Source: an uncultured Candidatus Saccharibacteria bacterium
GTDB lineage: Bacteria > Patescibacteriota > Minisyncoccia > Phycocordibacterales > DAORIS01
NCBI GenBank assembly: GCA_964644035.1
Contig: CAZXUH010000001.1
Coordinates: forward strand, 131,712 to 195,711
Direction: 5' to 3'
DNA length: 64,000 bases
The notes under the pieces are model-generated. The model did not search any database. It had not been told where the DNA came from and saw only the letters and a list, made by a program, of their open reading frames with translations. Shown here one piece after another: positions 1 to 64,000 of this stretch (position 1 is its first letter; each line of letters starts with the position of its first letter). The translations under genes and the position numbers were made by a program.

Positions 1-159
1 TCACCGCTAGTCGCGCACCAGTAGTACCAAAGCTGTGTGACACTCGGCATTTTTTGTTTGCCGGCATGTCCCATTAGACTCTGAAGTTTTGTCCAGCTTT
101 CGGGATTGTTGAACTCCTCAAAGGTAGGTATTTCGTTGGGTTCTTTCTCTGTGACCATT
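1..159 (-). CDS. Partial hypothetical protein; N-terminus starts at 159 and the gene runs off the left window edge
   Basis: Reverse-strand translation from ATG at 159: MVTEKEPNEIPTFEEFNNPESWTKLQSLMGHAGKQKMPSVTQLWYYWCATSG... is open to position 1. An AT-rich divergent promoter region (160-253) is shared with the cysteine desulfurase gene. Confidence 0.3.
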
Positions 160-253
160 TTAGGTCCCTTCTGTTTGAGTTATTATAGTACTGTAACTGT
201 CAACATTATATAATTAAATTTAAATTAAGTCAAATTAGATAGATTGTGCTAGT

Positions 254-1474
254 ATGAAATTCAATATGAGTTTTTCGCTTTTTAGGCCTAAAAACAAAGA
301 AATAGACAAAATATACCTCGATCATGCTTCGACCACACCAGTTGACGCAGAAGTTTTGGAATATATGTATTCAATTGAGAAAAAACATTTTGCCAATCCT
401 TCTTCTATATATGTGGTCGGACTAGAATCCAAGCGAGTTCTCACCGACGCTCGAAAAAAAGTTGTAGATATCATTCATGCTCGACCACAAGAGATAGTTT
501 TCACAGCAAGCGGTACCGAAGCTGACAATATGGCACTTTTTGGAATCGTGCGAGCATCGCAGATAAAAAAGCCACATATTGTTGTCAGTGCTTTTGAGCA
601 TCCGGCGATTTTAGAAGCTGCAAATGTACTCGAAGGCGAAGGAGTGTTTGTGACCAAAATCATGCCGAATGAAGAAGGGGTCATAGATCCCAAAGATATA
701 GAACATGCTTTGACCCCCGACACTGTGCTTGTCTCGATCATGCACGTCAACAATGAAATCGGCACGATACAACCTCTCAAAGAAATTGGAAAAGTGATTC
801 GCGACTATCGTCACAAAATGCAAAGAGTGCAGCATTGCGATTATCCATACTTTCATAGCGATGCTAGTCAGTCACCATGCTATCTCGATATCAATCGCGA
901 AAAGCTCGGCGTCGATCTCATGACACTCGATGGTTCAAAAATATATGGTCCAAAGGGCGTAGGTGCTCTCTATATAAAAGAAGGGGTCAATATTGCTCCG
1001 TATATTGTCGGTGGTGGGCAAGAAGGCGGTAAGAGAGCAGGTACAGAAAATGTGGCACGTATTGCCGGTTTTGCATTGGCTTTAGAAAAAGTAGTGCATG
1101 GTATGGAAAAAGAGTCAGAACGTCTCAAAGATCTACAGAAATACTTTTTTGACGCTCTAGTGAAAGAATTTGGCAATGAAATGAGTATTAATGGAAGTAG
1201 GGAAATAAGAATCGCAAACAATATCAATATTTGTTTCCCTCACAAAGATGCAGAATTCATGGTTATTCAGCTCGATCAAGCTGGTATTGTCTGTTCAGCG
1301 GCAAGTGCATGCAACAATTTGAAAGATATTTCAGGATCATACGTCATCGAAACACTTGGCAATGCAGGACGCAATTGTGCTGAGTCATCGCTGCGATTTA
1401 CGATGGGAAAAACCACTACGAAAGCTCATATCGATAAGACTATACAAGTGTTACAAAAAGTAGTAAAAAAGTAG
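254..1474 (+). CDS. Cysteine desulfurase (class V PLP aminotransferase, NifS/IscS-like)
   Basis: 406 aa. The N-terminus IYLDHASTTPVD, the PLP-lysine context and overall fold II aminotransferase V pattern fit a cysteine desulfurase (established family knowledge). Confidence 0.85.
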   Translation: MKFNMSFSLFRPKNKEIDKIYLDHASTTPVDAEVLEYMYSIEKKHFANPSSIYVVGLESKRVLTDARKKVVDIIHARPQEIVFTASGTEADNMALFGIVRASQIKKPHIVVSAFEHPAILEAANVLEGEGVFVTKIMPNEEGVIDPKDIEHALTPDTVLVSIMHVNNEIGTIQPLKEIGKVIRDYRHKMQRVQHCDYPYFHSDASQSPCYLDINREKLGVDLMTLDGSKIYGPKGVGALYIKEGVNIAPYIVGGGQEGGKRAGTENVARIAGFALALEKVVHGMEKESERLKDLQKYFFDALVKEFGNEMSINGSREIRIANNINICFPHKDAEFMVIQLDQAGIVCSAASACNNLKDISGSYVIETLGNAGRNCAESSLRFTMGKTTTKAHIDKTIQVLQKVVKK

Positions 1475-1489
1475 TAATATAAAGGAAAT

Positions 1490-4177
1490 ATGCCCCCATT
1501 TAGCAATTTTACGACAAAAGCAAAGGAAGCAATCCGCAAGGCTCATGAGCTGGCTATTGAACGTGGTCAAAACCATGTAAATCCTCTCCATTTGCTCGCA
1601 GCACTTGTTCTCCAGGAAGAAGGTATGGTGCCGGCTATTTTGGAACATCTCGAAACAGATACGATACTTCTTACTGACTCATTGCTCGAAGCAATTGAAG
1701 GCTCTGAAGGTTCTCAGGTCCTTTCACCTTCATATCAGATTTATCTCACTCCAGAACTGGCACAGGTGATCGAGAGTTCAATGAAGATTACAAAATCTCT
1801 CAATGATGAATTTGTTTCTACAGAACATCTCTTGCTCGCCATCATCGACGTGCCAGGACGAGCGCGAGAAATACTCGCGCGATTTAGAATTGATCGCGAT
1901 ACCATCGTGCGCGTTGTCGAAGAACTCAAACACTCAAAAGTGAGTGACGTCAGTCAGCCCAAGAAAAACAAATCTCTTACAAAATATACTCGTTCGCTTA
2001 CCAAAATGGCAGCAGAGAATAAGCTCGACCCTGTCATTGGTCGTGATACCGAAATCAGCCGCATCATTCAGATTCTTTCTCGTCGCACCAAAAACAATCC
2101 GATTCTTATCGGTGAAGCGGGCGTAGGTAAAACTGCAATTGTCGAAGGTCTTGCGGTGCGCATGGCTCAAGGTGATGTCCCAGAATCACTCAAAGACAAA
2201 GAACTTGTCTCACTCGATCTTGGTGCGCTCGTAGCCGGTACAAAATATCGTGGAGAATTTGAAGAAAGACTCAAAAATATTATAAAAGAAATCGAACGCT
2301 CAGAAGGCAAGATTATTCTCTTTATCGATGAGATCCATACGATTGTCGGTGCAGGAAGTGCAGAAGGATCGCTTGATGCTTCAAATATGTTGAAGCCTGC
2401 GCTTGCTCGAGGTGAACTTCGTGCTATTGGTGCGACCACACTCAAGGAATATCAGAAACATATTGAAAAAGATCCGGCACTTACACGACGCTTCCAACCC
2501 GTCTATGTCCAAGAACCTTCTACCGAAGATGCAGTAGCGATTTTGCGAGGCCTCAAGGAAAAATATGAGCTCTATCATGGTGTGCGTATTACCGACGATG
2601 CTATTATCGCAGCCGTAAATCTCTCAAGCAGATATATTACTGATCGTTTTTTGCCAGACAAAGCAGTCGACCTTATCGACGAGTCCGCATCGTATTTGAA
2701 AATTTCTCTAGAAAATATGCCGCCGATCTTGCAGGAAACTCATGCCAAGATCATGCGTTTTGAAATAGAAAAAGAAGCGCTTAAGAAAGAAGCAGAAACC
2801 TCTAAAGTTGCTAAAGAGCGCATTAAGAAAATAGAAAAGGAAGTTGCAGATCTCAAGGAAAAGACTTCAGAGATAGAAATAAAGTGGAATAATGAAAAGG
2901 AAATCTTGGCTGGCATAAAGTCTGCCAAGAAAAATCTTGAAACGATGCGTCTCGAAGCCGAAGGTGCAGAAGCTCGTGCTGATCTATCTAAGGCAGCAGA
3001 GATTCGTTATGGCAAAATTCCACAACTCGAAAAGCAACTCGATACACAAACCAAGAAGCTCAAAAAACTTCAGAGTTCGCGCAGAATTCTTAAGGAAGAA
3101 ATCACCGAACAAGATATTGCCGACGTCGTGGCACGATGGACTGGTATTCCAGTATCACGCATGATGGAAACCGAAGCAGACAAACTTTCTCGCATGGAAG
3201 AAGTACTTGGCAAGCGTATTGTAGGACAAAATGCAGCTGTCAAAACTATTTCAGATACTGTTAAGCGAAGCCGTGCTGGTATTTCAGATCCAAACCGCCC
3301 TATCGGTTCATTTATCTTCCTAGGTCCTACTGGAGTTGGTAAAACAGAACTCACCAAGGCTCTTGCAGAGTTTATGTTTGATGATGAAAAAGCATTGGTC
3401 AGAGTTGATATGTCTGAATTTATGGAAAAACATGCAGTATCAAAACTCATTGGTGCACCTCCAGGATATGTAGGTTTTGATGAAGGTGGCGGTCTTACTG
3501 AAACAATCAGACATCGCCCATATTCAGTCGTACTCTTCGATGAAATAGAAAAAGCTCATCCAGAAGTATTCAATGTACTTCTTCAAGTGCTCGACAATGG
3601 TCGTTTGACCGACTCAAAAGGTAGAGTGGTCAACTTCAAGAATACGATCATTATCATGACGTCGAACCTTGGTGCTCAATATATCGACAAGATGCAGAAG
3701 ATTGGTTTTGCTCTCGAAAAAGCTGAGATTCAAGAATACGCAAACGTAAAAGACAAGGTTATGGAAGCCCTCAAAGAACACTTCCGACCAGAATTTCTCA
3801 ATCGTATTGATGAAACGATTATCTTCGACATACTTCCACCTCAGGCTATTGTCGAAATCGTTAAGATTCAAGTGGACCTCGTAAGAGAGAGACTTGCTCA
3901 AAAAGAAGTGACGCTCGAAATAGGTGATGATGTTATGCAATATCTTGCCAAAGAAGGCTACAGTCCCCAGTACGGTGCGCGACCGCTCAAGCGTCTCATA
4001 CAAAATAAGATTCTCAATCCCGTCGCTTCACTTATGATTTCAAAAGGCATTATGCGTGGTGGATCGGTAGCAGTATCGCTCGACAAAGCTGGTCAGTTTA
4101 AGTTTGATGTCAAAAAAGGCAGAAAGGGAAGCTTGATGAGAGAAGAACTCATTATCGACAATAAAGTCGCTGTCTAA
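1490..4177 (+). CDS. clpB: Chaperone ClpB (AAA+ disaggregase, two nucleotide-binding domains plus coiled-coil middle domain)
   Basis: 895 aa. Clp N-domain, Walker A motifs GEAGVGKT and GPTGVGKT, and a long coiled-coil insertion between the AAA modules typical of ClpB. Confidence 0.9.
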
Positions 4178-4207
4178 GCTATCTTAGCGCTCCACATTTT
4201 GCGCAAA

Positions 4208-4235
4208 AGGGAATTTTATGTAGAATAAAGGCCAC
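4208..4235 (+). promoter_or_regulatory. Candidate sigma70-type promoter for tRNA-Tyr
   Basis: TTGCGC, 16-nt spacer, extended -10 TGTAGAAT. Lies about 38 nt upstream of the tRNA 5' end. Identified by sequence inspection only. Confidence 0.3.
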
Positions 4236-4272
4236 CCAGCCGCCGCTCTAATGAGCTATGGCAAGGTAAATC

Positions 4273-4356
4273 GCGCAGGTGGTAGAGCGGTCAATTACAA
4301 CAGACTGTAAATCTGTCGGCCTATGGCCTACGAAGGTTCGAATCCTTCCCTGCGCA
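4273..4356 (+). tRNA. tRNA-Tyr (anticodon GTA), type II with long variable arm; CCA not encoded
   Basis: Hand-folded cloverleaf: acceptor GCGCAGG/CCTGCGC, anticodon stem ACAGA/TCTGT with loop CTGTAAA, variable arm CGGCCTATGGCCTAC, T-arm GAAGG-TTCGAAT-CCTTC. Confidence 0.8.
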
Positions 4357-4370
4357 CAATAAAAGTTCAG

Positions 4371-4811
4371 ATGGTTAACATCAATAAAGATCTCATTGCT
4401 CAGTTCACGCGATTTTTGAGCATTGGGGCTGTGTCCGCTGTTATCGATTTTGGTTCGCTCAATATTTTGATTTTCCTTTTCACAACAGGTCCCAATGGAC
4501 AATATTTCGTGCCGTTCAAATCGATTTCTTTTGTTTTAGTGATTACCAATAGCTATTTCCTCAATAAGTACTGGTCATTCAAACATCATCATGCAAAACC
4601 TTCTGTAAAAGAAGGAGGACGTTTTCTTATTATTTGCTGCATCGGTTTTTTGCTCAACGTCAGCATTGCTTCATTTGTCTTTCATAGACTTGATAACATA
4701 ATTCACCCTGCACTAGCGGCAAATATTGCTTCGGTCATAGCGACAGGCATGGTTTTGATGTGGAATTTTAGTGGATACAAATTTTTTGTCTTCAAACCAC
4801 AAAAGCCCTGA
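4371..4811 (+). CDS. GtrA-family membrane protein (polysaccharide/glycan synthesis accessory)
   Basis: The ORF track starts at 4323 but that overlaps the tRNA. The internal Met (MVNINKDLIAQFTRFLSIGAVSAVIDFGSLN...) gives a GtrA-like 4-TM protein of about 146 aa. Confidence 0.65.
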   Translation: MVNINKDLIAQFTRFLSIGAVSAVIDFGSLNILIFLFTTGPNGQYFVPFKSISFVLVITNSYFLNKYWSFKHHHAKPSVKEGGRFLIICCIGFLLNVSIASFVFHRLDNIIHPALAANIASVIATGMVLMWNFSGYKFFVFKPQKP

Positions 4812-4849
4812 AAACGGGCGTTTTTTCGATTTTTTAGTACAATATAAAG

Positions 4850-6085
4850 ATGATCCATACGAGTCTCTCTCCGAACGCCGAAGCAGACGACGTACTACTA
4901 GCCGCGGCTATGGCCCTGACGCCTTGGAGCTGGAAATCAGGCGAACCGGTTAGGCGAGTAGAAGAGTCTATTGAAGAAATACTTGGTGCGGGGCATGTTG
5001 TAACTGTTGATAGTGGTCGAACAGCGCTTCACACTATTCTCAAAGCATTTGATCTTCAGAAAGACGATGAAGTACTGTTGCAGGCATATACATGCGTTGC
5101 GGTGCCAGAACCTATCCTTTGGCTTCAATGCAAACCAGTGTATGTTGATTGTAATAAAGAATACACAATAGATATTGCAGATCTTGAGAAAAAAATCACT
5201 CCAAAATCAAAAGTGATAATTGCCCAACATACATTTGGCAAAGCAGCAGATATGGATGCTATTTTGGCGATAGCAAAAAAGCACAATCTATTTGTCATAG
5301 AAGATTGCGCGCATGCACTTGGTGGAAAATATAAAAATAAACCATTGGGTTCTCTTGCCGATGCAGCATTTTTTAGTTTTGGAAGGGACAAATGCGTGTC
5401 ATCAGTATTTGGTGGAGCAATTGCTGTCAGAGAAGAAACACTCTATAAGAAAATCAAATCTATTACGGACGCATATCCATTACCTAAAAATATATGGGTC
5501 CTGCAGCAGCTCATGCATCCGATCGTCTTAACTCTTTCAAAATCCACCTACAACTTTCTTTCTTTGGGAAAAATAATTCTCGAAGGTGCCAAGCGTCTCA
5601 ATATCATTTCCAAAGCCGTAGAGCCTGTAGAATTGTCGGGCGGTGTGCCGAGTTTTGCTTTCCATAGATTTTCTCCAGCTTTGGCAGAACTAGCATACAG
5701 ACAATTACAAAAACTACCGCGCTTCTTAGCTAACAGACGAGAATTGGCTCGTACATATGCTGGACGACTTTCTGGTCTTGGGGGTATTCATGCGTCCGCA
5801 TATGATCCAGAACATGCGTATTTGCGTTATACGATAGAACTTACCAATACATCTCCAAAAGAAATATTTGATCGAGCAAAAGCCAGAGGTATACAACTTG
5901 GAGATTGGTATACAAGTGTTTTAGCACCAAGAGGTGTGATGTATGAAAAAGTACAGTATGCACTTGGATCATGCCCACAAGCAGAATATTTGGCAAATCA
6001 CACGCTCAATCTACCAACTCATATTGGTATTAAACCGACAATGACCAATGATATTGTGGCCTGCATTATAGACAATCATGTATAA
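4850..6085 (+). CDS. DegT/DnrJ/EryC1/StrS-family PLP-dependent sugar aminotransferase
   Basis: 411 aa. QHTFGKAADMDAILAIAKKHNLFVIEDCAHALGG matches the hallmark region of DegT-type aminotransferases. Confidence 0.8.
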   Translation: MIHTSLSPNAEADDVLLAAAMALTPWSWKSGEPVRRVEESIEEILGAGHVVTVDSGRTALHTILKAFDLQKDDEVLLQAYTCVAVPEPILWLQCKPVYVDCNKEYTIDIADLEKKITPKSKVIIAQHTFGKAADMDAILAIAKKHNLFVIEDCAHALGGKYKNKPLGSLADAAFFSFGRDKCVSSVFGGAIAVREETLYKKIKSITDAYPLPKNIWVLQQLMHPIVLTLSKSTYNFLSLGKIILEGAKRLNIISKAVEPVELSGGVPSFAFHRFSPALAELAYRQLQKLPRFLANRRELARTYAGRLSGLGGIHASAYDPEHAYLRYTIELTNTSPKEIFDRAKARGIQLGDWYTSVLAPRGVMYEKVQYALGSCPQAEYLANHTLNLPTHIGIKPTMTNDIVACIIDNHV

Positions 6086-7109
6086 CGTCAAACCTATTAC
6101 AGAAGCGGGAATATGGGATGATTTTATCGCCAAGGTGCGACCAAGTACGTTTTTACATACATGGAGCTCAGGAGAATTGGAGAAACATTCTAATAGGGAA
6201 ATCTTTAGATTTGGAGTGTTTGATAGTGCTGACAATCTCAAATCAGTCGTATTGGCGGTAAAGGTTACTGCGCGTCGAGGTACATTTTTACTCTGTCCTC
6301 ATGGTCCGATTATTGGCAATGAAAATTCTGAACAGTTCTCAGATATAGTAAAAGTTATTTCAAAAGAGCTTATACGCATTGCTAAAGAAAATAAGTGTGT
6401 CTTTTTACGAGTAAGTACGTCTATTGTCGCTTCACCAGATAGAATAAAAGCATTTAAAAAGCTTGGATTTAGAAATGCACCCATTCACGTGCATAGCGAA
6501 CTCTCATGGATTCTCAATATTACAAAGTCAGAAAATGTTCTTCTCAATGAAATGAAGAAAAATACCCGCTATGGCATACGCAAGGCCGAGCGTGATGGAA
6601 TAAAAATCGTTTCAAGTACCAATCCTGAAGATATAGAAGTATTTTGGAATTTACATCAGAAGACAGCCATCTATCATTCATTTGTACCGTATTCTAAAGA
6701 CTATATTTACAAAGAGTTTCTTGAATTTTCAAAAACAGATTCTGCTCGCTGGTATTTTGCTCATTACAACAATGAAGTGGTGTCAGCAGCGATGATCATC
6801 TTTACTCCATGGTCAGCGTTCTATCATCACGGCGCTTCGCTGCATTCGCATTCGTCGATTACACCATCTGAACTTTTGCAATGGCAGGCAATCATTGATG
6901 CAAAAAAGCGCGGTTGCAGCACCTACAATTTTTGGGGTGTCATAGTCGATGACAACTCGCATCATCCATGGGCAGGACTATCTCGATTTAAAAAAGGTTT
7001 TGGCGGATACGATGAAGCATACATTCATGCACAGGATTATCCGCTGTCGTGGAAATACTGGATTACCTATGGTATAGAAACAATACGAAAATGGAAGAGA
7101 AAAGTATAA
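6078..7109 (+). CDS. FemAB-family aminoacyl-tRNA-dependent peptidoglycan peptidyltransferase (FemX-like)
   Basis: 343 aa. Motif KKNTRYGIRKAERDGIKI and a GNAT-like duplicated fold are characteristic of the FemABX family. Confidence 0.65.
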   Translation: MYNVKPITEAGIWDDFIAKVRPSTFLHTWSSGELEKHSNREIFRFGVFDSADNLKSVVLAVKVTARRGTFLLCPHGPIIGNENSEQFSDIVKVISKELIRIAKENKCVFLRVSTSIVASPDRIKAFKKLGFRNAPIHVHSELSWILNITKSENVLLNEMKKNTRYGIRKAERDGIKIVSSTNPEDIEVFWNLHQKTAIYHSFVPYSKDYIYKEFLEFSKTDSARWYFAHYNNEVVSAAMIIFTPWSAFYHHGASLHSHSSITPSELLQWQAIIDAKKRGCSTYNFWGVIVDDNSHHPWAGLSRFKKGFGGYDEAYIHAQDYPLSWKYWITYGIETIRKWKRKV

Positions 7110-8251
7110 CAATCGAAACCAATGGCCGCCCACAGGGCTTGCGTACTTGGATAGAGATAGAAACCAATGCTATCAAGAACAATCTTACTTTGGTCAAAAA
7201 AATAGACCCGAAGGCATTGCTCATGGCTGTGGTCAAATCCAATGCATACGGTTTTGGACTTTTTGATTTCTCAAATCATATTGCCGACTTGGGTGCAGAC
7301 TGGCTCGGTGTTGATTCTGTTGTCGAAGCAGTAGCTCTTAGAAAAAACAACATTGAACTTCCTATATTGGTACTCGGATATACATTGCCTGAACGTCTAC
7401 AAGAAGCAGTGGAAAATAATATTTCTGTAACGATTTCTAGTTTTGATGGAATAGAAAATATTATAAACAGCAACATTGGAAAAATTAAAGCTCATGTAAA
7501 AGTAGATACAGGCCTCCATAGACAGGGTTTTTTGCCATCACACATACCAGAGCTGTTGGAAGTATTGAAAAATAATACAGCAAAAATAGGGGTAGAAGGG
7601 TTGTATACGCATTTGGCCGATGCAAAGCGTGCAGAAGGTGATGAATATACTAGAAATCAAATCAGACAGTTTTCTGATATACAAACATTATTTACTAATG
7701 CTGGTCTAAAACCTGTAACACACGTCTATGCAAGTCCAGCATTACTGAGACATGCTGATGCACACTCTTTTGACATGATTCGCGTCGGAGCATTGCTGTA
7801 TGGAATTTGGCCATCTTCCGATATGAAAAAAAATTTTGAACATAAATATAGTTTACAATCTGCTTTTTCATGGAAGACGATAGTGGGTGAAATAAAAAAG
7901 CTTCCTGCTGGAAGTGAGATTGGTTATGGTCGAAGCGAGAAGCTGACGAGAGATAGCGTGATAGCTATTTGTCCGGTTGGATATTGGCATGGTTATCCAG
8001 GTAATCTTTCATCTGTTGGTCAGGTGAAGATTGGAGAAAGAATAGTAAAAATAATCGGTCGAGTCAGTATGGATATGATAACTGTTGATGTTACTGATTG
8101 TATAGAAGTTGGAGTTCACGATATTGTGACTTTGATTGATAATGATCCAACAAGCAATATATCAGCAGACAATGTTGCTAAGCAAGCTGGAGTTTCTGTG
8201 CACGAACTTCTCACTCGTATCAATGCGCGCATTGAACGCATATATAAATAA
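7091..8251 (+). CDS. alr: Alanine racemase
   Basis: PLP-lysine motif AVVKSNAYGFG and the C-terminal beta-domain. The ORF track starts at 7049; the internal Met at about 7091 reduces the overlap with the FemAB gene. Confidence 0.85.
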   Translation: MEEKSITIETNGRPQGLRTWIEIETNAIKNNLTLVKKIDPKALLMAVVKSNAYGFGLFDFSNHIADLGADWLGVDSVVEAVALRKNNIELPILVLGYTLPERLQEAVENNISVTISSFDGIENIINSNIGKIKAHVKVDTGLHRQGFLPSHIPELLEVLKNNTAKIGVEGLYTHLADAKRAEGDEYTRNQIRQFSDIQTLFTNAGLKPVTHVYASPALLRHADAHSFDMIRVGALLYGIWPSSDMKKNFEHKYSLQSAFSWKTIVGEIKKLPAGSEIGYGRSEKLTRDSVIAICPVGYWHGYPGNLSSVGQVKIGERIVKIIGRVSMDMITVDVTDCIEVGVHDIVTLIDNDPTSNISADNVAKQAGVSVHELLTRINARIERIYK

Positions 8252-8270
8252 ATCTCTTTGATATAATATA

Positions 8271-9557
8271 TTGATTCCTATGTCATCTCTCTTCATGAAA
8301 TTAAAGCGCCTATTTTATTTTGAAGTCGCTTCGTATTTCAGATTTTGGGCAGAAAAGGTTTTGATTCGATGGAATCCAACCGTCATACTTATTACTGGTT
8401 CAAGCGGTAAAACAACACTTCTTCATCTTATAGAATCACAATTGGGTGAGAAGGCAATTTATTCGCATCAAGCAAATAGTACATTTGGCATTCCATTTCA
8501 TATATTGGGTCTCAAGCGCAATTCGTATTCTATATTTGAATGGGTGAAACTGTTGTATCAAGCACCTTTCAAATCTCGTAGGGAAGTACCAAAAGAAAAA
8601 TATTATATTGTCGAAGCTGATGCCGAACGTCCTGGTGAAGCTGAATCTATTGCTTCTTTAGTCAAACCTCATATTGTGATTTGGCTTTCTCTTGGTCAGG
8701 CTCATGGTGCGAGTTATGACAAGCTAGTTGAAAAGGGAACTTTTTCAAATGTATTTGACGCTATTGGATATGAATATGGCTATTGTATTGCTCATGCCCA
8801 ATCACTCGTAATCGCCAATGGTGATAATCAACATATTCTTAAACAGCTCTCAAGAAGCAGGACTAAGAAAGAAGTTTTGAGCAAAAACGATCTAGTGACA
8901 TATGCTCCTTATGAAAATCAGACAGGTTTCAAGATCGGCGGCATGAAAGTAACTGTGCCTGCTCTCGTACCGAGAGACACACACTATGCTATTCAAGCGC
9001 TTTTCCTCGTCATGCAATTTATCAATGAACCAATTGATACGACATTTGCACGTTTCATTCTACCGCCAAGTCGAAGTACGGTCTTCAAGGGTGTAAAAGA
9101 TATTAAAATTATCGACAGTACCTACAATGCAACAATGGAAGGCATGAAAGCCATGCTTGATATGTTTGAACATTATCCGGGTCTTAAAAAGTGGCTTGTA
9201 CTTGGTGACATGCTTGAGCAGGGAGTCAATGAAGCCGAAGAGCATGCCAATCTTGCTGATATGATTATTGCCAGCAGACCAGAGCATATAGTGCTTGTTG
9301 GTCCACGTCTGGCAAAACACACCTATCCACTGCTTAAAAACAATTTTGACAATGCGCATTTGGCGCAATTCTCAATGCCCGCTCCTGCGCATGAATATAT
9401 TGTAAGTACGATTCATGGAGGTGAAACTATTTTGTTTAAAGGTGCACGTTTTTTGGAGGGTATTGTAGAAAAAATGCTTGCCAATCCAGAAGATATTTCT
9501 AAAATCTGCCGACGCGAGCAAGTCTGGGTCAATCGCAGGAAAAAGTGGGGACTATAA
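8271..9557 (+). CDS. Mur ligase family protein (MurF-like D-Ala-D-Ala adding enzyme candidate)
   Basis: 428 aa. P-loop ILITGSSGKTT plus a DSTYNATMEGMKAMLD region analogous to MurF DDSYNANP. Immediately downstream of FemAB and alr. Confidence 0.6.
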   Translation: MIPMSSLFMKLKRLFYFEVASYFRFWAEKVLIRWNPTVILITGSSGKTTLLHLIESQLGEKAIYSHQANSTFGIPFHILGLKRNSYSIFEWVKLLYQAPFKSRREVPKEKYYIVEADAERPGEAESIASLVKPHIVIWLSLGQAHGASYDKLVEKGTFSNVFDAIGYEYGYCIAHAQSLVIANGDNQHILKQLSRSRTKKEVLSKNDLVTYAPYENQTGFKIGGMKVTVPALVPRDTHYAIQALFLVMQFINEPIDTTFARFILPPSRSTVFKGVKDIKIIDSTYNATMEGMKAMLDMFEHYPGLKKWLVLGDMLEQGVNEAEEHANLADMIIASRPEHIVLVGPRLAKHTYPLLKNNFDNAHLAQFSMPAPAHEYIVSTIHGGETILFKGARFLEGIVEKMLANPEDISKICRREQVWVNRRKKWGL

Positions 9558-9563
9558 TCTAGT

Positions 9564-10247
9564 ATGAGAAAAATCTTTATCATTCATGGTTGGACATATA
9601 CCACGACTGGCTGGAATGACTGCCTTGGTATGCTTCGCGACAAAGGTGTCGAAGCAGTCATGCTTCGCGTACCTGGTCTTACAGAACCTTCTGATAAAAT
9701 CTGGAATCTTCAAAGTTATGTACAGTGGCTCGATGAAAAATTGAGTAATGAACACGATATCAATCTAGTCGTGCATTCAAATGGTGGACGAATAGCCATT
9801 GAATATATCAACACTCATCCTGGAAAAATAAAGAAACTTATTCTTATCGATAGTGCAGGTCTGGTCAGGAAACATTTGCCGATTCGTATTAAACGTTTTG
9901 TGTTTGGTGGCATTGCAAAGACTGCTAAACATATTATCAATATCGATTTTGCCCGAAAAATTTTCTACAAACTCATTAGGGCTAAAGATTACGAACGCGC
10001 ACCGGTCAATATGCGCGAAACGATGAAAAATCTAGTCTTGGTAGACCTCAAAGATAAGCTCAAATCAATACACGTACCAACGCTCATTATATGGGGTAAG
10101 AAAGACAAGGAAACGCCCGTAGCTGACGCGTATACGATGAATAGGGAAATAGTCGGGTCTAAGCTCGAAATCATCGATAATGCACGCCATTCGCCTCATA
10201 TGAGCCATCCAGAGGTCACTGCTCACCTGATCGCCGATTTCCTATAA
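9564..10247 (+). CDS. Alpha/beta hydrolase (RBBP9/YdeN-like serine hydrolase)
   Basis: 227 aa. Nucleophile elbow VVHSNGG (GxSxG variant) and an IFIIHGW N-terminus typical of small serine hydrolases. Confidence 0.55.
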   Translation: MRKIFIIHGWTYTTTGWNDCLGMLRDKGVEAVMLRVPGLTEPSDKIWNLQSYVQWLDEKLSNEHDINLVVHSNGGRIAIEYINTHPGKIKKLILIDSAGLVRKHLPIRIKRFVFGGIAKTAKHIINIDFARKIFYKLIRAKDYERAPVNMRETMKNLVLVDLKDKLKSIHVPTLIIWGKKDKETPVADAYTMNREIVGSKLEIIDNARHSPHMSHPEVTAHLIADFL

Positions 10248-10290
10248 TCTGTTGCATTTTAGGCCGTATTCTTGTATAGTACCTGTCACT

Positions 10291-10446
10291 ATGTCACAGG
10301 ATAATCTAATCATTCTCAAGAACAAAGAGACGGGCGAGGTGTATCATACTCGCAAGAACCGACGCAAGGTAGCTCGCAAGATTGAGCTCAAAAAGTTCAG
10401 TAAGAAGCTCCGAAAGCATGTTTTGTTCAAGGAAGTAAAGAAGTAA
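10291..10446 (+). CDS. rpmG: 50S ribosomal protein L33
   Basis: 52 aa from the internal Met: MSQDNLIILKNKETGEVYHTRKNRRKVARKIELKKFSKKLRKHVLFKEVKK. This matches the L33 pattern (...YxTxKNxRN...LELKKY...RKHxLHKExK). The ORF track start at 10252 is likely too early. Confidence 0.75.
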   Translation: MSQDNLIILKNKETGEVYHTRKNRRKVARKIELKKFSKKLRKHVLFKEVKK

Positions 10447-10476
10447 GAAAAAACACCCCTCGGGGTGTTTTTTTTG
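10447..10476. terminator. Bidirectional rho-independent terminator between rpmG and the convergent hypothetical gene
   Basis: aaaaaacacccctcggggtgtttttttt: a GC hairpin flanked by an A-run and a T-run. Confidence 0.7.
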
Positions 10477-10479
10477 TAC

Positions 10480-10911
10480 TCAACTCGTCTTCATTCTGTC
10501 TTTCACGAATTCACATGCTTGCCGATAGATATCAGCATTGGCGCATGCTTGAAGTCCGAAGAATTTCCGTGCTTCAATGAACTCGTTGACAAAACCACTC
10601 AAGGTCACAAGTGCCCATTGCGGTGGAATTAGGTGCGGTTGCTGGTGCCTCCGTGGAAAGAAATTTTTAGCGTCCTTGTATGCCTGGATTTCTTTAAAAC
10701 GGCATTGATTGAGCAACCAGTCTTCAACGCAAGAGGTATGCACGATGCCCTCGATCTCCAACATGATTCTTCGTGTAACCTCGAGTTCGCTTGGTGGTCC
10801 AGGTACCTTCGTCACCTTTATGACAGGAATTTCTTCCTTCTTCTTTTTTGAGCGAAATAGATCACCAAAAAAGCCCATGACACACTCCTTTGTTTGAGAA
10901 TGAAAATACAC
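10480..10911 (-). CDS. Hypothetical Cys-containing protein
   Basis: 143-aa ORF with a probable start at the internal MGFFGD (about 10878). No recognisable family. Convergent with rpmG. Confidence 0.4.
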   Translation of the reverse strand: MYFHSQTKECVMGFFGDLFRSKKKKEEIPVIKVTKVPGPPSELEVTRRIMLEIEGIVHTSCVEDWLLNQCRFKEIQAYKDAKNFFPRRHQQPHLIPPQWALVTLSGFVNEFIEARKFFGLQACANADIYRQACEFVKDRMKTS

Positions 10912-11001
10912 TAATATCTATTCATACTATATCTTATAAACTTAAAAAAGTCAATGTATAGAATAAGTTTTTTTTATTAAAATAAAAACACTTTAATATT
11001 G

Positions 11002-11072
11002 CGGGCGATGAAGGAATCGAACCCTCGACGACGGTTTTGGAGACCGTAGTTATACCATTTAACTAATCGCCC
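11002..11072 (-). tRNA. tRNA-Trp (anticodon CCA)
   Basis: Reverse-complement cloverleaf: GGGCGAT acceptor, D-stem AGTT/AACT, anticodon stem ACGGT/ACCGT with loop CTCCAAA, T-loop TTCGATT. Confidence 0.8.
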
Positions 11073-11087
11073 GTACCTGATACATTA

Positions 11088-12140
11088 TCAGAAAAAATCT
11101 CTAATCACCACTGAAACGGCTTTGTTGGCGTCTAGCCATCTGATTTCTTTATTTCGTTTAAACCATGTCATTTGGCGCTTAGCGTACTGCCAGATAGCAA
11201 TGTTCAGTTCTTTGATCATGGTTTCTTTGGAAATCAGTCCTTGAAGGTATCGGGAAACGTATCTGTACTCTAGTCCTAACATTTCCATTCGTTTCCAAGA
11301 CAAACCGTTTTTATGAAGTTTTCCGACTTCTTTTATCATTCCAGACTTGATGCGGGAAAGGAGTCGTGAATTTATTTTTTCTTGAAGAATTTTTGGATTA
11401 GTTTTTATACCTATTGTGATACTATCGTACTTTCTCATCGATACGGAAGAAAGCTCTTTTTCGCCTTTCAAATTTGTATCAGAGTTTGTATTTGAATTCA
11501 AAACAGGAACTTTCCCCAGAGCTTCGACGATCTCGAGTGCTCGAAGTAGTCTGACGGTATTGTGTTTATCGATACTAGCTGCGCGAACAGGATCCTTTTT
11601 CAAAAGTATTTTAAAAAGTGTTTCAGCAGACTTTTTTGAATATTTTTCACGTAGCTTTTTATTTATTTTTACATCGGGGAATTTCTGATTGTATACCAAA
11701 GCATCGATATAAAATCCTGTACCCCCGCAAATAATAGGGAGTTTTCCTTTTTTCAATATTTTATCAACCGCTTTTTCAGCATCTTTTTTATAATGATCCA
11801 CAGTATATAGACTTTTAGCCGAAGCAATGTCGAGCATGTGGTGAGGAATACCCGACATTTCTTTTTTAGTAACCTTGCCCGTGCCGATATCGAGACCTTT
11901 ATACACTTGTCGTGAATCAGCAGACACTATTTCTCCATTGAGTTTTTTTGCCAGCACAATAGCCAAGGCAGTTTTGCCCGAAGCAGTAGGCCCTAGTATC
12001 ACTACTATGCGTTTACTCGATTTTGGATCATTTTTATTTGTTCTTGCATTACCCGTTGAATAGTCTTTATTTCGACTATGTTCTGATCCATTTGTTTTAG
12101 TGTGAGTTTTATATCCGGCACGTCTTCGTTGGTTGTGCAT
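11088..12140 (-). CDS. miaA: tRNA dimethylallyltransferase (MiaA)
   Basis: P-loop IVVILGPTASGKTALAIVLA plus SADSRQVYKGLDIGTGK, a typical MiaA N-terminal region. The annotated ORF carries an unusual ~45-aa basic N-terminal extension, so the true start may be later. Confidence 0.8.
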   Translation of the reverse strand: MHNQRRRAGYKTHTKTNGSEHSRNKDYSTGNARTNKNDPKSSKRIVVILGPTASGKTALAIVLAKKLNGEIVSADSRQVYKGLDIGTGKVTKKEMSGIPHHMLDIASAKSLYTVDHYKKDAEKAVDKILKKGKLPIICGGTGFYIDALVYNQKFPDVKINKKLREKYSKKSAETLFKILLKKDPVRAASIDKHNTVRLLRALEIVEALGKVPVLNSNTNSDTNLKGEKELSSVSMRKYDSITIGIKTNPKILQEKINSRLLSRIKSGMIKEVGKLHKNGLSWKRMEMLGLEYRYVSRYLQGLISKETMIKELNIAIWQYAKRQMTWFKRNKEIRWLDANKAVSVVIRDFF

Positions 12141-12354
12141 GTGATTATGTAGAATTTGTATATCTTACATACTATCCATGAAAAGAGAAATAACGCTATA
12201 AAATAAGTAGCTATGTTAGTAGGGAAATATGAAGCCAGAGATGTAACTATTGTTTCCATTACGACTCATATTTTAACAAAGACATTTTGATTGTAAACGA
12301 AATTTACATTTCGTCTTCACAAAGATTTTATCTCTAAGATGTACACTCAGTCTG

Positions 12355-12441
12355 TGGTGCCGAAGGAGGGGGTCGAACCCTCATGAAGTTACCCTCGCAC
12401 GATTTTGAGTCGTGTGCGTCTGCCAATTCCGCCACTTCGGC
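12355..12441 (-). tRNA. tRNA-Leu (anticodon CAA), type II, CCA encoded
   Basis: Reverse-complement GCCGAAG...CTTCGGCACCA; anticodon loop CTCAAAA; long variable arm; T-arm GAGGG-TTCGACC-CCCTC. Confidence 0.8.
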
Positions 12442-12539
12442 CTTATTCCGCTATAACCCATGTCTTCATAGGCGACGGCGAACATGTATCGAAAGTCTAC
12501 TATAGAAACATATTAAATCAATTATGTTAAAATAGCTCC

Positions 12540-13484
12540 ATGTCACAGTTTTACAATAACTCCGTTTTCTGGATCGAAGTCGATAAGATCAAACCCAATC
12601 CCTTCCAGCCTCGAAAAGAATTTGACCCAATCCAATTGCAAGCCTTGGCTGACTCGATCAGACAATATGGCGTGCTGCAGGCTCTGGTAGTTACTCGTAC
12701 CGAATTTACAAAGCCCGACGGTGGTCTCGGAGTAGAATATGAACTCATTGCCGGAGAACGACGTCTACGTGCATCCAAGCTAGCAGGACTACGCGAAGTA
12801 CCAGTACTCATCAAAACTGGTGACGAAAGCAGCCTCATGAAGCTCGAGCTGGCGATTATTGAAAACGTCCAGCGCGAAGATCTCAATCCTGTCGACAGAG
12901 CACGAGCCTTTGATCGTCTGGTCAAAGAATTTGGATTTAAGCATGCACAGATTGCTGAAAAAGTAGGCAAGAGCCGTGAATATGTCACCAACAGTTTGCG
13001 TATACTGGCTTTGCCCAATGATGTCATCGAAGCGCTCTCACAGGGAATTATTTCAGAAGGTCATGCGCGACCACTTGGTATGCTCAATGATCGTCCGGAA
13101 GAACAAGCAACACTTCTCAAGGAAATCATGTACAAGAAGCTCACGGTGCGTGAAGCTGAAGGAATTGCTCGCAGAATTGCTCAGGACAAAGTACGCAAGA
13201 AAGAATCTTTTGATCCAGAATTGCTTGATTATGAAACCAAATTTACCGAATCACTTGGTACGCGCGTACAAATAGAGAAAAAAGAGAAAGGCGGCAAGGT
13301 AGTGATAGATTTCTTTTCACCAGAAGACTTGCGATCGATTTTGCAAAAAATAACCGCAAAAGAAATAGTTCAAACTCCAGCCATAGAAGAACAAGTCGCA
13401 ATGGTGGATGATAGAACACCCCAGGAAGTCAAAGCAGTAGAAGAATCAGAAGATCTCTACGCTATTAAGAATTTCAGCCTATGA
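12540..13484 (+). CDS. parB: Chromosome partitioning protein ParB/Spo0J
   Basis: 314 aa. ParB box LIAGERRLRASKLAG plus a helix-turn-helix region. No canonical parS (TGTTTCACGTGAAACA) was found in the window. Confidence 0.85.
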   Translation: MSQFYNNSVFWIEVDKIKPNPFQPRKEFDPIQLQALADSIRQYGVLQALVVTRTEFTKPDGGLGVEYELIAGERRLRASKLAGLREVPVLIKTGDESSLMKLELAIIENVQREDLNPVDRARAFDRLVKEFGFKHAQIAEKVGKSREYVTNSLRILALPNDVIEALSQGIISEGHARPLGMLNDRPEEQATLLKEIMYKKLTVREAEGIARRIAQDKVRKKESFDPELLDYETKFTESLGTRVQIEKKEKGGKVVIDFFSPEDLRSILQKITAKEIVQTPAIEEQVAMVDDRTPQEVKAVEESEDLYAIKNFSL

Positions 13485-14059
13485 GCAAGTTAAAGATCGG
13501 ACTTGATTTCGATGGGGTTGTTTCTGATGCTGGAAGATTGAAATCAGATGCAGCCAAGAAAATATTTAATAAGGATATACCTCCAGCTTTATTTAAACGT
13601 GAATTAGTGGTCAAACCTGATTTTCTTACCAACGACCAGTACAATGAACTGCAAAATTTAGTATATGGCACTAGGGAATATGGTTTCATGATGCAGCCTG
13701 TTATGGGAATGCTCGAGCATCTACCCAAACTTATAGAACATGGTCACGATGTGAAAATAATTACTTCTAGAAATGAAGATTGGGCACAAATTGCGAGAGA
13801 ATGGCTTGATACACACAATATTAAAATAAAAATAATAGGTGTTGGAAATGGGATAAGCAAACTTGAGGCTGCTAAAGGACTCGATATTTATATAGACGAT
13901 GACTTAGAAAAATTGTTACCTCTTGTTGGAACTGTGCCTTATTTGTTCTTATTTTCTTGGGACTACAATAAACATATAGGCATTGAAGAAGGTATAGAAA
14001 GAATTTCATCCTGGAATGAATTTTCTGAAAAAATAACCAATATAATAAAAACGAGCTAG
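13481..14059 (+). CDS. HAD-superfamily hydrolase, 5'(3')-deoxyribonucleotidase-like
   Basis: 192 aa. N-terminal IGLDFDGVV (DxDG motif I) with distal HAD motifs. Overlaps the parB stop by 4 nt. Confidence 0.5.
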   Translation: MSKLKIGLDFDGVVSDAGRLKSDAAKKIFNKDIPPALFKRELVVKPDFLTNDQYNELQNLVYGTREYGFMMQPVMGMLEHLPKLIEHGHDVKIITSRNEDWAQIAREWLDTHNIKIKIIGVGNGISKLEAAKGLDIYIDDDLEKLLPLVGTVPYLFLFSWDYNKHIGIEEGIERISSWNEFSEKITNIIKTS

Positions 14060-14068
14060 CTTTTTAGG

Positions 14069-14638
14069 CTAGCCCGTTATGAGGTAGGAAGGTATGCGGC
14101 AGTGAGAGCTGATCTCGTTCGCTACCCGATGGATCTCGGCGTTGGAGAGGAGTTTTCGGTTCAGGTCATTGACATAGTAGATCGGGATACCGTTTCGGAG
14201 TGGAAGTGGTAGCTGATCTCTGTACGACATGACATTAAACAAAACCGGAATGCCTTGGGATGTGAACAGCTTATTCCACTGCATGAATCCGTCGGGATTT
14301 TTCCCCACGACTATCGCAGCAGTTGCTGGCGCAATCATCTTCTTGATGTTTGGGTTGGTGATTTTGCCGGGCAGGTCACCAAGAACGATATCCTTGGTAT
14401 CGTACTGAAATTCCCAAATTCGTCGACTGATGGTCGGGTTGAACCAGGCTTTGACCCTCTTCTTTCTTTTCTCCCACGGCTTTATCCCGAGGATACAGGG
14501 AATGGTATCCGAATACACATCAATTTCATGGATACCGACACTGACCTCGTTCAATTGAGTGAGATGTTTGTAGATCGATGCAACGAGCGTCGATTTCCCA
14601 CAATTGCTGTCACCACCGATTGCGATACGCGTCGGCAT
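14069..14638 (-). CDS. P-loop NTPase of unknown function
   Basis: 189 aa. Walker A IAIGGDSNCGKST near the N-terminus. No further family assignment is possible by eye. Confidence 0.5.
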   Translation of the reverse strand: MPTRIAIGGDSNCGKSTLVASIYKHLTQLNEVSVGIHEIDVYSDTIPCILGIKPWEKRKKRVKAWFNPTISRRIWEFQYDTKDIVLGDLPGKITNPNIKKMIAPATAAIVVGKNPDGFMQWNKLFTSQGIPVLFNVMSYRDQLPLPLRNGIPIYYVNDLNRKLLSNAEIHRVANEISSHCRIPSYLITG

Positions 14639-14718
14639 AATATCTCCTTTCGTAAAAAGATCTAACGCAACTAATAGTATTTAATCTTTATACCAATAGT
14701 CAGTCAAGTTTACAGAAG

Positions 14719-16902
14719 CTACTTTTTCTCGTCTGTTTCGGACTTTTTTCGGAAACCGCGCTTTTTCTTTTCTTCTTTAAATATTTCGAGAGCACGATCG
14801 AGGGTTACTTTGTATACATCGTCCGTTTTGAGGGAGCGGAAATCTTTTTCATGTACGACATAAGGTCCAAATCTGCCGACATTGGCAGAAATAGGCTGAT
14901 TGGTATCAGGATGATTACCCAAGACTCGCGGAAGTGAAAGATAGGTTAGTGCCTGTTCGAGGGTAACAGTTGTTGGATCGACTTCCTTGGGTACGCTTGA
15001 ACGGCGAGGTTTAGGATTCTTTTTATCTTTTTCTCCGATCTGTACATATGGACCGAAGCGACCGTTGAGAAGTTTGATTTCCAATCCCGATTCAGGGTCG
15101 GTGCCAATAACCTTGTCTTTAGGCATTTCTTCGCCATTTTCCATGCGAGCACCGATACAATCAGGGAATCGCGAGCAACTCATGAACTTTCCATTACGCG
15201 AAAGCTTGTAGACCATGGCGCTACCACAGACTGGGCATTTGAATTCTTCTGGTGCAGGACCAAGATCGGTCAGCTTTTCTGTGTTTTTTGATTTTATCTT
15301 GAGCTCTTTGGTAAACGGACCGTAGAAATCTTTGAGCGTTTTTTCGTAATTCTTTTTTCCCTCAGCGATTTCGTCGAGCGAATTTTCCATGGTCGCTGTG
15401 AATGTATCGCTTATATAGTCTCCAAAATTGTCTTCAAGGAAGGTAGAAACGACGTCGCCTGTATCGGTAGGTATAAGAGATCGGCTTTCTTTGGTTACAT
15501 AGCCGCGATCTTCGAGAGTTTTAATAATAGACGCATAGGTACTTGGTCGGCCAATGCCTCGCTTTTCAAGTTCTTTGACTAAACCTGCTTCAGAATATCT
15601 CGATGGTGGTTCGGTCTGCTTTTCCTGGCTGCGAATATCCACAAGATCAAGCGGATCTTTTTCTTTGAGATCAGGTAGTGTCATTTCATCGCCAGTACCT
15701 TCTGGATCTACCTTTAGCCAGCCATCAAAAAGCACTACCGAACCAGTAATAGAGAAATCAGGTACGATTTCATCATTGGGCTTAGCAGTAATTTTTGTCC
15801 TCAATGTTTTTGCATCTGACATTTGAGAAGTGACGGTACGAGTCCAAATAAGATTGTAGAGTTTCTTCTGCTCATCATTGGCACCAGCAAATTCTTTAGC
15901 TGCTTCGGTCGGACGAATGGCTTCGTGAGCTTCTTGGGCGTTTTTGGATTTGGTTTTCCATTCCCTTACTTCGAGATATTCTTTTCCAAATTTCTTTTCA
16001 ACGAGTTTTGAAATCTGACCAATAGAAAGGGAACTGAGATTGGTACTGTCGGTACGCATATAGGTAATATATCCAGCTTCATAGAGCTTCTGAGCGACGC
16101 CCATGGTCTTTGCGGGACTAAATCCAAGTCGCGTGCTTGCCGTCTGCTGAAGAGTTGAAGTAGTAAATGGTGCTTTGGGAGAACGTTTTACTTCGGTCTG
16201 TTTTACTTCGGTCACGCCCCATGGTTTCTTTTTTGCTGCAGCAAGAATCTCGTCGACACGCTTCTTATCTCGCGGCTCTTCGGCTGAAGTGAGAGTAAGA
16301 GGGATATTCTTTTCAGTTTTTACATCAGCTTGAAGAACCCAAAATGTTTCTGGTTGGAATGCTCTGATCTCACGTTCGCGTTCCATAATGATACGAAGTG
16401 CTGGAGACTGGACACGACCAGCCGAAAGGCCGTAGCGAACCTTTTTCCAAATAAGACCTGATAGATCATAGCCGACAAGCCTATCGAGCACTCTGCGAGC
16501 CTCCTGAGCTTGTCTCAGGTCTTGATCGATATCACGCGGATGCTTTACGGCTTCCTGTACAGCATCTTTGGTAATTTCATTGAAGACAACTCTTTTTGCT
16601 TTTTTGAGGCCAATTGCTTGCTGAATATGCCACGCAATAGCTTCGCCTTCTCGGTCGGGGTCGGTTGCTAGAAGAACCTCCTCAGCTTTGTTGGAAAGAG
16701 TTTTGATTTCATCGACAATATGATCCTTGCCTTTGCTGATTTCATAATGAGGTACGAAGCCGCTTTCTATGTCGATTGCTTTCTTATTGCTCTTAGGCAA
16801 ATCTCTTACGTGACCCACCGATGCTTTGACGGTGTAGGCATTGTCCAGGTACTTAGCAATGGTCTTTGCCTTGGCTGGAGACTCAACGATTAAAAGTTTC
16901 AT
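14719..16902 (-). CDS. topA: DNA topoisomerase I with C-terminal zinc-ribbon region
   Basis: 727 aa. Toprim N-terminus MKLLIVESPAKAKTIAKYL, the catalytic Tyr region, and C-terminal CxxC zinc fingers (CPVCGS...CSRFPDC). Confidence 0.9.
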   Translation of the reverse strand: MKLLIVESPAKAKTIAKYLDNAYTVKASVGHVRDLPKSNKKAIDIESGFVPHYEISKGKDHIVDEIKTLSNKAEEVLLATDPDREGEAIAWHIQQAIGLKKAKRVVFNEITKDAVQEAVKHPRDIDQDLRQAQEARRVLDRLVGYDLSGLIWKKVRYGLSAGRVQSPALRIIMEREREIRAFQPETFWVLQADVKTEKNIPLTLTSAEEPRDKKRVDEILAAAKKKPWGVTEVKQTEVKRSPKAPFTTSTLQQTASTRLGFSPAKTMGVAQKLYEAGYITYMRTDSTNLSSLSIGQISKLVEKKFGKEYLEVREWKTKSKNAQEAHEAIRPTEAAKEFAGANDEQKKLYNLIWTRTVTSQMSDAKTLRTKITAKPNDEIVPDFSITGSVVLFDGWLKVDPEGTGDEMTLPDLKEKDPLDLVDIRSQEKQTEPPSRYSEAGLVKELEKRGIGRPSTYASIIKTLEDRGYVTKESRSLIPTDTGDVVSTFLEDNFGDYISDTFTATMENSLDEIAEGKKNYEKTLKDFYGPFTKELKIKSKNTEKLTDLGPAPEEFKCPVCGSAMVYKLSRNGKFMSCSRFPDCIGARMENGEEMPKDKVIGTDPESGLEIKLLNGRFGPYVQIGEKDKKNPKPRRSSVPKEVDPTTVTLEQALTYLSLPRVLGNHPDTNQPISANVGRFGPYVVHEKDFRSLKTDDVYKVTLDRALEIFKEEKKKRGFRKKSETDEKK

Positions 16903-17033
16903 GTGCGTTCATTATTACTACAAAGATTCTTTTTTGCAAATTTAGCTATAAATCTCAATTATATTTAATTTAATCTTTCTATAGCTAAATTTCATTTACT
17001 TTTTCTTATTATCGCTCGATGCGAAGGAAAAAG

Positions 17034-17429
17034 ATGTATCAAAGTGTTAAAAAGGTGGGTATTGGCAGATTTGGTCAAATGTATGAAGGTTTATTTCACC
17101 AGGAGGCAATAGATTTTTTAATAACGATAAAATCGGGAGAAATGATGGGTGCTTTATCTCATCCAGATATTGAACAAAAAATCGATGTGGTGTGGGGTGA
17201 ATCAGGCGAAAGGGGTTATGGCTTAGCTCATATTCTTGAAAAGCATCCGGAAGTTGTAAATCAGTTGAGTGGGTATGTTGCAAAAGGAAAAATATACAGA
17301 AGGACTAAAAACAGGATCCAATTAGAAATTATTGTTAATATTTCTAAAAATACCAAAGCTATTTCAATTGTTCGGTTAGATTTTAATAATGTTGGAAAAA
17401 TGTGGTTACTAACGGCTTTTAAAACGTAA
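17034..17429 (+). CDS. Hypothetical protein
   Basis: ORF 17019-17429. A probable start at MYQSVKK is preceded by aaggaaaaag. Contains GYGLAHILEKH; no confident family. Confidence 0.4.
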   Translation: MYQSVKKVGIGRFGQMYEGLFHQEAIDFLITIKSGEMMGALSHPDIEQKIDVVWGESGERGYGLAHILEKHPEVVNQLSGYVAKGKIYRRTKNRIQLEIIVNISKNTKAISIVRLDFNNVGKMWLLTAFKT

Positions 17430-17561
17430 AAGGCGGCATGTTATGCCGCAATCAACTAAGTCCGCTTCTTATGATTGTTTAACCTTTTACAGAATCATTA
17501 ATAAGTGTAGCACTTGCTATTATTGAATCAATCTTTTTACTATTTCATCTTCATTTTTTCT

Positions 17562-18437
17562 TTATTTCACTAATCTAATTTGTCCCAACGATTCTTTGAT
17601 TATTCCCTTGATTTCAAGCTCCATAAGTATGATCTGCACCTTATATGTCGGCCATTGTAATTGCCCGATCAAATCTGCTTTCGAAATAGGTGAAGAAAGC
17701 ATGTCTATTATATGTAGCTGATCCTTGGTGAGATCACTAAACAGCGAAGTTTGTACACCCAATTGCCGTTCCTCTTTAATACCCAATAGCTCGTGTATAT
17801 CTTTCATGTCGGTCAGAGCGATCGCGCCTTGTTGCAATAGATAGTGCGTACCCTCTGATTTTTTGGAAAAAATAGAGCCGGGGATAGCGCAGACGGTTTT
17901 ATTGTAATCAAGTGCTAGTCGGGCGGTGATGAGACTTCCAGATTCTTTGGTCGCTTCAATCACAATCACTATTTCACATAGTGCCGCCATGAGGCGATTG
18001 CGTTTCGGAAAAGCCCAAGTCGTTGATACAAAATCTGGTTCAAATTCTGAGATCAAACCCCCGCCATTTTCAACGATTGCTTTTGCCAGAGCAATATTTT
18101 GTCTCGGATACAGTACTTGATCACTTAAACCAGAACCAGGGAAGGCAATAGTACGTAAGTTATTCTCAATAGCCGATGTATGGGCAATACTGTCTATTCC
18201 TAAAGCCAGTCCGGAGACAATAGTGACAGGCAAACCTCGTAAACAGCCAATAATATACTGGCAGACATCTTTTCCATATGAAGAATACTTTCTTGAGCCA
18301 ATGATACATATATAGGTATGACCCTCCTTTCGATCAAAGAGAAAATCACCTCTTGCATAGAGTTTCTCTGGTGGGTGAGGTGATTGGCTAATGCTCTCCG
18401 GCCACAAGTTTTTTTCGATTCTATATATTGACTGCAT
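17562..18437 (-). CDS. dprA: DNA processing protein DprA (Smf)
   Basis: 291 aa. Rossmann-like core ICIIGSRKYSSYGKD...VSGLALGIDSIAHTSAI typical of DprA. Confidence 0.8.
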   Translation of the reverse strand: MQSIYRIEKNLWPESISQSPHPPEKLYARGDFLFDRKEGHTYICIIGSRKYSSYGKDVCQYIIGCLRGLPVTIVSGLALGIDSIAHTSAIENNLRTIAFPGSGLSDQVLYPRQNIALAKAIVENGGGLISEFEPDFVSTTWAFPKRNRLMAALCEIVIVIEATKESGSLITARLALDYNKTVCAIPGSIFSKKSEGTHYLLQQGAIALTDMKDIHELLGIKEERQLGVQTSLFSDLTKDQLHIIDMLSSPISKADLIGQLQWPTYKVQIILMELEIKGIIKESLGQIRLVK

Positions 18438-18510
18438 AACTTTAATTCATCATACATATCTGATATGATGAATATCTGAAAAAAGAATCAATAGAAGCTT
18501 AAAAACCGCA

Positions 18511-19773
18511 ATGCTCGACATACGATTTATCAGAGAAAACAAGGACTTGATCAAAGAAGCAGCTCGAAAAAAGCATGTTGCTTTTGACGTTGAAGCACTT
18601 CTCACTATCGACGATCAGCGCCGCGAACTCACTACGGCGATAGAAACCAAGCGTGCAGTTCAAAATAGCTTCAATGACAAAATCGTCAACGCTTCGGGCG
18701 ATGAACGACAAAAACTCGTGGCTGAAATGCAGACCGTCAAAGCTGATATGAAAGAGAGTGATGAAAAACTCAAAGAAGTGATGAAAGACTGGCAGACACT
18801 TATGCTTCAAGTGCCCAATATTCCTGATATGTCGGTGCCAGAAGGCGAGAGCGATGAGCAAAATGCAGAAGTCAGAGTGGTCGGGGAAAAATTCCCAATG
18901 AACTTTACCCCCAAGGATCATATTGCGCTCATGGAAGCACTCGATCTTGCAGATTTTGAACGTGGAGCAAAAGTATCTGGCTTCAGAGGATATTTTTTGA
19001 AAAATGAAGGGGCACTACTTGAATTTGCTTTATGGAAATTCTTTACAGATATGATTGTAAAGAAAGGTTTCTCTCCAATGATCGTGCCTTCGCTCGTCAA
19101 TCGTCAGACACTTTTTGGAACGGGCTATTTGCCACAAGGTGAAGAAGATTTGTATAAGACGCAAGATGGTGATTATCTCGCTGGTACTGGCGAAGTTGCA
19201 GCTATGGCCTATCATTCAGATGAAATACTCGACAAAGAAAGTTTGCCAAAAAAGATCGTGGCATTTTCTCCATGTTTCAGACGCGAAGCGGGAAGTCACA
19301 GTAAAGATGTCAAAGGTTTGATCCGTGTACACGAGTTTATGAAGCTCGAACAGGTCGTACTCTGCGAAGCGAGTCATGAGCAGTCAGTGAAGTATCACGA
19401 AGAGCTCACGCAAAATGTCGAGGAATTGTTGCAGGCGCTTAAGCTGCCATATCATATTGTCCTCAATTGCGGAGGAGATCTAGGGTTGGGACAGGTCAAG
19501 AAATACGATATAGAAGTCTGGATGCCGTCGCAGCAAAAATACCGCGAGACGCACTCATCTTCTTATTTCCATGATTTTCAGGCTCGACGTCTCAATATCC
19601 GATACCGTGATGCCGATGGTAAACTTCAGTATGTGCATTCGCTCAACAATACGCTTGTCGCCACACCACGCATGGTGGCATGCATCGTCGAAAATTATCA
19701 GCAAGCAGACGGCACCATTGTCGTTCCTGAGGTACTCGTTCCATACATTGGTAAAACCGTTATCGGAAAATAA
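18511..19773 (+). CDS. serS: Seryl-tRNA synthetase
   Basis: 420 aa. N-terminal coiled-coil arm (MLDIRFIREN...) and class II aaRS motifs (FRREAGS, GLGQ). Confidence 0.9.
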   Translation: MLDIRFIRENKDLIKEAARKKHVAFDVEALLTIDDQRRELTTAIETKRAVQNSFNDKIVNASGDERQKLVAEMQTVKADMKESDEKLKEVMKDWQTLMLQVPNIPDMSVPEGESDEQNAEVRVVGEKFPMNFTPKDHIALMEALDLADFERGAKVSGFRGYFLKNEGALLEFALWKFFTDMIVKKGFSPMIVPSLVNRQTLFGTGYLPQGEEDLYKTQDGDYLAGTGEVAAMAYHSDEILDKESLPKKIVAFSPCFRREAGSHSKDVKGLIRVHEFMKLEQVVLCEASHEQSVKYHEELTQNVEELLQALKLPYHIVLNCGGDLGLGQVKKYDIEVWMPSQQKYRETHSSSYFHDFQARRLNIRYRDADGKLQYVHSLNNTLVATPRMVACIVENYQQADGTIVVPEVLVPYIGKTVIGK

Positions 19774-19785
19774 GTACGATAAGGC

Positions 19786-20625
19786 ATGAAAAAACAGGTT
19801 TTTGGCAAACAACGCCGCGGACTTGAGTCAAAGAAGCTTCGTACCAAGAAGCGTCGCAGGCTCATCTCTTTTGTACTTATATTTATTGCTATTCCTGTAC
19901 TTATTATTGCTGGGCTTTCATATCTTTCATATCTCGATTTCTTTCAGATTAAAAATATAGAAGTTGCAGGCAATCAGACGATTGATGCACAAACACTAAC
20001 TGCTCTAGCTGAGAGTTCGCTTTCACAGCCGATCTGGTACATCTTTTCCAACTCCACCGTCGCCAAATATCCAAAAGAGCAGATAAAAGCCAATATCTCT
20101 TCATCGAGTCCTCGTATCAAAAGCACACATGTTGGTACCAAAGGATTCAAAACTCTTGAGATTGTAATCGTCGAAAGATCGGTACAGGCGGTGTGGTGTT
20201 CTGATACCAATGAATGTTTCTATATCGATGATGCCGGACTTCTCTATGAAGCGACATCGACAGACAGTATGGAATCACACTTTACATTCCATGGATATAC
20301 CGAAGACAATCATGTGCCGTATCTCAAAAATGCTCTCGATTTTGTAAGAGGCCTGGAACATCTCAATTTTGAACCGGTATCAATGCGTATTACTCCAGAA
20401 GCCGATGCCGATGTATTGCTCAAGAGCGGTTTGATTCTTAAAATTGCTCTACAAGACAATGTAGAAGGCAGAATCGATGTCATTCGCACGCTTATGACCG
20501 ATCAAATCTTCAAACAAAAGATAGCCGATAAGAAACTTTCATATGTCGATCTACGTTTTGGCAATAAAATATATTATAAAGAAAAGTCAGGAGGTAAGGT
20601 GAAATCAGTTGAGCAAAGCAATTAG
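19786..20625 (+). CDS. FtsQ/DivIB-like cell-division protein (single TM plus POTRA)
   Basis: 279 aa. Basic N-terminus, one TM helix, then IKNIEVAGNQTI, which is POTRA-like. Confidence 0.45.
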   Translation: MKKQVFGKQRRGLESKKLRTKKRRRLISFVLIFIAIPVLIIAGLSYLSYLDFFQIKNIEVAGNQTIDAQTLTALAESSLSQPIWYIFSNSTVAKYPKEQIKANISSSSPRIKSTHVGTKGFKTLEIVIVERSVQAVWCSDTNECFYIDDAGLLYEATSTDSMESHFTFHGYTEDNHVPYLKNALDFVRGLEHLNFEPVSMRITPEADADVLLKSGLILKIALQDNVEGRIDVIRTLMTDQIFKQKIADKKLSYVDLRFGNKIYYKEKSGGKVKSVEQSN

Positions 20626-20646
20626 CTTTGATATGCTCATCTTCCA

Positions 20647-21672
20647 ATGAAAGTCAGTAATATAAAGGATAACAAGAAGGCTGGTCCTAAGAATATCTGG
20701 ATAGATCTCAAGAAAAAAGCCGATGCCGAACATCGACCTATTTGTGTACTTGCACCTATGGCAGACGTCACTGATGCAGCATTTAGAAAAGTTATCGCCA
20801 AATACGGCATGCCCGATGCTATGTGGACAGAATTTGTCTCTGCCGATGGTCTAGCGAGAGCAACCGGTATAGGTAAAGAAAAATTACTCAGACATTTGCT
20901 TTATAGTAAAAATGAGAAGCCAATCATTGCTCAATTTTTTACCTCTACTCCAGAATACATGAAGGCAGCGGCTGAACTTGCATACAAACTTGGCTTCGAT
21001 GGTATTGATATCAATATGGGTTGCCCAGACAGATCGGTTGAAAAGCAATGCGCCGGTGCAGCACTTATGAAAGATCCTAAAAATGCTCGAGCACTTATCC
21101 GTGCCGCCAAAGAGGGTGCGCATGGTCTACCGGTGTCAGTCAAAACAAGACTTGGTTTCAATAAAGATGAATTGGAAACGTGGCTGCCAGAACTTCTTGC
21201 AGAAAATCCAGCCGTGATCACTGTTCACGCTCGTACTCGCAAGGAACTATCTCTCGTACCTGCGCGATGGGAGAGAGTCAAAAGGGCCGTGGAGATACGC
21301 AATGAACTCAAAAGCGACACACTTATTTTTGGCAATGGAGATGTGTTGTCAGTAGAACATGCCCACAAACTGGCCAAAGAATCTGGTGCCGATGGTGTCA
21401 TGCTCGGCAGAGCAATTTTTGGTAATCCTTGGTTATTCGGTACACCAGCAACTTCGGTAGAAGAAAAACTCAAGGTAATGCTCGAACATACAAAACTTTT
21501 TGAAAAATTATTGGGTGATGTGAAGAATTTTGCAGTTATGCGCAAACACTACAAAGCCTATGTATCAGGATTTGAAGGCGCATCTGCTTTGCGAGTCAAA
21601 CTTATGGAAACTCAGAATGCAAAAGAGGTTGCTAAGGTAGTAAAGGATTATTTGGCGGGGAATGTAGTGTAG
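20647..21672 (+). CDS. tRNA-dihydrouridine synthase (Dus family)
   Basis: 341 aa. ICVLAPMADVTDAAFR plus a TIM-barrel FMN-site pattern of Dus enzymes. Confidence 0.8.
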   Translation: MKVSNIKDNKKAGPKNIWIDLKKKADAEHRPICVLAPMADVTDAAFRKVIAKYGMPDAMWTEFVSADGLARATGIGKEKLLRHLLYSKNEKPIIAQFFTSTPEYMKAAAELAYKLGFDGIDINMGCPDRSVEKQCAGAALMKDPKNARALIRAAKEGAHGLPVSVKTRLGFNKDELETWLPELLAENPAVITVHARTRKELSLVPARWERVKRAVEIRNELKSDTLIFGNGDVLSVEHAHKLAKESGADGVMLGRAIFGNPWLFGTPATSVEEKLKVMLEHTKLFEKLLGDVKNFAVMRKHYKAYVSGFEGASALRVKLMETQNAKEVAKVVKDYLAGNVV

Positions 21673-21675
21673 TAC

Positions 21676-21703
21676 TTGACGTAAAAACTAGGTATGATAT
21701 AAT
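21676..21703 (+). promoter_or_regulatory. Strong sigma70-like promoter (TTGACG, 16-nt spacer, TGaTATAAT) driving the downstream ncRNA
   Basis: Near-consensus -35 and extended -10 elements immediately after the dus stop. Predicted TSS at about 21710. Confidence 0.45.
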
Positions 21704-21709
21704 ATATCC

Positions 21710-22052
21710 ACAGTAATGATAGTGGCGCGTGCTGCTACAGGACTGATGGTTCTTTACACGGAGGTCATATGACCCGCAATTGTCACGGTCCGCCCGGTTG
21801 TGTCCTTCACAACACCTTCAAGATTTTGAGCTCATCCGGCGCCGACGGCGGCAGCACGACCTGATTCCAGGTTTGCGCGGTTCGTCCCCAACAGGGAAGG
21901 ATGGTGTTGACCCGCAATCCCAGCACGGTGTCCTCGGATGCTCTGGGACTGGTTAACCCGAATATAAACACACAATCTGACGGTCACTTTTGTGGCCGCT
22001 GGTGAATAAGTACCCCCTCGCTCGTATAGCCTACGAGTGAGGGATTTTTTTA
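21710..22052 (+). ncRNA. GC-rich structured ncRNA of unknown class (SRP RNA candidate), ending in an intrinsic terminator
   Basis: About 340 nt at about 55% GC in a ~40% GC genome. Long-range complementarities, e.g. CGTGCTGC (21728-35) pairs with GCAGCACG (21851-58). Repeated GACCCGCAAT motifs. The segment GCAATCCCAGCAC resembles an SRP Alu-domain loop. It ends with a 12-bp hairpin plus T-run at 22013-22052. The position just upstream of dnaX is the classic place for scr/ffs. Class was not verified. Confidence 0.45.
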
Positions 22053-22088
22053 TCTTAATAAGGGAGGAACTAGTGTATAATACCTCCC

Positions 22089-23126
22089 ATGGAACATACC
22101 TCGCTCTACCGCAAATACCGTCCACAAACGTTTAAAGATGTCATCGGTCAGGACAATATTACAAAACTCCTCGAGCAGTCGATAAAAAATGAAACCATCG
22201 CTCATGCATATATTTTTGCTGGTAGTCGTGGTACAGGTAAGACCTCTGTCGCTCGTATCTTTGCTAGAGAGCTTGGTGTCTCTGAAACCGATCTCTATGA
22301 AATAGATGCTGCTTCAAATACCAGTGTCGATGATGTGCGAACACTCAATGATTCGGTCTATGTCATGCCATTTGAATCGAAATACAAGATCTATTTGCTT
22401 GATGAAGCCCACATGCTTTCGAAATCAGCTTTTAATGCATTACTTAAGACAATAGAAGAACCACCAGCTCACGTTATTTTCATACTAGCAACAACTGAAA
22501 CAGAAAAACTCCCTGATACTATTATTTCTCGCTGTCAGCTTCTACAATTTAATAAACCAAATAAAGCTCATCTTATAAAAGCGATAAACAATGTCTGTGC
22601 AAAAGAAGGTGTAGAACTAGCCAAAGGTGTAGCAGAAGTCATTGCGCGTGTGGGCGATGGTTCATATCGTGATACGCTTGGTGCTTTGCAGAAAGTCGTC
22701 AGTGCATATCCAGAAGGCACTATCACACTTGCTCAGACAGAGGAGATTACAGGTGCGCCAAAAGCACAGCTGATTATTGAACTCATGCACGCTCTCGATC
22801 ACAAAGATTCTGAACGCGGACTCAAGACGCTCGCCGACGCTCGCGCTGCTCAGATTTCATTTAAACTCACCCTAGAGCTTCTTTTGGATAGAGTTAGAGC
22901 GGCGCTTTTGGTACGTACTGCACCTTCACTTGCCGATACCATGCTTACAGAACTCAGTGATGAAGAGGTAGTGGCTGTACAAGCTGTCGCTAAAAATAAA
23001 GAATCAGGAATCAATTCAAAGGCTCTCCTAGAACTCCTACGTGCCGAGCAGGCTATGCGTTTTGCCTCAGATGAAGCGATGCCAGTAGAACTGGTGTTTA
23101 TTGCACTTTCGGAGAAGGCTGTATAA
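22089..23126 (+). CDS. dnaX: DNA polymerase III subunit gamma/tau, short form (domains I-III only)
   Basis: 345 aa. AHAYIFAGSRGTGKTS Walker A, DEAHML Walker B, SRC motif. No tau C-terminal domains. Confidence 0.85.
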   Translation: MEHTSLYRKYRPQTFKDVIGQDNITKLLEQSIKNETIAHAYIFAGSRGTGKTSVARIFARELGVSETDLYEIDAASNTSVDDVRTLNDSVYVMPFESKYKIYLLDEAHMLSKSAFNALLKTIEEPPAHVIFILATTETEKLPDTIISRCQLLQFNKPNKAHLIKAINNVCAKEGVELAKGVAEVIARVGDGSYRDTLGALQKVVSAYPEGTITLAQTEEITGAPKAQLIIELMHALDHKDSERGLKTLADARAAQISFKLTLELLLDRVRAALLVRTAPSLADTMLTELSDEEVVAVQAVAKNKESGINSKALLELLRAEQAMRFASDEAMPVELVFIALSEKAV

Positions 23127-23245
23127 TTTTCCGTCTCCTAACACGACTTTTTAAAAATGTGTTTTTGAATGCTTAACACTTTGTTTTAATACTACAGACC
23201 CTATATCTGGTTTCACCCCCCCATTCTCGAATGTGTAATCGTTTT

Positions 23246-23953
23246 CTATTCTCTATATATATGTAGATTCGGACCACTGTCATCGACAGTGATATAGGTG
23301 AGAGGGGTTTGCGTCCAGGCACCACTATTGAGATAGGTAATTTCTTTGTCGGCATGCGCCACGGCTTTTACGACTGCAAAATGCGTGTGGCCGCAAATAA
23401 TAAAATCAACTTCTTTTTCTTTTGCATATTTGAGAGCACCGTCTATCACGACGTCAGATAGTTTGATCATTTTTCCATACAGTTTGCCAATCGTATTCAT
23501 GACCAATTTATTTTTTAGTCGCAGTGCTGTCAAAATAACATTCGCCAGGTCACCCATTTTGACGATAAATGAACCTTTTTGTATGTAATCGTCGAAACGA
23601 TCGCCGTGAATAGCGATATATTTTTTACCACTTTGATCCCAGCTATATTCTTCTGAAATAGGTATATTAGCTAAGTGGGGAAGTTGGTGCGGGAATTCTC
23701 TATCATGATTGCCTTTGAGCCAAAGTATTTCATCACCAGTCTTTTTTCTGTTTTCAAAATACGAAAGGAGCTCCCAATCGGCAGGTTTTAGTTTCTTTAT
23801 CTTTGCATGGTCAAAAAGGTCACCTAAAATGATCAGTCGTTCTCTGTCGACATGTTTGAGGAGATTGAGGACTTGCTTTGATGAAGAAGCGTGTGATCCC
23901 AAGTGAAGATCGGAAATGATCAGAGTATGCGTTTTTTCCGGCATAATGAGCAT
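23246..23953 (-). CDS. Calcineurin-like metallophosphoesterase (LpxH/YaeI-like)
   Basis: 235 aa. ISDLHLG...GDLFDH...GNHD...GHTH metal-ligand motifs. Confidence 0.75.
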   Translation of the reverse strand: MLIMPEKTHTLIISDLHLGSHASSSKQVLNLLKHVDRERLIILGDLFDHAKIKKLKPADWELLSYFENRKKTGDEILWLKGNHDREFPHQLPHLANIPISEEYSWDQSGKKYIAIHGDRFDDYIQKGSFIVKMGDLANVILTALRLKNKLVMNTIGKLYGKMIKLSDVVIDGALKYAKEKEVDFIICGHTHFAVVKAVAHADKEITYLNSGAWTQTPLTYITVDDSGPNLHIYRE

Positions 23954-24019
23954 GTTAGCACATTATATGGTCTTGTTTAGAGGCTGTTTGCGGGGTAATA
24001 TGCATTTGTCGATAAATAT

Positions 24020-24090
24020 TGCCAGATCGTCTAACGGTAGGACACCGCCCTTTGGAGGCGGGTATCTTGGTTCGATTCCAAGCCTGGCAG
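24020..24090 (+). tRNA. tRNA-Gln (anticodon TTG); U1:A72 pair, discriminator G, CCA not encoded
   Basis: Hand-folded: acceptor TGCCAGA/CCTGGCA (one 7:66 mismatch), D-stem GTCT/GGAC, anticodon stem CCGCC/GGCGG with loop CTTTGGA, T-arm CTTGG-TTCGATT-CCAAG. The U1:A72 pair is a known Gln identity feature. Confidence 0.6.
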
Positions 24091-24143
24091 CAGTTTTAAG
24101 GCAGAATTAGAATTTTGATAGGTATCTAGTTTATACTTTTATT

Positions 24144-24797
24144 ATGGTCAAGGACATCTTATATAAAGAAAAATTTGAACAATTGCAACACCAGTTGCTA
24201 GCATCCTACTCAACTTTCTATGTATGGAAATCACTCCAAAAAGAAGAATATAATGAATTTTATAAAATAAACAATGGTTTTTGGTCAGCAGTCATTCCAG
24301 CACTACAGCATGAATGGTTTATGGGACTTGCGCGTGTATTTGAGGATTCAGCTTATAGTAAAAAGAATAAGATAATCTCAGTACATTCTCTTATTCAAGA
24401 GCATCCAAATAAGCAAAGAGCAGAAGCCGCTCAAGAATTTCTTGATAAAAACCAAAAAGTTATTAAAAATATATCGCGAATTAGAGATCATCGGCATGCC
24501 CACAATAATGCAAAATTTTTAGTAAATCCAGAAGAATTTGAAAATATTTTTTCCATTCAATATTCTGAGATCGAACATATGTTCGACTTTAGTGGTAAGT
24601 TGCTTAGTCTGTTACATCCAGAAGACGGACATGGATACATGCTGGGTCATATGAAAGATGAAGCTGAGCTTCATACTAAAGATGTTATGGACGGTATTCG
24701 CTACTTTAACTTTAAAAGAAAAGAACACAGAGAAAGATATGTAAAAGAGGGTGGCGATTATCAGTTTCCTCCAACGGACCAAAGTAAGATTAAATAA
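24144..24797 (+). CDS. Hypothetical all-alpha protein, possible HEPN/Abi-like
   Basis: 217 aa. RIRDHRHAH segment (R-x4-H spacing). Sits directly downstream of the tRNA-Gln. Family not confirmed. Confidence 0.45.
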   Translation: MVKDILYKEKFEQLQHQLLASYSTFYVWKSLQKEEYNEFYKINNGFWSAVIPALQHEWFMGLARVFEDSAYSKKNKIISVHSLIQEHPNKQRAEAAQEFLDKNQKVIKNISRIRDHRHAHNNAKFLVNPEEFENIFSIQYSEIEHMFDFSGKLLSLLHPEDGHGYMLGHMKDEAELHTKDVMDGIRYFNFKRKEHRERYVKEGGDYQFPPTDQSKIK

Positions 24798-24834
24798 CAG
24801 AAATGTTGGTAATTTATTATGCTAAGCTTTAGCT

Positions 24835-25251
24835 ATGAAAAAAGCTTTATTGATTGGTGGAGGTGCTGTAGTAGCTACAGTTATAGCTTTATCAGGTGGT
24901 GATTCGTCAAAAATTCAAGAAATTCCTGTAGATGCTCCGATTGTCGAGCAAAAAACTGTCACTCACGAAAAGGTAAAAGCTATTACGGATACCCAAAAAA
25001 ATGTTCCAAAAGTTGAAACAAAGTTTGAAACCAAACAAGAACCGAAAGTTCAACCAGAAATCAAAACTGAAAAAACAGAATCAAATTGTAATCCAAACTA
25101 TTCTGGTTGTTTGAAAATCGGTGCTGGTGACTATGATTGCAAGACTGGGACAGGTAACGGACCTAATTACACTGGAATGGTGCGAGTTCTTGGACAAGAT
25201 GAATTTGATTTAGATGGCGATAAAGACGGAGTCGGTTGTGAACAACCTTAA
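24835..25251 (+). CDS. Secreted Excalibur (extracellular calcium-binding) domain protein
   Basis: 138 aa. Signal-peptide-like N-terminus. C-terminal DLDGDKDGVGCEQP matches the Excalibur DxDxDGxxCE motif. Confidence 0.6.
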   Translation: MKKALLIGGGAVVATVIALSGGDSSKIQEIPVDAPIVEQKTVTHEKVKAITDTQKNVPKVETKFETKQEPKVQPEIKTEKTESNCNPNYSGCLKIGAGDYDCKTGTGNGPNYTGMVRVLGQDEFDLDGDKDGVGCEQP

Positions 25252-25297
25252 AGATAATTTAACTGGATTTTTAATATCGATTTTGTATACTGCCGGT

Positions 25298-25663
25298 ATG
25301 AACTCAAGACCATCACCAGGGAATAAAGCCGCACTTATTGGTTTCCTTCTAATGCTCCCATTTTTCGCTCTCAACGCTATTGTGGTGAGCAAACTAGAGC
25401 CTTTTTATACACTTATTCGCCCAGGACTACATACAAGTCCGGCAGAATCAGTCTTACTCAATGCTGTGCTCATTCTCTTTCCAATAGCATTCTTTATTAC
25501 TCTCAGACCCATGCTCCGAAGAGGATACGATGGAAAATATCATTTTTATATTATCAATGCTCTTTTGGGCGCAGTGATACTTGCAGTTACAGTATTGATC
25601 TGGGGAGGATTAGCGCAAGATGTGATCTCGTGCGACATCTTGAAGATTCCAAACTGCGATTAG
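25298..25663 (+). CDS. Hypothetical membrane protein
   Basis: ORF 25214-25663. The internal Met MNSRPSPG avoids overlap with the previous gene. About 4 predicted TM helices. Confidence 0.4.
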   Translation: MNSRPSPGNKAALIGFLLMLPFFALNAIVVSKLEPFYTLIRPGLHTSPAESVLLNAVLILFPIAFFITLRPMLRRGYDGKYHFYIINALLGAVILAVTVLIWGGLAQDVISCDILKIPNCD

Positions 25664-25677
25664 TGTAATATATAGAT

Positions 25678-26115
25678 ATGAAAAACTTTTTAAAACTTAA
25701 GTTGTGGCCAGTAGTAGCAGGTTTGCTGACAGCGTGTATTGTAATGATGATATTTGAATTTGTTAATTCATTTTTCTTTCCATTACCAGAAGGTGTAGAC
25801 GTAACCGATCCTCTTGCTGTTCGAGCATTTACTGAAACACTTCCATGGACAGCATACATACTCGTCTTTGCTGGATGGGTGATCGGCGCATTCAAGGCAG
25901 GCTGCGTGACGACATATCTCGCTAAAGAAGAAAAGTACAAACTCTCTTTTGTTGTTGGTATCATTCTCACTATTATGGGCGTAGCGAACAACATCATTAT
26001 TGGCCACGATATGTTTTTCAATATCATTGGTCTACCAATGTTCATCATCTTTACATTCCTCGGTCACAAATATCTCTTGAAAGTCCACAAAGCAAGACTA
26101 AGTACTACTGTTTAG
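25678..26115 (+). CDS. Hypothetical membrane protein
   Basis: 145 aa with about 4 TM helices. No recognisable family. Confidence 0.45.
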   Translation: MKNFLKLKLWPVVAGLLTACIVMMIFEFVNSFFFPLPEGVDVTDPLAVRAFTETLPWTAYILVFAGWVIGAFKAGCVTTYLAKEEKYKLSFVVGIILTIMGVANNIIIGHDMFFNIIGLPMFIIFTFLGHKYLLKVHKARLSTTV

Positions 26116-26198
26116 TTCTGAAAGGGTTGATGGAGTATTAATTTGACCGTATATAAATTATGTGTTATTATTGTTATGTACCTTAACAAGGAGTTACA

Positions 26199-26585
26199 TT
26201 GGAAGACGGAACGCTCGATTTCATTTCTTACCTGAGAGACATTGGCCACAAAGGCGGCGTGAAGGATGTGATAGGTGCTGTCTTTTCCTTTTTTATGGAA
26301 GACAAGGAAGTGATTTTCATTGGAAAGATCACCGGCCTTCACTACGATCGTGCACGGCTCACGCTCGGCACTGATCTCCCCGAGTACTTAGATCCTGATT
26401 ACTTACGAATGGCGCCGAGCAAGATCAACATGCATCATCCCGAATGCTCGCGCCGGATTGTTCTTTTTGAAGTCACCCGGAACTCCGAATCCGGCATTTG
26501 GTCATGCGAAGCCCTTAATTATTACACCACGAAAGAAGGACGCACGTGGTGTGATAGTTTACAGGGTCAGCTGAAGTTCTTGTGA
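26199..26585 (+). CDS. Hypothetical protein in a GC-shifted segment
   Basis: 128 aa. Local GC is visibly higher than in flanking genes. Followed by a terminator. Confidence 0.4.
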   Translation: MEDGTLDFISYLRDIGHKGGVKDVIGAVFSFFMEDKEVIFIGKITGLHYDRARLTLGTDLPEYLDPDYLRMAPSKINMHHPECSRRIVLFEVTRNSESGIWSCEALNYYTTKEGRTWCDSLQGQLKFL

Positions 26586-26603
26586 TAGGGTAAATTTTAC
26601 AAA

Positions 26604-26634
26604 GACTTGTGTCTAGCAAACACAAGTTTTTTTA
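26604..26634 (+). terminator. Rho-independent terminator
   Basis: cttgtgt-ctagcaa-acacaag followed by ttttttt. Confidence 0.65.
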
Positions 26635-26685
26635 TTTATAACCTTTACAATCCATGCTATTATTTCTCCAGAACAGGAGGCCTCA

Positions 26686-26879
26686 TGGGCAAAATTATAA
26701 AGCCACGGATACTCAAAGTTGAGGAAACGTACATTGGCAAATTGCTTCAAGATCCGGCAGAGCGACGCAGGCACGACAACGTTGTCAACGCTCTTCGGAA
26801 TGCTGCTCGACCGGATATCGAAGCAATACGGCGCTCAGAGCGTCTGACATCTGACGATTATCGTCAGATGGTATACTGA
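26686..26879 (+). CDS. Small hypothetical protein
   Basis: ORF 26607-26879, but its 5' part overlaps the terminator hairpin. The internal Met MGKIIKPRILK gives 64 aa. GC-shifted. Confidence 0.3.
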
Positions 26880-26929
26880 TTACAAACAATCGCTGGACCT
26901 AGGAGGACCCGGCGATTTTATTTAAATAT

Positions 26930-27364
26930 ATGAATGATACAGAAATAAAAGATAAAATATTCAAATTTCTACAGGCACATATGCTGATGGTGATTTCGAC
27001 TGTAGATACAGGAGGAGAAAAGACTGAGAGCGCAGTGGTAGGATTTGCAGAACATGAAAATCTACAGCTTATTTTTGGCACATCAAAACTTACCCGAAAG
27101 TATAGAAATCTTCAGAAAAATCAAAATGCTTCTTTCGTGATCGGTTGGACCGGCAATATTGGCACTGTGCAGTACGAAGGTGTTGTAAAAGAACTTTCGC
27201 AAGAAGATTCAAAGCAGTATTCAGAAATGATGATTAAAAAGAATCCTTTTTCAAAAAAGTTCGCCGAAGATCCAAATCATAGATATTTTATTGTTATTCC
27301 AAAATGGATACGTATTACGGATATGAGTGTGCAGCCTATGAAAATCGATGAGATAAGTCTTTAA
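26930..27364 (+). CDS. Pyridoxamine 5'-phosphate oxidase-like FMN-binding split-barrel protein
   Basis: 144 aa. Pattern resembles the PNPOx-like/general stress protein 26 fold (inference from motif spacing only). Confidence 0.45.
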   Translation: MNDTEIKDKIFKFLQAHMLMVISTVDTGGEKTESAVVGFAEHENLQLIFGTSKLTRKYRNLQKNQNASFVIGWTGNIGTVQYEGVVKELSQEDSKQYSEMMIKKNPFSKKFAEDPNHRYFIVIPKWIRITDMSVQPMKIDEISL

Positions 27365-27456
27365 AAGTAATGCAGTAGAGATTGGGTTGTATTTTTATGT
27401 AATTTCACGTAGTATCTCTTGAAGTTGTTAATTTAATCCTTTGAAAGGAGCCTGTA

Positions 27457-27732
27457 ATGACAGTTACAACGGAAATTGAGAAAGCGATGTATGCTCTTGT
27501 AGCTCAAGCTCAAAAAACCCGAAAAACTCTACAACAACAAGAAAGTAGAGCATTGCCTTCCTATGATGTTCTAATGGGAAATGTCTCTGAATTATTGCGA
27601 CAGATCAAGCTGAGCCTAGAGGAAGAGGTGGTGTCATTAAGAAAAACAGAACGGAATATTCAAGAACATATTGAAATTGCCCAATATCAAGCCCGATCAA
27701 TTGATAAAAAACTGCAAGAATTACGATTGTAA
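27457..27732 (+). CDS. Hypothetical coiled-coil protein
   Basis: 91 aa with a good RBS (gaaaggag, 7 nt, ATG). Followed by a terminator (27757-27784: cccgtcac...gtgtcggg plus T-run). Confidence 0.4.
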   Translation: MTVTTEIEKAMYALVAQAQKTRKTLQQQESRALPSYDVLMGNVSELLRQIKLSLEEEVVSLRKTERNIQEHIEIAQYQARSIDKKLQELRL

Positions 27733-27817
27733 CCTGGTTTCTTTAGTCAATACTTTCCCGTCACATCCGTGTCGGGTTTTTTTTATTTAAACAAATGGTT
27801 TTTGATATACTACTTAT

Positions 27818-28348
27818 ATGCTTAAAATAATTGTGTTGACACTAGTAGCGTTTGCAGTGTGTATAGGTGGTTTTTATGCTTTAAATTCATATATTTATAT
27901 AGAAAAGCAGGCTGAGACTCCTACAGATATTGAGACTAGTGAAAACGTTCCAGAAGATATAGAAGAGGGTGTGGTGGCAGAAGATTTTGAAGGCGAGGCT
28001 GATCCTTCCGTAATGACGTTGCCTATGAATACCTGGGTCTGGATATCAGCACTCTACAATGACGAACGAGAGATAAAACCAACCAAGAAAGATGCATTCA
28101 CCTTGAAATTTGGCAGTGATGGCAGGTTTAATGCCACAACAGACTGCAATGCTATTGCTGGAAAATATACGACTAAAAATGAAATGATTTCCTTTACAGA
28201 CATGATAAGTACCAAAATGTTTTGTGAAGGATCGCAGGAGACGGTATTTGCCGAGCTTTTGACCAATACAAGCAGTTATCACTTTACTTCTAGGGGTGAA
28301 TTGATTCTAGATTTGAAGTTTGATAGTGGTTCAGTAGTATTTAGATAA
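27818..28348 (+). CDS. Secreted META/HslJ-like (DUF306) domain protein
   Basis: 176 aa. N-terminal signal/TM. C-terminal TTDCNAIAGKYT...MISTKMFCEG...ELILDL fits the META domain pattern. Confidence 0.55.
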   Translation: MLKIIVLTLVAFAVCIGGFYALNSYIYIEKQAETPTDIETSENVPEDIEEGVVAEDFEGEADPSVMTLPMNTWVWISALYNDEREIKPTKKDAFTLKFGSDGRFNATTDCNAIAGKYTTKNEMISFTDMISTKMFCEGSQETVFAELLTNTSSYHFTSRGELILDLKFDSGSVVFR

Positions 28349-28362
28349 TAATTTTAAATAAA

Positions 28363-28602
28363 ATGAAAAGCCAAAGTTGTGAGAGTTGTATGATGCCTTT
28401 TTATAAGGATAAAGGCCAGAGAGAATCTGATAAATACTGCAGTCTATGCTTTCAAAATGGTAAATTTCGATACGAAGGCACTGACGTCAAGGAATTCCAA
28501 AAGTTGTGCTATGAAAACATGGTAAAGAGCGGTATGAACAGATTTAAGGCAAAAATCTTCTCCTATATGATCAAGTTTGCCCCTCGATGGAAGAAGAGTT
28601 AG
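28363..28602 (+). CDS. Small zinc-ribbon protein
   Basis: 79 aa. CESC...16...CSLC spacing. Confidence 0.4.
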   Translation: MKSQSCESCMMPFYKDKGQRESDKYCSLCFQNGKFRYEGTDVKEFQKLCYENMVKSGMNRFKAKIFSYMIKFAPRWKKS

Positions 28603-28633
28603 TATTGGCGCAGAACACAAACAAGGAGGCTAT

Positions 28634-28888
28634 ATGCCCAGAACAGTTCTAAAGAAAAGTAAACGTACTCTGACTTTAGGGGAAATGTCCACAAAGCAGA
28701 AGGAAAAATGGCTCAGTGAGAACAGAAGAGATTCAGGGATACTTTTTGCTAGCAGGGCTAAGGAGTATATAGACGAACCGGAAAAGCAATCGATGACACC
28801 CCTGGAATTCTTCGAATTCGTCCTTGGTGTCCTGGTCGAAGAATCAGAGAATGCAGCAAAGGCGTTTGCTACAGAAAGGGATTATTAG
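28634..28888 (+). CDS. Small hypothetical protein
   Basis: ORF 28577-28888. The internal Met MPRTVLKK is preceded by aaggagg. Confidence 0.3.
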   Translation: MPRTVLKKSKRTLTLGEMSTKQKEKWLSENRRDSGILFASRAKEYIDEPEKQSMTPLEFFEFVLGVLVEESENAAKAFATERDY

Positions 28889-28947
28889 TCTGGTACCTTG
28901 GTCTAAGCAGCCACCTATATGGATGCTTTTTTTATTTATATTTTAAA

Positions 28948-29565
28948 TTGATATACTCTACCAATATGACCGATCCTTCATTTGACCAGATACTGAAATT
29001 TGTCGATCTAATGCAGCAATTTAGGACTGTAGAGAGGAGAGTTTTAATAAAAAACAGTGAAAGAAGTGAAAATGATGTAGAGCACTCATTTTCTCTAGCA
29101 ATGCTCGCTTGGTATATCAATAATACATATAAACTTGGTCTTAATAGCGACAAATTATTCAAATACGCTCTAGCACATGATTTGGTAGAGATTTATGCCG
29201 GAGATACGTTCTTTTATCAAAAAGACGAGCAGGTGTTGGTCGATAAGCAGCAAAAAGAAGAAGAGGCTGCACATAGGATTAGAGGCGAATATCCTGAATT
29301 TAATGAGCTTCATGAAATAATTGAACAATATGAAAAAAGAGGTGATGAAGAGGCTAAATTTATATATGCATTGGACAAAGTAGAGCCGGTTTTGAGTATT
29401 TATCAAGACAAAGGAAGGACATGGAGGAAAGACGGTGTAACGCTAGATATGCTCAAAACAATGAAGCTTACAAAAGTGGCGATCAATCCAACGATTGAAA
29501 AAATATTTAAGGAATTAGTCCGAAGGCTCACTGAGGAGCATGATAGTTTGTTCCACAAAAAATAA
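28948..29565 (+). CDS. HD-domain phosphohydrolase (YfbR-like 5'-deoxynucleotidase family)
   Basis: 205 aa. HSFSLAML...HDLVEIYAGDT metal-binding H...HD...D pattern. Confidence 0.7.
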   Translation: MIYSTNMTDPSFDQILKFVDLMQQFRTVERRVLIKNSERSENDVEHSFSLAMLAWYINNTYKLGLNSDKLFKYALAHDLVEIYAGDTFFYQKDEQVLVDKQQKEEEAAHRIRGEYPEFNELHEIIEQYEKRGDEEAKFIYALDKVEPVLSIYQDKGRTWRKDGVTLDMLKTMKLTKVAINPTIEKIFKELVRRLTEEHDSLFHKK

Positions 29566-29650
29566 AGGAAATAGACAACAGAAATCTTTTTGCTACTATA
29601 TACCGAGCTAGTCCTCCCTGTGGGCCCTCCGCCATGAGTCCCACGGAACG

Positions 29651-29690
29651 CCTGCATGTCCGAAGCAATCGAGACATGCAGGTTTTTTAT
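29651..29690 (+). terminator. Strong rho-independent terminator
   Basis: Perfect 10-bp stem cctgcatgtc/gacatgcagg, a 12-nt loop and a 7-T run. Confidence 0.75.
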
Positions 29691-29914
29691 TGTCTGAACA
29701 CATTGACACTCTTATATATCTGTATCTGGTTTTCTTATGAACAAGTTATACATCGTTATTAACCGTTTTTCCACGGACTTATAAACAAAATTATCCACTT
29801 TTGCAATTGTGCTATTTACACGAGTGATAGACTGGCTGAGTCGCATTGTGTGTATGCGAAGAAAGTCAGATATGTTATTTACCCAAACACATAATTTTTC
29901 GGTTTCGGGAGCGC

Positions 29915-29977
29915 AGCTCATAACGAGAGCTGTCTTCTGCTGTGAACAAAAGATAACAGCGGGGGACAGCTCTTTTT
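29915..29977 (+). promoter_or_regulatory. Candidate attenuator in the ~380-nt leader of the tasA-like operon
   Basis: Alternative hairpins share GAGCTG. The first is cagctc-ataacga-gagctg. The second is a terminator-like gagctgtc...(32 nt)...gacagctc (29927-29972) followed by ctttttg. Inference from sequence only. Confidence 0.3.
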
Positions 29978-30081
29978 GCTTGATGGGCACTGTAAAAAGG
30001 TCGATACGTTGCAAGCGAGCGCTGTAGAAGTAGAGAAGTAGCAAAAAGAAGTTATTAATAGTTATTTTATTCAATCAATAC

Positions 30082-31752
30082 ATGAAAAAAAGAATTTTCC
30101 TCAGTGTTGGAATGATTGTATTTGTGACCGCTGTAGTTATCGGCGCAACAGGTGCATTCTTTTCTGACACAGAAACATCGGCTGATAACATCTTCACTGC
30201 GGGCGCAATTGACCTGCAGGTGGACAATACCAGCTATTACAACGGCGCTGTCTCGACAAGCACGACATGGACAATGCGTGATCTTACGATCGAGAAGTTT
30301 TTTAATTTCCTAGACTTGAAACCGGGAGACACTGGTGAAGACACCATCTCGCTTCATGTCAATAACAACGATTCATGGCTCTGCGCCGACGTTACATTGA
30401 CTTCGGACAATGACAACTCACTCACTGAACCAGAATCAGAAGACGGTGATGCAACAGGCGGTATTGGCGAAGGAGAACTCGGTGATCAGGTCAATTTTAT
30501 TTGGTGGGCGGACGACGGCGACAATGTCCTCGAAACTGATGAAACAGTATTGCCTGGAGGTCCTATTGGAGCACTCGGAGTCGGAAATACGGCAACAGTT
30601 GCTCTTGCAGACTCTCAGACAAATATTTGGGGTGATGAAGGTCCACTTCCTGGCGCATCTGTACGATATGTTGGCAAGGCATGGTGCTTTGGTGATATTT
30701 CAGCAGCAGCCCTTACACAGGATGGTTTTGGAACATCAAGTCCTCGCACACCAGCCAACTCAACAGGCGGTATTGCATGCGATGGATCTGATCTAGACAA
30801 CACCGCTCAGACAGACAGTCTCACAGCAGACGTCTCATTCCGAGCAGTTCAGTCACGAAACAATGGTAGCTTCGTATGTGAAGCTCCAGATGAAGAACCA
30901 GTAGAACCTACAGTAGGAGCACTTCTTAGCTCATACGTAGCTCCAACAGGTGAATCTTGCAACGTAGTTGTCTCATCTTCAACACCTTCACTCGATACGA
31001 TTCAGGAAGGTGTCGATGCAGCTCTCGCAGGTCAAACAGTGTGCGTACTTCCTGGAACATATACAGGAGACGTCAATGTTAATAAATCAATCACTCTTGC
31101 AGGTGGAGGATCAGCAAATACGACCGTTAATGGTGTCGGACTAGGCGAAGCAGGTGCTCTCGTTATTTCAGCCAACAACGTAACTGTCAAAGGCTTCAAT
31201 GTAAATGGTACTGGTGTCTCAGCTATCCGAATCTCGGGTGCTCGCTCTGGTATCACGATCAATAGCAACAAGATGACTTCGGCAACAGGCCAGAATGCAT
31301 TTCTTGCTGATGGCGGTCAGACAAACCATGTTCTCTCAAACAATGAATTTGTCGGATCAAATGCAGGTCCAATTGCATACGTAAATGGTCTTGCAAGCGT
31401 CAATGTGGCTTCAAACAATGTTGATTTCAACAACAACACTTTTAGCGGATCAGGAACAATGGCTCTTGGTCAGGAAGCTTTTGGTAGCGATGTAAAACTC
31501 AACAAGTTTTCAGCTTCAACAAGCTTCACGGATGTTGAAGACTGGACAGCAGGTAGCTTGTTCAATCAGAACAACTTCAACGACGCAGGTTTGAATCTCC
31601 AGCATTCAGAAAATGGTAATACTGGTGAAACAGGCATTACCAATGCAGAAAACAACTGGTGGGGCGATGCAAACCCAGCAGACGGCGATGTTAATGCGAA
31701 TGCAGATGTAGACTTCAACCCATTTGCAGCAAGCGCATTCCCACAGAACTAG
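30082..31752 (+). CDS. TasA/camelysin-like (peptidase M73 family) secreted protein with SipW-cognate signal peptide and C-terminal right-handed beta-helix domain
   Basis: 556 aa. The N-terminus MKKRIFLSVGMIVFVTAVVIGATGAFFSDTETSADNIFTAGAIDLQVDN matches B. subtilis TasA (GGGTWAAFNDIKSKDATFASGTLDL). The C-terminal half has NVTVKGFNVNG...ITINSNKMT...VLSNNEFVG...VASNNVDFNNNTF beta-helix/PbH1-like repeats. Confidence 0.7.
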   Translation: MKKRIFLSVGMIVFVTAVVIGATGAFFSDTETSADNIFTAGAIDLQVDNTSYYNGAVSTSTTWTMRDLTIEKFFNFLDLKPGDTGEDTISLHVNNNDSWLCADVTLTSDNDNSLTEPESEDGDATGGIGEGELGDQVNFIWWADDGDNVLETDETVLPGGPIGALGVGNTATVALADSQTNIWGDEGPLPGASVRYVGKAWCFGDISAAALTQDGFGTSSPRTPANSTGGIACDGSDLDNTAQTDSLTADVSFRAVQSRNNGSFVCEAPDEEPVEPTVGALLSSYVAPTGESCNVVVSSSTPSLDTIQEGVDAALAGQTVCVLPGTYTGDVNVNKSITLAGGGSANTTVNGVGLGEAGALVISANNVTVKGFNVNGTGVSAIRISGARSGITINSNKMTSATGQNAFLADGGQTNHVLSNNEFVGSNAGPIAYVNGLASVNVASNNVDFNNNTFSGSGTMALGQEAFGSDVKLNKFSASTSFTDVEDWTAGSLFNQNNFNDAGLNLQHSENGNTGETGITNAENNWWGDANPADGDVNANADVDFNPFAASAFPQN

Positions 31753-31779
31753 GTCTTCTTTATCAGTTAATCAACTAAC

Positions 31780-33135
31780 ATGAAGAAGATACTACTCAGT
31801 ATTGGCTCTATCATCTTCGCGGGCGCTATCCTCGTCGGGGCGACGGGTGCGTACCTTTCTGACAGCGAGACCTCGACTGGCAATACCTTTGCCACAGGCG
31901 TTATTGATTTGAAAATCGATAATGAAAGCTATGTCACCAATGATTTTGGCAAACTGGTCTTCAGTTCGTCGACTTCATGGGCACTTTCATCGCTTGCCGG
32001 AAAACTCTTTTTCAATTTCTCTGACATTAAGCCAGGGGATATTGGAGAAGACACCATCTCGCTTCACGTAAACAACAACAATGCGTGGGCGTGCATGGCG
32101 GTCAATCTGACCGGCACACCGGAAAACGGTCAAAACGATCCAGAAGCAATCGTTGATCCTACGTCAGGCGCCAATGACGGTGAACTTCAAAATGAACTCA
32201 ACTTTGCTTTCTGGGGTGATGACGGCGACAATGTCTATGAACAAGGAGAGACTATTTTCAAGCAAGGGCTTGTAAAAAATATCTTCAACGGACAAAACTG
32301 GGCGCTTGCCGATTCCGCTACCAATATTTGGGGCACACCGGGACCAATTCTCGGCAATACCGTCAAATATGTTGGCAAAGCATGGTGCTTCGGACCACTT
32401 GGTACTGCTGCCAAGACTCAAGACAACTTGGGTAAGACAGGCAACAACGGACCATTGGTACGCGGAACGGGCTTTACCTGCAGTGGTGACACGATTGGCA
32501 ACATCGTGCAAAGCGATGGTCTCAAAGCCAATGTCAGCTTCACTGCAGTTCAGTCTCGAAACAATGGCAGTTTTGTCTGCGGTCAGACAACAACACCTCC
32601 ACCCCAAGCAACTTCAAGCTCCACATTTCTCTCGGATAATTTCGAAAGTTATACACCAGGGGATGAATGGGATGAAGAATGGCCAGATGGATCGTCGAAT
32701 TATGATTGGGATGAAGTTGGCGGGGTAAAGTTTTTGGCTGGTGTAGGCAATCCCGGAAAGGCAGCCGATCTCAATGCCGACAACAACAATGCCAGCGTTC
32801 CCAATAATAAAGAGACTCTGACGGCCACATATCTCGACGTTACGGGATACAACACGATTGTATTCAAGTATGATCGTAAGACCGATGACACCAATTCGCC
32901 TCCACAGGCAGTTGGTCCTCAGACTTTGAAGGTAGAGTATAGCGTCAATGACGGTGCAAGCTGGACGACGCTCGAGACAGTCAATGGAGAATCCGCATGG
33001 ACGACCAAGACTTTCTCACTCTCACCTTCGGCAAACAACAAACCAAGAGTAAAGGTCAGATTTACATTGACTGGTCAAGACGCAAGTAATCACGCCTACA
33101 TCGACAATGTAACGGTGACAGGCATCACACCTTAG
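31780..33135 (+). CDS. TasA/camelysin-like secreted protein, paralog 2, with distinct C-terminal beta-sandwich-like domain
   Basis: 451 aa. Same SipW-cognate N-terminus (GATGAYLSDSETSTGNTFATGVIDLKIDN). Conserved core GEDTISLHVNNNNAWACMAVNLTG...FAFWGDDGDNVYE...YVGKAWCFG. The unrelated C-terminal region ends ...AYIDNVTVTGI. Confidence 0.7.
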   Translation: MKKILLSIGSIIFAGAILVGATGAYLSDSETSTGNTFATGVIDLKIDNESYVTNDFGKLVFSSSTSWALSSLAGKLFFNFSDIKPGDIGEDTISLHVNNNNAWACMAVNLTGTPENGQNDPEAIVDPTSGANDGELQNELNFAFWGDDGDNVYEQGETIFKQGLVKNIFNGQNWALADSATNIWGTPGPILGNTVKYVGKAWCFGPLGTAAKTQDNLGKTGNNGPLVRGTGFTCSGDTIGNIVQSDGLKANVSFTAVQSRNNGSFVCGQTTTPPPQATSSSTFLSDNFESYTPGDEWDEEWPDGSSNYDWDEVGGVKFLAGVGNPGKAADLNADNNNASVPNNKETLTATYLDVTGYNTIVFKYDRKTDDTNSPPQAVGPQTLKVEYSVNDGASWTTLETVNGESAWTTKTFSLSPSANNKPRVKVRFTLTGQDASNHAYIDNVTVTGITP

Positions 33136-33151
33136 TTATTCATTATTCACC

Positions 33152-34522
33152 ATGAAAAAAATACTGTTAAGCATGAGTGTAATAGTCTTCGTAGCCGGCG
33201 CCTTCGCAGCTGGTGCGACGGGTTCGTTCTTTTCTGACACCGAAACTTCAAGCGGCAATACGTTTACCGCTGGAGCAATCGATCTCAAAATCGACAACTC
33301 AAGCTATTACAACGGTTCACTATCGAGCAGCACCAGCTGGTCGCTGACGGACCTCACGATTCAGAAGTTCTTTGATTTCTCGGACGTTAAGCCAAGTGAC
33401 TACGGCGAAGATACGATTTCGCTGCATGTCGACAACAATGACGCATATTTGTGCGCCAATGTGACGCTTACGAGTAATGATGATAATGGTTTGACCGAGC
33501 CGGAATCGGAAGTCGATCAGACCGCAGGAGTAGGACAGGGCGAGCTTGCCGATGAAGTCAATTTCATCTGGTGGGCGGACGACGGCGACAATGTTCTTGA
33601 AGACAATGAAAATGTCATTTCTCAAGGACCGATCGGTGCACTTGGAGTCAATGGTTCGACAACTGTTCCTCTCGCTGATTCAGAAAACAATATCTGGACA
33701 GGTCAAGGTGGACCAGTGCCTGGAGCGCAGACGCTCTATATCGGCAAGGCGTGGTGCTTTGGCGGTATTACTGCAAACCCTCTCGATCAGGACAATGCGA
33801 CAAGCACCAATCCTAGTCTTGATAACAATGACAACTCAATTGCCGGTGAACCTGCAGACGGAGGATATCTTTGTGATGGATCAGATCTTGATAACAGCAC
33901 TCAAAGCGACAGTCTCACAGCCGACGTAACATTTACCGCTGTGCAGGCACGTCACAATGATGAATTCCTCTGCACACCTCCTCCACCTCCACCAGTGCGA
34001 CTGGCCTGCACTCCTGGACAGGAATGGGCAGATACGGTTGTCACGAGTAATCATGGCAATCGCAAAGATGGATCACTTATCTTAGTTGACCGACGCAATC
34101 CAACATTTGCTCTTGGTCCAGCACAGACAACAGGTACACCTTCGGATGCTGTTGTCACACCAGCGAGTTTCTTTAGCCTTGGATTCAATGTCGGTACAAC
34201 AACAACTCGAAGTCTGACGGTTGCATTCAATGACAACATTATCGTCAATGCAACTGGCAGCGACGTGCGTATCTATGAAGTGACAGGAGGAGTCTATCCC
34301 GATGAACACATCATGGTTGAAGCAAGTCAAAACGGCATTGGATGGACAACCATTGCCGCAGACGCAATTCGCGATGCTGATATTGATCTAGGGGCACTGC
34401 CTTGGGCTAGGTACATTAGAATCACCGACATCAATACAACGGGACCATTCCCAAGTGATGCCGATGGATATGATGTTGATGCTGTCAGGGCACTTAATTG
34501 TGAACAAACACCAGTGGTGTAA
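33152..34522 (+). CDS. TasA/camelysin-like secreted protein, paralog 3, with poly-Pro linker and third distinct C-terminal domain
   Basis: 456 aa. N-terminus GATGSFFSDTETSSGNTFTAGAIDLKIDN. Core nearly collinear with paralog 1 (GEDTISLHVDNNDAYLCANVTLTSNDDNGLTEPESE...NFIWWADDGDNVLE). PPPPPPV linker before a C-terminal domain. Confidence 0.7.
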   Translation: MKKILLSMSVIVFVAGAFAAGATGSFFSDTETSSGNTFTAGAIDLKIDNSSYYNGSLSSSTSWSLTDLTIQKFFDFSDVKPSDYGEDTISLHVDNNDAYLCANVTLTSNDDNGLTEPESEVDQTAGVGQGELADEVNFIWWADDGDNVLEDNENVISQGPIGALGVNGSTTVPLADSENNIWTGQGGPVPGAQTLYIGKAWCFGGITANPLDQDNATSTNPSLDNNDNSIAGEPADGGYLCDGSDLDNSTQSDSLTADVTFTAVQARHNDEFLCTPPPPPPVRLACTPGQEWADTVVTSNHGNRKDGSLILVDRRNPTFALGPAQTTGTPSDAVVTPASFFSLGFNVGTTTTRSLTVAFNDNIIVNATGSDVRIYEVTGGVYPDEHIMVEASQNGIGWTTIAADAIRDADIDLGALPWARYIRITDINTTGPFPSDADGYDVDAVRALNCEQTPVV

Positions 34523-34528
34523 TAACAC

Positions 34529-36097
34529 ATGAAAGTAATCTTCAACACTTTTTACTATCTCTTCATTGCAGGCATAGTAGCCATTGGACTTTTGCTCCTG
34601 GCGACGCTTGTTCCAGTGCCAGGGAATTTCAAGGTGAAAGTGGTGAAATCCGGTTCGATGTCGCCAGCTATACCAACAGGAAGTATCGTGGTCATTAAAC
34701 CCGAAAATTCTTATAGTGTTGGCGATATTATTACCTTCGGTGCAGATACTAAGACTCAGGTTCCTACGACGCACAGAATTATTGCTGTGCAGGGTAGTGG
34801 ATCGGGCAAAGTATTTACCACTCAAGGTGATGCCAACGATGCGCCAGATACGGCAGCAACGCGGCTATCGGATATCAGAGGCAAGGTAGTGTTTTCAGCG
34901 CCGTATGTCGGCTATGTGCTCGACTTCGGAAGGAAACCATTAGGTTTTGCACTGCTTGTAGGTGTTCCAGCACTCTCTATTATCTTCGATGAAATCATGA
35001 AGATCGTCAGAGAGATTAGAAGAATTCGCCGAAAGAAAAACCATCCAGAAGACAATATCGATGAATCTGCAAGTGGAGTGAGTACTACAGTACACAATAC
35101 TGTACAACCGCCAACAGTTACATCTACCTATTATCCGAAACATGACATAGCCAATAAAAGGATGATGTCAGCATCGATGGATGGAATAGTCAGACCTCAA
35201 CAGATAAGGAGGAATATAGAAAGTAATGCAGCCAGCCGGGCCTATCAGGTCCAGCCTGGGCGTGTAGCATATTTTTCCGCTCGAACACTTCTCGTGGCCT
35301 TCGTAGCTGCTGGGTGTATGTTTGGTCTGTCTTCTATAGGCGGTACGCTGTCATATTTCAATGACAGCGAAACATCGACAGCTAATCTTCTAAGAGCGGG
35401 AATACTTGATGTCGAAATTTCACCCATTCTTACGGACAATAGTGTTGCTCGTTTGAGTGTACCTGATGAGACAGCAAGCACGACCGAAGAAGTCAAAGAC
35501 AAACCGACAAGCAGCCAGCTCTTCAGAATTTCTCTTACTGATAGTGATAAGGAAAATGTACCTTTTCTTTACACGGTCTTTGGGGAATTCAATAAAGACA
35601 ATCCCGCTGGTTGCGAAGCAGTAGAGCTCAGCGTCTTCATGAATGAATATCATTATGATGGACTGCTGTCATCATTTGCTTTGCCGGCAACATCTGCGGC
35701 TGGTACAGGGCAGTTTATTGTCTCGGCACCAACCGGAGATTCTATTCTTGCATCGGGGGCAATATGTGCAGGTAATCTTATTTTCAGGGCTTATCCTGAA
35801 AATACAGAAGATCCGCTCAATTCGCCTTTCTCAGATGAGGAAAGGTATCCTTTCACGGTTCAAAATTATATTGAACCAGTGTCGATACCAGCAGCTCAAG
35901 AAATAGTTGCAGAATCTGTAGTTATTGAGGTTCCAAAAGAAACAGCAGAAGAAATAATAACTAATCCAGAAACAGAGAGTGAAACTCCTGTAACGGAAGT
36001 AATTGTTGAACCTGTTTCAGAGCCTGTGGTAGATATACCCCTTGTACCTGAGACATCAGCTACTGAAACACCACATACTTCTACCGAAACTATATAA
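34529..36097 (+). CDS. SipW-type (archaeal-type, S26B) signal peptidase I, fused in frame to a C-terminal protein that itself begins with a SipW-cognate signal peptide
   Basis: Residues ~1-175: N-terminal TM, VVKSGSMSPAIPTGSIVVIKP...THRIIAV...TQGDANDAPD...GKVVFSAPYVGYV, C-terminal TM (compare SipW VLSGSMEP). Residues ~215-522: basic n-region, h-region TLLVAFVAAGCMFGLSSIGG, then TLSYFNDSETSTANLLRAGILDVEISP (TasA-type cleavage region) and an acidic Pro/Glu/Thr-rich tail. There is no in-frame stop between the two parts. Confidence 0.65.
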   Translation: MKVIFNTFYYLFIAGIVAIGLLLLATLVPVPGNFKVKVVKSGSMSPAIPTGSIVVIKPENSYSVGDIITFGADTKTQVPTTHRIIAVQGSGSGKVFTTQGDANDAPDTAATRLSDIRGKVVFSAPYVGYVLDFGRKPLGFALLVGVPALSIIFDEIMKIVREIRRIRRKKNHPEDNIDESASGVSTTVHNTVQPPTVTSTYYPKHDIANKRMMSASMDGIVRPQQIRRNIESNAASRAYQVQPGRVAYFSARTLLVAFVAAGCMFGLSSIGGTLSYFNDSETSTANLLRAGILDVEISPILTDNSVARLSVPDETASTTEEVKDKPTSSQLFRISLTDSDKENVPFLYTVFGEFNKDNPAGCEAVELSVFMNEYHYDGLLSSFALPATSAAGTGQFIVSAPTGDSILASGAICAGNLIFRAYPENTEDPLNSPFSDEERYPFTVQNYIEPVSIPAAQEIVAESVVIEVPKETAEEIITNPETESETPVTEVIVEPVSEPVVDIPLVPETSATETPHTSTETI

Positions 36098-36120
36098 ATT
36101 TCGATTGAAGTGATAGTAGA

Positions 36121-36160
36121 ACAAACCACCCGAGGAGGGTGGTTTGTTTGTTGTTTTATT
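36121..36160. terminator. Bidirectional terminator between the convergent tasA/sipW operon and the cohesin operon
   Basis: aaaccaccc-gagga-gggtggttt 9-bp perfect stem followed by gtttgttgttttatt. Confidence 0.7.
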
Positions 36161-36198
36161 TAATTCTAATTTTCTCTCAATAGAGAGAATGAGCCAAA

Positions 36199-37644
36199 TT
36201 ACTCCATTTCCTCGATCTTTTTAATGAGATATTTTTCAGTAAGCTTAATGTTGTCTGAGAATTTCTTAAGTATCTTCGCTTCTTCTTTTGTGAGTTTTTT
36301 ATCACCCTTTGCGTTTTCAAGCGTCTCAACATGTTCATTGAGATCATCTTCGAGCAATTTCATTGCGCGATGAATTTCATTCTTAGTTTCGTGCAAGACT
36401 TTGTCAGTGCTTTGTTTAGGCTTTCTCGTCTTACGCATGATGAAGTAGGTGAGAGCCCAGACAAAGAGTAGTAGGCCAAGTATGGATACTATGAGAAGCA
36501 AGGTGCTATTTGCAAGGAGTGAGGTTGTGCCGCTAGTCTTTGCGGTATTTGGTTCAGGGAAGTTTATTGATAGCGATTCTTCTGCTGTATTGCCCGCAGC
36601 ATCGAATGCTTTGACAGTTACACCACGAATGCCTGCCGGTACATTGGCAAAGGTGTATCGTGTAGGGCCATTGGCGTTTGTACTCTTTATTTCAGCAGGT
36701 GCCTGACCATCTACAGTAATCAAATATTTTGCAATACCCGACGCACTATCTTTGGCAGAAATATCTATAACAGCCTGACCTGAATCCAGGATCGAATGGT
36801 TTACAGTAAGTGACTCTGGAGCAGTAGTATCGATTTTGACCTTTCTATGCGTAATTTTGCCCCAACCAGAACTATCTCTATATCGGATGTGGAAATATGA
36901 AAGCCCTTCTTCTATATCATTGACCTCTTTTGAATTTATAGCTGGTGTATAGGAAACAGTTGGTGTTGAGTCGGGATCTCTATCAAATAAAAGCTGAAGA
37001 GAAGTTACCCCTTTTGGAACTGACCAGAGAAAGGTTGTGTCGCTAAGAGAATACCATTTCTCAGGATCAGGCATGTCCTTTGAGGACACAATAGGAGCAG
37101 CTGGACCTACTTCTGTAGGTTTAGGAGTCTCTTTTACCTCTGGTGTCGTAGGTTTTGTGGCTGGAGGTGCGGTCACGACGACTGATACTCCGGTTTTACT
37201 TTGGGTAGCGTCGGTTCCTAGGCCGTCATTGGCACGGACGGTGGCTGATTGGAATGCAATTGTGGCTTTGCCATCTCTCTTGGCGCGCATTTGTATCGAC
37301 AAAACCTTGCCGGCTGAACCTGTATATCCAGGGTTAGGTACGCCACCATTAAACGTCACCATGCCGCCAGAAAATGCAGGCTGCTCTACCCACAAACTAA
37401 GCACCGATCCAGTGGTATTGACTGAAAGAATCTCCAGAATATCAGAGGGGACTGAAATCACCCCTTCGACGCTATTGATAGGAACGCCGTTGGTATTGAC
37501 GTAGATAGTTGCTGTGACTGTTTCGCCAGTTTGAACCTCAGCTCTTCCGGTCGTGATATACACGCTTGCAGCATCTATAACCTGAGCGGAAAGAAAGAAT
37601 CCTGCAATGATGACGGTTACGATAACATTCTTTAAAATCTTCAT
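36199..37644 (-). CDS. Cohesin-like domain protein with C-terminal TM anchor and cytoplasmic coiled-coil tail
   Basis: 481 aa. Signal peptide. GETVTATIYVNTNGVPINSVEGVISVPSDILEILSVNTTGSVLSLWVEQPAFSGGMVTFNGGVPNP...GKVLSIQMRAKRDG follows the cohesin pattern (GDTVxVPV...NxDFxxxYDPxVLE...G.I.F.F...DG.FA.I.FKV). Then Thr/Pro-rich linkers, Ig-like repeats, the TM helix LLLIVSILGLLLFVWALTYFI and a charged tail. Confidence 0.5.
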   Translation of the reverse strand: MKILKNVIVTVIIAGFFLSAQVIDAASVYITTGRAEVQTGETVTATIYVNTNGVPINSVEGVISVPSDILEILSVNTTGSVLSLWVEQPAFSGGMVTFNGGVPNPGYTGSAGKVLSIQMRAKRDGKATIAFQSATVRANDGLGTDATQSKTGVSVVVTAPPATKPTTPEVKETPKPTEVGPAAPIVSSKDMPDPEKWYSLSDTTFLWSVPKGVTSLQLLFDRDPDSTPTVSYTPAINSKEVNDIEEGLSYFHIRYRDSSGWGKITHRKVKIDTTAPESLTVNHSILDSGQAVIDISAKDSASGIAKYLITVDGQAPAEIKSTNANGPTRYTFANVPAGIRGVTVKAFDAAGNTAEESLSINFPEPNTAKTSGTTSLLANSTLLLIVSILGLLLFVWALTYFIMRKTRKPKQSTDKVLHETKNEIHRAMKLLEDDLNEHVETLENAKGDKKLTKEEAKILKKFSDNIKLTEKYLIKKIEEME

Positions 37645-38531
37645 TTCTTCTTTAATGAATATTTATAGATAACAATGCCGATAATGATAAGTACTGCTAT
37701 GTTGAGAATGAGCCACAACATTTGATTATTCGATGTTCCTGAAGCAGCTTTTGAAGTTTTTACAGTAACAGATTTGATATTTCCAGCATTGTCGACAGCA
37801 CGAACGGTTAGTTCTCCAGAGAGTGATTGATCTTGGAGAATATATGTATTGCCCGAGCGTACGAGAGGTAAGTCATTTTCTATGACTTCATAACGATTGA
37901 TACCCGATTCGAGATCGATAGCATTGAAGCTGGCGAAATATTTGCCATCGTAGGTGTCTTTGTCATAGCCGATCACTACGTCGAAATTTTGCGGTGCGAT
38001 CTTGTCGGCAAGTATAATTTCTGTAAGTTCATTGGATGTTGCTCCAGTCGTTTGTGTGACATCGATAGTAGAAGATTTGCCCGTCACCGACACTTTGGTG
38101 CCTTTGCCATCATGCAAAAATACAAATGCATTATCAAATGAAGCGTTTAGAGAACCAGGTGTGGTAGGTCTTATAGCAATAGAAAATACTTTTAGTCGAC
38201 TGCCAGAAATACCAGACGTAGCACCGCCGGTAAAGGTAATTTTCTTTCCTGAGAAAGAAGGTTTGTTTGGCCAAAGACTAAATAGGGAACTATTGGTTGT
38301 GATTGCTGTTATTTCATATTCACCCTCAATGGTCAGTGATCCTTCGACAACGTTTATTTCTTGTTTTTCAGTATCAAGTATGACATCGACGATAACTGTA
38401 TCTCCCGCATGCACGATTTGTGACGGTTCATTGAGATAGATAGACATTGCACGAGTTGTCGCAGGTAAGCACACAAAAGCTGTACAAATAGCTAGAGAAA
38501 ATAAAATCTGTTGTATAAAGGTGTGTTTCAT
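37641..38531 (-). CDS. Secreted cohesin-like domain protein (paralog of the N-terminal domain of the downstream gene) with C-terminal TM
   Basis: 296 aa. AGDTVIVDVILDTEKQEINVVEGSLTIEGEYEITAITTNSSLFSLWPNKPSFSGKKITFTGGATSG...LKVFSIAIRP shares the cohesin-like pattern. C-terminal hydrophobic helix. ATGA overlap with the next gene. Confidence 0.5.
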   Translation of the reverse strand: MKHTFIQQILFSLAICTAFVCLPATTRAMSIYLNEPSQIVHAGDTVIVDVILDTEKQEINVVEGSLTIEGEYEITAITTNSSLFSLWPNKPSFSGKKITFTGGATSGISGSRLKVFSIAIRPTTPGSLNASFDNAFVFLHDGKGTKVSVTGKSSTIDVTQTTGATSNELTEIILADKIAPQNFDVVIGYDKDTYDGKYFASFNAIDLESGINRYEVIENDLPLVRSGNTYILQDQSLSGELTVRAVDNAGNIKSVTVKTSKAASGTSNNQMLWLILNIAVLIIIGIVIYKYSLKKK

Positions 38532-38533
38532 TT

Positions 38534-40852
38534 TTATAATGCTTTACCTGCCGTACCCCATTGCGAGAGCAGTATTGAAAAGTCTATTGAATCGACACGT
38601 CGGTCTTTGTTGATATCAACGCATGTATTCTTAAATGGTGGAGCGGTCTTCCAGAAAGCGAGCAATATAGAGAAGTCAACTGAGTTTACATTGTTGTCGC
38701 CATTGAGGTCTGCTCCTTTGCAGGCTCCTTGCGGAGTTGGTACGGGAGTAGGTGCTGGTGCACCTCCACCGCCTCCACCACCGCCGGGTGAGGGTGTTGG
38801 AGTAGGATCAGGAGTGCTATCACTGGTAATGGTAAATGAACGTGATGAACCTGATGATTCGGTGCCGAAGTAGACGACAACCTTGAAGTAATACGAGCCA
38901 GCTGTCGAAACTGTAGCAGTAAGATTGGTATTCCAGTCTTCACCAGGGTTGATGAATTTTGCGCCGGTGCCATGGTAGACATCATTGCCACCACCGCAAG
39001 CATTGTCGGACTGACTGACGACGCACCATTCGTATTGGTATTCATAACCAGCCAAACCTTCATTGGTAATTGTTAGATTTGCACTGACGTTTGGTGTGCT
39101 CGTAGCGGTGACGCTATTGATAATCACTTGGGCAGGCGAGCCGGCGACAAGCCAATAGTCATTGGTTGTAATGATTTTGCCGCTTTCGACTTCTGTTTCT
39201 ACGACTGATTCCCATACACCCTGTGACGCTCCTGAAGAGACAGAGTATGTGTATTCATAGAGTCCAGCTCCAATATCGGTCATCGGTACAGAAGAGACTA
39301 CGACGTTTCTATCAGCATCGTAGAGTGTGATTTCTGGAGCGGCAAAAACATCTTGGGCAATACTCGAGCTATTGAGTGTTGATACTTTTGCTCGGTACGT
39401 ACTGCCATTTTGAACAGATGAATAGTCGGACATAGTTACGAGCCATGTTGCAGTTTGATTGGCCAAAGATGCGCGTGAAGAAGTAGTGGTATCGATATTA
39501 TCTGCGAGGCGCTTACCAATGGAGTTGACCGTATTGAGACTTGAAGTAAGGGTATTCCAGACATCGGCGGCAGTAATATCGTTGCCATATTGGGTTAGAG
39601 TTCGTGCGCTGTTACCCCACACAGCTGAAACAATACTTGATGTTGAATAGTCGGTCAGAGTTCTGCTGGTTACGCTCCATACATCTGCTGCAGTGAGCGT
39701 ACTCGTACTTCTACTTGATATCTGTGCATCGATATTGTCAGCTAGGCGTTTGCCAATACTGCCTGATGTGGTGAGTTGGGCTGCAGCACGATTCCATACT
39801 TCATACGCTGTTGTTGAAGCCAAAGAAGCTGCGTTTGTCGATGATCCATAATCAGTAAGTGATCGACTCGCATGAGTCCAAATATCTGTTGCAGAAATAT
39901 CGTTGAGACCATTTATAAGATTCCTATTGGCAAGTATTTCAGCAAAAATACCCGATGTGGCAATCTGAAGACTTGAAGTCAAATCAGTATTGGTGACCAA
40001 TGATCCGCCTGAACTAAGTGTAGAGTCGGTAAGTCGTCGTGTTGCGTTACTCCATATTGCTGAAGCAATGCTTGTTGTGGAATAGTTGGTGAGTGTTCTA
40101 GTTGTTGCATTCCAGACTTCATCAGCGGTCAAACTACTTGTTCCACGACTTGAAATTTGTGCGTCGATATTGTCTGCAAGAAGTTTTCCGAATGTTCCTG
40201 GTGAGGCAAAGCCGGCAACAGCTCTATTCCATACCTCATATGCTGTTGTCGAAGCAACTGTCGATGATCCATAATCGGTAAGTGTTCTACCTGTAAAGTT
40301 CCAAATATCACTTACTACAGATCCGAGAGATGAAAGTGTCCTTGTGCCACTATTCCAGACTGCTGAAGCAATGCTGCTTGTTGAAACAGCGGCTGAAGCA
40401 ACGGTAAATGTTCTATCTGTTTTAATAAGATCTCCTGCAAGGGCTGTGCCGCAGGTCATAGATGTAGGCCAATTGCCAAGTGCAGCATCAGAAGCAAGGG
40501 AATATGAATAATAATGCCAGCCAGTTGCTTCGGCAGTCATGGTTGCATTGTTTACTTTTTGAGTGCTTGTCGAATCGTATATTGTTACCCAGCAAGGAGT
40601 AGTGGTAGCTGAATAATTGTCATCGTATACAAATTCGCCAATAGTAACCGTATCTCCAGGGGAATATCTCTGATACTGGGCAAATGCCGTATGTGAAAAA
40701 CTAATACCAAATGTAAATAAAAACAGTAAAAAGAATAGTTTTGATTTTAGAGAATAATGTTTTTTACAAAAAATAGAGTAATGCATGGAAGTAGCAGTCC
40801 AATTGCTCATAATGATAGCCCATATAGCATTAGTTATCAACACGATATGCAT
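38534..40852 (-). CDS. Large secreted repeat protein with C-terminal type-I dockerin domain
   Basis: 772 aa. Likely start at the internal MHYSIF (signal peptide KKHYSLKSKLFFLLFLFTFGISFSHTAFA|QY). At least ten ~19-aa repeats of consensus xxA(S/D)(D/E)VWNxx(T/S)RTLT(D/N)Y(G/S)S, within a duplicated ~110-aa super-repeat. PTPTPSPGGGGGGGGAPAPTPVPTP linker. C-terminal GADLNGDNNVNSVDFSILLAFW...DINKDRRVDSIDFSILLSQWG is a duplicated F-hand dockerin. Confidence 0.55.
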   Translation of the reverse strand: MHIVLITNAIWAIIMSNWTATSMHYSIFCKKHYSLKSKLFFLLFLFTFGISFSHTAFAQYQRYSPGDTVTIGEFVYDDNYSATTTPCWVTIYDSTSTQKVNNATMTAEATGWHYYSYSLASDAALGNWPTSMTCGTALAGDLIKTDRTFTVASAAVSTSSIASAVWNSGTRTLSSLGSVVSDIWNFTGRTLTDYGSSTVASTTAYEVWNRAVAGFASPGTFGKLLADNIDAQISSRGTSSLTADEVWNATTRTLTNYSTTSIASAIWSNATRRLTDSTLSSGGSLVTNTDLTSSLQIATSGIFAEILANRNLINGLNDISATDIWTHASRSLTDYGSSTNAASLASTTAYEVWNRAAAQLTTSGSIGKRLADNIDAQISSRSTSTLTAADVWSVTSRTLTDYSTSSIVSAVWGNSARTLTQYGNDITAADVWNTLTSSLNTVNSIGKRLADNIDTTTSSRASLANQTATWLVTMSDYSSVQNGSTYRAKVSTLNSSSIAQDVFAAPEITLYDADRNVVVSSVPMTDIGAGLYEYTYSVSSGASQGVWESVVETEVESGKIITTNDYWLVAGSPAQVIINSVTATSTPNVSANLTITNEGLAGYEYQYEWCVVSQSDNACGGGNDVYHGTGAKFINPGEDWNTNLTATVSTAGSYYFKVVVYFGTESSGSSRSFTITSDSTPDPTPTPSPGGGGGGGGAPAPTPVPTPQGACKGADLNGDNNVNSVDFSILLAFWKTAPPFKNTCVDINKDRRVDSIDFSILLSQWGTAGKAL

Positions 40853-40903
40853 ACCTATAAATTATTGCGTTAGGTATAATTGCAATGAAACAAGCTACTA
40901 TAT

Positions 40904-41557
40904 ATGTCGCCTACGAAGAACACTACCAGAAAAAAAGATGATCCTTCGTTGCTCGATTTACGGGCACGCAAAACTGCTGCTCAGGCGGCTGTAGCGGCAC
41001 GAGCAATTAGAGAAAAAAAGATTCAGATAGAGGAAGAAAAAAATAAAGAAGAAGATGATAAGAAAAGAGCATTTCTCAAAGTTGCTGGCGTGGCCGGAGT
41101 AGGTTTGATCGCTTCTCAGATTATTCCGCAAAAAGCCGAAGCGTTGATCATGGGAGGCACACCTTCTGCGAGTGTTGTAGGTGTAAAGAATGCAAACAAT
41201 ACAAGAATCAATCCTGCAACCGAAGAAACGCTATCTTTGCTGCTTGCCGGCCAGGGAGTTACCAAACTAACCATCAATCTTTCTTCTTCGGGCAATGTCC
41301 ACACTCCAGCAGCAGGGAAAAAGATACGTGTCTATGCCTCTCGTTTTTCTCTAACTGCTGATGCGACTTCCGTTTCTTTTCGTTTTACAGCTGGCGGCAC
41401 TGATCATGAAAAATATGTTTCTCCAAAAGCTGGAGGTCTCTATGGAGCAAATAATCATCCAAATTATATAGAAGGGGGAGCCGATCAGGTGCTATACTGT
41501 GTCATATCAGGAACAACCACGGTTCAAATTAACATTGATTATTTGGAAGTTTCCTAA
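40904..41557 (+). CDS. Exported/membrane protein with Tat-like (KR variant) signal and beta-rich domain
   Basis: 217 aa. Long basic n-region, KRAFLK, a Gly/Ala-rich weakly hydrophobic h-region VAGVAGVGLIAS, and AEA|L. This is a twin-arginine-like signal with KR in place of RR. Confidence 0.45.
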   Translation: MSPTKNTTRKKDDPSLLDLRARKTAAQAAVAARAIREKKIQIEEEKNKEEDDKKRAFLKVAGVAGVGLIASQIIPQKAEALIMGGTPSASVVGVKNANNTRINPATEETLSLLLAGQGVTKLTINLSSSGNVHTPAAGKKIRVYASRFSLTADATSVSFRFTAGGTDHEKYVSPKAGGLYGANNHPNYIEGGADQVLYCVISGTTTVQINIDYLEVS

Positions 41558-41563
41558 ATCTAT

Positions 41564-44227
41564 ATGGCAAAACGAGCAATAGAACATCTTTTCACTGGAG
41601 CAACTACGCCGTATACGATATACGATTCATCGAAGACGGTATTGGGAGATTTGATTCAGCAGTATAGTGGACTCACTCCAACCGACAACTTCGCTGGTCC
41701 TGCCAAAATGGGTGTAGCACGACCAATGGAAACAGGAACCAACGTTCCAGGTGTATTTCCGCACGTTATTTCATGGGCTGACAAATCTGGTCTTTATACT
41801 ACAGGTACTGTTTCAGTATCGGGAGTCAACGTTACCGGTAGCGGCACAGGCTGGCTGGCCAATGGAGTGCCGATTGGGGCGAGAATTGGTTTTGGTTCTA
41901 CAAATAATGCTGATATCACTACATGGTATACCATTGCAGCTATCCCTTCGGCTACATCTCTGACCCTCGCAACTCCTGCGGGTACTATCGCCGGCGGTAC
42001 AGCTTTTGTTATTGATAAGACACTTCAAAAAGATTGGGTATTTCTAGCTGACAACCTTGGCGCAGCGGTCACGAGACGTATTACCTGTTTTATTTACGAT
42101 CGCACTACGTCACTCTTTACATGGAGAGGTTTTATTATCATGACCTATGCAGCTGGCGGAGGCACGCAGACTATAAGAGGTATGCGTATTATTTACGATA
42201 CCTATACAACAGGCACTATAGAAGTCGCTGGCGCTACGGTCACTGGCACTGGTACAGCATGGTCTGCAAGTCGTATGTCGATCGGTTCTCGAATAGGTTT
42301 TGGAAGTACTGATCCGACGCAAATTGCCACATGGTATTACATCAATGCTGTCAACTCCGATACGTCTATAACAATACAATCAACCGTCACGACGTCGGGT
42401 ACCGGAGGTACAGCTGCAAATATTACGATTGGCTCAGGTACTGCGTATGTTATCGAAGATTTAAAAGTTCTTACAGCTACTACAGCTGCCGTGCTTGCTG
42501 CAGCTGGACTTTCTATGACCAATGGTTTGGCATTCGATGATTTTACGGTTGGCGGTACGACCATTGCCGCAGCAACAACGGTAGACAAAACAAAGGTTGT
42601 ATATAGCTTGGTTGATCTTGACTCTGTATATAGTACCGGCACGGTGACCGTGCCAACATCTACTACCGTAACTGGTGTTGGTACTGCGTGGACGGCTGCG
42701 CTTTATTTGGGTTGTAGAATTGGTTTTGGTTCTACAAACCCTGCTTCGATTACTACGTGGTACACCATTACTGCTGTGGCATCGACTACCTCCATGACTA
42801 TTTCATCAAATGCGACGGTTGCCGGCGGTTCAAACTATGTAATCGTTGGAGGCAACGGCGTAGCCTGCGGATTGGCGATAGACGACAGAGTAAGTTGGAC
42901 CGAACAGTATGCCTATGTGTTGGAAATGCAGGCCGCTACAACACCGCAAGTATATAAATATAATTTTAGAACCGATCTTACAACGCTTGGAGGCATTGCT
43001 ACGGGGAAAACGTCTTCAGCGTGGGTGCTGACAACGGGTTTACAGACGATTGCTGGCTCTCTAACCCAAACCAACAATGGGAGAATAGGTGCGCTCGGAC
43101 ATGGACCAGGTGCAGGAGTAAAATGTTTGTATTTCGTTTCCGGTACGAGGGTTCACCGTGCTCCGCTTACTGATATTACCCAAGGTAGTACGACATGGAT
43201 ATCAGATTCTATGACCGAAGTACCGACAGGCGGATCTTCGACGTATACACTTTCGAGCTTGCTGACAAGCGTAGAAATTGCCGACCAGATCGATAGACTT
43301 ATTTTGACGTCCACTGGTGCTGGTGCGACAGTTGCGCATCATCGAGCGTACATTACCAAGTACGACGCTTCGGGTTCATATGAATTTGATCATATTTTCA
43401 TGACTGATACAGGTCAGCAAGACCAAAGTACCGCCGATTCAGATTCGACTCCTCACCCAAATACCCAAGGCGCTGCGTTGTCTGTATGGTCTCAGGGTGG
43501 TTTGGTGTATATGGCTCGTGCTGGTTTGGCTGCTACAACCAATATAATGTATGCAGTACCACTTGGTGCCGATTGGGAATATGCGACTGGTACTGTGAAG
43601 CAAAGGCTTATCACTCCTGCTATGGCTACGACCAATGCTATAAAACTTTCAAAAGTGTATGTTAACAATGCTGATTATCTTGGTGCAGGAGGTCTCACTA
43701 TGCCAACAGAACCGATACGACTGTATTATCGAACTTCCGATATAGATGATGATTCGGGGGTCTGGACATTGGTAGATCCGACAGGTGATCTTTCTGCTGC
43801 GACAGCAACCGATGAGATTCAGTTTGCAATTGAATTCCGCACTATTGGAGCAATTTGCATACCAAATAGAATTTACAATATCTGCTGCACATACGAGGAC
43901 GATACGACCGATAGTCACTACCAGCCTTCGGTTGCCCATTCATCTACAACAGGCAAGATGTTTGCGTGGAGATTTTCTACAGCCTTTGGAAGTACGGTAC
44001 CAACGCTTAGAATCAGGCTTTACAATGCTTCAACAGGTGGTTTGCTGCTTGATGATACGACCACAGCTTCAGCTGCAGGAACATTTGAAAAATCTACCAA
44101 TGATGGCGCTGCGTGGGGATCGTACAATACTACTGACAAGGGTGTAAGTGAAACAACATATATTCGATATACACCAACTGTTCTTGCTGACAACATCAAA
44201 GTAAGAGCATTGCTCACCCAAAACTAA
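41564..44227 (+). CDS. Large Thr/Gly-rich repeat protein (three ~75-aa repeats), no signal peptide
   Basis: 887 aa. Repeats at about aa 80-150, 210-290 and 345-420, with consensus TGT(V/I)xVxGxxVTGxGTxW...IGxRIGFGSTxxxxITTWYTIxAV...(AGG)xxYVI. Beta-rich with low charge. Confidence 0.5.
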   Translation: MAKRAIEHLFTGATTPYTIYDSSKTVLGDLIQQYSGLTPTDNFAGPAKMGVARPMETGTNVPGVFPHVISWADKSGLYTTGTVSVSGVNVTGSGTGWLANGVPIGARIGFGSTNNADITTWYTIAAIPSATSLTLATPAGTIAGGTAFVIDKTLQKDWVFLADNLGAAVTRRITCFIYDRTTSLFTWRGFIIMTYAAGGGTQTIRGMRIIYDTYTTGTIEVAGATVTGTGTAWSASRMSIGSRIGFGSTDPTQIATWYYINAVNSDTSITIQSTVTTSGTGGTAANITIGSGTAYVIEDLKVLTATTAAVLAAAGLSMTNGLAFDDFTVGGTTIAAATTVDKTKVVYSLVDLDSVYSTGTVTVPTSTTVTGVGTAWTAALYLGCRIGFGSTNPASITTWYTITAVASTTSMTISSNATVAGGSNYVIVGGNGVACGLAIDDRVSWTEQYAYVLEMQAATTPQVYKYNFRTDLTTLGGIATGKTSSAWVLTTGLQTIAGSLTQTNNGRIGALGHGPGAGVKCLYFVSGTRVHRAPLTDITQGSTTWISDSMTEVPTGGSSTYTLSSLLTSVEIADQIDRLILTSTGAGATVAHHRAYITKYDASGSYEFDHIFMTDTGQQDQSTADSDSTPHPNTQGAALSVWSQGGLVYMARAGLAATTNIMYAVPLGADWEYATGTVKQRLITPAMATTNAIKLSKVYVNNADYLGAGGLTMPTEPIRLYYRTSDIDDDSGVWTLVDPTGDLSAATATDEIQFAIEFRTIGAICIPNRIYNICCTYEDDTTDSHYQPSVAHSSTTGKMFAWRFSTAFGSTVPTLRIRLYNASTGGLLLDDTTTASAAGTFEKSTNDGAAWGSYNTTDKGVSETTYIRYTPTVLADNIKVRALLTQN

Positions 44228-44241
44228 TATTCAGAACTGCT

Positions 44242-44982
44242 ATGATTCATATTGAGAAAGATCAAAACGTTGCTGAGAATCCAAATCTCAAAATCATGAC
44301 TCCAACAGGTGACTATGATGACAATGCTAATATAGAATTTTATGATGTCGGTAATCCAGAAATCGCCGCAGGTTCATTCCAAGCTCAATATGTAAAATAT
44401 GGCGGTCTGGTCTACAAATTCAACGATCCCAAGGAATTGGGCAATGAAATTCTCAAAATCGATCCAACGTCGACTCATACTGCAGCGTCATATGTGCGTA
44501 TGACCAATGATCTCTTGGCTCAAATGAATAGTGGATCACTCGAACCATCTTCGCTCGATCAAGCTCTTGCAAGTGAACAAGTAAAGATGGAGGAAAAAAT
44601 GGAAGAGGAGATGATCAGTGATACCAATGCAATAATTACAGACACTACAGCAACAAGCACACCTGCTGCCGATCTTCCGACGAATACTCCAGTACAGAAT
44701 CCAACCAATAACCTTGTTTCGTCTACAACACCAGCAGCATCTTTGGAAACTTCGACTACGACTCCTGCATATACACTTGAAACATCAACATCTACTCCCG
44801 CTTCTAGTGGTATTTCAACATCCACACCTTCTTCAGCTTCGTCCACACCAACTTTAAATGATACTGCATCATCAACTATCGATGCTATTAGTAAGACAGT
44901 TAATAAAATTTCAAGTACTACTGATGCAATTTCAAATGCTGTAGAAACTATTATTAGTTCGACTACTTCTCCTACATCTTAA
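44242..44982 (+). CDS. Protein with Ser/Thr-rich low-complexity C-terminal half (mucin-like)
   Basis: 246 aa. Globular N-terminal ~120 aa, then TTATSTPAADLPTNTPVQNPTNNLVSSTTPAASLETSTTTPAYTLETSTSTPASSGISTSTPSS... Confidence 0.45.
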   Translation: MIHIEKDQNVAENPNLKIMTPTGDYDDNANIEFYDVGNPEIAAGSFQAQYVKYGGLVYKFNDPKELGNEILKIDPTSTHTAASYVRMTNDLLAQMNSGSLEPSSLDQALASEQVKMEEKMEEEMISDTNAIITDTTATSTPAADLPTNTPVQNPTNNLVSSTTPAASLETSTTTPAYTLETSTSTPASSGISTSTPSSASSTPTLNDTASSTIDAISKTVNKISSTTDAISNAVETIISSTTSPTS

Positions 44983-44987
44983 TCCAT

Positions 44988-45167
44988 ATGGCTCTTACCG
45001 ATGTCAATTTCCAAGAAGGGGAAGGTCAGGACTATATTGTGGAATTACCGACAGCTTCGTATTCAGGAACTCTCTCGGATATATCGACTGAAACAGACAG
45101 CACTCAGTATTCGGTATTAGAAGTACCAGCTACAGAGGGTGGCAATATCTTTATCATGTCAGAATAG
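44988..45167 (+). CDS. Small acidic ORF (59 aa), not in the supplied track
   Basis: MALTDVNFQEGEGQDYIVELPTASYSGTLSDISTETDSTQYSVLEVPATEGGNIFIMSE. Fills the gap between the S/T-rich gene and tatC. Low support. Confidence 0.2.
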   Translation: MALTDVNFQEGEGQDYIVELPTASYSGTLSDISTETDSTQYSVLEVPATEGGNIFIMSE

Positions 45168-45170
45168 GCT

Positions 45171-45893
45171 ATGGACGAGCTGCAGAAAAAAATAAAAGAA
45201 TACTCTCCATTTTTAGAAGACCTTTTTAGGAGAATATACTTTGTAACAGTCTTTTTTGTAGCAGCTTTTGTTGTCAGTTTTTTACTTTCAGGACCGCTTA
45301 TAAAGTATTTGATCAAATTTTTTGATTTCAAGGATGTAGTCTTGGCCGCAACCTCTCCATTTCAACTCATTGACCTCGCAATGAATTCAGGAATCTTTTT
45401 TGCAGTTGTGTTTACGGTGCCAGTGATCCTGTATCACACATACGCATTCATCGGAAGCGGTCTGAGGAGAGGGGAGAAAAAATTCTTTTTTCTTTTGCTT
45501 CCAATCGCACTTCTATTATTTCTTTTTGGTTTTGTATACAGCTTTTGTATCCTGTATTTTGCCATGCAAACACTCGCTAGTATCAATCTAGCGCTTGGTG
45601 TGCAAAATCTCTGGAATATAAGCATGTTTCTTTCAGAAATTATCTCTACGTCGGCTCTACTTGGGCTTATTTTTGAGTTTCCCATATTTGTAACAGTGCT
45701 CGTAAAAATGGGTGTAATCAGTGTCGATTTTCTTAAACAAAAGAGGCGATATGCAGTCTTTATTATGTTCATCGGCACTTCTTTACTTCCCCCAACCGAT
45801 GGTATATCATTATTGATGATGGTGTTGCCACTGGTGATTATTTATGAGATCACGATCATCTATAATCAAGTAAGTTTCAGGCAATTAGCTTAA
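45171..45893 (+). CDS. tatC: Twin-arginine translocase subunit TatC
   Basis: 240 aa with 6 TM helices. N-terminal amphipathic segment and TatC-like topology (LSGPLIKYLIKFF..., FFAVVFTVPVILYHTYAFIGSGLRRGEKK). Confidence 0.75.
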   Translation: MDELQKKIKEYSPFLEDLFRRIYFVTVFFVAAFVVSFLLSGPLIKYLIKFFDFKDVVLAATSPFQLIDLAMNSGIFFAVVFTVPVILYHTYAFIGSGLRRGEKKFFFLLLPIALLLFLFGFVYSFCILYFAMQTLASINLALGVQNLWNISMFLSEIISTSALLGLIFEFPIFVTVLVKMGVISVDFLKQKRRYAVFIMFIGTSLLPPTDGISLLMMVLPLVIIYEITIIYNQVSFRQLA

Positions 45894-45918
45894 ATTATAA
45901 CTAAATACTACTAATACA

Positions 45919-46095
45919 ATGTTTGGACTTGGAACAAGAGAGCTGATAATCATTGCTGTAATCTTCATTCTACTTTTTGGTGCTAAGAAAATTCCGGAAT
46001 TGGCAAAAAGTCTTGTCGATGCAGTACGTCACATGCGCGGAGCATTCAAAGATGGAGACGAATCTAAGCCAACAGACGATTCGCGACGAAGCTAG
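45919..46095 (+). CDS. tatA: Twin-arginine translocase subunit TatA/E
   Basis: 58 aa, not in the track (<60 aa). MFGLGTRELIIIAVIFILLFGAKKIPELAKSLVDAVRHMRGAFKDG... matches the TatA consensus (MFGxGxxELxIIxVIxLLxFGxKKLPELxxxLG). Confidence 0.75.
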   Translation: MFGLGTRELIIIAVIFILLFGAKKIPELAKSLVDAVRHMRGAFKDGDESKPTDDSRRS

Positions 46096-46103
46096 TCCAA
46101 GTT

Positions 46104-46847
46104 CTACCCCTCTATTGCGAGCAAAAGGAGCATTGAGCCGATACCGATACTAATCGCAATCAACTGGATCACCGAATAGGTGAACTTTTTGGTCTTATGA
46201 AGTTCTGGAATGAGATCTGACATCGCTATATAGATAAATCCGCCTGCTGCTACAGGAATGAGCCAGAGGATGAGACTTTCAGTCATAGTACCAAGTATGA
46301 GAGCAATGATGACACCGACTATGGCAAAAAGAGCAGAAAGAAAGTTGAGCCACAGAGCTTTTGATTTTGTGTAGCCAGCATGCAACAGCACACCAAAATC
46401 TCCTATTTCTTGTGGGATTTCATGCAAAATAACAGCAATCGTTGTAGCAATACCAACTTCTATACTTATAAGATAGCTGGCGCCAATAATAATACCGTCT
46501 ATGAGATTGTGAATACCGTCGGATACTAAAATAAGATTGCCTATTGGATGTGGCGCATGATCCTCAATACCATGATGATGCCAGTGTAGAAATTTTTCTA
46601 ATACAAAAAAGATAAAGATACCACCAACAATAGCAAGTGCGAGATTGGTCGGATTGCCTATCTGCTCAAATGCTTCAGGAATGAGATGTATGAATGCGTC
46701 GCCAAGAAGGGCACCAACAGCCAGACTCACTAAAATAAAGACATACTTTTTAAGTAGTTTTTCATTGAGCGATAGGGTAAAGAGTCCAATGAGTGAAATA
46801 AGGCTGACAACGATTACGCTGGCGAGCGAATATAGATAGATAGCCAT
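46104..46847 (-). CDS. ZIP-family divalent metal transporter (ZupT-like)
   Basis: ORF to 46907; the probable start is the internal Met MAIYLYSL. HEIPQEIGDFGVLLHAG signature of ZIP transporters. Confidence 0.75.
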   Translation of the reverse strand: MAIYLYSLASVIVVSLISLIGLFTLSLNEKLLKKYVFILVSLAVGALLGDAFIHLIPEAFEQIGNPTNLALAIVGGIFIFFVLEKFLHWHHHGIEDHAPHPIGNLILVSDGIHNLIDGIIIGASYLISIEVGIATTIAVILHEIPQEIGDFGVLLHAGYTKSKALWLNFLSALFAIVGVIIALILGTMTESLILWLIPVAAGGFIYIAMSDLIPELHKTKKFTYSVIQLIAISIGIGSMLLLLAIEG

Positions 46848-46889
46848 ATAGTGAGGATTATGAGTATTTAATATACAATACAGGAGTAT

Positions 46890-48038
46890 ATGGCAAATTA
46901 CCACCACACTATAGTAAAGAATTTTTTATTACTCGTGGTACTTGCTGTTTGTTTCAGCGCCTCTGCTGTTGAAGCTCAACAGGTCAGCCAGGACACATCG
47001 GCTATTTGGCGGGCAAAAGTCATACGAGTAATCGACCAGGAGACAAGACTCGTACCGGGCACTGACACACAGTCCGTGTATCAGACAATCGAAGCAGAAT
47101 TGCTGGATGGAGAAAAAGAAGGACAGGCTATTGTTATTCAAAATGACTTTCTGACTCTGAAAAAAGGCGATAGATTCTTTACACACCATAGTATCGATAT
47201 CAATGGTCAGGAAATGTATGCGGTTCGCGATATCGATCGTAGAGCAGTCATGATGTTTTTTGTCGCATTGTTTGTCGTAGCGATAATCGCTTTTGGAGGT
47301 AAGCAGGGTTTCAGATCGCTTATAAGTCTAGCAGGAAGTTTCTTTGTGATTTTATATGTCCTAGTACCAAGCCTCTTGGCTGGGTACCCGCCGGTGATGA
47401 CAAGTATTACCATTGCTGCAGTTATTCTTTTTCTAGCTATCTATCTTACGCACGGCTTCAATAGGGAATCGCACGTTGCATTCGTTGGTACGGTCTCGGC
47501 CGTCATTCTTACTGGAATATTGGCGTATCTTGGAGTAATGTTTGCTCGATTGAGTGGTTTTGCTTCCGATGAAGCGGTGTATCTCAATTTTAATACCAGA
47601 GGAACGCTAGATTTCACAGGACTTTTGCTTGGAGGAATTATGATCGGCGTTCTTGGTGTACTCGACGATATCGCTGTCACTCAGGCAGCTGTGGTGAGTG
47701 AACTATATGATTCTGCATCGCATTTGGGAAGGAAAGAGGTCTATAAAAAGGCACTTAGAGTAGGCAAGGAGCATGTGGGAGCATTGGTCAACACGCTTGC
47801 ACTGGCATATACCGGTGCATCATTACCACTCTTATTACTTTTTTCCACATCACAATCTTCGCTTGCGAGTATTATCAACCAAGAAGTATTTGCTACAGAA
47901 ATAATCAGAACGATTATTGGTAGTATCGGCCTTATTCTTACGGTGCCTATTACAACTTTATTAGCTGTATATATGCTTAAAGGCTACAAAGGAAAACATA
48001 GTCATTCGCATCACGGACACTCTCATGCGCACCATTAG
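46890..48038 (+). CDS. YibE/F-family membrane protein with His-rich C-terminal tail
   Basis: 382 aa. YibE/F-like multi-TM core. Ends GKHSHSHHGHSHAHH. Divergent from the ZIP transporter gene. Confidence 0.65.
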   Translation: MANYHHTIVKNFLLLVVLAVCFSASAVEAQQVSQDTSAIWRAKVIRVIDQETRLVPGTDTQSVYQTIEAELLDGEKEGQAIVIQNDFLTLKKGDRFFTHHSIDINGQEMYAVRDIDRRAVMMFFVALFVVAIIAFGGKQGFRSLISLAGSFFVILYVLVPSLLAGYPPVMTSITIAAVILFLAIYLTHGFNRESHVAFVGTVSAVILTGILAYLGVMFARLSGFASDEAVYLNFNTRGTLDFTGLLLGGIMIGVLGVLDDIAVTQAAVVSELYDSASHLGRKEVYKKALRVGKEHVGALVNTLALAYTGASLPLLLLFSTSQSSLASIINQEVFATEIIRTIIGSIGLILTVPITTLLAVYMLKGYKGKHSHSHHGHSHAHH

Positions 48039-49735
48039 AAATTGCGATCTTCAGTGCTTGTAGCAATACGAGCCATGTCGCTGACTTCTTTGGTAATTTT
48101 TGGATTACCTATATAAAAGACTTTGCTGACATCTTGAGCAATGATGTTGAGCGTATTACTTACATTGACTGTTGCTCTACCAATATCTGTAGTTCTTACT
48201 TGCGCATCTTTGACGGCAAAACCTGAACCGCTAAAGCGTGAGACGTCTTCTGTTTCCAATTTAAGAGTATCGGAAGTACCAGTAATAGCTAAGCGGGAAT
48301 TGTCTCTTAGGTTTATTGTAGCATCAGATGTTTCGAGTTCTATATTTACCGATGATACATCTCCGAGTATGAGAGCTATTTTGTCCGAAGTAATTTTGTC
48401 AGCAGTGAGACGTACAATATCATTGGTTTCTATGTATTCGATCTCTGGCATATTGATTGTCACTTCGACACCATTGCCACCGAGGCAGAAGAAGCACATT
48501 TTACCGCGAGGCTTGTCAGACATAATTAGTCTTCCATTTTCAACCTTAAATTCTGAGCGATCAATATCAGTTTGTCGTCCTTCTTCAACAATAGAAAATT
48601 CATCTGCTTGCACCAAATGAACTTTGCTTATACCGTTAAGTTCAAGTTCAGTAAAATCAGCCAATTCTATATTTCTTGTTACTACTTGATATTCGGGTAA
48701 TGCAGAAATTTCTTCATGTATTCGTGGTACTACTCGTACCGAAAGTGTGCCTATAACAATGACCGCCAATATCCATATACCAGCGAGTGATATCGTCTGC
48801 ACAGCGTGGAATCTGTTTTTCCATGTCACGAGGGATAGACCAATCATATTTATAAACATGAATGGAATACCAATGATAAGTACAGCGAGGCCAATGAGTG
48901 TGTAGTAGAGTGGTCCGCTGGCTACCTGAGCTAGAGGGAATTCAATATAAGGTGAATGGACATTGAAGATAAGGTTAACAGCTGTAAAGACGAGCATGAT
49001 AATCGCAAGCATAGGAATAATCGTGAGAACTACTCCTATAAGCATTACTACTATTTTTGCGCATATTCTGACGATAGTGCCGATGAGGCGAATTACTTTA
49101 TCAAGAAAATTGCGCAAGCCACCACCTCTCGAAATAATTTCCTTACCACTTTTTTTCATCGTCTCAAGATGTTCGCTCATATCTTCTTTGAAGGTATTGA
49201 GGGTGATAGGTCCGCCGCGCATATTCATCTTGTCCGCTGCTGTCTCAGCTTTTGGCACAAAGACTGCCAATGCTATATAAATGAAGATTGCACCGCCGCT
49301 GGTAATGAAGGCAAATACGATAAATAGGATACGCACAATAAGAGGATCGATATTGAAGAATGCCGCAATACCCGAAGCAACGCCGGCAATAACCATGTCA
49401 TCGGGATTTCTGAAGAGTCGGCGCGAAGAACGTGTTTTGCCTGCAGTTTCTTTTTGCTTTTCTTCGTGAGTTTCATTGTCGATCTCTTCGACGCTGCCCA
49501 TGACTGAAATAACCTTTTCAACATCGGAAAGGGTGATGATATTGTTCTTATCCTTAATACTTTCACTCAATTGCTCTGCAATGCGAGCTTCGATGTCGGC
49601 AATGATGTCTCTACTGTCGGAAAGAGGACCGAAGTATGTCTGAATGGAAGCAAGATATGCCTGCAGTTTCTGATACGCATCCTCCTCGATGGTGAACAGA
49701 CTACCGGCTATTGTTATTTGTAATGCTTTTTTCAT
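48035..49735 (-). CDS. PspC-domain membrane protein with large C-terminal DUF4097-like (putative adhesin/toast-rack) region
   Basis: 566 aa. PspC motif DDMVIAGVASGIAAFFNIDPLIVRILFIVFAFITSGGAIFIYIALAVFVP, multiple TM helices, and a C-terminal beta-rich repeat region. Confidence 0.6.
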   Translation of the reverse strand: MKKALQITIAGSLFTIEEDAYQKLQAYLASIQTYFGPLSDSRDIIADIEARIAEQLSESIKDKNNIITLSDVEKVISVMGSVEEIDNETHEEKQKETAGKTRSSRRLFRNPDDMVIAGVASGIAAFFNIDPLIVRILFIVFAFITSGGAIFIYIALAVFVPKAETAADKMNMRGGPITLNTFKEDMSEHLETMKKSGKEIISRGGGLRNFLDKVIRLIGTIVRICAKIVVMLIGVVLTIIPMLAIIMLVFTAVNLIFNVHSPYIEFPLAQVASGPLYYTLIGLAVLIIGIPFMFINMIGLSLVTWKNRFHAVQTISLAGIWILAVIVIGTLSVRVVPRIHEEISALPEYQVVTRNIELADFTELELNGISKVHLVQADEFSIVEEGRQTDIDRSEFKVENGRLIMSDKPRGKMCFFCLGGNGVEVTINMPEIEYIETNDIVRLTADKITSDKIALILGDVSSVNIELETSDATINLRDNSRLAITGTSDTLKLETEDVSRFSGSGFAVKDAQVRTTDIGRATVNVSNTLNIIAQDVSKVFYIGNPKITKEVSDMARIATSTEDRNF

Positions 49736-49736
49736 A

Positions 49737-50090
49737 TTATTTGCTTAGTGAGTTGATCGATGTTGATAATGTTTTCCATGTTGTCTTGAGTTCTTTGAGG
49801 ACGTCCTTGCCCTTGTCGGTCAGAGTATAATATTTTCGTGGTGGACCTGACTTAGACTCTTCCCAGCTATGATCGAGGAATCCTAGTGTGCGCAGTCGGC
49901 TGAGGAGAGGGTAGAGAGTACCTTCGACGACAAGTAGATCAGCAGTTTTAAGTTCAGTTAAAATTTCTGATGCATACACTCTGTCACGTGAAATAACGAG
50001 TAAAATGCAAAATTCTAATATTCCTTTGCGCATCTGGGCTTTTGTATTTTCGAGCAATGATTCTTTGTCCATAACAAGAGTATATACCAT
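49737..50090 (-). CDS. PadR-family transcriptional regulator
   Basis: 117 aa. Winged-helix ILEFCILLVISRDRVYASEILTEL...GTLYPLLSRLRTLGFL. Confidence 0.8.
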   Translation of the reverse strand: MVYTLVMDKESLLENTKAQMRKGILEFCILLVISRDRVYASEILTELKTADLLVVEGTLYPLLSRLRTLGFLDHSWEESKSGPPRKYYTLTDKGKDVLKELKTTWKTLSTSINSLSK

Positions 50091-50141
50091 AGTACCTTGT
50101 ACTGCAAGGTACTATGTGAATAACTCTAAAGTAGGCTTTTA

Positions 50142-51566
50142 TTGAGGGTTATTTCAGGCATTATTGGAGCATGCTATAGTATTTGTATGAATCAGAATCT
50201 CTCGCCGTGGATCAAGCAGCTTTCGAGAACTCGTGATGTCCACAAGCTTTCAGAAAATCTAAAAACCGATGTGGTAGTCGTCGGTGGCGGCATAGCCGGC
50301 ATTACCAGTGCATATTTTATACTCAAATATACTGATAAAAAGGTGGTGCTCATCGAAGCAAGCAAAGTCGCTCACGGTGCTACTGGTCACAATGCTGGTC
50401 AGCTCACAAGCTACTTTGAACGTCAGATCAGTGATCTTGTCGATGAATTTGGTCTTGAGCTTACCGCTCAGGCTCAGTCTTCTATAGACTCGGCGTGGAT
50501 GCTTCTTGAAGAAATCTATCGTGATGCTAAGCTTCAGACGCCATTTTCACAGTTTACCGGCTATGCAGGATGCTCTGATCTTGAAGAATTGCTCGTACAT
50601 CTCAAAAATAGTGCATATTGTGTCGAAGCCAATATCAACACTGAGCCGGTTATGGTTGCCAAAGAGTCGGAAATAGCAAAGCAAATACCCAAACACTATG
50701 ATGGCTTGTACAATCTCTTGCCTCACAAGGACATCATGTCGCTACTTGAGACCGATGATCCTCACTATGTGGCCGCACTCTCTGCTCGCAAAGGTTGTAT
50801 GAACAGTGCACTCTTTAGTGAAGAACTAGCAAAGCATATGTTGGCCGACTATGCAGACAGATTTACGCTTCTTGAGGAAAGTCCTATGCAAGAATTGGCT
50901 CTGACGCAAGGCAGTGCTATAGCCAAAGTCGGACAGTATCAGGTAGTAGCAGATAGAGCAGTGCTTTGCACCAATGGTTTTGAAAAATTTAAAATAAGCA
51001 ATGGTGAAGACGACATTGATACGCGTTTCCATCATTTGGTAAAAGGTTCGGTTGGGTATATGGCCGGCTATCTCGAAGCACGAGACAAACCACCGACAGC
51101 GATTAGCTATCTTCCAAATAAAAATAAACTGACAAAAGAAGCATATGATGCTGATCCGTATTTTTATATTACACGCAGGCCTTTTGAGATCGAGGCCAAT
51201 GAATCCCACAACCTTATTTGTGTTGGGGGACCAGAAGTCTTGATGGACGATACCAATAACTATTCCAAAGATCATTTATTCCCAGCTGAGGCTCAAGAAT
51301 CGATCGATACGTTTCTGCATAAGTCATACAAATATGCTCCGAAAGGCAAGATAGATTATCGTTTCCAGTGGCATGGCTTGATTGGCTATACGCCAAACGG
51401 CGTGCGTTGTATTGGTGCTGAGCCACACAATACAGCTTTGATTTACAATCTTGGTTGCAATGGTGTCGGTATCCTTCCTTCTATATATGGAAGCAAAAGG
51501 ATTTCGCAGATACTGGCCGGCGAGGATCTTGGACCTTCTATTTTTGATCCCAAGAAAAGTAATTAG
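50142..51566 (+). CDS. FAD-dependent oxidoreductase (DadA/glycine oxidase-like)
   Basis: 474 aa. Dinucleotide fold DVVVVGGGIAGITSAYFIL. The true start may be the internal Met at about 50187. Confidence 0.7.
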   Translation: MRVISGIIGACYSICMNQNLSPWIKQLSRTRDVHKLSENLKTDVVVVGGGIAGITSAYFILKYTDKKVVLIEASKVAHGATGHNAGQLTSYFERQISDLVDEFGLELTAQAQSSIDSAWMLLEEIYRDAKLQTPFSQFTGYAGCSDLEELLVHLKNSAYCVEANINTEPVMVAKESEIAKQIPKHYDGLYNLLPHKDIMSLLETDDPHYVAALSARKGCMNSALFSEELAKHMLADYADRFTLLEESPMQELALTQGSAIAKVGQYQVVADRAVLCTNGFEKFKISNGEDDIDTRFHHLVKGSVGYMAGYLEARDKPPTAISYLPNKNKLTKEAYDADPYFYITRRPFEIEANESHNLICVGGPEVLMDDTNNYSKDHLFPAEAQESIDTFLHKSYKYAPKGKIDYRFQWHGLIGYTPNGVRCIGAEPHNTALIYNLGCNGVGILPSIYGSKRISQILAGEDLGPSIFDPKKSN

Positions 51567-51630
51567 AAGAGTAGTGAGAAGAGTAATCAATTCTTTTACA
51601 TAATAAATAAGTCTGTTAGTATCTATTTAT

Positions 51631-52560
51631 ATGGGGCTTTTTATGCACAATCTTTTTGACACAATCACACTGGCTTTGGAAAAAGTATTTGTCACACCGT
51701 TTGAACTATCAATGGTGGGTTTAAAAGATGTGATTGATATTTTGATTGTGTCACTTCTTATTTATCTTGTATTCATTTTCATCAAGCAGACACGCTCGTA
51801 TTTTATTTTCAATTCATTTCTGTTTTTACTGGCCATCATTTATTTTTCAAAAGGTTTTGATCTTTCGCTTACACGAAGACTTTTCCAGCCACTACTCACA
51901 TTCTTCATTGTTATTTTCGTAGTTGTCTTTCAAAGGGAAATCAGGAGATTTTTTGATTGGTTCTCTATCGGTAGTACCAATATGACGCTATTTCGCAATA
52001 TCACTCTCTCAAGTGAAGTTTCCAGCTCTATCGTGACAGCGGTCGAGACAATGGCTAAGGAGAAAACAGGTGCGATTATTGTCATACCAGGTGAATATCC
52101 TCTCGATGATTTTATGGAAGGAGGTTTTCCACTCAATGGCGAAGTGACATCGACACTTCTTTTGTCTATCTTCGACACTGGTTCACCAGGACACGATGGC
52201 GCAGTGGTGATTCAGGACAACCGTATCAAGATGTTCGGTCTTCACCTACCTTTGGCAGAAAATTATAAGCGATATGGTGAATTTGGCACACGACATAGAG
52301 CGGCAGCTGGTATTACTGAGCATTCCGATGCTATGGCAATTGTCGTATCAGAAGAGCGAGGAAGTATTTCTGTCGCTGAACATGGAGTGTTGACACATAT
52401 TCTCGACACTGAAGATCTTCATGACAAGGTCAGGGTCTTTCTCAAAGAAAATATGATTGAAACACAGCGGGGAGTGTGGCATTACTTTTTCTTTAAAAAT
52501 TTCCTAGCCAAAATATCTTCGGTAGTAATTGCCAGCATCCTCTGGCTTCTCTTTGCCTAG
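51631..52560 (+). CDS. cdaA: Diadenylate cyclase CdaA (c-di-AMP synthase), membrane-anchored
   Basis: 309 aa. 3 N-terminal TM helices. DAC domain motifs GAIIV, DGAVVI, TRHRAAAGI. Confidence 0.8.
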   Translation: MGLFMHNLFDTITLALEKVFVTPFELSMVGLKDVIDILIVSLLIYLVFIFIKQTRSYFIFNSFLFLLAIIYFSKGFDLSLTRRLFQPLLTFFIVIFVVVFQREIRRFFDWFSIGSTNMTLFRNITLSSEVSSSIVTAVETMAKEKTGAIIVIPGEYPLDDFMEGGFPLNGEVTSTLLLSIFDTGSPGHDGAVVIQDNRIKMFGLHLPLAENYKRYGEFGTRHRAAAGITEHSDAMAIVVSEERGSISVAEHGVLTHILDTEDLHDKVRVFLKENMIETQRGVWHYFFFKNFLAKISSVVIASILWLLFA

Positions 52561-52605
52561 TTTGAAATAAATAATGCCAATAAAGTGTAATAACACTATA
52601 CACTC

Positions 52606-53178
52606 ATGAATGCCGCTCCTACCCAGCCAACGGATGAGGAATTGGTCGTTTTGATACAAAAAGGGGACAAAGAAAAGTTCGGTATTCTCATGGAGAGATA
52701 CGAGCAAAAGCTCTTTAGATATGGAAGGAAATTCTTGTCCAATGTCGACAATATCGAGGATATGGTTCAGGAAGTATTTATAAAAACATATGAAAGCATA
52801 CAAAGCTTTGATACGACAAAGAAGTTTTCTCCTTGGATTTATCGTATTGCTCACAATACCTTCGTCAATGCATTGAAGAAAAATATTCGCAATCCTCTCT
52901 ATCTATTTGATTTCGATACTCTTATTCCTCATCCTGCTTATGACGATCCGGCTGCAGCCGAACGTGAGCAAAAAGAAATGAGAGTCCTTATCGATCGGGG
53001 GTTGGAGAAGATAAAACCAGAACAGCGTGAAATCTTGGTCCTGAATTTTCTCGAAGATCTGAGTTACAAGGAAATCGCCGAAGTGCTTCGTATACCGATC
53101 GGCACGGTCGGAGTGCGTATCCGGCGAGCCAAGGAAGCACTCAAAAAGGTCTACGACGAAGTACCACACAATATATGA
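52606..53178 (+). CDS. ECF-type RNA polymerase sigma factor (sigma-70 regions 2 and 4)
   Basis: 190 aa. Region 2 (FGILMERYEQKLFRYGRKFL...VQEVFIKTYE) and region 4 (EQREILVLNFLEDLSYKEIAEVLRIPIGTVGVRIRRA). Confidence 0.85.
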   Translation: MNAAPTQPTDEELVVLIQKGDKEKFGILMERYEQKLFRYGRKFLSNVDNIEDMVQEVFIKTYESIQSFDTTKKFSPWIYRIAHNTFVNALKKNIRNPLYLFDFDTLIPHPAYDDPAAAEREQKEMRVLIDRGLEKIKPEQREILVLNFLEDLSYKEIAEVLRIPIGTVGVRIRRAKEALKKVYDEVPHNI

Positions 53179-53900
53179 ACGAAACTCACTCACAATTCAA
53201 TACACTCAGAGACAAGATTCTTAAAAAAATAGAATCGGGTGAAGTACGCATGACTTCTAAGACCTATTTCATGCTTCGAGTAGCTCTTCTTATTGCTGTG
53301 CTATTTCTTATCATAGCCATATCAAGTTTTGTTGTCAGTTATATATTGTTTGCCATACACGTAAGCGGCAAGCTATTGCTTTTGGGTTTTGGTCTTCAGG
53401 GTATATTGGTATTTCTTTCTACTTTCCCTTGGGGTTTTCTGCTCATCGATATTATTCTTCTCTTTGTACTCGAATGGTTGCTCAGATATTTCAGATTTTG
53501 TTATGGTCGACCGCTTTTGTATCTTGCTCTAGGTATTTTTTCAGTCACGTCTATTGCGGGAGCAGGAATCTATGCCACATCGATTCATGATAGTCTCTTT
53601 ATGCAGGCGAGGGATAAGAAATTGCCAGTTATCGGAGGAATGTATAGCGGTCTTCAGAAAACATCACATGAAAATGGGCTATTTAGGGGCGTAGTTGTCG
53701 AAATAGAAGGTAATACCATAGTAATGAAGGATTTTGACCACGATACGCCAGAAAACGCCCTCTTTCTTGTTACTGTCTCACCAGATATGGCCAATGTCAT
53801 ACAGATCGGAGATGTTGTATTTGTAGCTGGTACTATAAATAAGGACAAAATCACCGCTTTTGGTCTGAAAAAAACTACACCATACTTTCAGGGAAATTAG
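53175..53900 (+). CDS. Putative anti-sigma factor / membrane protein co-transcribed with the ECF sigma
   Basis: 241 aa. Cytoplasmic N-terminus, multiple TM helices, extracytoplasmic C-terminal domain. Start overlaps the sigma stop (ATGA). Confidence 0.4.
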   Translation: MNETHSQFNTLRDKILKKIESGEVRMTSKTYFMLRVALLIAVLFLIIAISSFVVSYILFAIHVSGKLLLLGFGLQGILVFLSTFPWGFLLIDIILLFVLEWLLRYFRFCYGRPLLYLALGIFSVTSIAGAGIYATSIHDSLFMQARDKKLPVIGGMYSGLQKTSHENGLFRGVVVEIEGNTIVMKDFDHDTPENALFLVTVSPDMANVIQIGDVVFVAGTINKDKITAFGLKKTTPYFQGN

Positions 53901-53968
53901 TGTAATAATCCATATCTGGCTATGTATTAAATATATGTAGGGTTTGTCAGTTAACACCAACATATATC

Positions 53969-54457
53969 ATGAGAAAAAAATTATTTGCCACCGGCGGTAT
54001 CGTAGCTTCGATATTTCTTGGCGCTAGCGTCACCTTTACCCATGCAAAATCCATTGCTCTTGAGGGCAAGGGTCATTCGCAGAAGACATATAGACAGCTT
54101 TTCGATGACCATGGCGTCAGTCGAGACCAGATAGAGGACATTTTTGGCAATGCCAAAATTCACGGTCTCAAGAAAAATGCGACAACAACAAAATACATAC
54201 GAACCAAAGCACCTTCAATCCTTGTCGACGTACAAGCGAGGGCTCTAGGGCTTACTATCGATCAGCTTAAGAAAAATCTTCAAAGTGGTCAGAAACTTCC
54301 AGATATCATCAAGGCTCAAGGCTTGACCGAAGAGCAATATCACCAAAACTTGATCATCGATTTGAAAGAATTGATAAACAAAGGAGACTTAAGTGGGGAA
54401 TTGGCGACACGATACACAAAGATGATAAAGAAACTCGAAGGCAAACTAGTAAAATAA
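53969..54457 (+). CDS. Secreted hypothetical protein
   Basis: 162 aa. Signal peptide MRKKLFATGGIVASIFLGASVTFTHA. Confidence 0.45.
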   Translation: MRKKLFATGGIVASIFLGASVTFTHAKSIALEGKGHSQKTYRQLFDDHGVSRDQIEDIFGNAKIHGLKKNATTTKYIRTKAPSILVDVQARALGLTIDQLKKNLQSGQKLPDIIKAQGLTEEQYHQNLIIDLKELINKGDLSGELATRYTKMIKKLEGKLVK

Positions 54458-54495
54458 GGTTATTCACAGCTGTTTTCTTAGACCTTTGATATACT

Positions 54496-54948
54496 GTGGG
54501 TATGAATATACATACTCTAGATCGGAAGGTGATCAATTTCTCAAGGAAAATAGCCGAGCCAGCAGGTAGAATATCGTTATTTATCGTTTATTTTTGGTTT
54601 GGCATTCTCAAAATCTTGGACCTAAGTCCTGCCAGTCCACTTGTGCAAAGTCTTTTTGAAAAGACAATGGGTGGCATGATGTCGTTTGAAACATTCCTCA
54701 CACTCTTTGGTGTATTTGAAATGCTCATCGGTGTCATGTTCTTGGTCAAAGGTTTTGAGAGAATTGCTCTTATTTTCTTGTCAGTGCATATGATTACGAC
54801 ATTTATGCCACTTATCATGGTGCCAACAGCAACTTGGACAGGATTTATGACACCAACGCTCGAAGGTCAATATATTATTAAAAACTCGCTTATTATTGCT
54901 GTGGCTTTGTATATAGCTGGCAATTTGAGGCCACTTGCATCAAAGTAA
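54496..54948 (+). CDS. Small membrane protein (DUF417/YkgB-like)
   Basis: 150 aa with 4 TM helices. RISLFIVYFWFGILKI resembles the YkgB family (weak). Confidence 0.4.
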   Translation: MGMNIHTLDRKVINFSRKIAEPAGRISLFIVYFWFGILKILDLSPASPLVQSLFEKTMGGMMSFETFLTLFGVFEMLIGVMFLVKGFERIALIFLSVHMITTFMPLIMVPTATWTGFMTPTLEGQYIIKNSLIIAVALYIAGNLRPLASK

Positions 54949-54968
54949 GCTTGTTGTAATGTACATAT

Positions 54969-55208
54969 ATGAATCAACCAAAACGTCTCTATAGATCAAG
55001 CACAGACAAGGTGATTGCTGGAGTTATTGGCGGTATTGCTGAGTACTTCAATATAGACTCAACACTCCTAAGACTTGGTGTTGTGTTCGCATTTCTCATC
55101 ACCGGAGTCTTTCCTGGAGTTATTTTCTACATTATTGCGGCATTTATGGTTCCTACCAAGGACGATCATATTCGCGATATTCCAGTTCAGGATAAACCTG
55201 TTCAGTAG
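54969..55208 (+). CDS. PspC-domain small membrane protein
   Basis: 79 aa. [58 protein letters not shown] is a canonical PspC domain. Confidence 0.7.
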
Positions 55209-55301
55209 ACGTCACTATTTAGAGAGTTGTATTTTAATATAAAAGGAATAGTATTTATTCTGGGTTTTTTGTAATTGGTACTTTTTCGAAAGGAGTCTGA
55301 T

Positions 55302-55982
55302 ATGAAGGTTGCGAAGCTTGTAGAATATCCGATTCTCTACGCTCCAGGTACAGAGGTGGAAGAATTGACCATTGATCATGAAGGCACTCAATATGACAGG
55401 AGATTGGTCATCGTCGATATGCGCAATATCGCAGTCGTTCCGGAGGTTTGTCCCAAGATTGAAAGACTTCGACTTGCGCGTAAGAATGGATCGATATCTA
55501 TCCGTTCTGAAGTAGGGAATCTTCCCGAGTGCAGAATCGAGATGAAAATGCCTGTGAGTCACGGCATTTGTGTTGAGATTTCTATCGCTGAGAAACTAGT
55601 CAAAGGATACGACATGGGCACATCAGTGGCAGAGTGGTTTAGCGATGCTCTCAAGCTGAGCTGCAGAGTGATTTCGGTCTTTCCTCATCTGATCGATTCG
55701 CCTCGAAAGGGGAATATACGTATAGTGACAGCAAGTCTTCTAAGGGACGTTGACGAAGGCTGGCTCAGAAACAATCCGCAATATCGCTATCCTGCAGTTC
55801 GGCCTCATATCGTAATCGATGGCCTGCCTCCAGCACTCGAAGTAGAATGGCGATCTTTCTTTATCTGCGGGGCAAATCTTACAATTGCCGAACATCTGCC
55901 CGAAAGGGTAATGCACACCATCATCAAGGGTTCACGTATGCCGACGATCATCAGAAAAGACGACACCGTCCATTTGGAATAA
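55302..55982 (+). CDS. MOSC domain protein (MOSC_N beta-barrel plus MOSC)
   Basis: ORF from 55275. The internal Met MKVAKLVEYPILYAPG...DRRLVIVD...RPHIVIDG fits the YcbX-like MOSC architecture. Terminator hairpin downstream (~55992-56026). Confidence 0.55.
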   Translation: MKVAKLVEYPILYAPGTEVEELTIDHEGTQYDRRLVIVDMRNIAVVPEVCPKIERLRLARKNGSISIRSEVGNLPECRIEMKMPVSHGICVEISIAEKLVKGYDMGTSVAEWFSDALKLSCRVISVFPHLIDSPRKGNIRIVTASLLRDVDEGWLRNNPQYRYPAVRPHIVIDGLPPALEVEWRSFFICGANLTIAEHLPERVMHTIIKGSRMPTIIRKDDTVHLE

Positions 55983-56252
55983 AATGTGTATAGCACCTCT
56001 TTGCTTTTTTGGAGAGGTGTTTTTTTATTTGTCTTTTTAGGGTTTTTATTATAGTAGTAATGTATGACCGGCAAACGAGCACTATTCTTACTTCTTGCAC
56101 CCATCTATATACCGATGGCTTTTTTGATGCATTTTACATTTGAATGGTGGTCAAAGCTCTGGGACTAGTTTCTCTTGCATCATATAGCGTATATGCTATC
56201 TTTTTACGGGGTTCTTTCTATATTCCTATAACTCTTTTTCACGGAGGTATGC

Positions 56253-56900
56253 GTGAAGGTTCCTAAGGATAGAGCGGTGGTGGTCGGCTTTCAAGGTCGT
56301 CAGGGCTGCGGCAAAGGAACGCAGGCTGTTGAGTTCATGAAGAAAATGATCGCTGATGGAGTAGATGTTACTCGTCTCGACATGGGTCATCATTTCCGGG
56401 AGGTCAAGGAAGATTCGGCGTTTTACGATCGGATACATCCTCATATCGTTCGGGGCACTCTCGTGCCCGATGAAGTCACTGTCGGGTTCTTTCAGGAGGT
56501 TGTGGGACAACCGGTTCTTGGACACTGTTATATCAATGATGGCTATCCAAGAAACCGTGTTCAGGCAGAGTCGTTCTGCTCGCATTTTCTGGAGAATTCT
56601 CCAGTTCCTTGCTCGGTGGCTATCGTGCACATCGATTTGGAACGACAGAGATGCATCGATCGCCTGACTGAGCGCGCCAAAAAGCAAAATCGGCCTGACG
56701 ATGCCGATCCTGTCATCATCAACAATCGTCTCGATCTTTACGAGGAATTATTTGGAGAAATCCAAAAAGTATTCCAGGAATACGATGTGCCGGTGATCCG
56801 GGTTCACGGCGACAGGACTCAGACCGAGGTTCTTCACGCGGTCATTTCCGGCCTTCGGGATGTCTGGTGGAAGGAATCAAAAGTAATGTGCAGAGTCTGA
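56253..56900 (+). CDS. Adenylate kinase-like nucleoside monophosphate kinase, GC-rich, GTG start
   Basis: 215 aa. GFQGRQGCGKGTQA (P-loop), DGYPR, RPDDAD motifs of the Adk family. GGAGG RBS 5 nt before the GTG. Local GC about 50%+ versus ~40% for the genome. Terminator hairpin 56915-56943. Confidence 0.55.
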   Translation: MKVPKDRAVVVGFQGRQGCGKGTQAVEFMKKMIADGVDVTRLDMGHHFREVKEDSAFYDRIHPHIVRGTLVPDEVTVGFFQEVVGQPVLGHCYINDGYPRNRVQAESFCSHFLENSPVPCSVAIVHIDLERQRCIDRLTERAKKQNRPDDADPVIINNRLDLYEELFGEIQKVFQEYDVPVIRVHGDRTQTEVLHAVISGLRDVWWKESKVMCRV

Positions 56901-57029
56901 CGAGCATACGTAAAACCGGTCCATGGGGACCGGTCTTTTTTTATTTCAATTTAGAAAATTTTTATTTTTATTAACAAATTATTAAACAACTTTGCTAGCA
57001 TTAAAATATTGCTGGGATATAATGTATAC

Positions 57030-57329
57030 ATGGCCGAAGTTTTACAAACAAACATTTTCTTTATCATCACTAGTGCAGCCGTCGTGATTGTCACGACACT
57101 CCTTGTTATTGCTCTCGTATATGCTATTCGCGTCATCCGTGACCTGTCGCATATATCTCAGATTGTACGCAAGGAGGGGCAGGAGATCGTAGAAGATGTC
57201 ACAAGACTTCGCAACGACATTAAGTCCCAGGCACTTGGCTGGAAAGGAACACTAATGTTTCTTCTCAAGCGATTTGCGCCAAAAAAGAAAGCAGCTAAAA
57301 AAACCAATACTCAAAATGACAAACAATAA
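57030..57329 (+). CDS. Small hypothetical membrane protein
   Basis: ORF 57009-57329. A probable start MAEVLQ gives one TM helix and a basic C-terminus. Confidence 0.35.
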   Translation: MAEVLQTNIFFIITSAAVVIVTTLLVIALVYAIRVIRDLSHISQIVRKEGQEIVEDVTRLRNDIKSQALGWKGTLMFLLKRFAPKKKAAKKTNTQNDKQ

Positions 57330-57690
57330 CAGCAAAGGAAAGTCACATGTTGGAGAGATTGTCGGCGTTGCCGCAGGAGTAGTCGTGGCAGCAGCGGCAG
57401 CAACTTATTTTCTCTATGGCAGCAAAAATGCCAAGAAGTATCGAGGCAAACTCAAGAGCTGGATGTTCAAAGCAAAGGCAGAGATTCTTGAGCGTCTTGA
57501 AAAACTCGAGCATGTGAGCGAAGGTGAATACAATACTATTGTCGACGCTGTTCTTTCTAAGTATAAGAACGTCAAAGACATGAATATGGACGATATGAAG
57601 CGATTTATGGTAGATATAAAGAAGCAATGGAAGGCCATAAAGAAACACATTGGTTCAACTAGAAAGAGCGGTGGAAAAAAGAAAAAATAA
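57316..57690 (+). CDS. Small hypothetical protein (one TM helix, lysine-rich)
   Basis: ORF 57274-57690, internal Met MTNNNSKGKS. Coiled-coil/charged; ends GGKKKK. Confidence 0.35.
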   Translation: MTNNNSKGKSHVGEIVGVAAGVVVAAAAATYFLYGSKNAKKYRGKLKSWMFKAKAEILERLEKLEHVSEGEYNTIVDAVLSKYKNVKDMNMDDMKRFMVDIKKQWKAIKKHIGSTRKSGGKKKK

Positions 57691-58540
57691 TTCAAAACCA
57701 GATAGAGATTCTACACAACATCCCGTAGCTCCAAAGCAACGGGATGTTTCGAATACGAAGAAAGCTGGCGATACATCGTGGCAGAGTGTTGCGCCATGGT
57801 ACGACCTTTTACTCGAAACAGATGCAAACTCTTTTCAGGAAAAAGTAATTTTGCCCAATCTTATGCGTCTTATGTCTCCTGCAAAAGGAGAAAAAATACT
57901 CGATATAGCCTGCGGACAGGGATTTTTCAGCAGAGCATTATCTTCTACTGGAGCACAGGTCACTGGTACAGATTTGTCCAAAGATCTTATTGAAATAGCA
58001 AAATCTCGTTCTCAAAAATCAACAGACTCAACAGCGTCTATTGAATATCATGTATTACCTGCACACGAAATGTCTTTATTGCAATCACATACATTTAATA
58101 AGGCAGTAATCGTTTTGGCTTTGCAAAATATAAAACAGGCACAGGAAACATTGACCGAAGCGGCACGGCTTTTAAAATCGGAAGGCAAACTTTGGATTGT
58201 GCTCAATCATCCAGTCTTTCGCATTCCAAAGCTCTCTTCGTGGGGATTTGATGATGTGCAGAAGAAACAATATCGAAGACTCGATGCATATATGTCCGAA
58301 GCTTCTTTTCTTATCGATATGCATCCAGGCAAAAAAGATGCACCACAGACTATTTCTTTCCATCGACCCCTACAATGGTACTTTAAAGCCTTTCAAAAGG
58401 CTGGTTTTAGCACGATAAAGCTCGAAGAGTGGATTTCACACCGAGAGAGTCAAAAAGGCCCTAGAAAGGCCGAGGAAGACCGTCTACGCAGCGAAATACC
58501 TATGTTTATGTGTGTAGAGCTTCGGAGGCTCCTCCCCTAA
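57650..58540 (+). CDS. Class I SAM-dependent methyltransferase
   Basis: 296 aa. Motif I ILDIACGQGFFSRAL, motif II, motif III. The N-terminal ~40 aa overlap the previous ORF, so the start is uncertain. Confidence 0.65.
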   Translation: MVQLERAVEKRKNNSKPDRDSTQHPVAPKQRDVSNTKKAGDTSWQSVAPWYDLLLETDANSFQEKVILPNLMRLMSPAKGEKILDIACGQGFFSRALSSTGAQVTGTDLSKDLIEIAKSRSQKSTDSTASIEYHVLPAHEMSLLQSHTFNKAVIVLALQNIKQAQETLTEAARLLKSEGKLWIVLNHPVFRIPKLSSWGFDDVQKKQYRRLDAYMSEASFLIDMHPGKKDAPQTISFHRPLQWYFKAFQKAGFSTIKLEEWISHRESQKGPRKAEEDRLRSEIPMFMCVELRRLLP

Positions 58541-58567
58541 CCCCTCCTCTAAAGAGGAGGGGAATAT

Positions 58568-59740
58568 CTATAGTGTGTCGTTGATTCTTCGGGCAAAGAA
58601 AATACCTGATATACAGAGTGCGCCTATAATAGGGAAAATAAACTTTAAATCTACGAAGAACAGTAGCCCGCTAATGACAAGTGGTATAAACATGTATGAA
58701 AAACTATTGACCGATCTCCACAGTGAGAGAAGTCCTGTATCTTCATTTTCAATTTTCTTAAAGAAATAACTCTCAGCCATAATCTCAACAAAACTTGCTC
58801 CGACTCGAGTCATAAAGAGTATTGCCGCCCAGACGATAAGAGCTTTTGAGTTGATAAAGGGAAGGACGGCTGTAGAAGCAGCCATAATAACCATACCGAC
58901 AATAAGTAATTCTTTTTCACCAATCAATGTATCTGAAATCTTGCCTAGCGGAAGCTCGAATATTACAAATGGCATGAGCATAACCGTAAATATCAATCCT
59001 ATATCCTGCAAGTTGAAACCAATGACATCGTGCAAATAGATGGGCATATAAATGACCATGGCAGCATAAAACATTTGGAGAATAAAATTGATAATGACAA
59101 TCAGTTTTATATCAGGGTTATGATAGGTAGCTTTGATCGAAGAAAAGATATTGAGATCTTTGTATTCTGAATCGACAAAATTTTGTATTTTGGAAATGAA
59201 ATATATAAGAGGGAGAATGATAATAGCAGAAATAACATAGACACTATTGAAGCTTGTTTTCTCTAATATCAAACCACTGATAAGCGGAGTAATAACAAAA
59301 CAAATATTGATAAGTGAAAGATACGTACCTCGAGCCTTGCCCGATTCTTCATGCTTAGAAAATCTTTGAATAAAAATATCAAAGTTCAAAAACAAGACAG
59401 GGATAATGGCATGGTGTACTATAAACGCACAGATAATAACTGGTAGTGACTGCGAGAAAGCAATAAGAAACAGACAGGCGATCTCTCCAACCGTCATCAT
59501 AAGCATCAGTGTCTTATTGCCTACACTTCTCAATATATGTGGTGCTCTTGAGAGGAAGACGATGCTCAGAGCTGAACCAGCCACATAGAGTAATCCAACA
59601 ATGTTTTTTCCATAACGACCAATAGCGTTTTCAAGAAAAGACGAGTTGATATAGACTACTAAGACATAGTGAAAAGCAAAGAAGAGTGTGGCGAGATAGA
59701 CACGATACAGATTCTTTTTGCCAGACAGGATAGGTTCCAT
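58568..59740 (-). CDS. MFS-type transporter
   Basis: 390 aa, about 12 TM helices, MFS-like duplication. Confidence 0.7.
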   Translation of the reverse strand: MEPILSGKKNLYRVYLATLFFAFHYVLVVYINSSFLENAIGRYGKNIVGLLYVAGSALSIVFLSRAPHILRSVGNKTLMLMMTVGEIACLFLIAFSQSLPVIICAFIVHHAIIPVLFLNFDIFIQRFSKHEESGKARGTYLSLINICFVITPLISGLILEKTSFNSVYVISAIIILPLIYFISKIQNFVDSEYKDLNIFSSIKATYHNPDIKLIVIINFILQMFYAAMVIYMPIYLHDVIGFNLQDIGLIFTVMLMPFVIFELPLGKISDTLIGEKELLIVGMVIMAASTAVLPFINSKALIVWAAILFMTRVGASFVEIMAESYFFKKIENEDTGLLSLWRSVNSFSYMFIPLVISGLLFFVDLKFIFPIIGALCISGIFFARRINDTL

Positions 59741-59779
59741 GTCTTCTGATTATAATACAAAAAGAGTATTTATACGCAG

Positions 59780-61678
59780 CTATACTCCCAAGATAACAGG
59801 AATGATGATTGGCCGCTTTGCAGTCTGTTGGAAGAGATATTTGCTGATCTGATCAGTAACAATTTCCTTGAGATATTCGAAATTGATCGGATGCATACCT
59901 TGAACAGCATCTTCGATTGTCTTTTTGATGATATAGCGTGTTTGATGGAGAAGATCTTGAGATTCTCTGAGATAGACGAATCCACGAGAAATGATATCTG
60001 GACTCTTCTTGAGTTTGCCTGTGGCCGTGTTGATATTGGCAATAATGACGAACATACCGTCTTCAGCGAGCAATTGGCGGTCTCGTATGACGACTTCTTG
60101 CATATCACCGATAGCGAAGCCATCAACCATCATAGGACCTCCTGGAGCCTTTTCCTTGAGTGTTACGAGCTTTGTACCACCTTCTTGTATTTCAACAATA
60201 GTACCTGTGTCTGGAACGATAATCTGTTCCTGTGACATACCAAGTGACTCTGCGAGTTCAGCATGAAGTTTGAGCTGATAGTGGTTGCCATGAATAGGCA
60301 TGAAGAAACGAGGTTTGATCTTCTTGTGTAGCCATTCGATTTCGCCGCGATTGCCGTGACCAGTCGAGTGAATAAATACTTCTGATGTACGGTAGTGAAT
60401 AATACGTGCACCTTGGCGGGCAATATTGTCCTTGAGTTTTTGAACAGTCTTTTCATTGCCTGGAATAATAGAAGATGAAAGAAGAACCGTATCTCGTGGA
60501 CCGATCTTTATATATTTGTGATTCTTTGTGGCCATGCGCATGAGAGCGGCAAATTCTTCACCCTGAGCACCAGTTGAAAGAATAATAACGCGATCAGGAG
60601 GGTAATGATCGATATCCTGAGCCTGAATGATGGTATCTTTCTTTACCTCAAGCATATTGGCAGCAAGGGCAATTTCTATATTTACCTTCATACTTCTGCC
60701 TTCGACGACGATTTTCTTGCCGTGACGTTCTGCGATTTCAATAATCTTTATAAGACGCTGCAACTGTGAAGCAAAGGTGCCAATCACAAGACGTCCTTTG
60801 ATTTTACTGATGATTTCTTCGAGACCTTTGTGCACTTCGCGTTCTGGAGTAGAGAAGCCAGGGTTTTCTACGTTGGTCGAGTCGGACATGAGGAAAAGAA
60901 CCTTTTCTGTATCGAAGACTTTGTATTCTTTTTCTTCAGCATCGCTCGGCTTGCCGTCGGTATGATCGAGCTTGTAGTCACCAGGTGTTACCACTGCACC
61001 ATAGGGAGTATCGATAATGATACCCATTGAGTCGGGGATAGTGTGGGTGACTCCGAAAAATCGCACAGGCAAGTTGCCGAGTAAGAGTCTTTCGTCTCTT
61101 TCAATAGAATGTATTGTGAGCGGTTTGAGATGAGGAAATTCTTCCTGACGCTTCTTGATCATGATCGAAGTCAGGTTTCGAGTATAGATCGGTGGATTGC
61201 CGATACGAGGCATGATGTAAGGAATACCTCCAATGTGGTCGAGGTGACCGTGAGTGACGATTACACCTCTAATCTTGTCCTGATGTTCTTCGAGGTAGCG
61301 GATGTTGGGGAGAATATAGTCGATACCGGGAGTATCGTCTTCTTGGAATTGAAAGCCAGCGTCGATAACGATGATGTCGTTTTTATACTCAACCATGGTC
61401 ATATTGCGACCGATTTCTTCTACACCACCAAGAGGGATGATGCGGATATTTTCGCCTGCAGGAGGAATAGGCGGATTCTTCTGATCCGAATTGCTATTGT
61501 GAAAATTCTGCTGAGAAGGAGAGTTCCTTCGAGTGTGCATACCTGGGCGCTGCCTAAATGAATCTCGGCGCATATTGCTACCTCGTCGCATACCGCCCGT
61601 GCCTCCGCCTGTTCTGCCATTACCACCTCTCATTGGAGGACGTCTCGATGGTGAGGGTGATGGTGTTCTTTCGTTCAT
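59780..61678 (-). CDS. rnj: Ribonuclease J (metallo-beta-lactamase/beta-CASP) with Arg/Gly-rich N-terminal extension
   Basis: 632 aa. HGHLDHIGG motif, beta-CASP region and C-terminal domain. About 75-aa N-terminal tail RRPPMRGGNGRTGGGTGGMRRGSNMRRDSFRQRPGMHTRR. Confidence 0.85.
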   Translation of the reverse strand: MNERTPSPSPSRRPPMRGGNGRTGGGTGGMRRGSNMRRDSFRQRPGMHTRRNSPSQQNFHNSNSDQKNPPIPPAGENIRIIPLGGVEEIGRNMTMVEYKNDIIVIDAGFQFQEDDTPGIDYILPNIRYLEEHQDKIRGVIVTHGHLDHIGGIPYIMPRIGNPPIYTRNLTSIMIKKRQEEFPHLKPLTIHSIERDERLLLGNLPVRFFGVTHTIPDSMGIIIDTPYGAVVTPGDYKLDHTDGKPSDAEEKEYKVFDTEKVLFLMSDSTNVENPGFSTPEREVHKGLEEIISKIKGRLVIGTFASQLQRLIKIIEIAERHGKKIVVEGRSMKVNIEIALAANMLEVKKDTIIQAQDIDHYPPDRVIILSTGAQGEEFAALMRMATKNHKYIKIGPRDTVLLSSSIIPGNEKTVQKLKDNIARQGARIIHYRTSEVFIHSTGHGNRGEIEWLHKKIKPRFFMPIHGNHYQLKLHAELAESLGMSQEQIIVPDTGTIVEIQEGGTKLVTLKEKAPGGPMMVDGFAIGDMQEVVIRDRQLLAEDGMFVIIANINTATGKLKKSPDIISRGFVYLRESQDLLHQTRYIIKKTIEDAVQGMHPINFEYLKEIVTDQISKYLFQQTAKRPIIIPVILGV

Positions 61679-61696
61679 AGTGTTTTGTTTTACTGA

Positions 61697-63394
61697 TTAT
61701 TGATTTAAATGTTTCTTTGCAAATATAGGCCAGACGAGTTCCGTTCCTGTATACCACTTTTGACTATTCATAAATCTTTCCGATGCATCGATAAGTGGTC
61801 CTTGATAATATCCCGACAGATTGGCGGGTACTACATGCACATAGACTGGCGAATAGAGCATTACGGCTGGCATGTCTTTTACAAATTCTTGATTGAGAGC
61901 TTTGAATATAGAACTATTGTCAGTCGATGTACTGTTTTTCAAATCATTGAGCAAAGAGTCTACCTTAAGGTTGAGATACATGGCAACATTCAGGCCAGGA
62001 TCTTTTCTCTGTGAAGAATTCCAAAATGCATTGTAATCGCTTTCTTGTGTAATCACTTCACCAAAAAGAAGTGCTTCGTATTTTCTTTCTCGGATAACTG
62101 TTTGATTGAGCTCTCCTGATTCATAAATATTGACAGTTACTTTGAAACCAAGCTCCTGCCATGTGGTTTTAAGAATTTCAGCCGTATCCTTGAGATCTTC
62201 GGCATTTGAAGTTTCGATAGAGAAGGCAAGTTCTTGAGTGCCTTTAACTCGTACTCCATTAGCATTCATCTTCCAACCATCTTTTTCCAAAAGAGCGGCA
62301 GCACTTTCATTGGTAAGTAGTGTGCTTGTAGCGATGTCACCAGCTATAAAAGGTGATTGGACAGGCAATGCAAAACCTTTGAAGACATTATCGATAATTT
62401 CCTGACGTGGTGCGGTACCAAAAAGTACTTTTCTGACTACTGTATTGGCAAGAACAGGATTTTCGTCTTGATTGAAAAAGAGTCCGAAGGTACGAGGTAG
62501 GGAATGTGTCTCAACTCTGTATCCATCATCAGCCAAATCGGCTGCATCCTGAGGAAGCATGCCACCGAGACTGCTTATTTCACCATTGCGAAGTGCGGTC
62601 AAAGCATCAGCATCGTTTTGATAGACTTTGAAATGTATTTTTTTAATTAAAGGCTTGCCGTTGACGTATTTTCCAAACGGTACGAGCGTGTATGCAAGGG
62701 GAAGACCACCTTTGCCACGATTGACGCTGCTAATCATATATGGGCCGGCACCGACAGGTTCGCTGTTGTATTCAATCACCATAAACTCTTCAGGTGTAAC
62801 TGCGCTCCAAAGATGTTCAGGAAGAATACCGACGGTCATATCAGCAAGAAAAACGTTTGATGGTTTGGGCAACGTAAATACAATTGTTTTTACATCGGGT
62901 GTATCTACATGGACTTGATCAAAATGTGCTCGCTTAGGACTCTTGAACTGAGGATTTTGTATTGTTCGGACTGTAAAAGCTATATCAGCTGATGTAAGAG
63001 GCTCACCGTCGTGGAAAAACAAATCGTCTTTGAGCGTGAAAGTATAGGTAAGACCATCAGCTGAGACGGTATAGTCTTGACCTAGTTCATTGATATACTC
63101 AGAACCTGATTTTCTAAGCAAACCGGCATAGACAAAGGAACCAATGTCCTTTCCAGCATCGTTTTGGGCTAAGACAGGGTTGATAAGGCGAGGTGTACCG
63201 ATAAGACCCTCTGAAATAGAGCCTTCATTGGCTGGTACTTCGACTAGAAAATGGTCATTTACTCTTTTAAGTAGGGTAAAAGCGCTTACAATCATAAAGA
63301 TTGCAAAGACTGCGAAGACTGTTTTAGTGGTCGTAGATAACGAACCAAGTGTTTGTGCGATCGGCGTTTTAATCCGACCGGGAAGTACGTTCAT
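61697..63394 (-). CDS. ABC transporter substrate-binding protein, family 5 (OppA/DppA-like)
   Basis: 565 aa. N-terminal TM/signal anchor and the SBP_bac_5 pattern (YTFTLKDDLFFHDGEPLTSADIAFT). Confidence 0.8.
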   Translation of the reverse strand: MNVLPGRIKTPIAQTLGSLSTTTKTVFAVFAIFMIVSAFTLLKRVNDHFLVEVPANEGSISEGLIGTPRLINPVLAQNDAGKDIGSFVYAGLLRKSGSEYINELGQDYTVSADGLTYTFTLKDDLFFHDGEPLTSADIAFTVRTIQNPQFKSPKRAHFDQVHVDTPDVKTIVFTLPKPSNVFLADMTVGILPEHLWSAVTPEEFMVIEYNSEPVGAGPYMISSVNRGKGGLPLAYTLVPFGKYVNGKPLIKKIHFKVYQNDADALTALRNGEISSLGGMLPQDAADLADDGYRVETHSLPRTFGLFFNQDENPVLANTVVRKVLFGTAPRQEIIDNVFKGFALPVQSPFIAGDIATSTLLTNESAAALLEKDGWKMNANGVRVKGTQELAFSIETSNAEDLKDTAEILKTTWQELGFKVTVNIYESGELNQTVIRERKYEALLFGEVITQESDYNAFWNSSQRKDPGLNVAMYLNLKVDSLLNDLKNSTSTDNSSIFKALNQEFVKDMPAVMLYSPVYVHVVPANLSGYYQGPLIDASERFMNSQKWYTGTELVWPIFAKKHLNQ

Positions 63395-63400
63395 ATATTG

Positions 63401-63631
63401 CTATTTGAGAAGTGCCAAGAGACATGTAGTCACGAACAAGACACTCACGATGATGGTGATGTTAAAAATTGTCTTTTCAATACCTCGTCGAGCAAATCGA
63501 GTACCTCCATTGCCGTCGGCTCCAAAGGCGGAACCAAGGTCTGCGTCCGATCTCTGTACGAGAACTAGGATCACAAGGAGAGTCGATAGGCCGATCTGAA
63601 TATACGGTAACGCAGAAAAAATACTGCTCAT
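63401..63631 (-). CDS. secG: Preprotein translocase subunit SecG
   Basis: ORF to 63676. The internal Met [43 protein letters not shown]...[20 protein letters not shown] fits the SecG two-TM pattern. Confidence 0.65.
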
Positions 63632-63747
63632 GGGTGATAGCTTATCATATCGGCAATCAAAAGCAAACTTCCACAAAGACTCCTATTTTACCTAAGAATG
63701 AGCGCTATAAGGACAAAATGAGCGATTTGTGGTACAATAGACGGTCA

Positions 63748-64000
63748 ATGTCATCTCAAAAAGAATTCACCAGCGAATACGGCTCTGACCCGCAAAAGAT
63801 TGTCGTCAAAGGAGCTCGCACTCACAACCTCAAAAACGTGACGGTTGAAATGCCGCGCAATAAAATGATCGTTTTTACTGGGCTTTCGGGTTCAGGTAAG
63901 TCATCGTTGGCTTTTGATACTATCTTTGCCGAAGGTCAGCGTCGATATGTCGAATCTCTTTCTTCATATGCCCGACAATTCTTGAGACAAATGCAAAAGC
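63748..64000 (+). CDS. uvrA: Excinuclease ABC subunit A, N-terminal fragment (continues beyond the window)
   Basis: [79 protein letters not shown]: canonical UvrA N-terminus and first Walker A. Confidence 0.85.

Follow-up and report, generated by a model that had tools for sequence, protein, structure and literature searches.

The window analysed here, a stretch of DNA of 64,000 nucleotides, belongs to an ultra-small Paceibacteria-type bacterium of the Patescibacteria (CPR). It carries on its minus strand a cassette of three co-directional genes (C, B and A; Table 1) for which no descriptive paper was found in the literature. A sequence-only reading of this DNA had described the three genes as overlapping; while all three open reading frames are present in this arrangement, the overlap is limited to the B/A junction, where four nucleotides (ATGA) are shared and the start of A overlaps with the stop codon of B. 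C and B are separated by a gap of 2 nt.

Table 1. Genes and features of the cassette and of the adjoining plus-strand block, with positions counted from the first nucleotide of the window
Feature	Position	Strand	Basis
Gene A, long membrane-anchored cohesin protein, 481 aa	36199..37644	-	ORF; junction; AF2
A residues 403-481, cytoplasmic helical (coiled-coil-like) tail, conserved R-x-LT-x-EE motif	36202..36438	-	model helices 378-445, 453-480; family consensus
A residues 380-402, transmembrane helix	36439..36507	-	hydropathy 2.57; model helix 378-445 unbroken
A residues 272-362, Ig-like stalk domain (Big_13/DUF7743/FN3-like)	36559..36831	-	weak Pfam matches
A residues 186-271, conserved middle β domain; invariant S188, W197, P228, G247, Y250	36832..37089	-	
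A residues 26-158, cohesin domain, nine-strand β-sandwich	37171..37569	-	
Gene B, short membrane-anchored cohesin protein, 296 aa	37641..38531	-	ORF; paralog of A; TM
B residues 271-290, C-terminal transmembrane helix	37662..37721	-	hydropathy 2.77; conserved in 70/72 homologs
B residues 29-160, cohesin-like domain	38052..38447	-	homology to A; family cohesin HMM 81.6 bits
Gene C, dockerin-bearing secreted passenger, 772 aa as listed	38534..40852	-	ORF; Pfam MG2 + Dockerin_1; 206 homologs
C residues 711-768, type I dockerin: pair of F-hands (22 residues each, 31-residue spacing), flanking Cys711/Cys744	38549..38722	-	Pfam PF00404; PDB dockerins; AF2
C residues 676-710, flexible PT-rich/Gly8 linker, SDSTPDPTPTPSPGGGGGGGGAPAPTPVPTPQG	38723..38827	-	sequence; pLDDT <50
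C residues 471-675, two tandem β-sandwich domains (MG/FN3-like), non-catalytic	38828..39442	-	AF2 pLDDT ~90; Foldseek
C residues 160-466, repeat region, (V/I)W-x4-6-R-x-LT motifs and longer ~140-aa repeats	39455..40375	-	regex, AF2
C residues 60-151, N-terminal MG2-like β-sandwich	40400..40675	-	Pfam MG2 at 63-131; AF2 pLDDT mostly 89-97
C residues 23-58, Sec-type signal peptide: K-rich n-region, h-region LFFLLFLFTFGISF, AFA cleavage site	40679..40786	-	hydropathy
Promoter-like site TTGATA-17-TATCAT, 10/12, within annotated 5' end of C	40812..40840	-	consensus match only
p217, divergently transcribed conserved protein, putative Tat-type signal	40904..41557	+	14 homologs in related loci
p887, highly conserved, without signal peptide; three N-terminal repeats like phage tail-fibre N-terminal domains	41564..44227	+	PHROG 1591
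p246, conserved, S/T-rich tail, without signal peptide	44242..44982	+	12 syntenic homologs
TatC	45171..45893	+	PF00902, 130.4 bits
TatA/E	45919..46095	+	PF02416, 48.8 bits

The annotated start of C was probably placed too far upstream, because a promoter-like site falls among its opening codons and Met23 precedes the signal peptide; the true protein would comprise about 750 amino acids and begin with Met23 at position 40786. The promoter-like site, which belongs to a type of match that is not more numerous in the region than in shuffled sequences, suggests Met15 or Met23 as the translation start. Sec-type N-termini are likewise found in the homologs of C, and just 5 of 47 display a loose RR pattern. 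The MG2 match scores 42 bits, above the gathering threshold, and most of the 206 homologs carry Dockerin_1/MG2. The repeat motifs (at residues 183, 246, 266, 391 and 411 by regular expression) lie in a region that AF2 renders as short helices of low confidence (pLDDT 31-74 per 10-residue block); the central third of the protein as a whole is poorly modelled, with pLDDT <50. For the two tandem β-sandwich domains, Foldseek reports matches to RbmA, to the MG domains of TEP1/alpha2-macroglobulin/complement, and to transglutaminase barrels. Pfam, PHROG and fold searches detected no enzyme domain in C, but MG/FN3/Ig-like modules only.

The duplicated F-hand dockerin that the sequence-only reading had placed behind the PT/poly-Gly linker of this 772-aa protein is borne out. 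Dockerin_1 (PF00404) matches residues 715-761 with 34.1 bits (gathering score 22.9; E 3.2e-8), and solved type I dockerins are matched by sequence both with the module alone and with its family profile (E 9e-5 to 7e-4). The Ca-binding loops are present in both C-terminal repeats, each with the ligands D1/N3/D5/D12 (D715/N717/D719/D726 and D746/N748/D750/D757). Among 46 homologs, conservation of these positions is complete or reaches at least 90%; both loops are retained by 92 of 120 homologs, all 92 of which share a fixed register of 31 residues. AF2 models the two-helix module confidently (helices 724-732 and 755-763; block pLDDT 89-95). The two halves of the dockerin share 60% identity and agree at positions 10-11, but positions 19 and 21 differ systematically (F/K versus Q/G).

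Like C, the B and A proteins possess Sec-type signal peptides. In the AF2 model of A (mean pLDDT 90), the N-terminal domain adopts the cohesin jelly-roll, a flattened β-sandwich of nine strands and roughly 140 residues that can be superposed on solved cohesins. Foldseek concurs, and the best structural matches are the non-cellulosomal cohesins 2vo8 and 2w1n. The N-terminal domains of A and B are homologous (34% identity, E 5e-20). Neither protein of the window is matched by the Pfam Cohesin profile PF00963 (gathering score 24.1 bits), even at E<=1; both are therefore very divergent members, and their dockerin-binding face, formed in cohesins by strands 8-3-6-5, may not be conserved. The profile does match 18 of 60 full-length A homologs (best E 1.9e-12), and it aligns with the B ortholog of one related locus (L002) over positions 9-135 of 139 (E 6.9e-4, 20.3 bits). 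The assignment of both proteins as cohesins, made earlier with a sequence pattern that is no test of it, relies on the fold and the homologs.

A C-terminal transmembrane anchor with a cytoplasmic tail had been predicted for one of the two cohesin proteins, and hydropathy together with the helical tail of the model confirms it for A. This protein additionally contains the middle β domain, which separates the A family from the B family, and the stalk domain, for which 33 of 60 A homologs match Big_13 and the family profile matches FN3-like PDB modules (E 3e-5). The other protein had been regarded as small and secreted; however, B consists of a signal peptide, the cohesin-like domain, an Ig-like domain, and a conserved C-terminal membrane helix followed by KKK. 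A and B are both membrane-anchored.

Cohesins and dockerins are hallmark parts of cellulosomes, and the best sequence matches of the C dockerin are cellulosomal enzymes. Nevertheless, the description of the locus as a cellulosome-like display is misleading, and a minimal cellulosome that assembles polysaccharide-degrading enzymes on the cell surface is, in our view, exceedingly improbable. With one cohesin per anchor protein there is no scaffoldin; each cassette apparently has one dockerin protein; neither C nor the passengers sampled from related loci contain a glycoside hydrolase, a CBM or a catalytic domain (MG2, FN3, Big_6 and Ig-like modules only); and the anchor is a transmembrane helix, not an SLH module or a sortase substrate, on proteins whose best structural matches are non-cellulosomal. 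A cellulosome was thus rejected on its defining features, namely a multi-cohesin scaffoldin, CAZyme-borne dockerins and CBMs.

Single-cohesin surface anchors are found in cellulosomal clostridia, where OlpA/OlpC and SdbA of C. thermocellum (complexes 3ul4 and 4dh2) are attached to the wall by SLH modules and serve many dockerin-bearing enzymes or scaffoldins; in contrast, the cassette uses C-terminal transmembrane anchors on two paralogous proteins, apparently for one dedicated dockerin protein, and involves no enzymes. The Ruminococcus flavefaciens ScaE protein (type III cohesin, 2zf9), which binds the X-dockerins of ScaB and CttA, differs in its covalent sortase/LPXTG wall link, its type III X-Doc dockerin, and its place in a large cellulosome. 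The non-cellulosomal NanJ cohesin (2vo8) and NagJ cohesin-FN3 (2w1n) of Clostridium perfringens are modules of glycoside hydrolases; there, both partners reside on secreted toxins/enzymes that form soluble complexes, without a membrane anchor or a conserved three-gene cassette. Non-cellulosomal cohesin- and dockerin-like modules reportedly occur across the three domains of life, including an Archaeoglobus fulgidus cohesin (2xdh), and are scattered single occurrences without a known partner, whereas in the cassette the partner genes sit next to each other, co-diverge, and recur together in the majority of the related loci studied. Within the CPR, SEML1_0315 of the cultivated Saccharibacterium Southlakia epibionticum is a dockerin-domain protein essential for epibiotic growth, for which no cohesin partner is named (PMC10633639). 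By its description it resembles C as a surface protein with Ig/FN3-like domains and a dockerin annotation; unlike C, it has no adjacent cohesin-like genes, its neighbours being a hydrolase and a tRNA.

Among 84 related CPR loci (1.29 Mb), 71 have the order dockerin, B and then A, the dockerin forming the C-terminus of the ORF upstream of B; 71 of the 80 dockerins detected lie at exactly the cassette position, most exceptions being contig ends. The passenger that precedes the dockerin varies from MG2 plus repeats to small Big_6/FN3 proteins and giant FN3 proteins with lengths between 1,500 and more than 5,000 amino acids; of ten sampled upstream proteins, seven carry a Pfam dockerin above gathering, and their passengers are unrelated. 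Dockerin divergence correlates with that of cohesin B (r 0.45) and cohesin A (r 0.41) but not with that of the neighbouring middle domain of A (r 0.06), the partial correlations being 0.45 and 0.43 (permutation p 0.001), and a signal persists for each cohesin when the other is controlled for (partial r 0.30 and 0.22, p 0.001), although such Mantel correlations are anti-conservative on phylogenetically structured data and two dockerin/passenger subfamilies may partly drive them.

These observations bear on the reading that the partners do not interact at all, with the cohesin fold binding another ligand (a host surface or glycan), the dockerin serving as a Ca-stabilised terminal module, and the linkage reflecting co-expression only. 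We consider this very unlikely, given that the dockerin, not the passenger, is invariant beside the cohesin pair and that its divergence follows the cohesin domains specifically. The explanation that we favour, and hold to be probable, is a dedicated non-cellulosomal cohesin-dockerin cassette that anchors one variable, adhesin-like protein to the membrane. In this reading C, exported by Sec, consists of non-catalytic β-sandwich (MG2/FN3-like) modules and short repeats, followed by the flexible linker and the Ca-binding dockerin. A and B are type I membrane proteins, each with a signal peptide, an outermost cohesin, an Ig-like stalk and a C-terminal transmembrane helix, to which A adds the conserved β domain and the cytoplasmic helical tail; translationally coupled through the ATGA overlap, the two are probably neighbours in the membrane. 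Docking would take place between the C dockerin and the cohesin of B, of A or of both, and would hold C non-covalently at the cell surface, most plausibly as an adhesin or surface-matrix element, for instance in host or particle contact. Domain identities, topology signals, gene order, co-divergence, gene fusions and the lack of enzymes are observations, whereas the physical binding, for which synteny and co-divergence give indirect support, its stoichiometry, and the role of the displayed protein in host or particle attachment are inferred. The docking of the dockerin-bearing repeat protein by membrane cohesins, already proposed in the sequence-only reading, has become much stronger because of the conserved synteny, the co-divergence and the swappable passengers, whereas its corollaries (one anchored and one secreted cohesin, a cellulosome-like display, a TasA/SipW link) have not survived.

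How the two cohesins share one dockerin can be envisioned in different ways. We give some, though clearly minor, credence to a division of labour in which either B or A docks C, while the other binds a dockerin protein encoded elsewhere or has lost docking and serves another purpose (stalk, signalling or oligomerisation), for example via the cytoplasmic coiled coil of A. The limited identity of the two cohesin domains, the differing architectures (the extra conserved domain and cytoplasmic tail of A), tandem A duplicates in four loci (L010, L028, L055, L081) and the existence of loci with A and without B (L022, L036, L046, L081) all fit such a scheme. However, co-divergence with the adjacent dockerin is about equally strong for the two cohesins, the 64-kb window contains a single dockerin, and almost none occur away from the cassette in the related loci. 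Further dockerin proteins may be encoded in the genome outside the window.

Alternatively, in a refinement of the anchoring cassette that does not contradict it, a B/A heterodimer might engage both near-symmetric halves of the dockerin at once in a 1:1:1 complex, in place of a dual-mode single cohesin. The recurrence of one dockerin gene with two cohesin genes is in keeping with this, as are B-A gene fusions in at least 11 cluster representatives, with a helical hairpin predicted between the cohesin-bearing halves. The co-divergence of the dockerin with each cohesin, the other being controlled for, points in the same direction, and two distinct partners would suit the differences between the dockerin halves at positions 19 and 21. 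We nonetheless judge this clamp rather unlikely: the dockerin helices are so close together that two cohesins might collide, the partial correlations, themselves modest, are phylogeny-confounded, and some loci have A without B. Furthermore, all solved cohesin-dockerin complexes are, to our knowledge, 1:1.

The cassette adjoins a TasA/SipW fibre operon in the window, as had been noted, but this adjacency is not conserved elsewhere. The neighbouring SipW signal peptidase (TIGR02228, 103 bits; cut-off 51.85) is accompanied by SipW-cognate signal peptides (TIGR04088, cut-off 19) in three proteins (20.2, 22.6 and 27.3 bits), a fourth scoring 15.2 bits; across the 84 loci, the cassette lies next to a TasA-like gene in one and next to SipW in none. 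The TasA/SipW link is incidental; what is conserved beside the cassette in this lineage is the Tat translocase block on its opposite flank. Of the 47 loci with at least 3 kb of upstream sequence, 16 have TatC upstream of the cassette, while a downstream TatC is found in 0 of 62; about one third of the loci, that of the window included, show linkage of the cassette to TatC/TatA and to three conserved genes of unknown function. Set against the Tat motif S/T-R-R-x-F-L-K, the p217 signal reads KKRAFLK-VAGVAGVGLIASQIIPQKAEA, with an h-region and AEA; its (K/R)R-x-F-L-K motif is kept in 14 of 14 homologs, mostly as KR, with a true RR in L007 and L011. p887, syntenic in 14 loci, has 1547 homologs in Paceibacteria (72-80% identity) and matches PHROG 1591 in three stretches (E 2.6e-19); neither p887 nor p246 has a Pfam match.

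The most far-reaching proposal unites these elements. A B+A heterodimer would clamp both faces of the symmetric dockerin 1:1:1, with passengers swapped freely, throughout Parcubacteria-type CPR; in one large subclade it would be functionally coupled to a dedicated Tat translocon that would export p217 and p887 as a folded complex bearing tail-fibre-like repeats, and the whole would constitute the host-attachment organelle of these ultra-small cells. Taken in its entirety, this proposal is speculative and unlikely to hold. A 1:1:1 complex of B, A and dockerin, if true, would have a stoichiometry that, as far as we know, is not seen in cellulosomes.

The sequence-only reading had taken the presence of such a system in a small genome as a hint of host or particle attachment. 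The cassette is no rarity but widespread in Paceibacteria/Parcubacteria-type CPR genomes; members of its family are present in the genomes of at least 577 species and form about 5,800 clusters at 50% identity. Since the trio recurs in most related loci and the family extends to hundreds of species, it probably represents a general CPR display route for attaching a variable protein to the cell surface.

The dockerin-bearing passenger protein is encoded by gene C, followed on the minus strand by genes B and A for two cohesin-bearing membrane proteins; these three open reading frames are present as the sequence-only reading had described them. That reading also took all three genes to overlap, which holds for B and A, where the stop codon of the one and the start codon of the other share an ATGA, but not for C and B, which are separated by 2 nt. 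Because of this overlap and this narrow spacing, C-B-A is a tight operon with a single overlapping junction. A promoter-like site (TTGATA-17-TATCAT, 40840-40812, minus strand), recognized by its consensus match only, lies within the first 14 annotated codons of C, and translation of C likely begins at Met15 or Met23, probably at the latter (40786), since the signal peptide comes after Met23. With such a start, C and its plus-strand neighbour p217 would share about 117 nt of intergenic sequence between their divergent 5' ends. The SipW gene and gene A converge on a 101-nt gap that holds a strong hairpin of 13 bp with a run of T (36119-36149), likely the terminator of the plus-strand operon and perhaps active in both directions. 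Four tRNAs are encoded in the window, whose G+C content is about 42%; relatives of its proteins are found almost exclusively in metagenome-assembled genomes (MAGs) of Patescibacteria/CPR, the closest reference locus being that of a Candidatus Paceibacteria MAG (47% identity).

Features of the cassette (genes C, B and A) and its neighbours in the window
Feature	Position	Strand	Remarks
Gene C	38534-40852	-	772-aa ORF
Dockerin F-hands of C	38549-38722	-	flanked by C711 and C744; homologous sequences P0121-P0240
Gene B	37641-38531	-	296-aa ORF
Gene A	36199-37644	-	481-aa ORF
Conserved block	40904-46095	+	p217, p887, p246, 59-aa ORF, TatC, TatA; divergent from cassette
p887	41564-44227	+	three N-terminal repeats of ~130 aa, IG-x-RIGFGST...TWY
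SipW-type signal peptidase	34529-36097	+	residues 4-179; fused to a ~260-aa C-terminal region
Three paralogous secreted proteins	30082-34522	+	SipW-cognate/camelysin-like N-termini

The dockerin of C is real, and the duplicated F-hand proposed from the sequence alone is borne out: Dockerin_1 of Pfam is matched at 34.1 bits (gathering score 22.9), and both 22-residue F-hands carry the calcium ligands (D715, N717, D719, D726 and D746, N748, D750, D757). A single-sequence phmmer search with this dockerin matches solved cellulosomal dockerins, which are also reached by a profile of 46 homologs at E-values between 9e-5 and 7e-4, and the AF2 model shows two confident helices; a PT/Gly8 linker directly precedes the domain. 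Both loops are retained in 92 of 120 homologs, among which the register is invariant at 31 residues and the halves are on average 60% identical; the columns of the calcium ligands are invariant or at least 90% conserved. Positions 10-11 read S-V/I in each half; at positions 19 and 21, the halves show a systematic difference (F/K versus Q/G). The flanking cysteines C711 and C744 are both present in 60 and both absent in 25 of the 92 homologs, with one alone in the remaining seven, a paired pattern that suggests a disulfide clasp. In two of the related loci compared, L004 (8638-9090) and L001 (7192-9138), the dockerin-bearing gene looks split or frameshifted, its MG2 and dockerin parts forming separate ORFs; assembly error or pseudogenization may account for this, and in L004 the public gene call covers the dockerin on the opposite strand.

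The cohesins of A and B are likewise real but very divergent. The proposed Pfam Cohesin check gave no match for either protein, even at E<=1, nor did the NCBIfam scans, and single-sequence searches of the PDB returned noise only; the claim stands on fold and homologs instead. Since these direct searches failed, we assigned the domains from homologs, family profile and fold. PF00963 is matched individually by 18 of 60 aligned A homologs (best E 1.9e-12), one A homolog is named 'cohesin domain-containing protein' by NCBI, and one B ortholog matches PF00963 over nearly the entire profile. A and B are paralogous over their N-terminal ~155 residues (34% identity, E 5e-20). The family profile yields only weak cohesin matches among PDB sequences (5aoz, E 0.026), insufficient alone. 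In the AF2 model of A (mean pLDDT 90), residues 26-158 form a nine-strand sandwich, for which the top Foldseek match is the C. perfringens GH84C cohesin-FN3 construct; isolated cohesins superpose on the model at TM-scores of 0.64-0.70.

In A, the signal peptide and cohesin are followed by a PT linker, a conserved beta domain that distinguishes the A family from the B family (the middle domain, 186-271), an Ig-like domain of the Big_13/FN3 type (272-362), a TM helix (380-402) and a helical, cytoplasmic tail of ~80 residues. B consists of a signal peptide, a cohesin, an Ig-like domain and a TM helix (271-290) ending in KKK. The sequence-only reading held B to be secreted; this has to be revised, because a C-terminal TM helix and basic tail are kept in 70 of 72 B orthologs, and B is membrane-anchored. 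C carries a Sec-type signal peptide, an MG2-like sandwich (60-151), a poorly modelled repeat region with (V/I)W...R-x-LT motifs (160-466), two confident sandwiches (471-675), the linker and the dockerin. Its fold matches include the biofilm scaffold RbmA, MG domains of alpha2-macroglobulin and complement, and transglutaminase barrels, with nothing catalytic among them.

Relatives of A are widespread: a first search found 142 homologs, and 5,831 representatives at 50% identity were recovered at E<=1e-30, with members in at least 577 species genomes. We scanned the six-frame ORFs of 84 loci (80 A-family loci from species-representative genomes and four obtained through exact-protein look-ups) with HMMs of the family dockerin, cohesin and middle domains. 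In 71 of these loci, an upstream ORF with a dockerin at its extreme C-terminus is followed by B (cohesin only) and then by A (cohesin and middle domain); the other 13 loci are mostly explained by missing upstream sequence or by artefacts of ORF calling. Across the 1.29 Mb of loci, 71 of 80 dockerin matches fall at exactly this position. The upstream ORFs vary from about 330 to more than 3,300 aa, and among ten sampled upstream proteins, seven contain a Pfam dockerin above the gathering score, one falls just below it, and two have no Pfam match at E<=0.001. The passengers of the sampled proteins are unrelated, ranging from small Big_6/FN3 proteins through arrays of 11-16 FN3 repeats to a giant of 5,045 aa. 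The conserved unit thus consists of the dockerin and the two cohesins, with interchangeable cargo. As a probable surface module, the trio is conserved across a major CPR radiation and exchanges its passengers. Five loci (L010, L021, L028, L055, L081) have two tandem A-type genes with cohesin and middle domain, and four (L022, L036, L046, L081) have A with no B or dockerin detectable upstream; anchor copy number therefore varies. Ten cassette contigs bear the titles 'uncultured Gammaproteobacteria' or 'Deferribacteres' (L008, L018, L022, L046, L067, L073, L074, L076, L077, L083), which are probably automatic mislabels of CPR bins.

Across 72 trios, the dockerin correlates in pairwise distance with both cohesins (r 0.45 for B, r 0.41 for A), whereas it shows no correlation with the middle domain of A (r 0.06), whose own distances follow those of the A cohesin (r 0.47). 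With the middle domain controlled, the partial correlations are 0.45 and 0.43 (permutation p 0.001), the pattern expected of co-evolving partners, with the caveat that Mantel tests are lenient on related sequences. Furthermore, B and A occur in one polypeptide in 11 or more cluster representatives, the halves being separated by two neighbouring hydrophobic segments. In these apparent fusions (P0004, P0011, P0088, P0367, P0369, P0371-P0374, P0376, P0476), where fusion versus merged gene call is a reading at ORF level only, the order is cohesin, TM helix, second hydrophobic segment, cohesin, middle domain, TM helix. As evidence of the Rosetta-stone type, they suggest that B and A act in one membrane assembly. 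Either only one of the two cohesins docks C and the other has a different role, or both bind its dockerin. A simultaneous 1:1:1 clamp of the A and B cohesins on one dockerin would be the most novel arrangement; the B-A fusions, the independent partial correlations (0.30 and 0.22) and the conserved asymmetry of the dockerin halves speak weakly for it.

The closest structural likeness of the cassette cohesins is to the non-cellulosomal cohesins of C. perfringens. A cellulosome was rejected, as the proteins examined contain no enzymes, no CBMs and no multi-cohesin scaffoldin. The description 'cellulosome-like' is not retained either: each anchor has one cohesin, no passenger carries a CAZyme or CBM, and attachment is by TM helix. 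The single-cohesin anchoring proteins of cellulosomal bacteria work similarly to A and B, but are held by SLH domains or sortase, whereas A and B rely on a TM helix. One dockerin-domain protein, for which the reporting paper names no cohesin partner, is essential to the cultivated Saccharibacterium S. epibionticum (PMC10633639). The presence of the same cassette at that gene was ruled out by unrelated neighbours and the absence of cohesin genes there. Our literature search, over an open-access subset and thus not proof of novelty, turned up no account of a cohesin-dockerin cassette in CPR bacteria; some family members are already labelled by automated annotation.

Divergent from the cassette lies a Tat-linked gene block that is itself conserved. 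Of 47 loci that extend at least 3 kb upstream of the cassette, 16 have TatC there, and none of 62 has it downstream. The linked loci have the window-type dockerin (~100 bits with the family HMM); TatC is absent where the passengers are small and of the Big_6 type and the dockerin scores lower. In five loci (L011, L016, L020, L042, L050), the block genes precede the dockerin gene, all on one strand. Dockerin proteins as Tat substrates, considered as an explanation of this adjacency, were rejected, as their signal peptides are of the Sec type. p217 carries a candidate Tat-type signal of the KR type (KRAFLK), kept in 14 of 14 homologs; as p887 and p246 lack signal peptides, they could possibly be exported as its hitch-hikers. 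At 72-80% identity in many Paceibacteria, p887 far exceeds the cassette proteins in conservation, and none of its 1,547 relatives has a Pfam domain; searches of the PDB and, by tblastn, of 50,697 phage records returned no match. Its repeats match the N-termini of the PHROG 1591/1980 'tail fiber' families, which raised a prophage origin; this is not supported, given those negative searches and the synteny of the block in many cellular genomes.

On the other side of the cassette, the SipW/TasA-like operon noted by the sequence-only reading is genuine, but its adjacency is not conserved among the 84 related loci, and a functional link was rejected; genes like its three secreted paralogs occur nearby in one of the 84. 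The C-terminal modules of these paralogs differ (NosD-like beta-helix repeats, a Reelin subrepeat-B-like domain, and an unknown module). The C-terminal region of the SipW protein has a SipW-cognate signal peptide of its own at its start (residues 259-291, TIGR04088 27.3 bits), so that the peptidase may be fused to a likely substrate.

With these corrections, the core of the sequence-only reading is right. From what is directly observed (module identities, Sec signals, TM anchors, operon structure, conserved linkage, co-divergence and absence of enzymes), we consider it likely that C is exported and held at its dockerin by the cohesin of B and/or A, displaying a variable passenger. The binding would be calcium-dependent, stalks of Ig-like domains would present C, and the passenger would serve adhesion or surface-matrix functions.

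A large part of bacterial diversity belongs to the CPR/Patescibacteria, whose members in culture live attached to other cells. To our knowledge, almost nothing is known of surface construction in the classes that dominate in the environment (Parcubacteria/Paceibacteria). For one surface component, the cassette provides a concrete, testable answer: a conserved two-socket anchor and a dockerin plug with a rapidly changing passenger, the anchor A having relatives in at least 577 species genomes and about 5,800 protein clusters. It also makes a cohesin the candidate kind of partner to seek for the essential Saccharibacterium dockerin protein, offers a naturally occurring, TM-anchored minimal cohesin-dockerin pair that could serve surface-display engineering, and leads to a Tat-linked block that merits its own study. 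Should the binding prove true, the variable passenger would be an obvious candidate for host-specificity determinants. The importance of the finding lies less in this single locus than in the conservation of the trio across the CPR radiation.

Follow-up and report, generated by a model that had tools for sequence, protein, structure and literature searches.

Bacillus subtilis encodes a minimal TatAC translocase together with its dedicated substrate, and without TatB, in phoD-tatAd-tatCd. Natural Tat signals of the Lys-Arg type occur in Salmonella TtrB and the plant Rieske Fe/S protein, and a small acidic protein whose gene lies next to that of a Tat substrate can act as a chaperone that binds the signal, examples being NapD and the TorD family. 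In Escherichia coli, HybO-HybC, DmsA-DmsB and PaoABC are Tat hitch-hiker complexes (PMC4273604). In a cryo-EM structure of TatBC with bound signal peptide, the second arginine of the motif is salt-bridged to E103 and the phenylalanine sits in a pocket, while the first arginine is held to E15 only via a water molecule (PMC13323110).

The window analysed here (the whole stretch of 64,000 nucleotides) carries six ORFs at 40904-46095, all on the + strand, with intergenic gaps of 3-25 nt that fit a single operon: p217 (40904..41557), the 217-aa precursor of a Tat-signal protein; p887 (41564..44227), a signal-less, fibre-like protein of 887 aa; p246 (44242..44982), a signal-less protein of 246 aa; p59 (44988..45167), a small acidic protein of 59 aa; tatC (45171..45893; 240 aa; Pfam TatC 1e-37); and tatA (45919..46095; 58 aa; Pfam TatA_B_E 4e-13; TIGR01411), past which lies a terminator-like hairpin at 46169-46183. 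All six are present as the original prediction described them, and the Pfam matches identify tatC and tatA as genuine. The best explanation, to which we give moderate credence, is that Paceibacteria-type Patescibacteria share the cluster as a conserved operon: the cell would have adopted a virion-fibre module from a phage, equipped it with a Tat signal and tied it to a minimal TatC/TatA translocase, which is thereby co-encoded with its own cargo.

The N-terminus of p217 reads ...DDK, followed by a twin-arginine motif in its Lys-Arg form (K54-R55-A-F57-L-K59; 41063..41080, + strand), and then by an h-region from V60 to P75 (VAGVAGVGLIASQIIP) and a c-region, Q-K77-A78-E-A80 (together 41081..41143, + strand), with a predicted signal-peptidase cut after A80, before LIMGG. 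A basic residue is present in the c-region, and the A-x-A site follows a Gly-rich h-region. None of R55, F57, K59, A78 and A80 varies among 26 aligned homologues, and K54 is nearly invariant; across 214 family proteins the motif (K/R)-R-x-F-L-K has KR in 199, RR in 14 and NR in one, making KR the family norm and RR the minority state, and rule-based Tat predictors that demand RR would reject such a signal. The median best 12-residue Kyte-Doolittle value of the h-region is 1.97 in the p217 family versus 2.7-2.8 in Sec signals encoded by neighbouring genes (p = 1.5e-26), with 2.6 versus 0.5 Gly per 12 residues.

When 3473 ORFs of at least 80 aa from the window and 159 related loci were searched in their first 130 aa for [KR]R.[FLM][LIVMF][KRQ] with 16 uncharged residues after it, 100 matches were obtained, of which 97 are N-termini of the p217 family (by reading of the sequences listed), two are internal TatC helices and one is a spurious 64-aa ORF in locus L026. 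The single match in the window is p217 itself, and besides its family no ORF of the window or the 159 loci bears such a signal. An ordinary Sec signal or membrane anchor, with K-R-x-F-L-K and tatCA unrelated to p217 export, would suit the lysine in place of the first arginine in most of the family and the 19-residue h-region window, which equals the neighbours' Sec signals in a crude hydrophobicity score; we nevertheless judge this reading improbable, as the positions of the motif in contact with TatC do not vary, RR occurs in some members, Sec signals of the same genomes far exceed the core of the h-region in hydrophobicity, tatC linkage appears in both search directions (see below) and no such motif lies elsewhere in 1.9 Mb of loci. 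The n-region is unusually long (53 aa), which counts against the best explanation, and the signal could remain uncleaved, as a membrane anchor. The Tat-type anatomy originally proposed for the 217-aa protein thus gains support from conservation, through the invariant motif positions, the weakly hydrophobic Gly-rich h-region and the retained binding residues of TatC, and p217 is probably exported via Tat.

E16, F93, L98 and E102 of the cluster TatC, which correspond to E15, F94, L99 and E103 of E. coli, are conserved among 20 cluster TatCs; the protein keeps the residues that bind the signal motif, and its binding site is intact. The conservation pattern of p217, with R55, F57 and K59 invariant and KR common, fits the TatBC-signal peptide structure (PMC13323110). 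The only TatA/B-type gene in the window is tatA; therefore the system is of the TatAC type. TatC/TatA is the only folded-protein export machine of these tiny, uncultured Paceibacteria, and it lies in one operon with the virus-derived fibre proteins. Because the first of these bears the unusual Lys-Arg signal and is co-operonic with TatC/TatA, the machine appears to be dedicated to displaying a virus-like structure at the cell surface. The cluster shows neither a cofactor nor any other known reason for depending on Tat, which counts against the best explanation.

The linkage is highly conserved. Of 79 species-level genome loci found with p217, 60 have enough flank, and tatC lies within 10 kb in every one of the 60; the order p217, p887-like, p246, p59, tatC, with tatC downstream, holds in 53, and in the other seven tatC or tatA is placed elsewhere or a middle gene is not detectable. 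In the 19 loci that lack tatC, the contig ends 0.2-9 kb after p217. Conversely, among 80 metagenome loci found with TatC, 21 have at least 5 kb upstream, and a gene of the Tat-signal family adjoins tatC in 19; the two exceptions (L100, L101) keep the 887, 246 and 59 genes, and the contig runs out before any 217 gene could appear. By the original prediction's own test, an unrelated conserved context of tatCA in relatives would have refuted it; the opposite is found in both directions. The type of signal protein also matches the type of the next gene, the jelly-roll type going with the p887 type and a class-B type with a different protein of ~950 aa.

Conservation does not extend to the outer flanks: ZIP, g382 and g566 almost never adjoin the cluster. 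In most loci the cluster is adjoined, either divergently upstream (as in the window) or downstream of tatA, by g772 (38534..40852, - strand; Pfam MG2 1.2e-10, Dockerin_1 3.2e-8), a surface protein that has a Sec signal, an MG2 domain, repeats rich in Ser/Thr and, at its C-terminus, a dockerin. It is the first gene of a conserved trio with g296 (37641-38531, - strand) and g481 (36199-37644, - strand), which are syntenic with it in at least 40 loci, and the Tat module usually extends to these three Sec-exported proteins. Both g296 and g481 have hydrophobic segments at both ends, with a Sec signal, Ig-like domains and a C-terminal membrane anchor, and they are paralogues with a common N-terminal beta domain (34% identical, E 5e-20). 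Neither the three genes (36199-40852) nor a phage derivation of the module featured in the original prediction.

More than 681 homologues of p217 were found, 65-85% identical, and neither Pfam nor NCBIfam has a family that p217 matches; with p217 as founding member, they make up a large unannotated family of Patescibacteria. No other gene of the cluster is as conserved: the median identity to the window protein is 68% for p217 versus 46% for TatC, and p217 is under strong purifying selection; such conservation is far above that usual for an exposed surface protein and counts against the best explanation. A VVGVKNANNTRINPATEETL unit (41174..41233, + strand) is present in 2-4 copies in some family members (on the evidence of P0038, P0121, P0130, P0132, P0138 and P0149) and occurs in phage homologues as well. 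The mature part of p217 is modelled by AF2 as a C-terminal eight-strand jelly-roll domain (residues 119-217; 41258..41554, + strand; model mc3d46ea4ad8a, pLDDT >95 over these residues), for which BFVD gave, as best fold matches, small proteins of uncultured Caudovirales (target-normalised TM 0.57-0.77, rmsd 1.9-4.9 A for the best of them); a PDB fold search gave weak jelly-roll matches only.

Phage proteins on contigs L162-L166 have C-termini 53-61% identical to the jelly-roll, and a homologue on L167 is 43% identical over a longer alignment. Three of these contigs (L164, L166, L167) have terminase, portal and major head protein genes, shortly after which the signal-less p217 homologues are found. 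Homologues of p887 directly follow the jelly-roll gene on L162 (E 2e-93), L163 and L166 (E 4e-49); p59-type ends are present on the 108-aa protein next after the p887 homologue of L162, and the p59-type C-terminal motif ends proteins of 287-289 aa on L164 and L165. It counts against the best explanation that these phage contigs are uncultured. The PHROG tail-fibre matches, the viral fold matches and the clear homologues on phage contigs could also be explained by a prophage remnant or mobile element lying beside tatCA by chance; this is very improbable, given that no terminase, portal or capsid gene adjoins the block in the window or the loci, at least 60 species-level genomes, whose outer flanks differ, show it in the same order with tatCA, the Tat signal is confined to cellular copies, p217 is strongly selected, and no relative was found in IMG/VR or in cultured phages.

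None of p887, p246 and p59 has a signal or a hydrophobic segment. The p887 protein (16.7% Thr, 10.9% Ala, 10.5% Gly) is, as previously described, Thr/Gly-rich and without a signal peptide, and the triple repeat reported for it is confirmed: the N-terminus (residues 1-75) and the C-terminal part (residues 431-887) are conserved, and between them a ~70-aa unit occurs three times (residues 78-150, 214-297 and 356-427; 41795..42844, + strand), the copies being 39-48% identical, with the motif Y-x-T-G-T...V-T-G-x-G-T-x-W...G-x-R-I-G-F-G-S-T...W-Y. In three stretches, the copies align with phrog_1591, a tail-fibre family, over its positions 3-77 (2.6e-19). A p887-type gene directly follows p217 in 77 of 79 genome loci, some of which have 2-4 tandem paralogues; the repeat number varies, and assemblies often break within the gene. 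Because of these four properties (tail-fibre-type repeats, varying repeat number, duplication and assembly breaks), p887 behaves as an exposed binding protein and not as a chaperone. The p246 gene, which matches no family, lies between those of p887 and p59 in 86 loci; ~110 conserved N-terminal residues precede a variable low-complexity tail (residues 120-246), which has 46% Ser+Thr in the window, bearing out its description as mucin-like, and is acidic or Pro-rich in other loci. With 11 acidic and no basic residues, p59 had been regarded only as a possible ORF; its homologues in 86 of 88 loci, 55-63 aa long and with fixed ends (MALTD(I/V)NFQ...GGGNIFIMSE*), show that the gene is real.

It is unlikely, although less so than the two readings set aside above, that Tat exports or anchors p217 alone and that the three partners remain cytoplasmic, serving p217 as assembly factors, chaperones or proof-readers, or act elsewhere. 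Their lack of signals and hydrophobic segments agrees with this, as do the chaperone role that small acidic proteins can have beside Tat substrates (NapD, the TorD family) and the size of p887 (92 kDa), very large for a Tat passenger; if p887 were trimeric like phage fibres, it would be larger than any known Tat cargo. Against it stand the fibre-like behaviour of p887 just described and the homologous p217-p887 pair among virion genes in phages. Co-export of the partners with p217 by hitch-hiking is a tentative proposal, somewhat short of an even chance.

According to the best explanation, the coiled-coil N-terminus of the phage p217 homologue would have been replaced in the cell by the Lys-Arg-type signal peptide. 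The cargo proteins would fold and assemble in the cytoplasm, like phage fibres; TatC would bind the K-R-x-F-L-K motif of p217 via its conserved Glu, Phe, Glu site, TatA would pass the folded cargo across the membrane, and signal peptidase would cleave p217 after A-E-A, p887, p246 and p59 leaving bound to it. Outside, they may form a surface fibre or adhesin next to g772, the MG2/dockerin protein exported by Sec, and the membrane-anchored g296 and g481; a role in attachment is conceivable but rather doubtful.

The cluster can thus be set beside several known systems. Small eight-strand jelly-rolls are also found in the phage KHP40 cement protein (7dou) and in Bacillus Ena3A/Ena1B (8pdz, 7a02), which resemble p217 at the fold level only (query-normalised TM 0.39-0.45, 9-13% identity, no sequence relation). 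In the phage virion gene pair (L162, L163, L164, L166, L167), a jelly-roll gene is followed by a p887-like gene, as in the cellular module; p59-like termini and an NPATEE unit are common to both, and the N-terminus of phage tail fibres (phrog_1591) matches the ~75-aa repeat of p887. However, the phage proteins have a coiled-coil N-terminus of 200-500 aa and no signal, and their genes follow those for terminase, portal and head, with no tat genes nearby, whereas the cellular module lies beside tatCA. In TtrB and the Rieske protein, as in p217, the first Arg has given way to Lys, and the second Arg is retained along with the hydrophobic positions, but those are single proteins, whereas KR is the rule across the p217 family. 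The E. coli complexes, like the arrangement proposed here, combine one Tat-signal subunit with signal-less co-operonic partners that leave pre-assembled; they are cofactor-bearing redox enzymes of proven co-export, whereas the cluster has fibre-like partners and no sign of a cofactor, and its co-export is inferred. Like the cluster, phoD-tatAd-tatCd encodes TatA and TatC without TatB, co-operonic with a signal-bearing substrate that is apparently the main or only client. Its cargo is a phosphodiesterase, in contrast to a jelly-roll protein of phage type that has three partners without a signal; in the cluster the substrate comes first and tatC-tatA last, the motif is KR across the family, and the operon is conserved over a class-level lineage with tiny genomes.

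Six consecutive open reading frames on the forward strand of the window, arranged head to tail with spacings of 3-25 nt, encode four proteins named here by their length in residues, p217 (40904-41557), p887 (41564-44227), p246 (44242-44982) and p59 (44988-45167), none of which matches a Pfam or NCBIfam family, followed by tatC (45171-45893; Pfam TatC, 1e-37) and tatA (45919-46095; Pfam TatA, 4e-13). TatC scores 130.4 bits against PF00902 (cut-off 25.1) and stays below the equivalog cut-offs of NCBIfam, as would fit a divergent lineage; TatA scores 48.8 bits against PF02416 (cut-off 21) and possesses the N-terminal helix and F-G hinge (...ILLFGAKKIPE...). A promoter scan found no more sites than in shuffled sequence. 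Divergent from p217, on the reverse strand, lies a Sec-exported trio: g772 (38534-40852), with an MG2 domain and a dockerin, and the paralogues g296 and g481 (36199-38531), each bearing a signal of the Sec type as well as an anchor at the C-terminus, whose N-terminal domains are 34% identical (E 5e-20). Across 54 complete loci, median identity to the window protein is highest for p217 (68%) and TatA (67%), followed by p887 (58%), p59 (54%), TatC (46%), g772 (45%), p246 (44%), g481 (37%) and g296 (36%).

The common N-terminal beta domain of g296 and g481 looks cohesin-like by eye, which would make it a possible partner of the dockerin at the C-terminus of g772; Pfam and PDB sequence searches gave no match confirming a cohesin, so that the likeness is one of resemblance only, and g481 likewise matched no PDB chain by sequence. 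Beyond the trio, four consecutive forward-strand genes (30082-36097; GC 0.45-0.48 versus about 0.41 window-wide) have camelysin/TasA-like N-termini (Peptidase_M73, weak), and in the last of them (34529-36097) the N-terminus includes an S26/S24 signal-peptidase region as well, giving the appearance of a TasA/SipW-like fibre set. A HEPN AbiU2-type abortive-infection protein (24144-24797, forward strand; Pfam 9.6e-12) is encoded directly past tRNA-Gln (24020-24091) and is followed by short open reading frames only (24.8-27.8 kb).

The anatomy proposed for p217 in the original prediction, comprising a basic n-region, a KRAFLK motif, an h-region and an AEA cleavage site, is present in the window: a basic n-region (residues 1-53), the motif K54-R55-A-F57-L-K59 at the n/h boundary, the h-region VAGVAGVGLIASQIIP (60-75), and a c-region Q-K-A-E-A (76-80) with predicted cleavage after A-E-A, before L. 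The motif departs from the strict S/T-R-R-x-F-L-K consensus in having K-R in place of two consecutive arginines, and this substitution characterizes the family. More than 681 proteins belong to it at E ≤ 1e-3; of the 214 that contain the motif, 199 have K at its first position, 14 have R and one has N, and looser variants (RKRHLLK and KRRIFLR, for example) also exist. An alignment of 26 members shows no variation at D51, R55, F57, K59, A78 and A80 and almost none at K54, and the c-region pattern P-x-K/R-A-[EDS]-A, with both a basic residue and an A-x-A site, is conserved. The possibility that this N-terminus, lacking the double arginine, is an ordinary Sec signal or a membrane anchor appears quite unlikely when its h-region is set beside the Sec signals carried, in the same set of loci, by homologues of g296 and g481: the best 12-residue Kyte-Doolittle value has a median of 1.97 in the p217 family, with 2.6 Gly in 12 residues, versus 2.7-2.8 and 0.5 Gly for the Sec signals (p = 1.5e-26).

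The translocase retains the residues that bind the signal motif. In 20 cluster TatCs, F93 and E102 are invariant and E16 and L98 nearly so; these correspond to F94, E103, E15 and L99 of E. coli. In a cryo-EM structure from 2026 that shows TatBC with a signal peptide bound, the second Arg is salt-bridged to TatC E103, the Phe occupies a pocket beneath F94, and the first Arg contacts E15 only via a water molecule (PMC13323110), which makes Lys plausible at the first position of the motif. The signal pattern of the p217 family fits this structure.

Many p217-family N-termini (alignment A1, columns 30-80) open with M-(L/I)-x-x-K-(Y/H/N)-S-F-(R/S)-L, 35-60 residues ahead of the Tat motif; p217 of the window starts differently. 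The idea that p217 has a metal site of the cupredoxin or cupin type was rejected on inspection, as the required His/Cys/Met pattern is not conserved. The window belongs to a Patescibacteria genome, and those homologues of p217 whose source is named are all labelled Parcubacteria, Paceibacteria or similar; many of the genomes that carry the Paceibacteria-type cluster (L001-L079) are called 'uncultured Candidatus Saccharibacteria' or 'Gammaproteobacteria' in TPA records and look mislabelled.

Tat-type signals are confined to this family in the sequences scanned. Among 3473 open reading frames of the window and 159 related loci (each about 20 kb or less), the motif followed by an uncharged stretch was matched 100 times; by reading of the list, 97 matches are p217-family N-termini, and the other three are two TatC helices and a spurious 64-aa open reading frame. 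Neither the 64-kb window nor the 159 loci contain a Tat-type signal outside p217 and its family.

Synteny was examined from both ends of the cluster. A search from p217, with one genome scanned per species and the window proteins placed by tblastn, yielded 79 loci, of which 60 have tatC; on the other 19, the contig ends 0.2-9 kb past p217, often at about 1.1 kb, within the p887 repeats. The order p217/p887/p246/p59/tatC is found in 53 loci. Most commonly (25 loci) the full arrangement has g772, g296 and g481 downstream of tatA on the same strand; the trio is inverted upstream of the cluster, as in the window, in 13, and seven loci either have tatC or tatA at another position or lack a detected middle gene. 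The other window neighbours (ZIP, g382 and g566) are not conserved beside the cluster across loci. From the opposite end, a metagenome scan with a TatC profile yielded 80 loci, with tatA and the trio downstream of tatC; where at least 5 kb of upstream sequence is available, a Tat-signal family gene accompanies tatC in 19 of 21 loci, and the other two retain p887, p246 and p59 on contigs that end before the p217 position. In this TatC clade tatCA occurs with the p217-type cluster; the co-location noted originally in a single locus thus recurs among these relatives, and the unrelated context that would have counted against the original prediction was not found. The best-supported reading is a dedicated TatAC operon with p217 as its predicted client.

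Eleven contigs (L007, L011, L013, L015, L016, L031, L032, L034, L053, L061 and L075) end about 1.0-1.3 kb past the p217 stop codon in the p887 repeats, which points to repeats or strain-level variation breaking the assembly.

As the original prediction described, p887 contains a triple repeat and no signal peptide: a conserved N-terminus (1-75) and a conserved 457-aa C-terminal part flank three repeats of about 70 aa, and neither p887 nor p246 nor p59 has any hydrophobic segment or signal. Tail-fibre PHROG 1591 is matched by the repeats in its N-terminal domain (2.6e-19); the match to the tail-fibre profile (phrog_1591 / phrog_1980) is to positions 3-77 of 484 only, three times over, and is not a full-length family match. 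Outside the repeats p887 matches no phage family, and neither p887 alone nor its profile matches PDB chains by sequence. Repeat number differs among genomes, and some have 2-4 tandem paralogues. The p246 protein combines a conserved head of about 110 aa with a variable low-complexity tail, and p59 is conserved at its N- and C-terminal ends.

The mature part of p217 has phage relatives. Profile searching of 1.84 billion representatives brought up 319 relatives, which fall into two kinds: those with both the signal and the short NPATEE repeat units, and longer signal-less proteins with NPATEE units and the C-terminal ~100 aa in common. AF2 modelling of full-length p217 with 26 close homologues was unusable (pLDDT 51), whereas the mature protein with a 52-sequence alignment including distant relatives reached pLDDT 86 and was predicted as an eight-strand jelly-roll, with residues 119-217 above 95. 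The p217 profile matches no PDB chain by sequence, and fold matches in the PDB are weak (a phage cement protein, the STMV capsid and Ena fibre subunits; query-normalised TM about 0.4); those in BFVD are better and all viral, being small uncultured Caudovirales proteins (best target-normalised TM 0.57-0.77, rmsd 1.9-4.9 A). Signal-less homologues of the jelly-roll lie on phage-type contigs (L162-L167) that encode terminase (1e-10), portal and major head protein (2e-16) on L164, terminase (1e-12), connector and major head protein (8e-24) on L166, and GP3_package and Terminase_6N on L167; on these three the jelly-roll gene is two to three genes past the head protein gene. Identity to p217 residues ~117-216 is 53-61% on L162-L166, and 43% over a longer alignment on L167. 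The adjacent gene is a p887 homologue on L162 (E 2e-93), L163 and L166 (E 4e-49); on L162 it is followed by a 108-aa protein with the ends of p59 (MALTD...GGGNVFVICD*) and two small membrane open reading frames, and L164 and L165 encode 287-289-aa proteins ending GGGTNIFV(I/L)SD*. This arrangement indicates that a virion module of phages is the counterpart of p217, p887 and p59. L162 matches no PHROG, and is taken as phage because of its gene content in common with L164 and L166 and its two holin-like small open reading frames. A tblastn search of 50,697 phage records with p217 and p887 gave no match, and an IMG/VR scan with the p217 profile no confirmed relative. The major head protein of L166 (8317-9414; phrog_267, 8e-24) contains an inserted domain of about 75 aa, which is matched by the N-terminal domain of two tail-fibre PHROGs, 1980 and 2712; the first of these also matches a p887 repeat.

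These homologies might suggest a prophage remnant. Genes for phage heads or tails were not found around the window cluster, whereas the homologues on L162-L167 do have them nearby, and we regard this explanation as highly improbable. Instead, the cell copy of the first gene would have exchanged the coiled-coil N-terminus of the phage protein for a Tat signal, and tatCA would have joined the module.

Variant clusters preserve the pairing of signal protein and partner. In a second kind (class B; L086, L123, L125, L137, L140 and L143) the signal and NPATEE units are unchanged, the C-terminus of the signal protein differs from that of p217 and ends ...NLxFS, and the next gene encodes a different protein of about 950 aa whose start reads NNLK.QVDLP.WEW or, in a related form, NNLK.V.DLPIFE.C; on L092 the combination is of a third type. 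Since the jelly-roll type of signal protein is paired with a p887-type gene in 77 of the 79 genome loci and the class-B type with the ~950-aa type, signal-protein type tracks next-gene type, which argues for a specific partnership. Directly before tatC, L086 (9042-9938), L125 (6159-6707), L140 and L092 (7681-8694) encode a protein that lacks a signal and combines a coiled-coil head, a cell-wall-hydrolysing GH73 glucosaminidase domain and a tail of low complexity; it may serve as a wall-opening helper for the exported structure.

Tandem pairs of Tat-signal genes occur on L086 (4166-6337; 206 and 514 aa) and L143 (3705-6102; 244 and 545 aa), and the longer proteins, like the p217 relatives P0229 and P0239, contain internal repeats of about 70 aa (G.AT...W..N.WA...V.I..GTG.GQ.R.I.SNT...L). 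On L092, a GIY-YIG nuclease-like open reading frame (7310-7609; KFCYVYILRS...YTGCT) is inserted and separates the fibre genes from the GH73 gene.

Signal-less p887, p246 and p59 are syntenic with signal-bearing p217, and the p217/p887 pair is conserved in phages too. Export of all three partners together with p217 is a serious possibility, if somewhat short of an even chance; it is favoured because their homologues are parts of virions and assemble in the cytoplasm, and because the partners were inherited with p217 in cells and phages and have no other visible export route. The very large size of p887 as a Tat passenger weighs against it and would suit export of p217 alone, a rather unlikely alternative. 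Two further points count against both dedicated Tat transport and co-export: no cofactor is apparent, and p217 shows a degree of conservation unusual in an exposed protein. On the co-export reading, we tentatively envisage a surface organelle of Paceibacteria, in which a phage-derived fibre (p217, p887, p59 and perhaps p246) would be folded and assembled in the cytoplasm, exported whole through the Tat pathway on a single Lys-Arg signal and displayed beside a dockerin-based scaffold, as a device with which episymbionts bind other cells. Such a Tat-dependent surface appendage would have no described counterpart, and would represent a phage receptor-binding module domesticated by the cell.

Patescibacteria lack the redox enzymes that usually justify a Tat system. 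The presence of TatA and TatC in this group has been noted, with nothing further (PMC9166423), and our literature search found neither a proposed Tat client in Patescibacteria nor a description of this cluster. The p217 cluster provides a concrete candidate client, and a possible reason for retaining Tat, because phage fibres must fold in the cytoplasm. The variable, duplicated, fibre-like module is also a lead on how Paceibacteria, none of which has been cultured alone, attach to their partners, and the cluster would exemplify exaptation, a virion module having been taken over by the cell.

Lys-Arg Tat motifs have precedents in single proteins, namely TtrB and the plant Rieske protein. In the p217 family, by contrast, Lys-Arg is family-wide and thus constitutes a natural experiment on the strictness of the twin-arginine rule, in agreement with the TatBC-signal structure. 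The window cluster resembles PhoD-TatAdCd of B. subtilis in that substrate and translocase are encoded in one conserved transcription unit, and Tat hitch-hiker complexes (PMC4273604) in that signal-less partners are encoded with a signal-bearing subunit. It differs from both in being conserved class-wide, in organisms for which no Tat client had been proposed, and in that its predicted cargo is a phage-derived fibre module.
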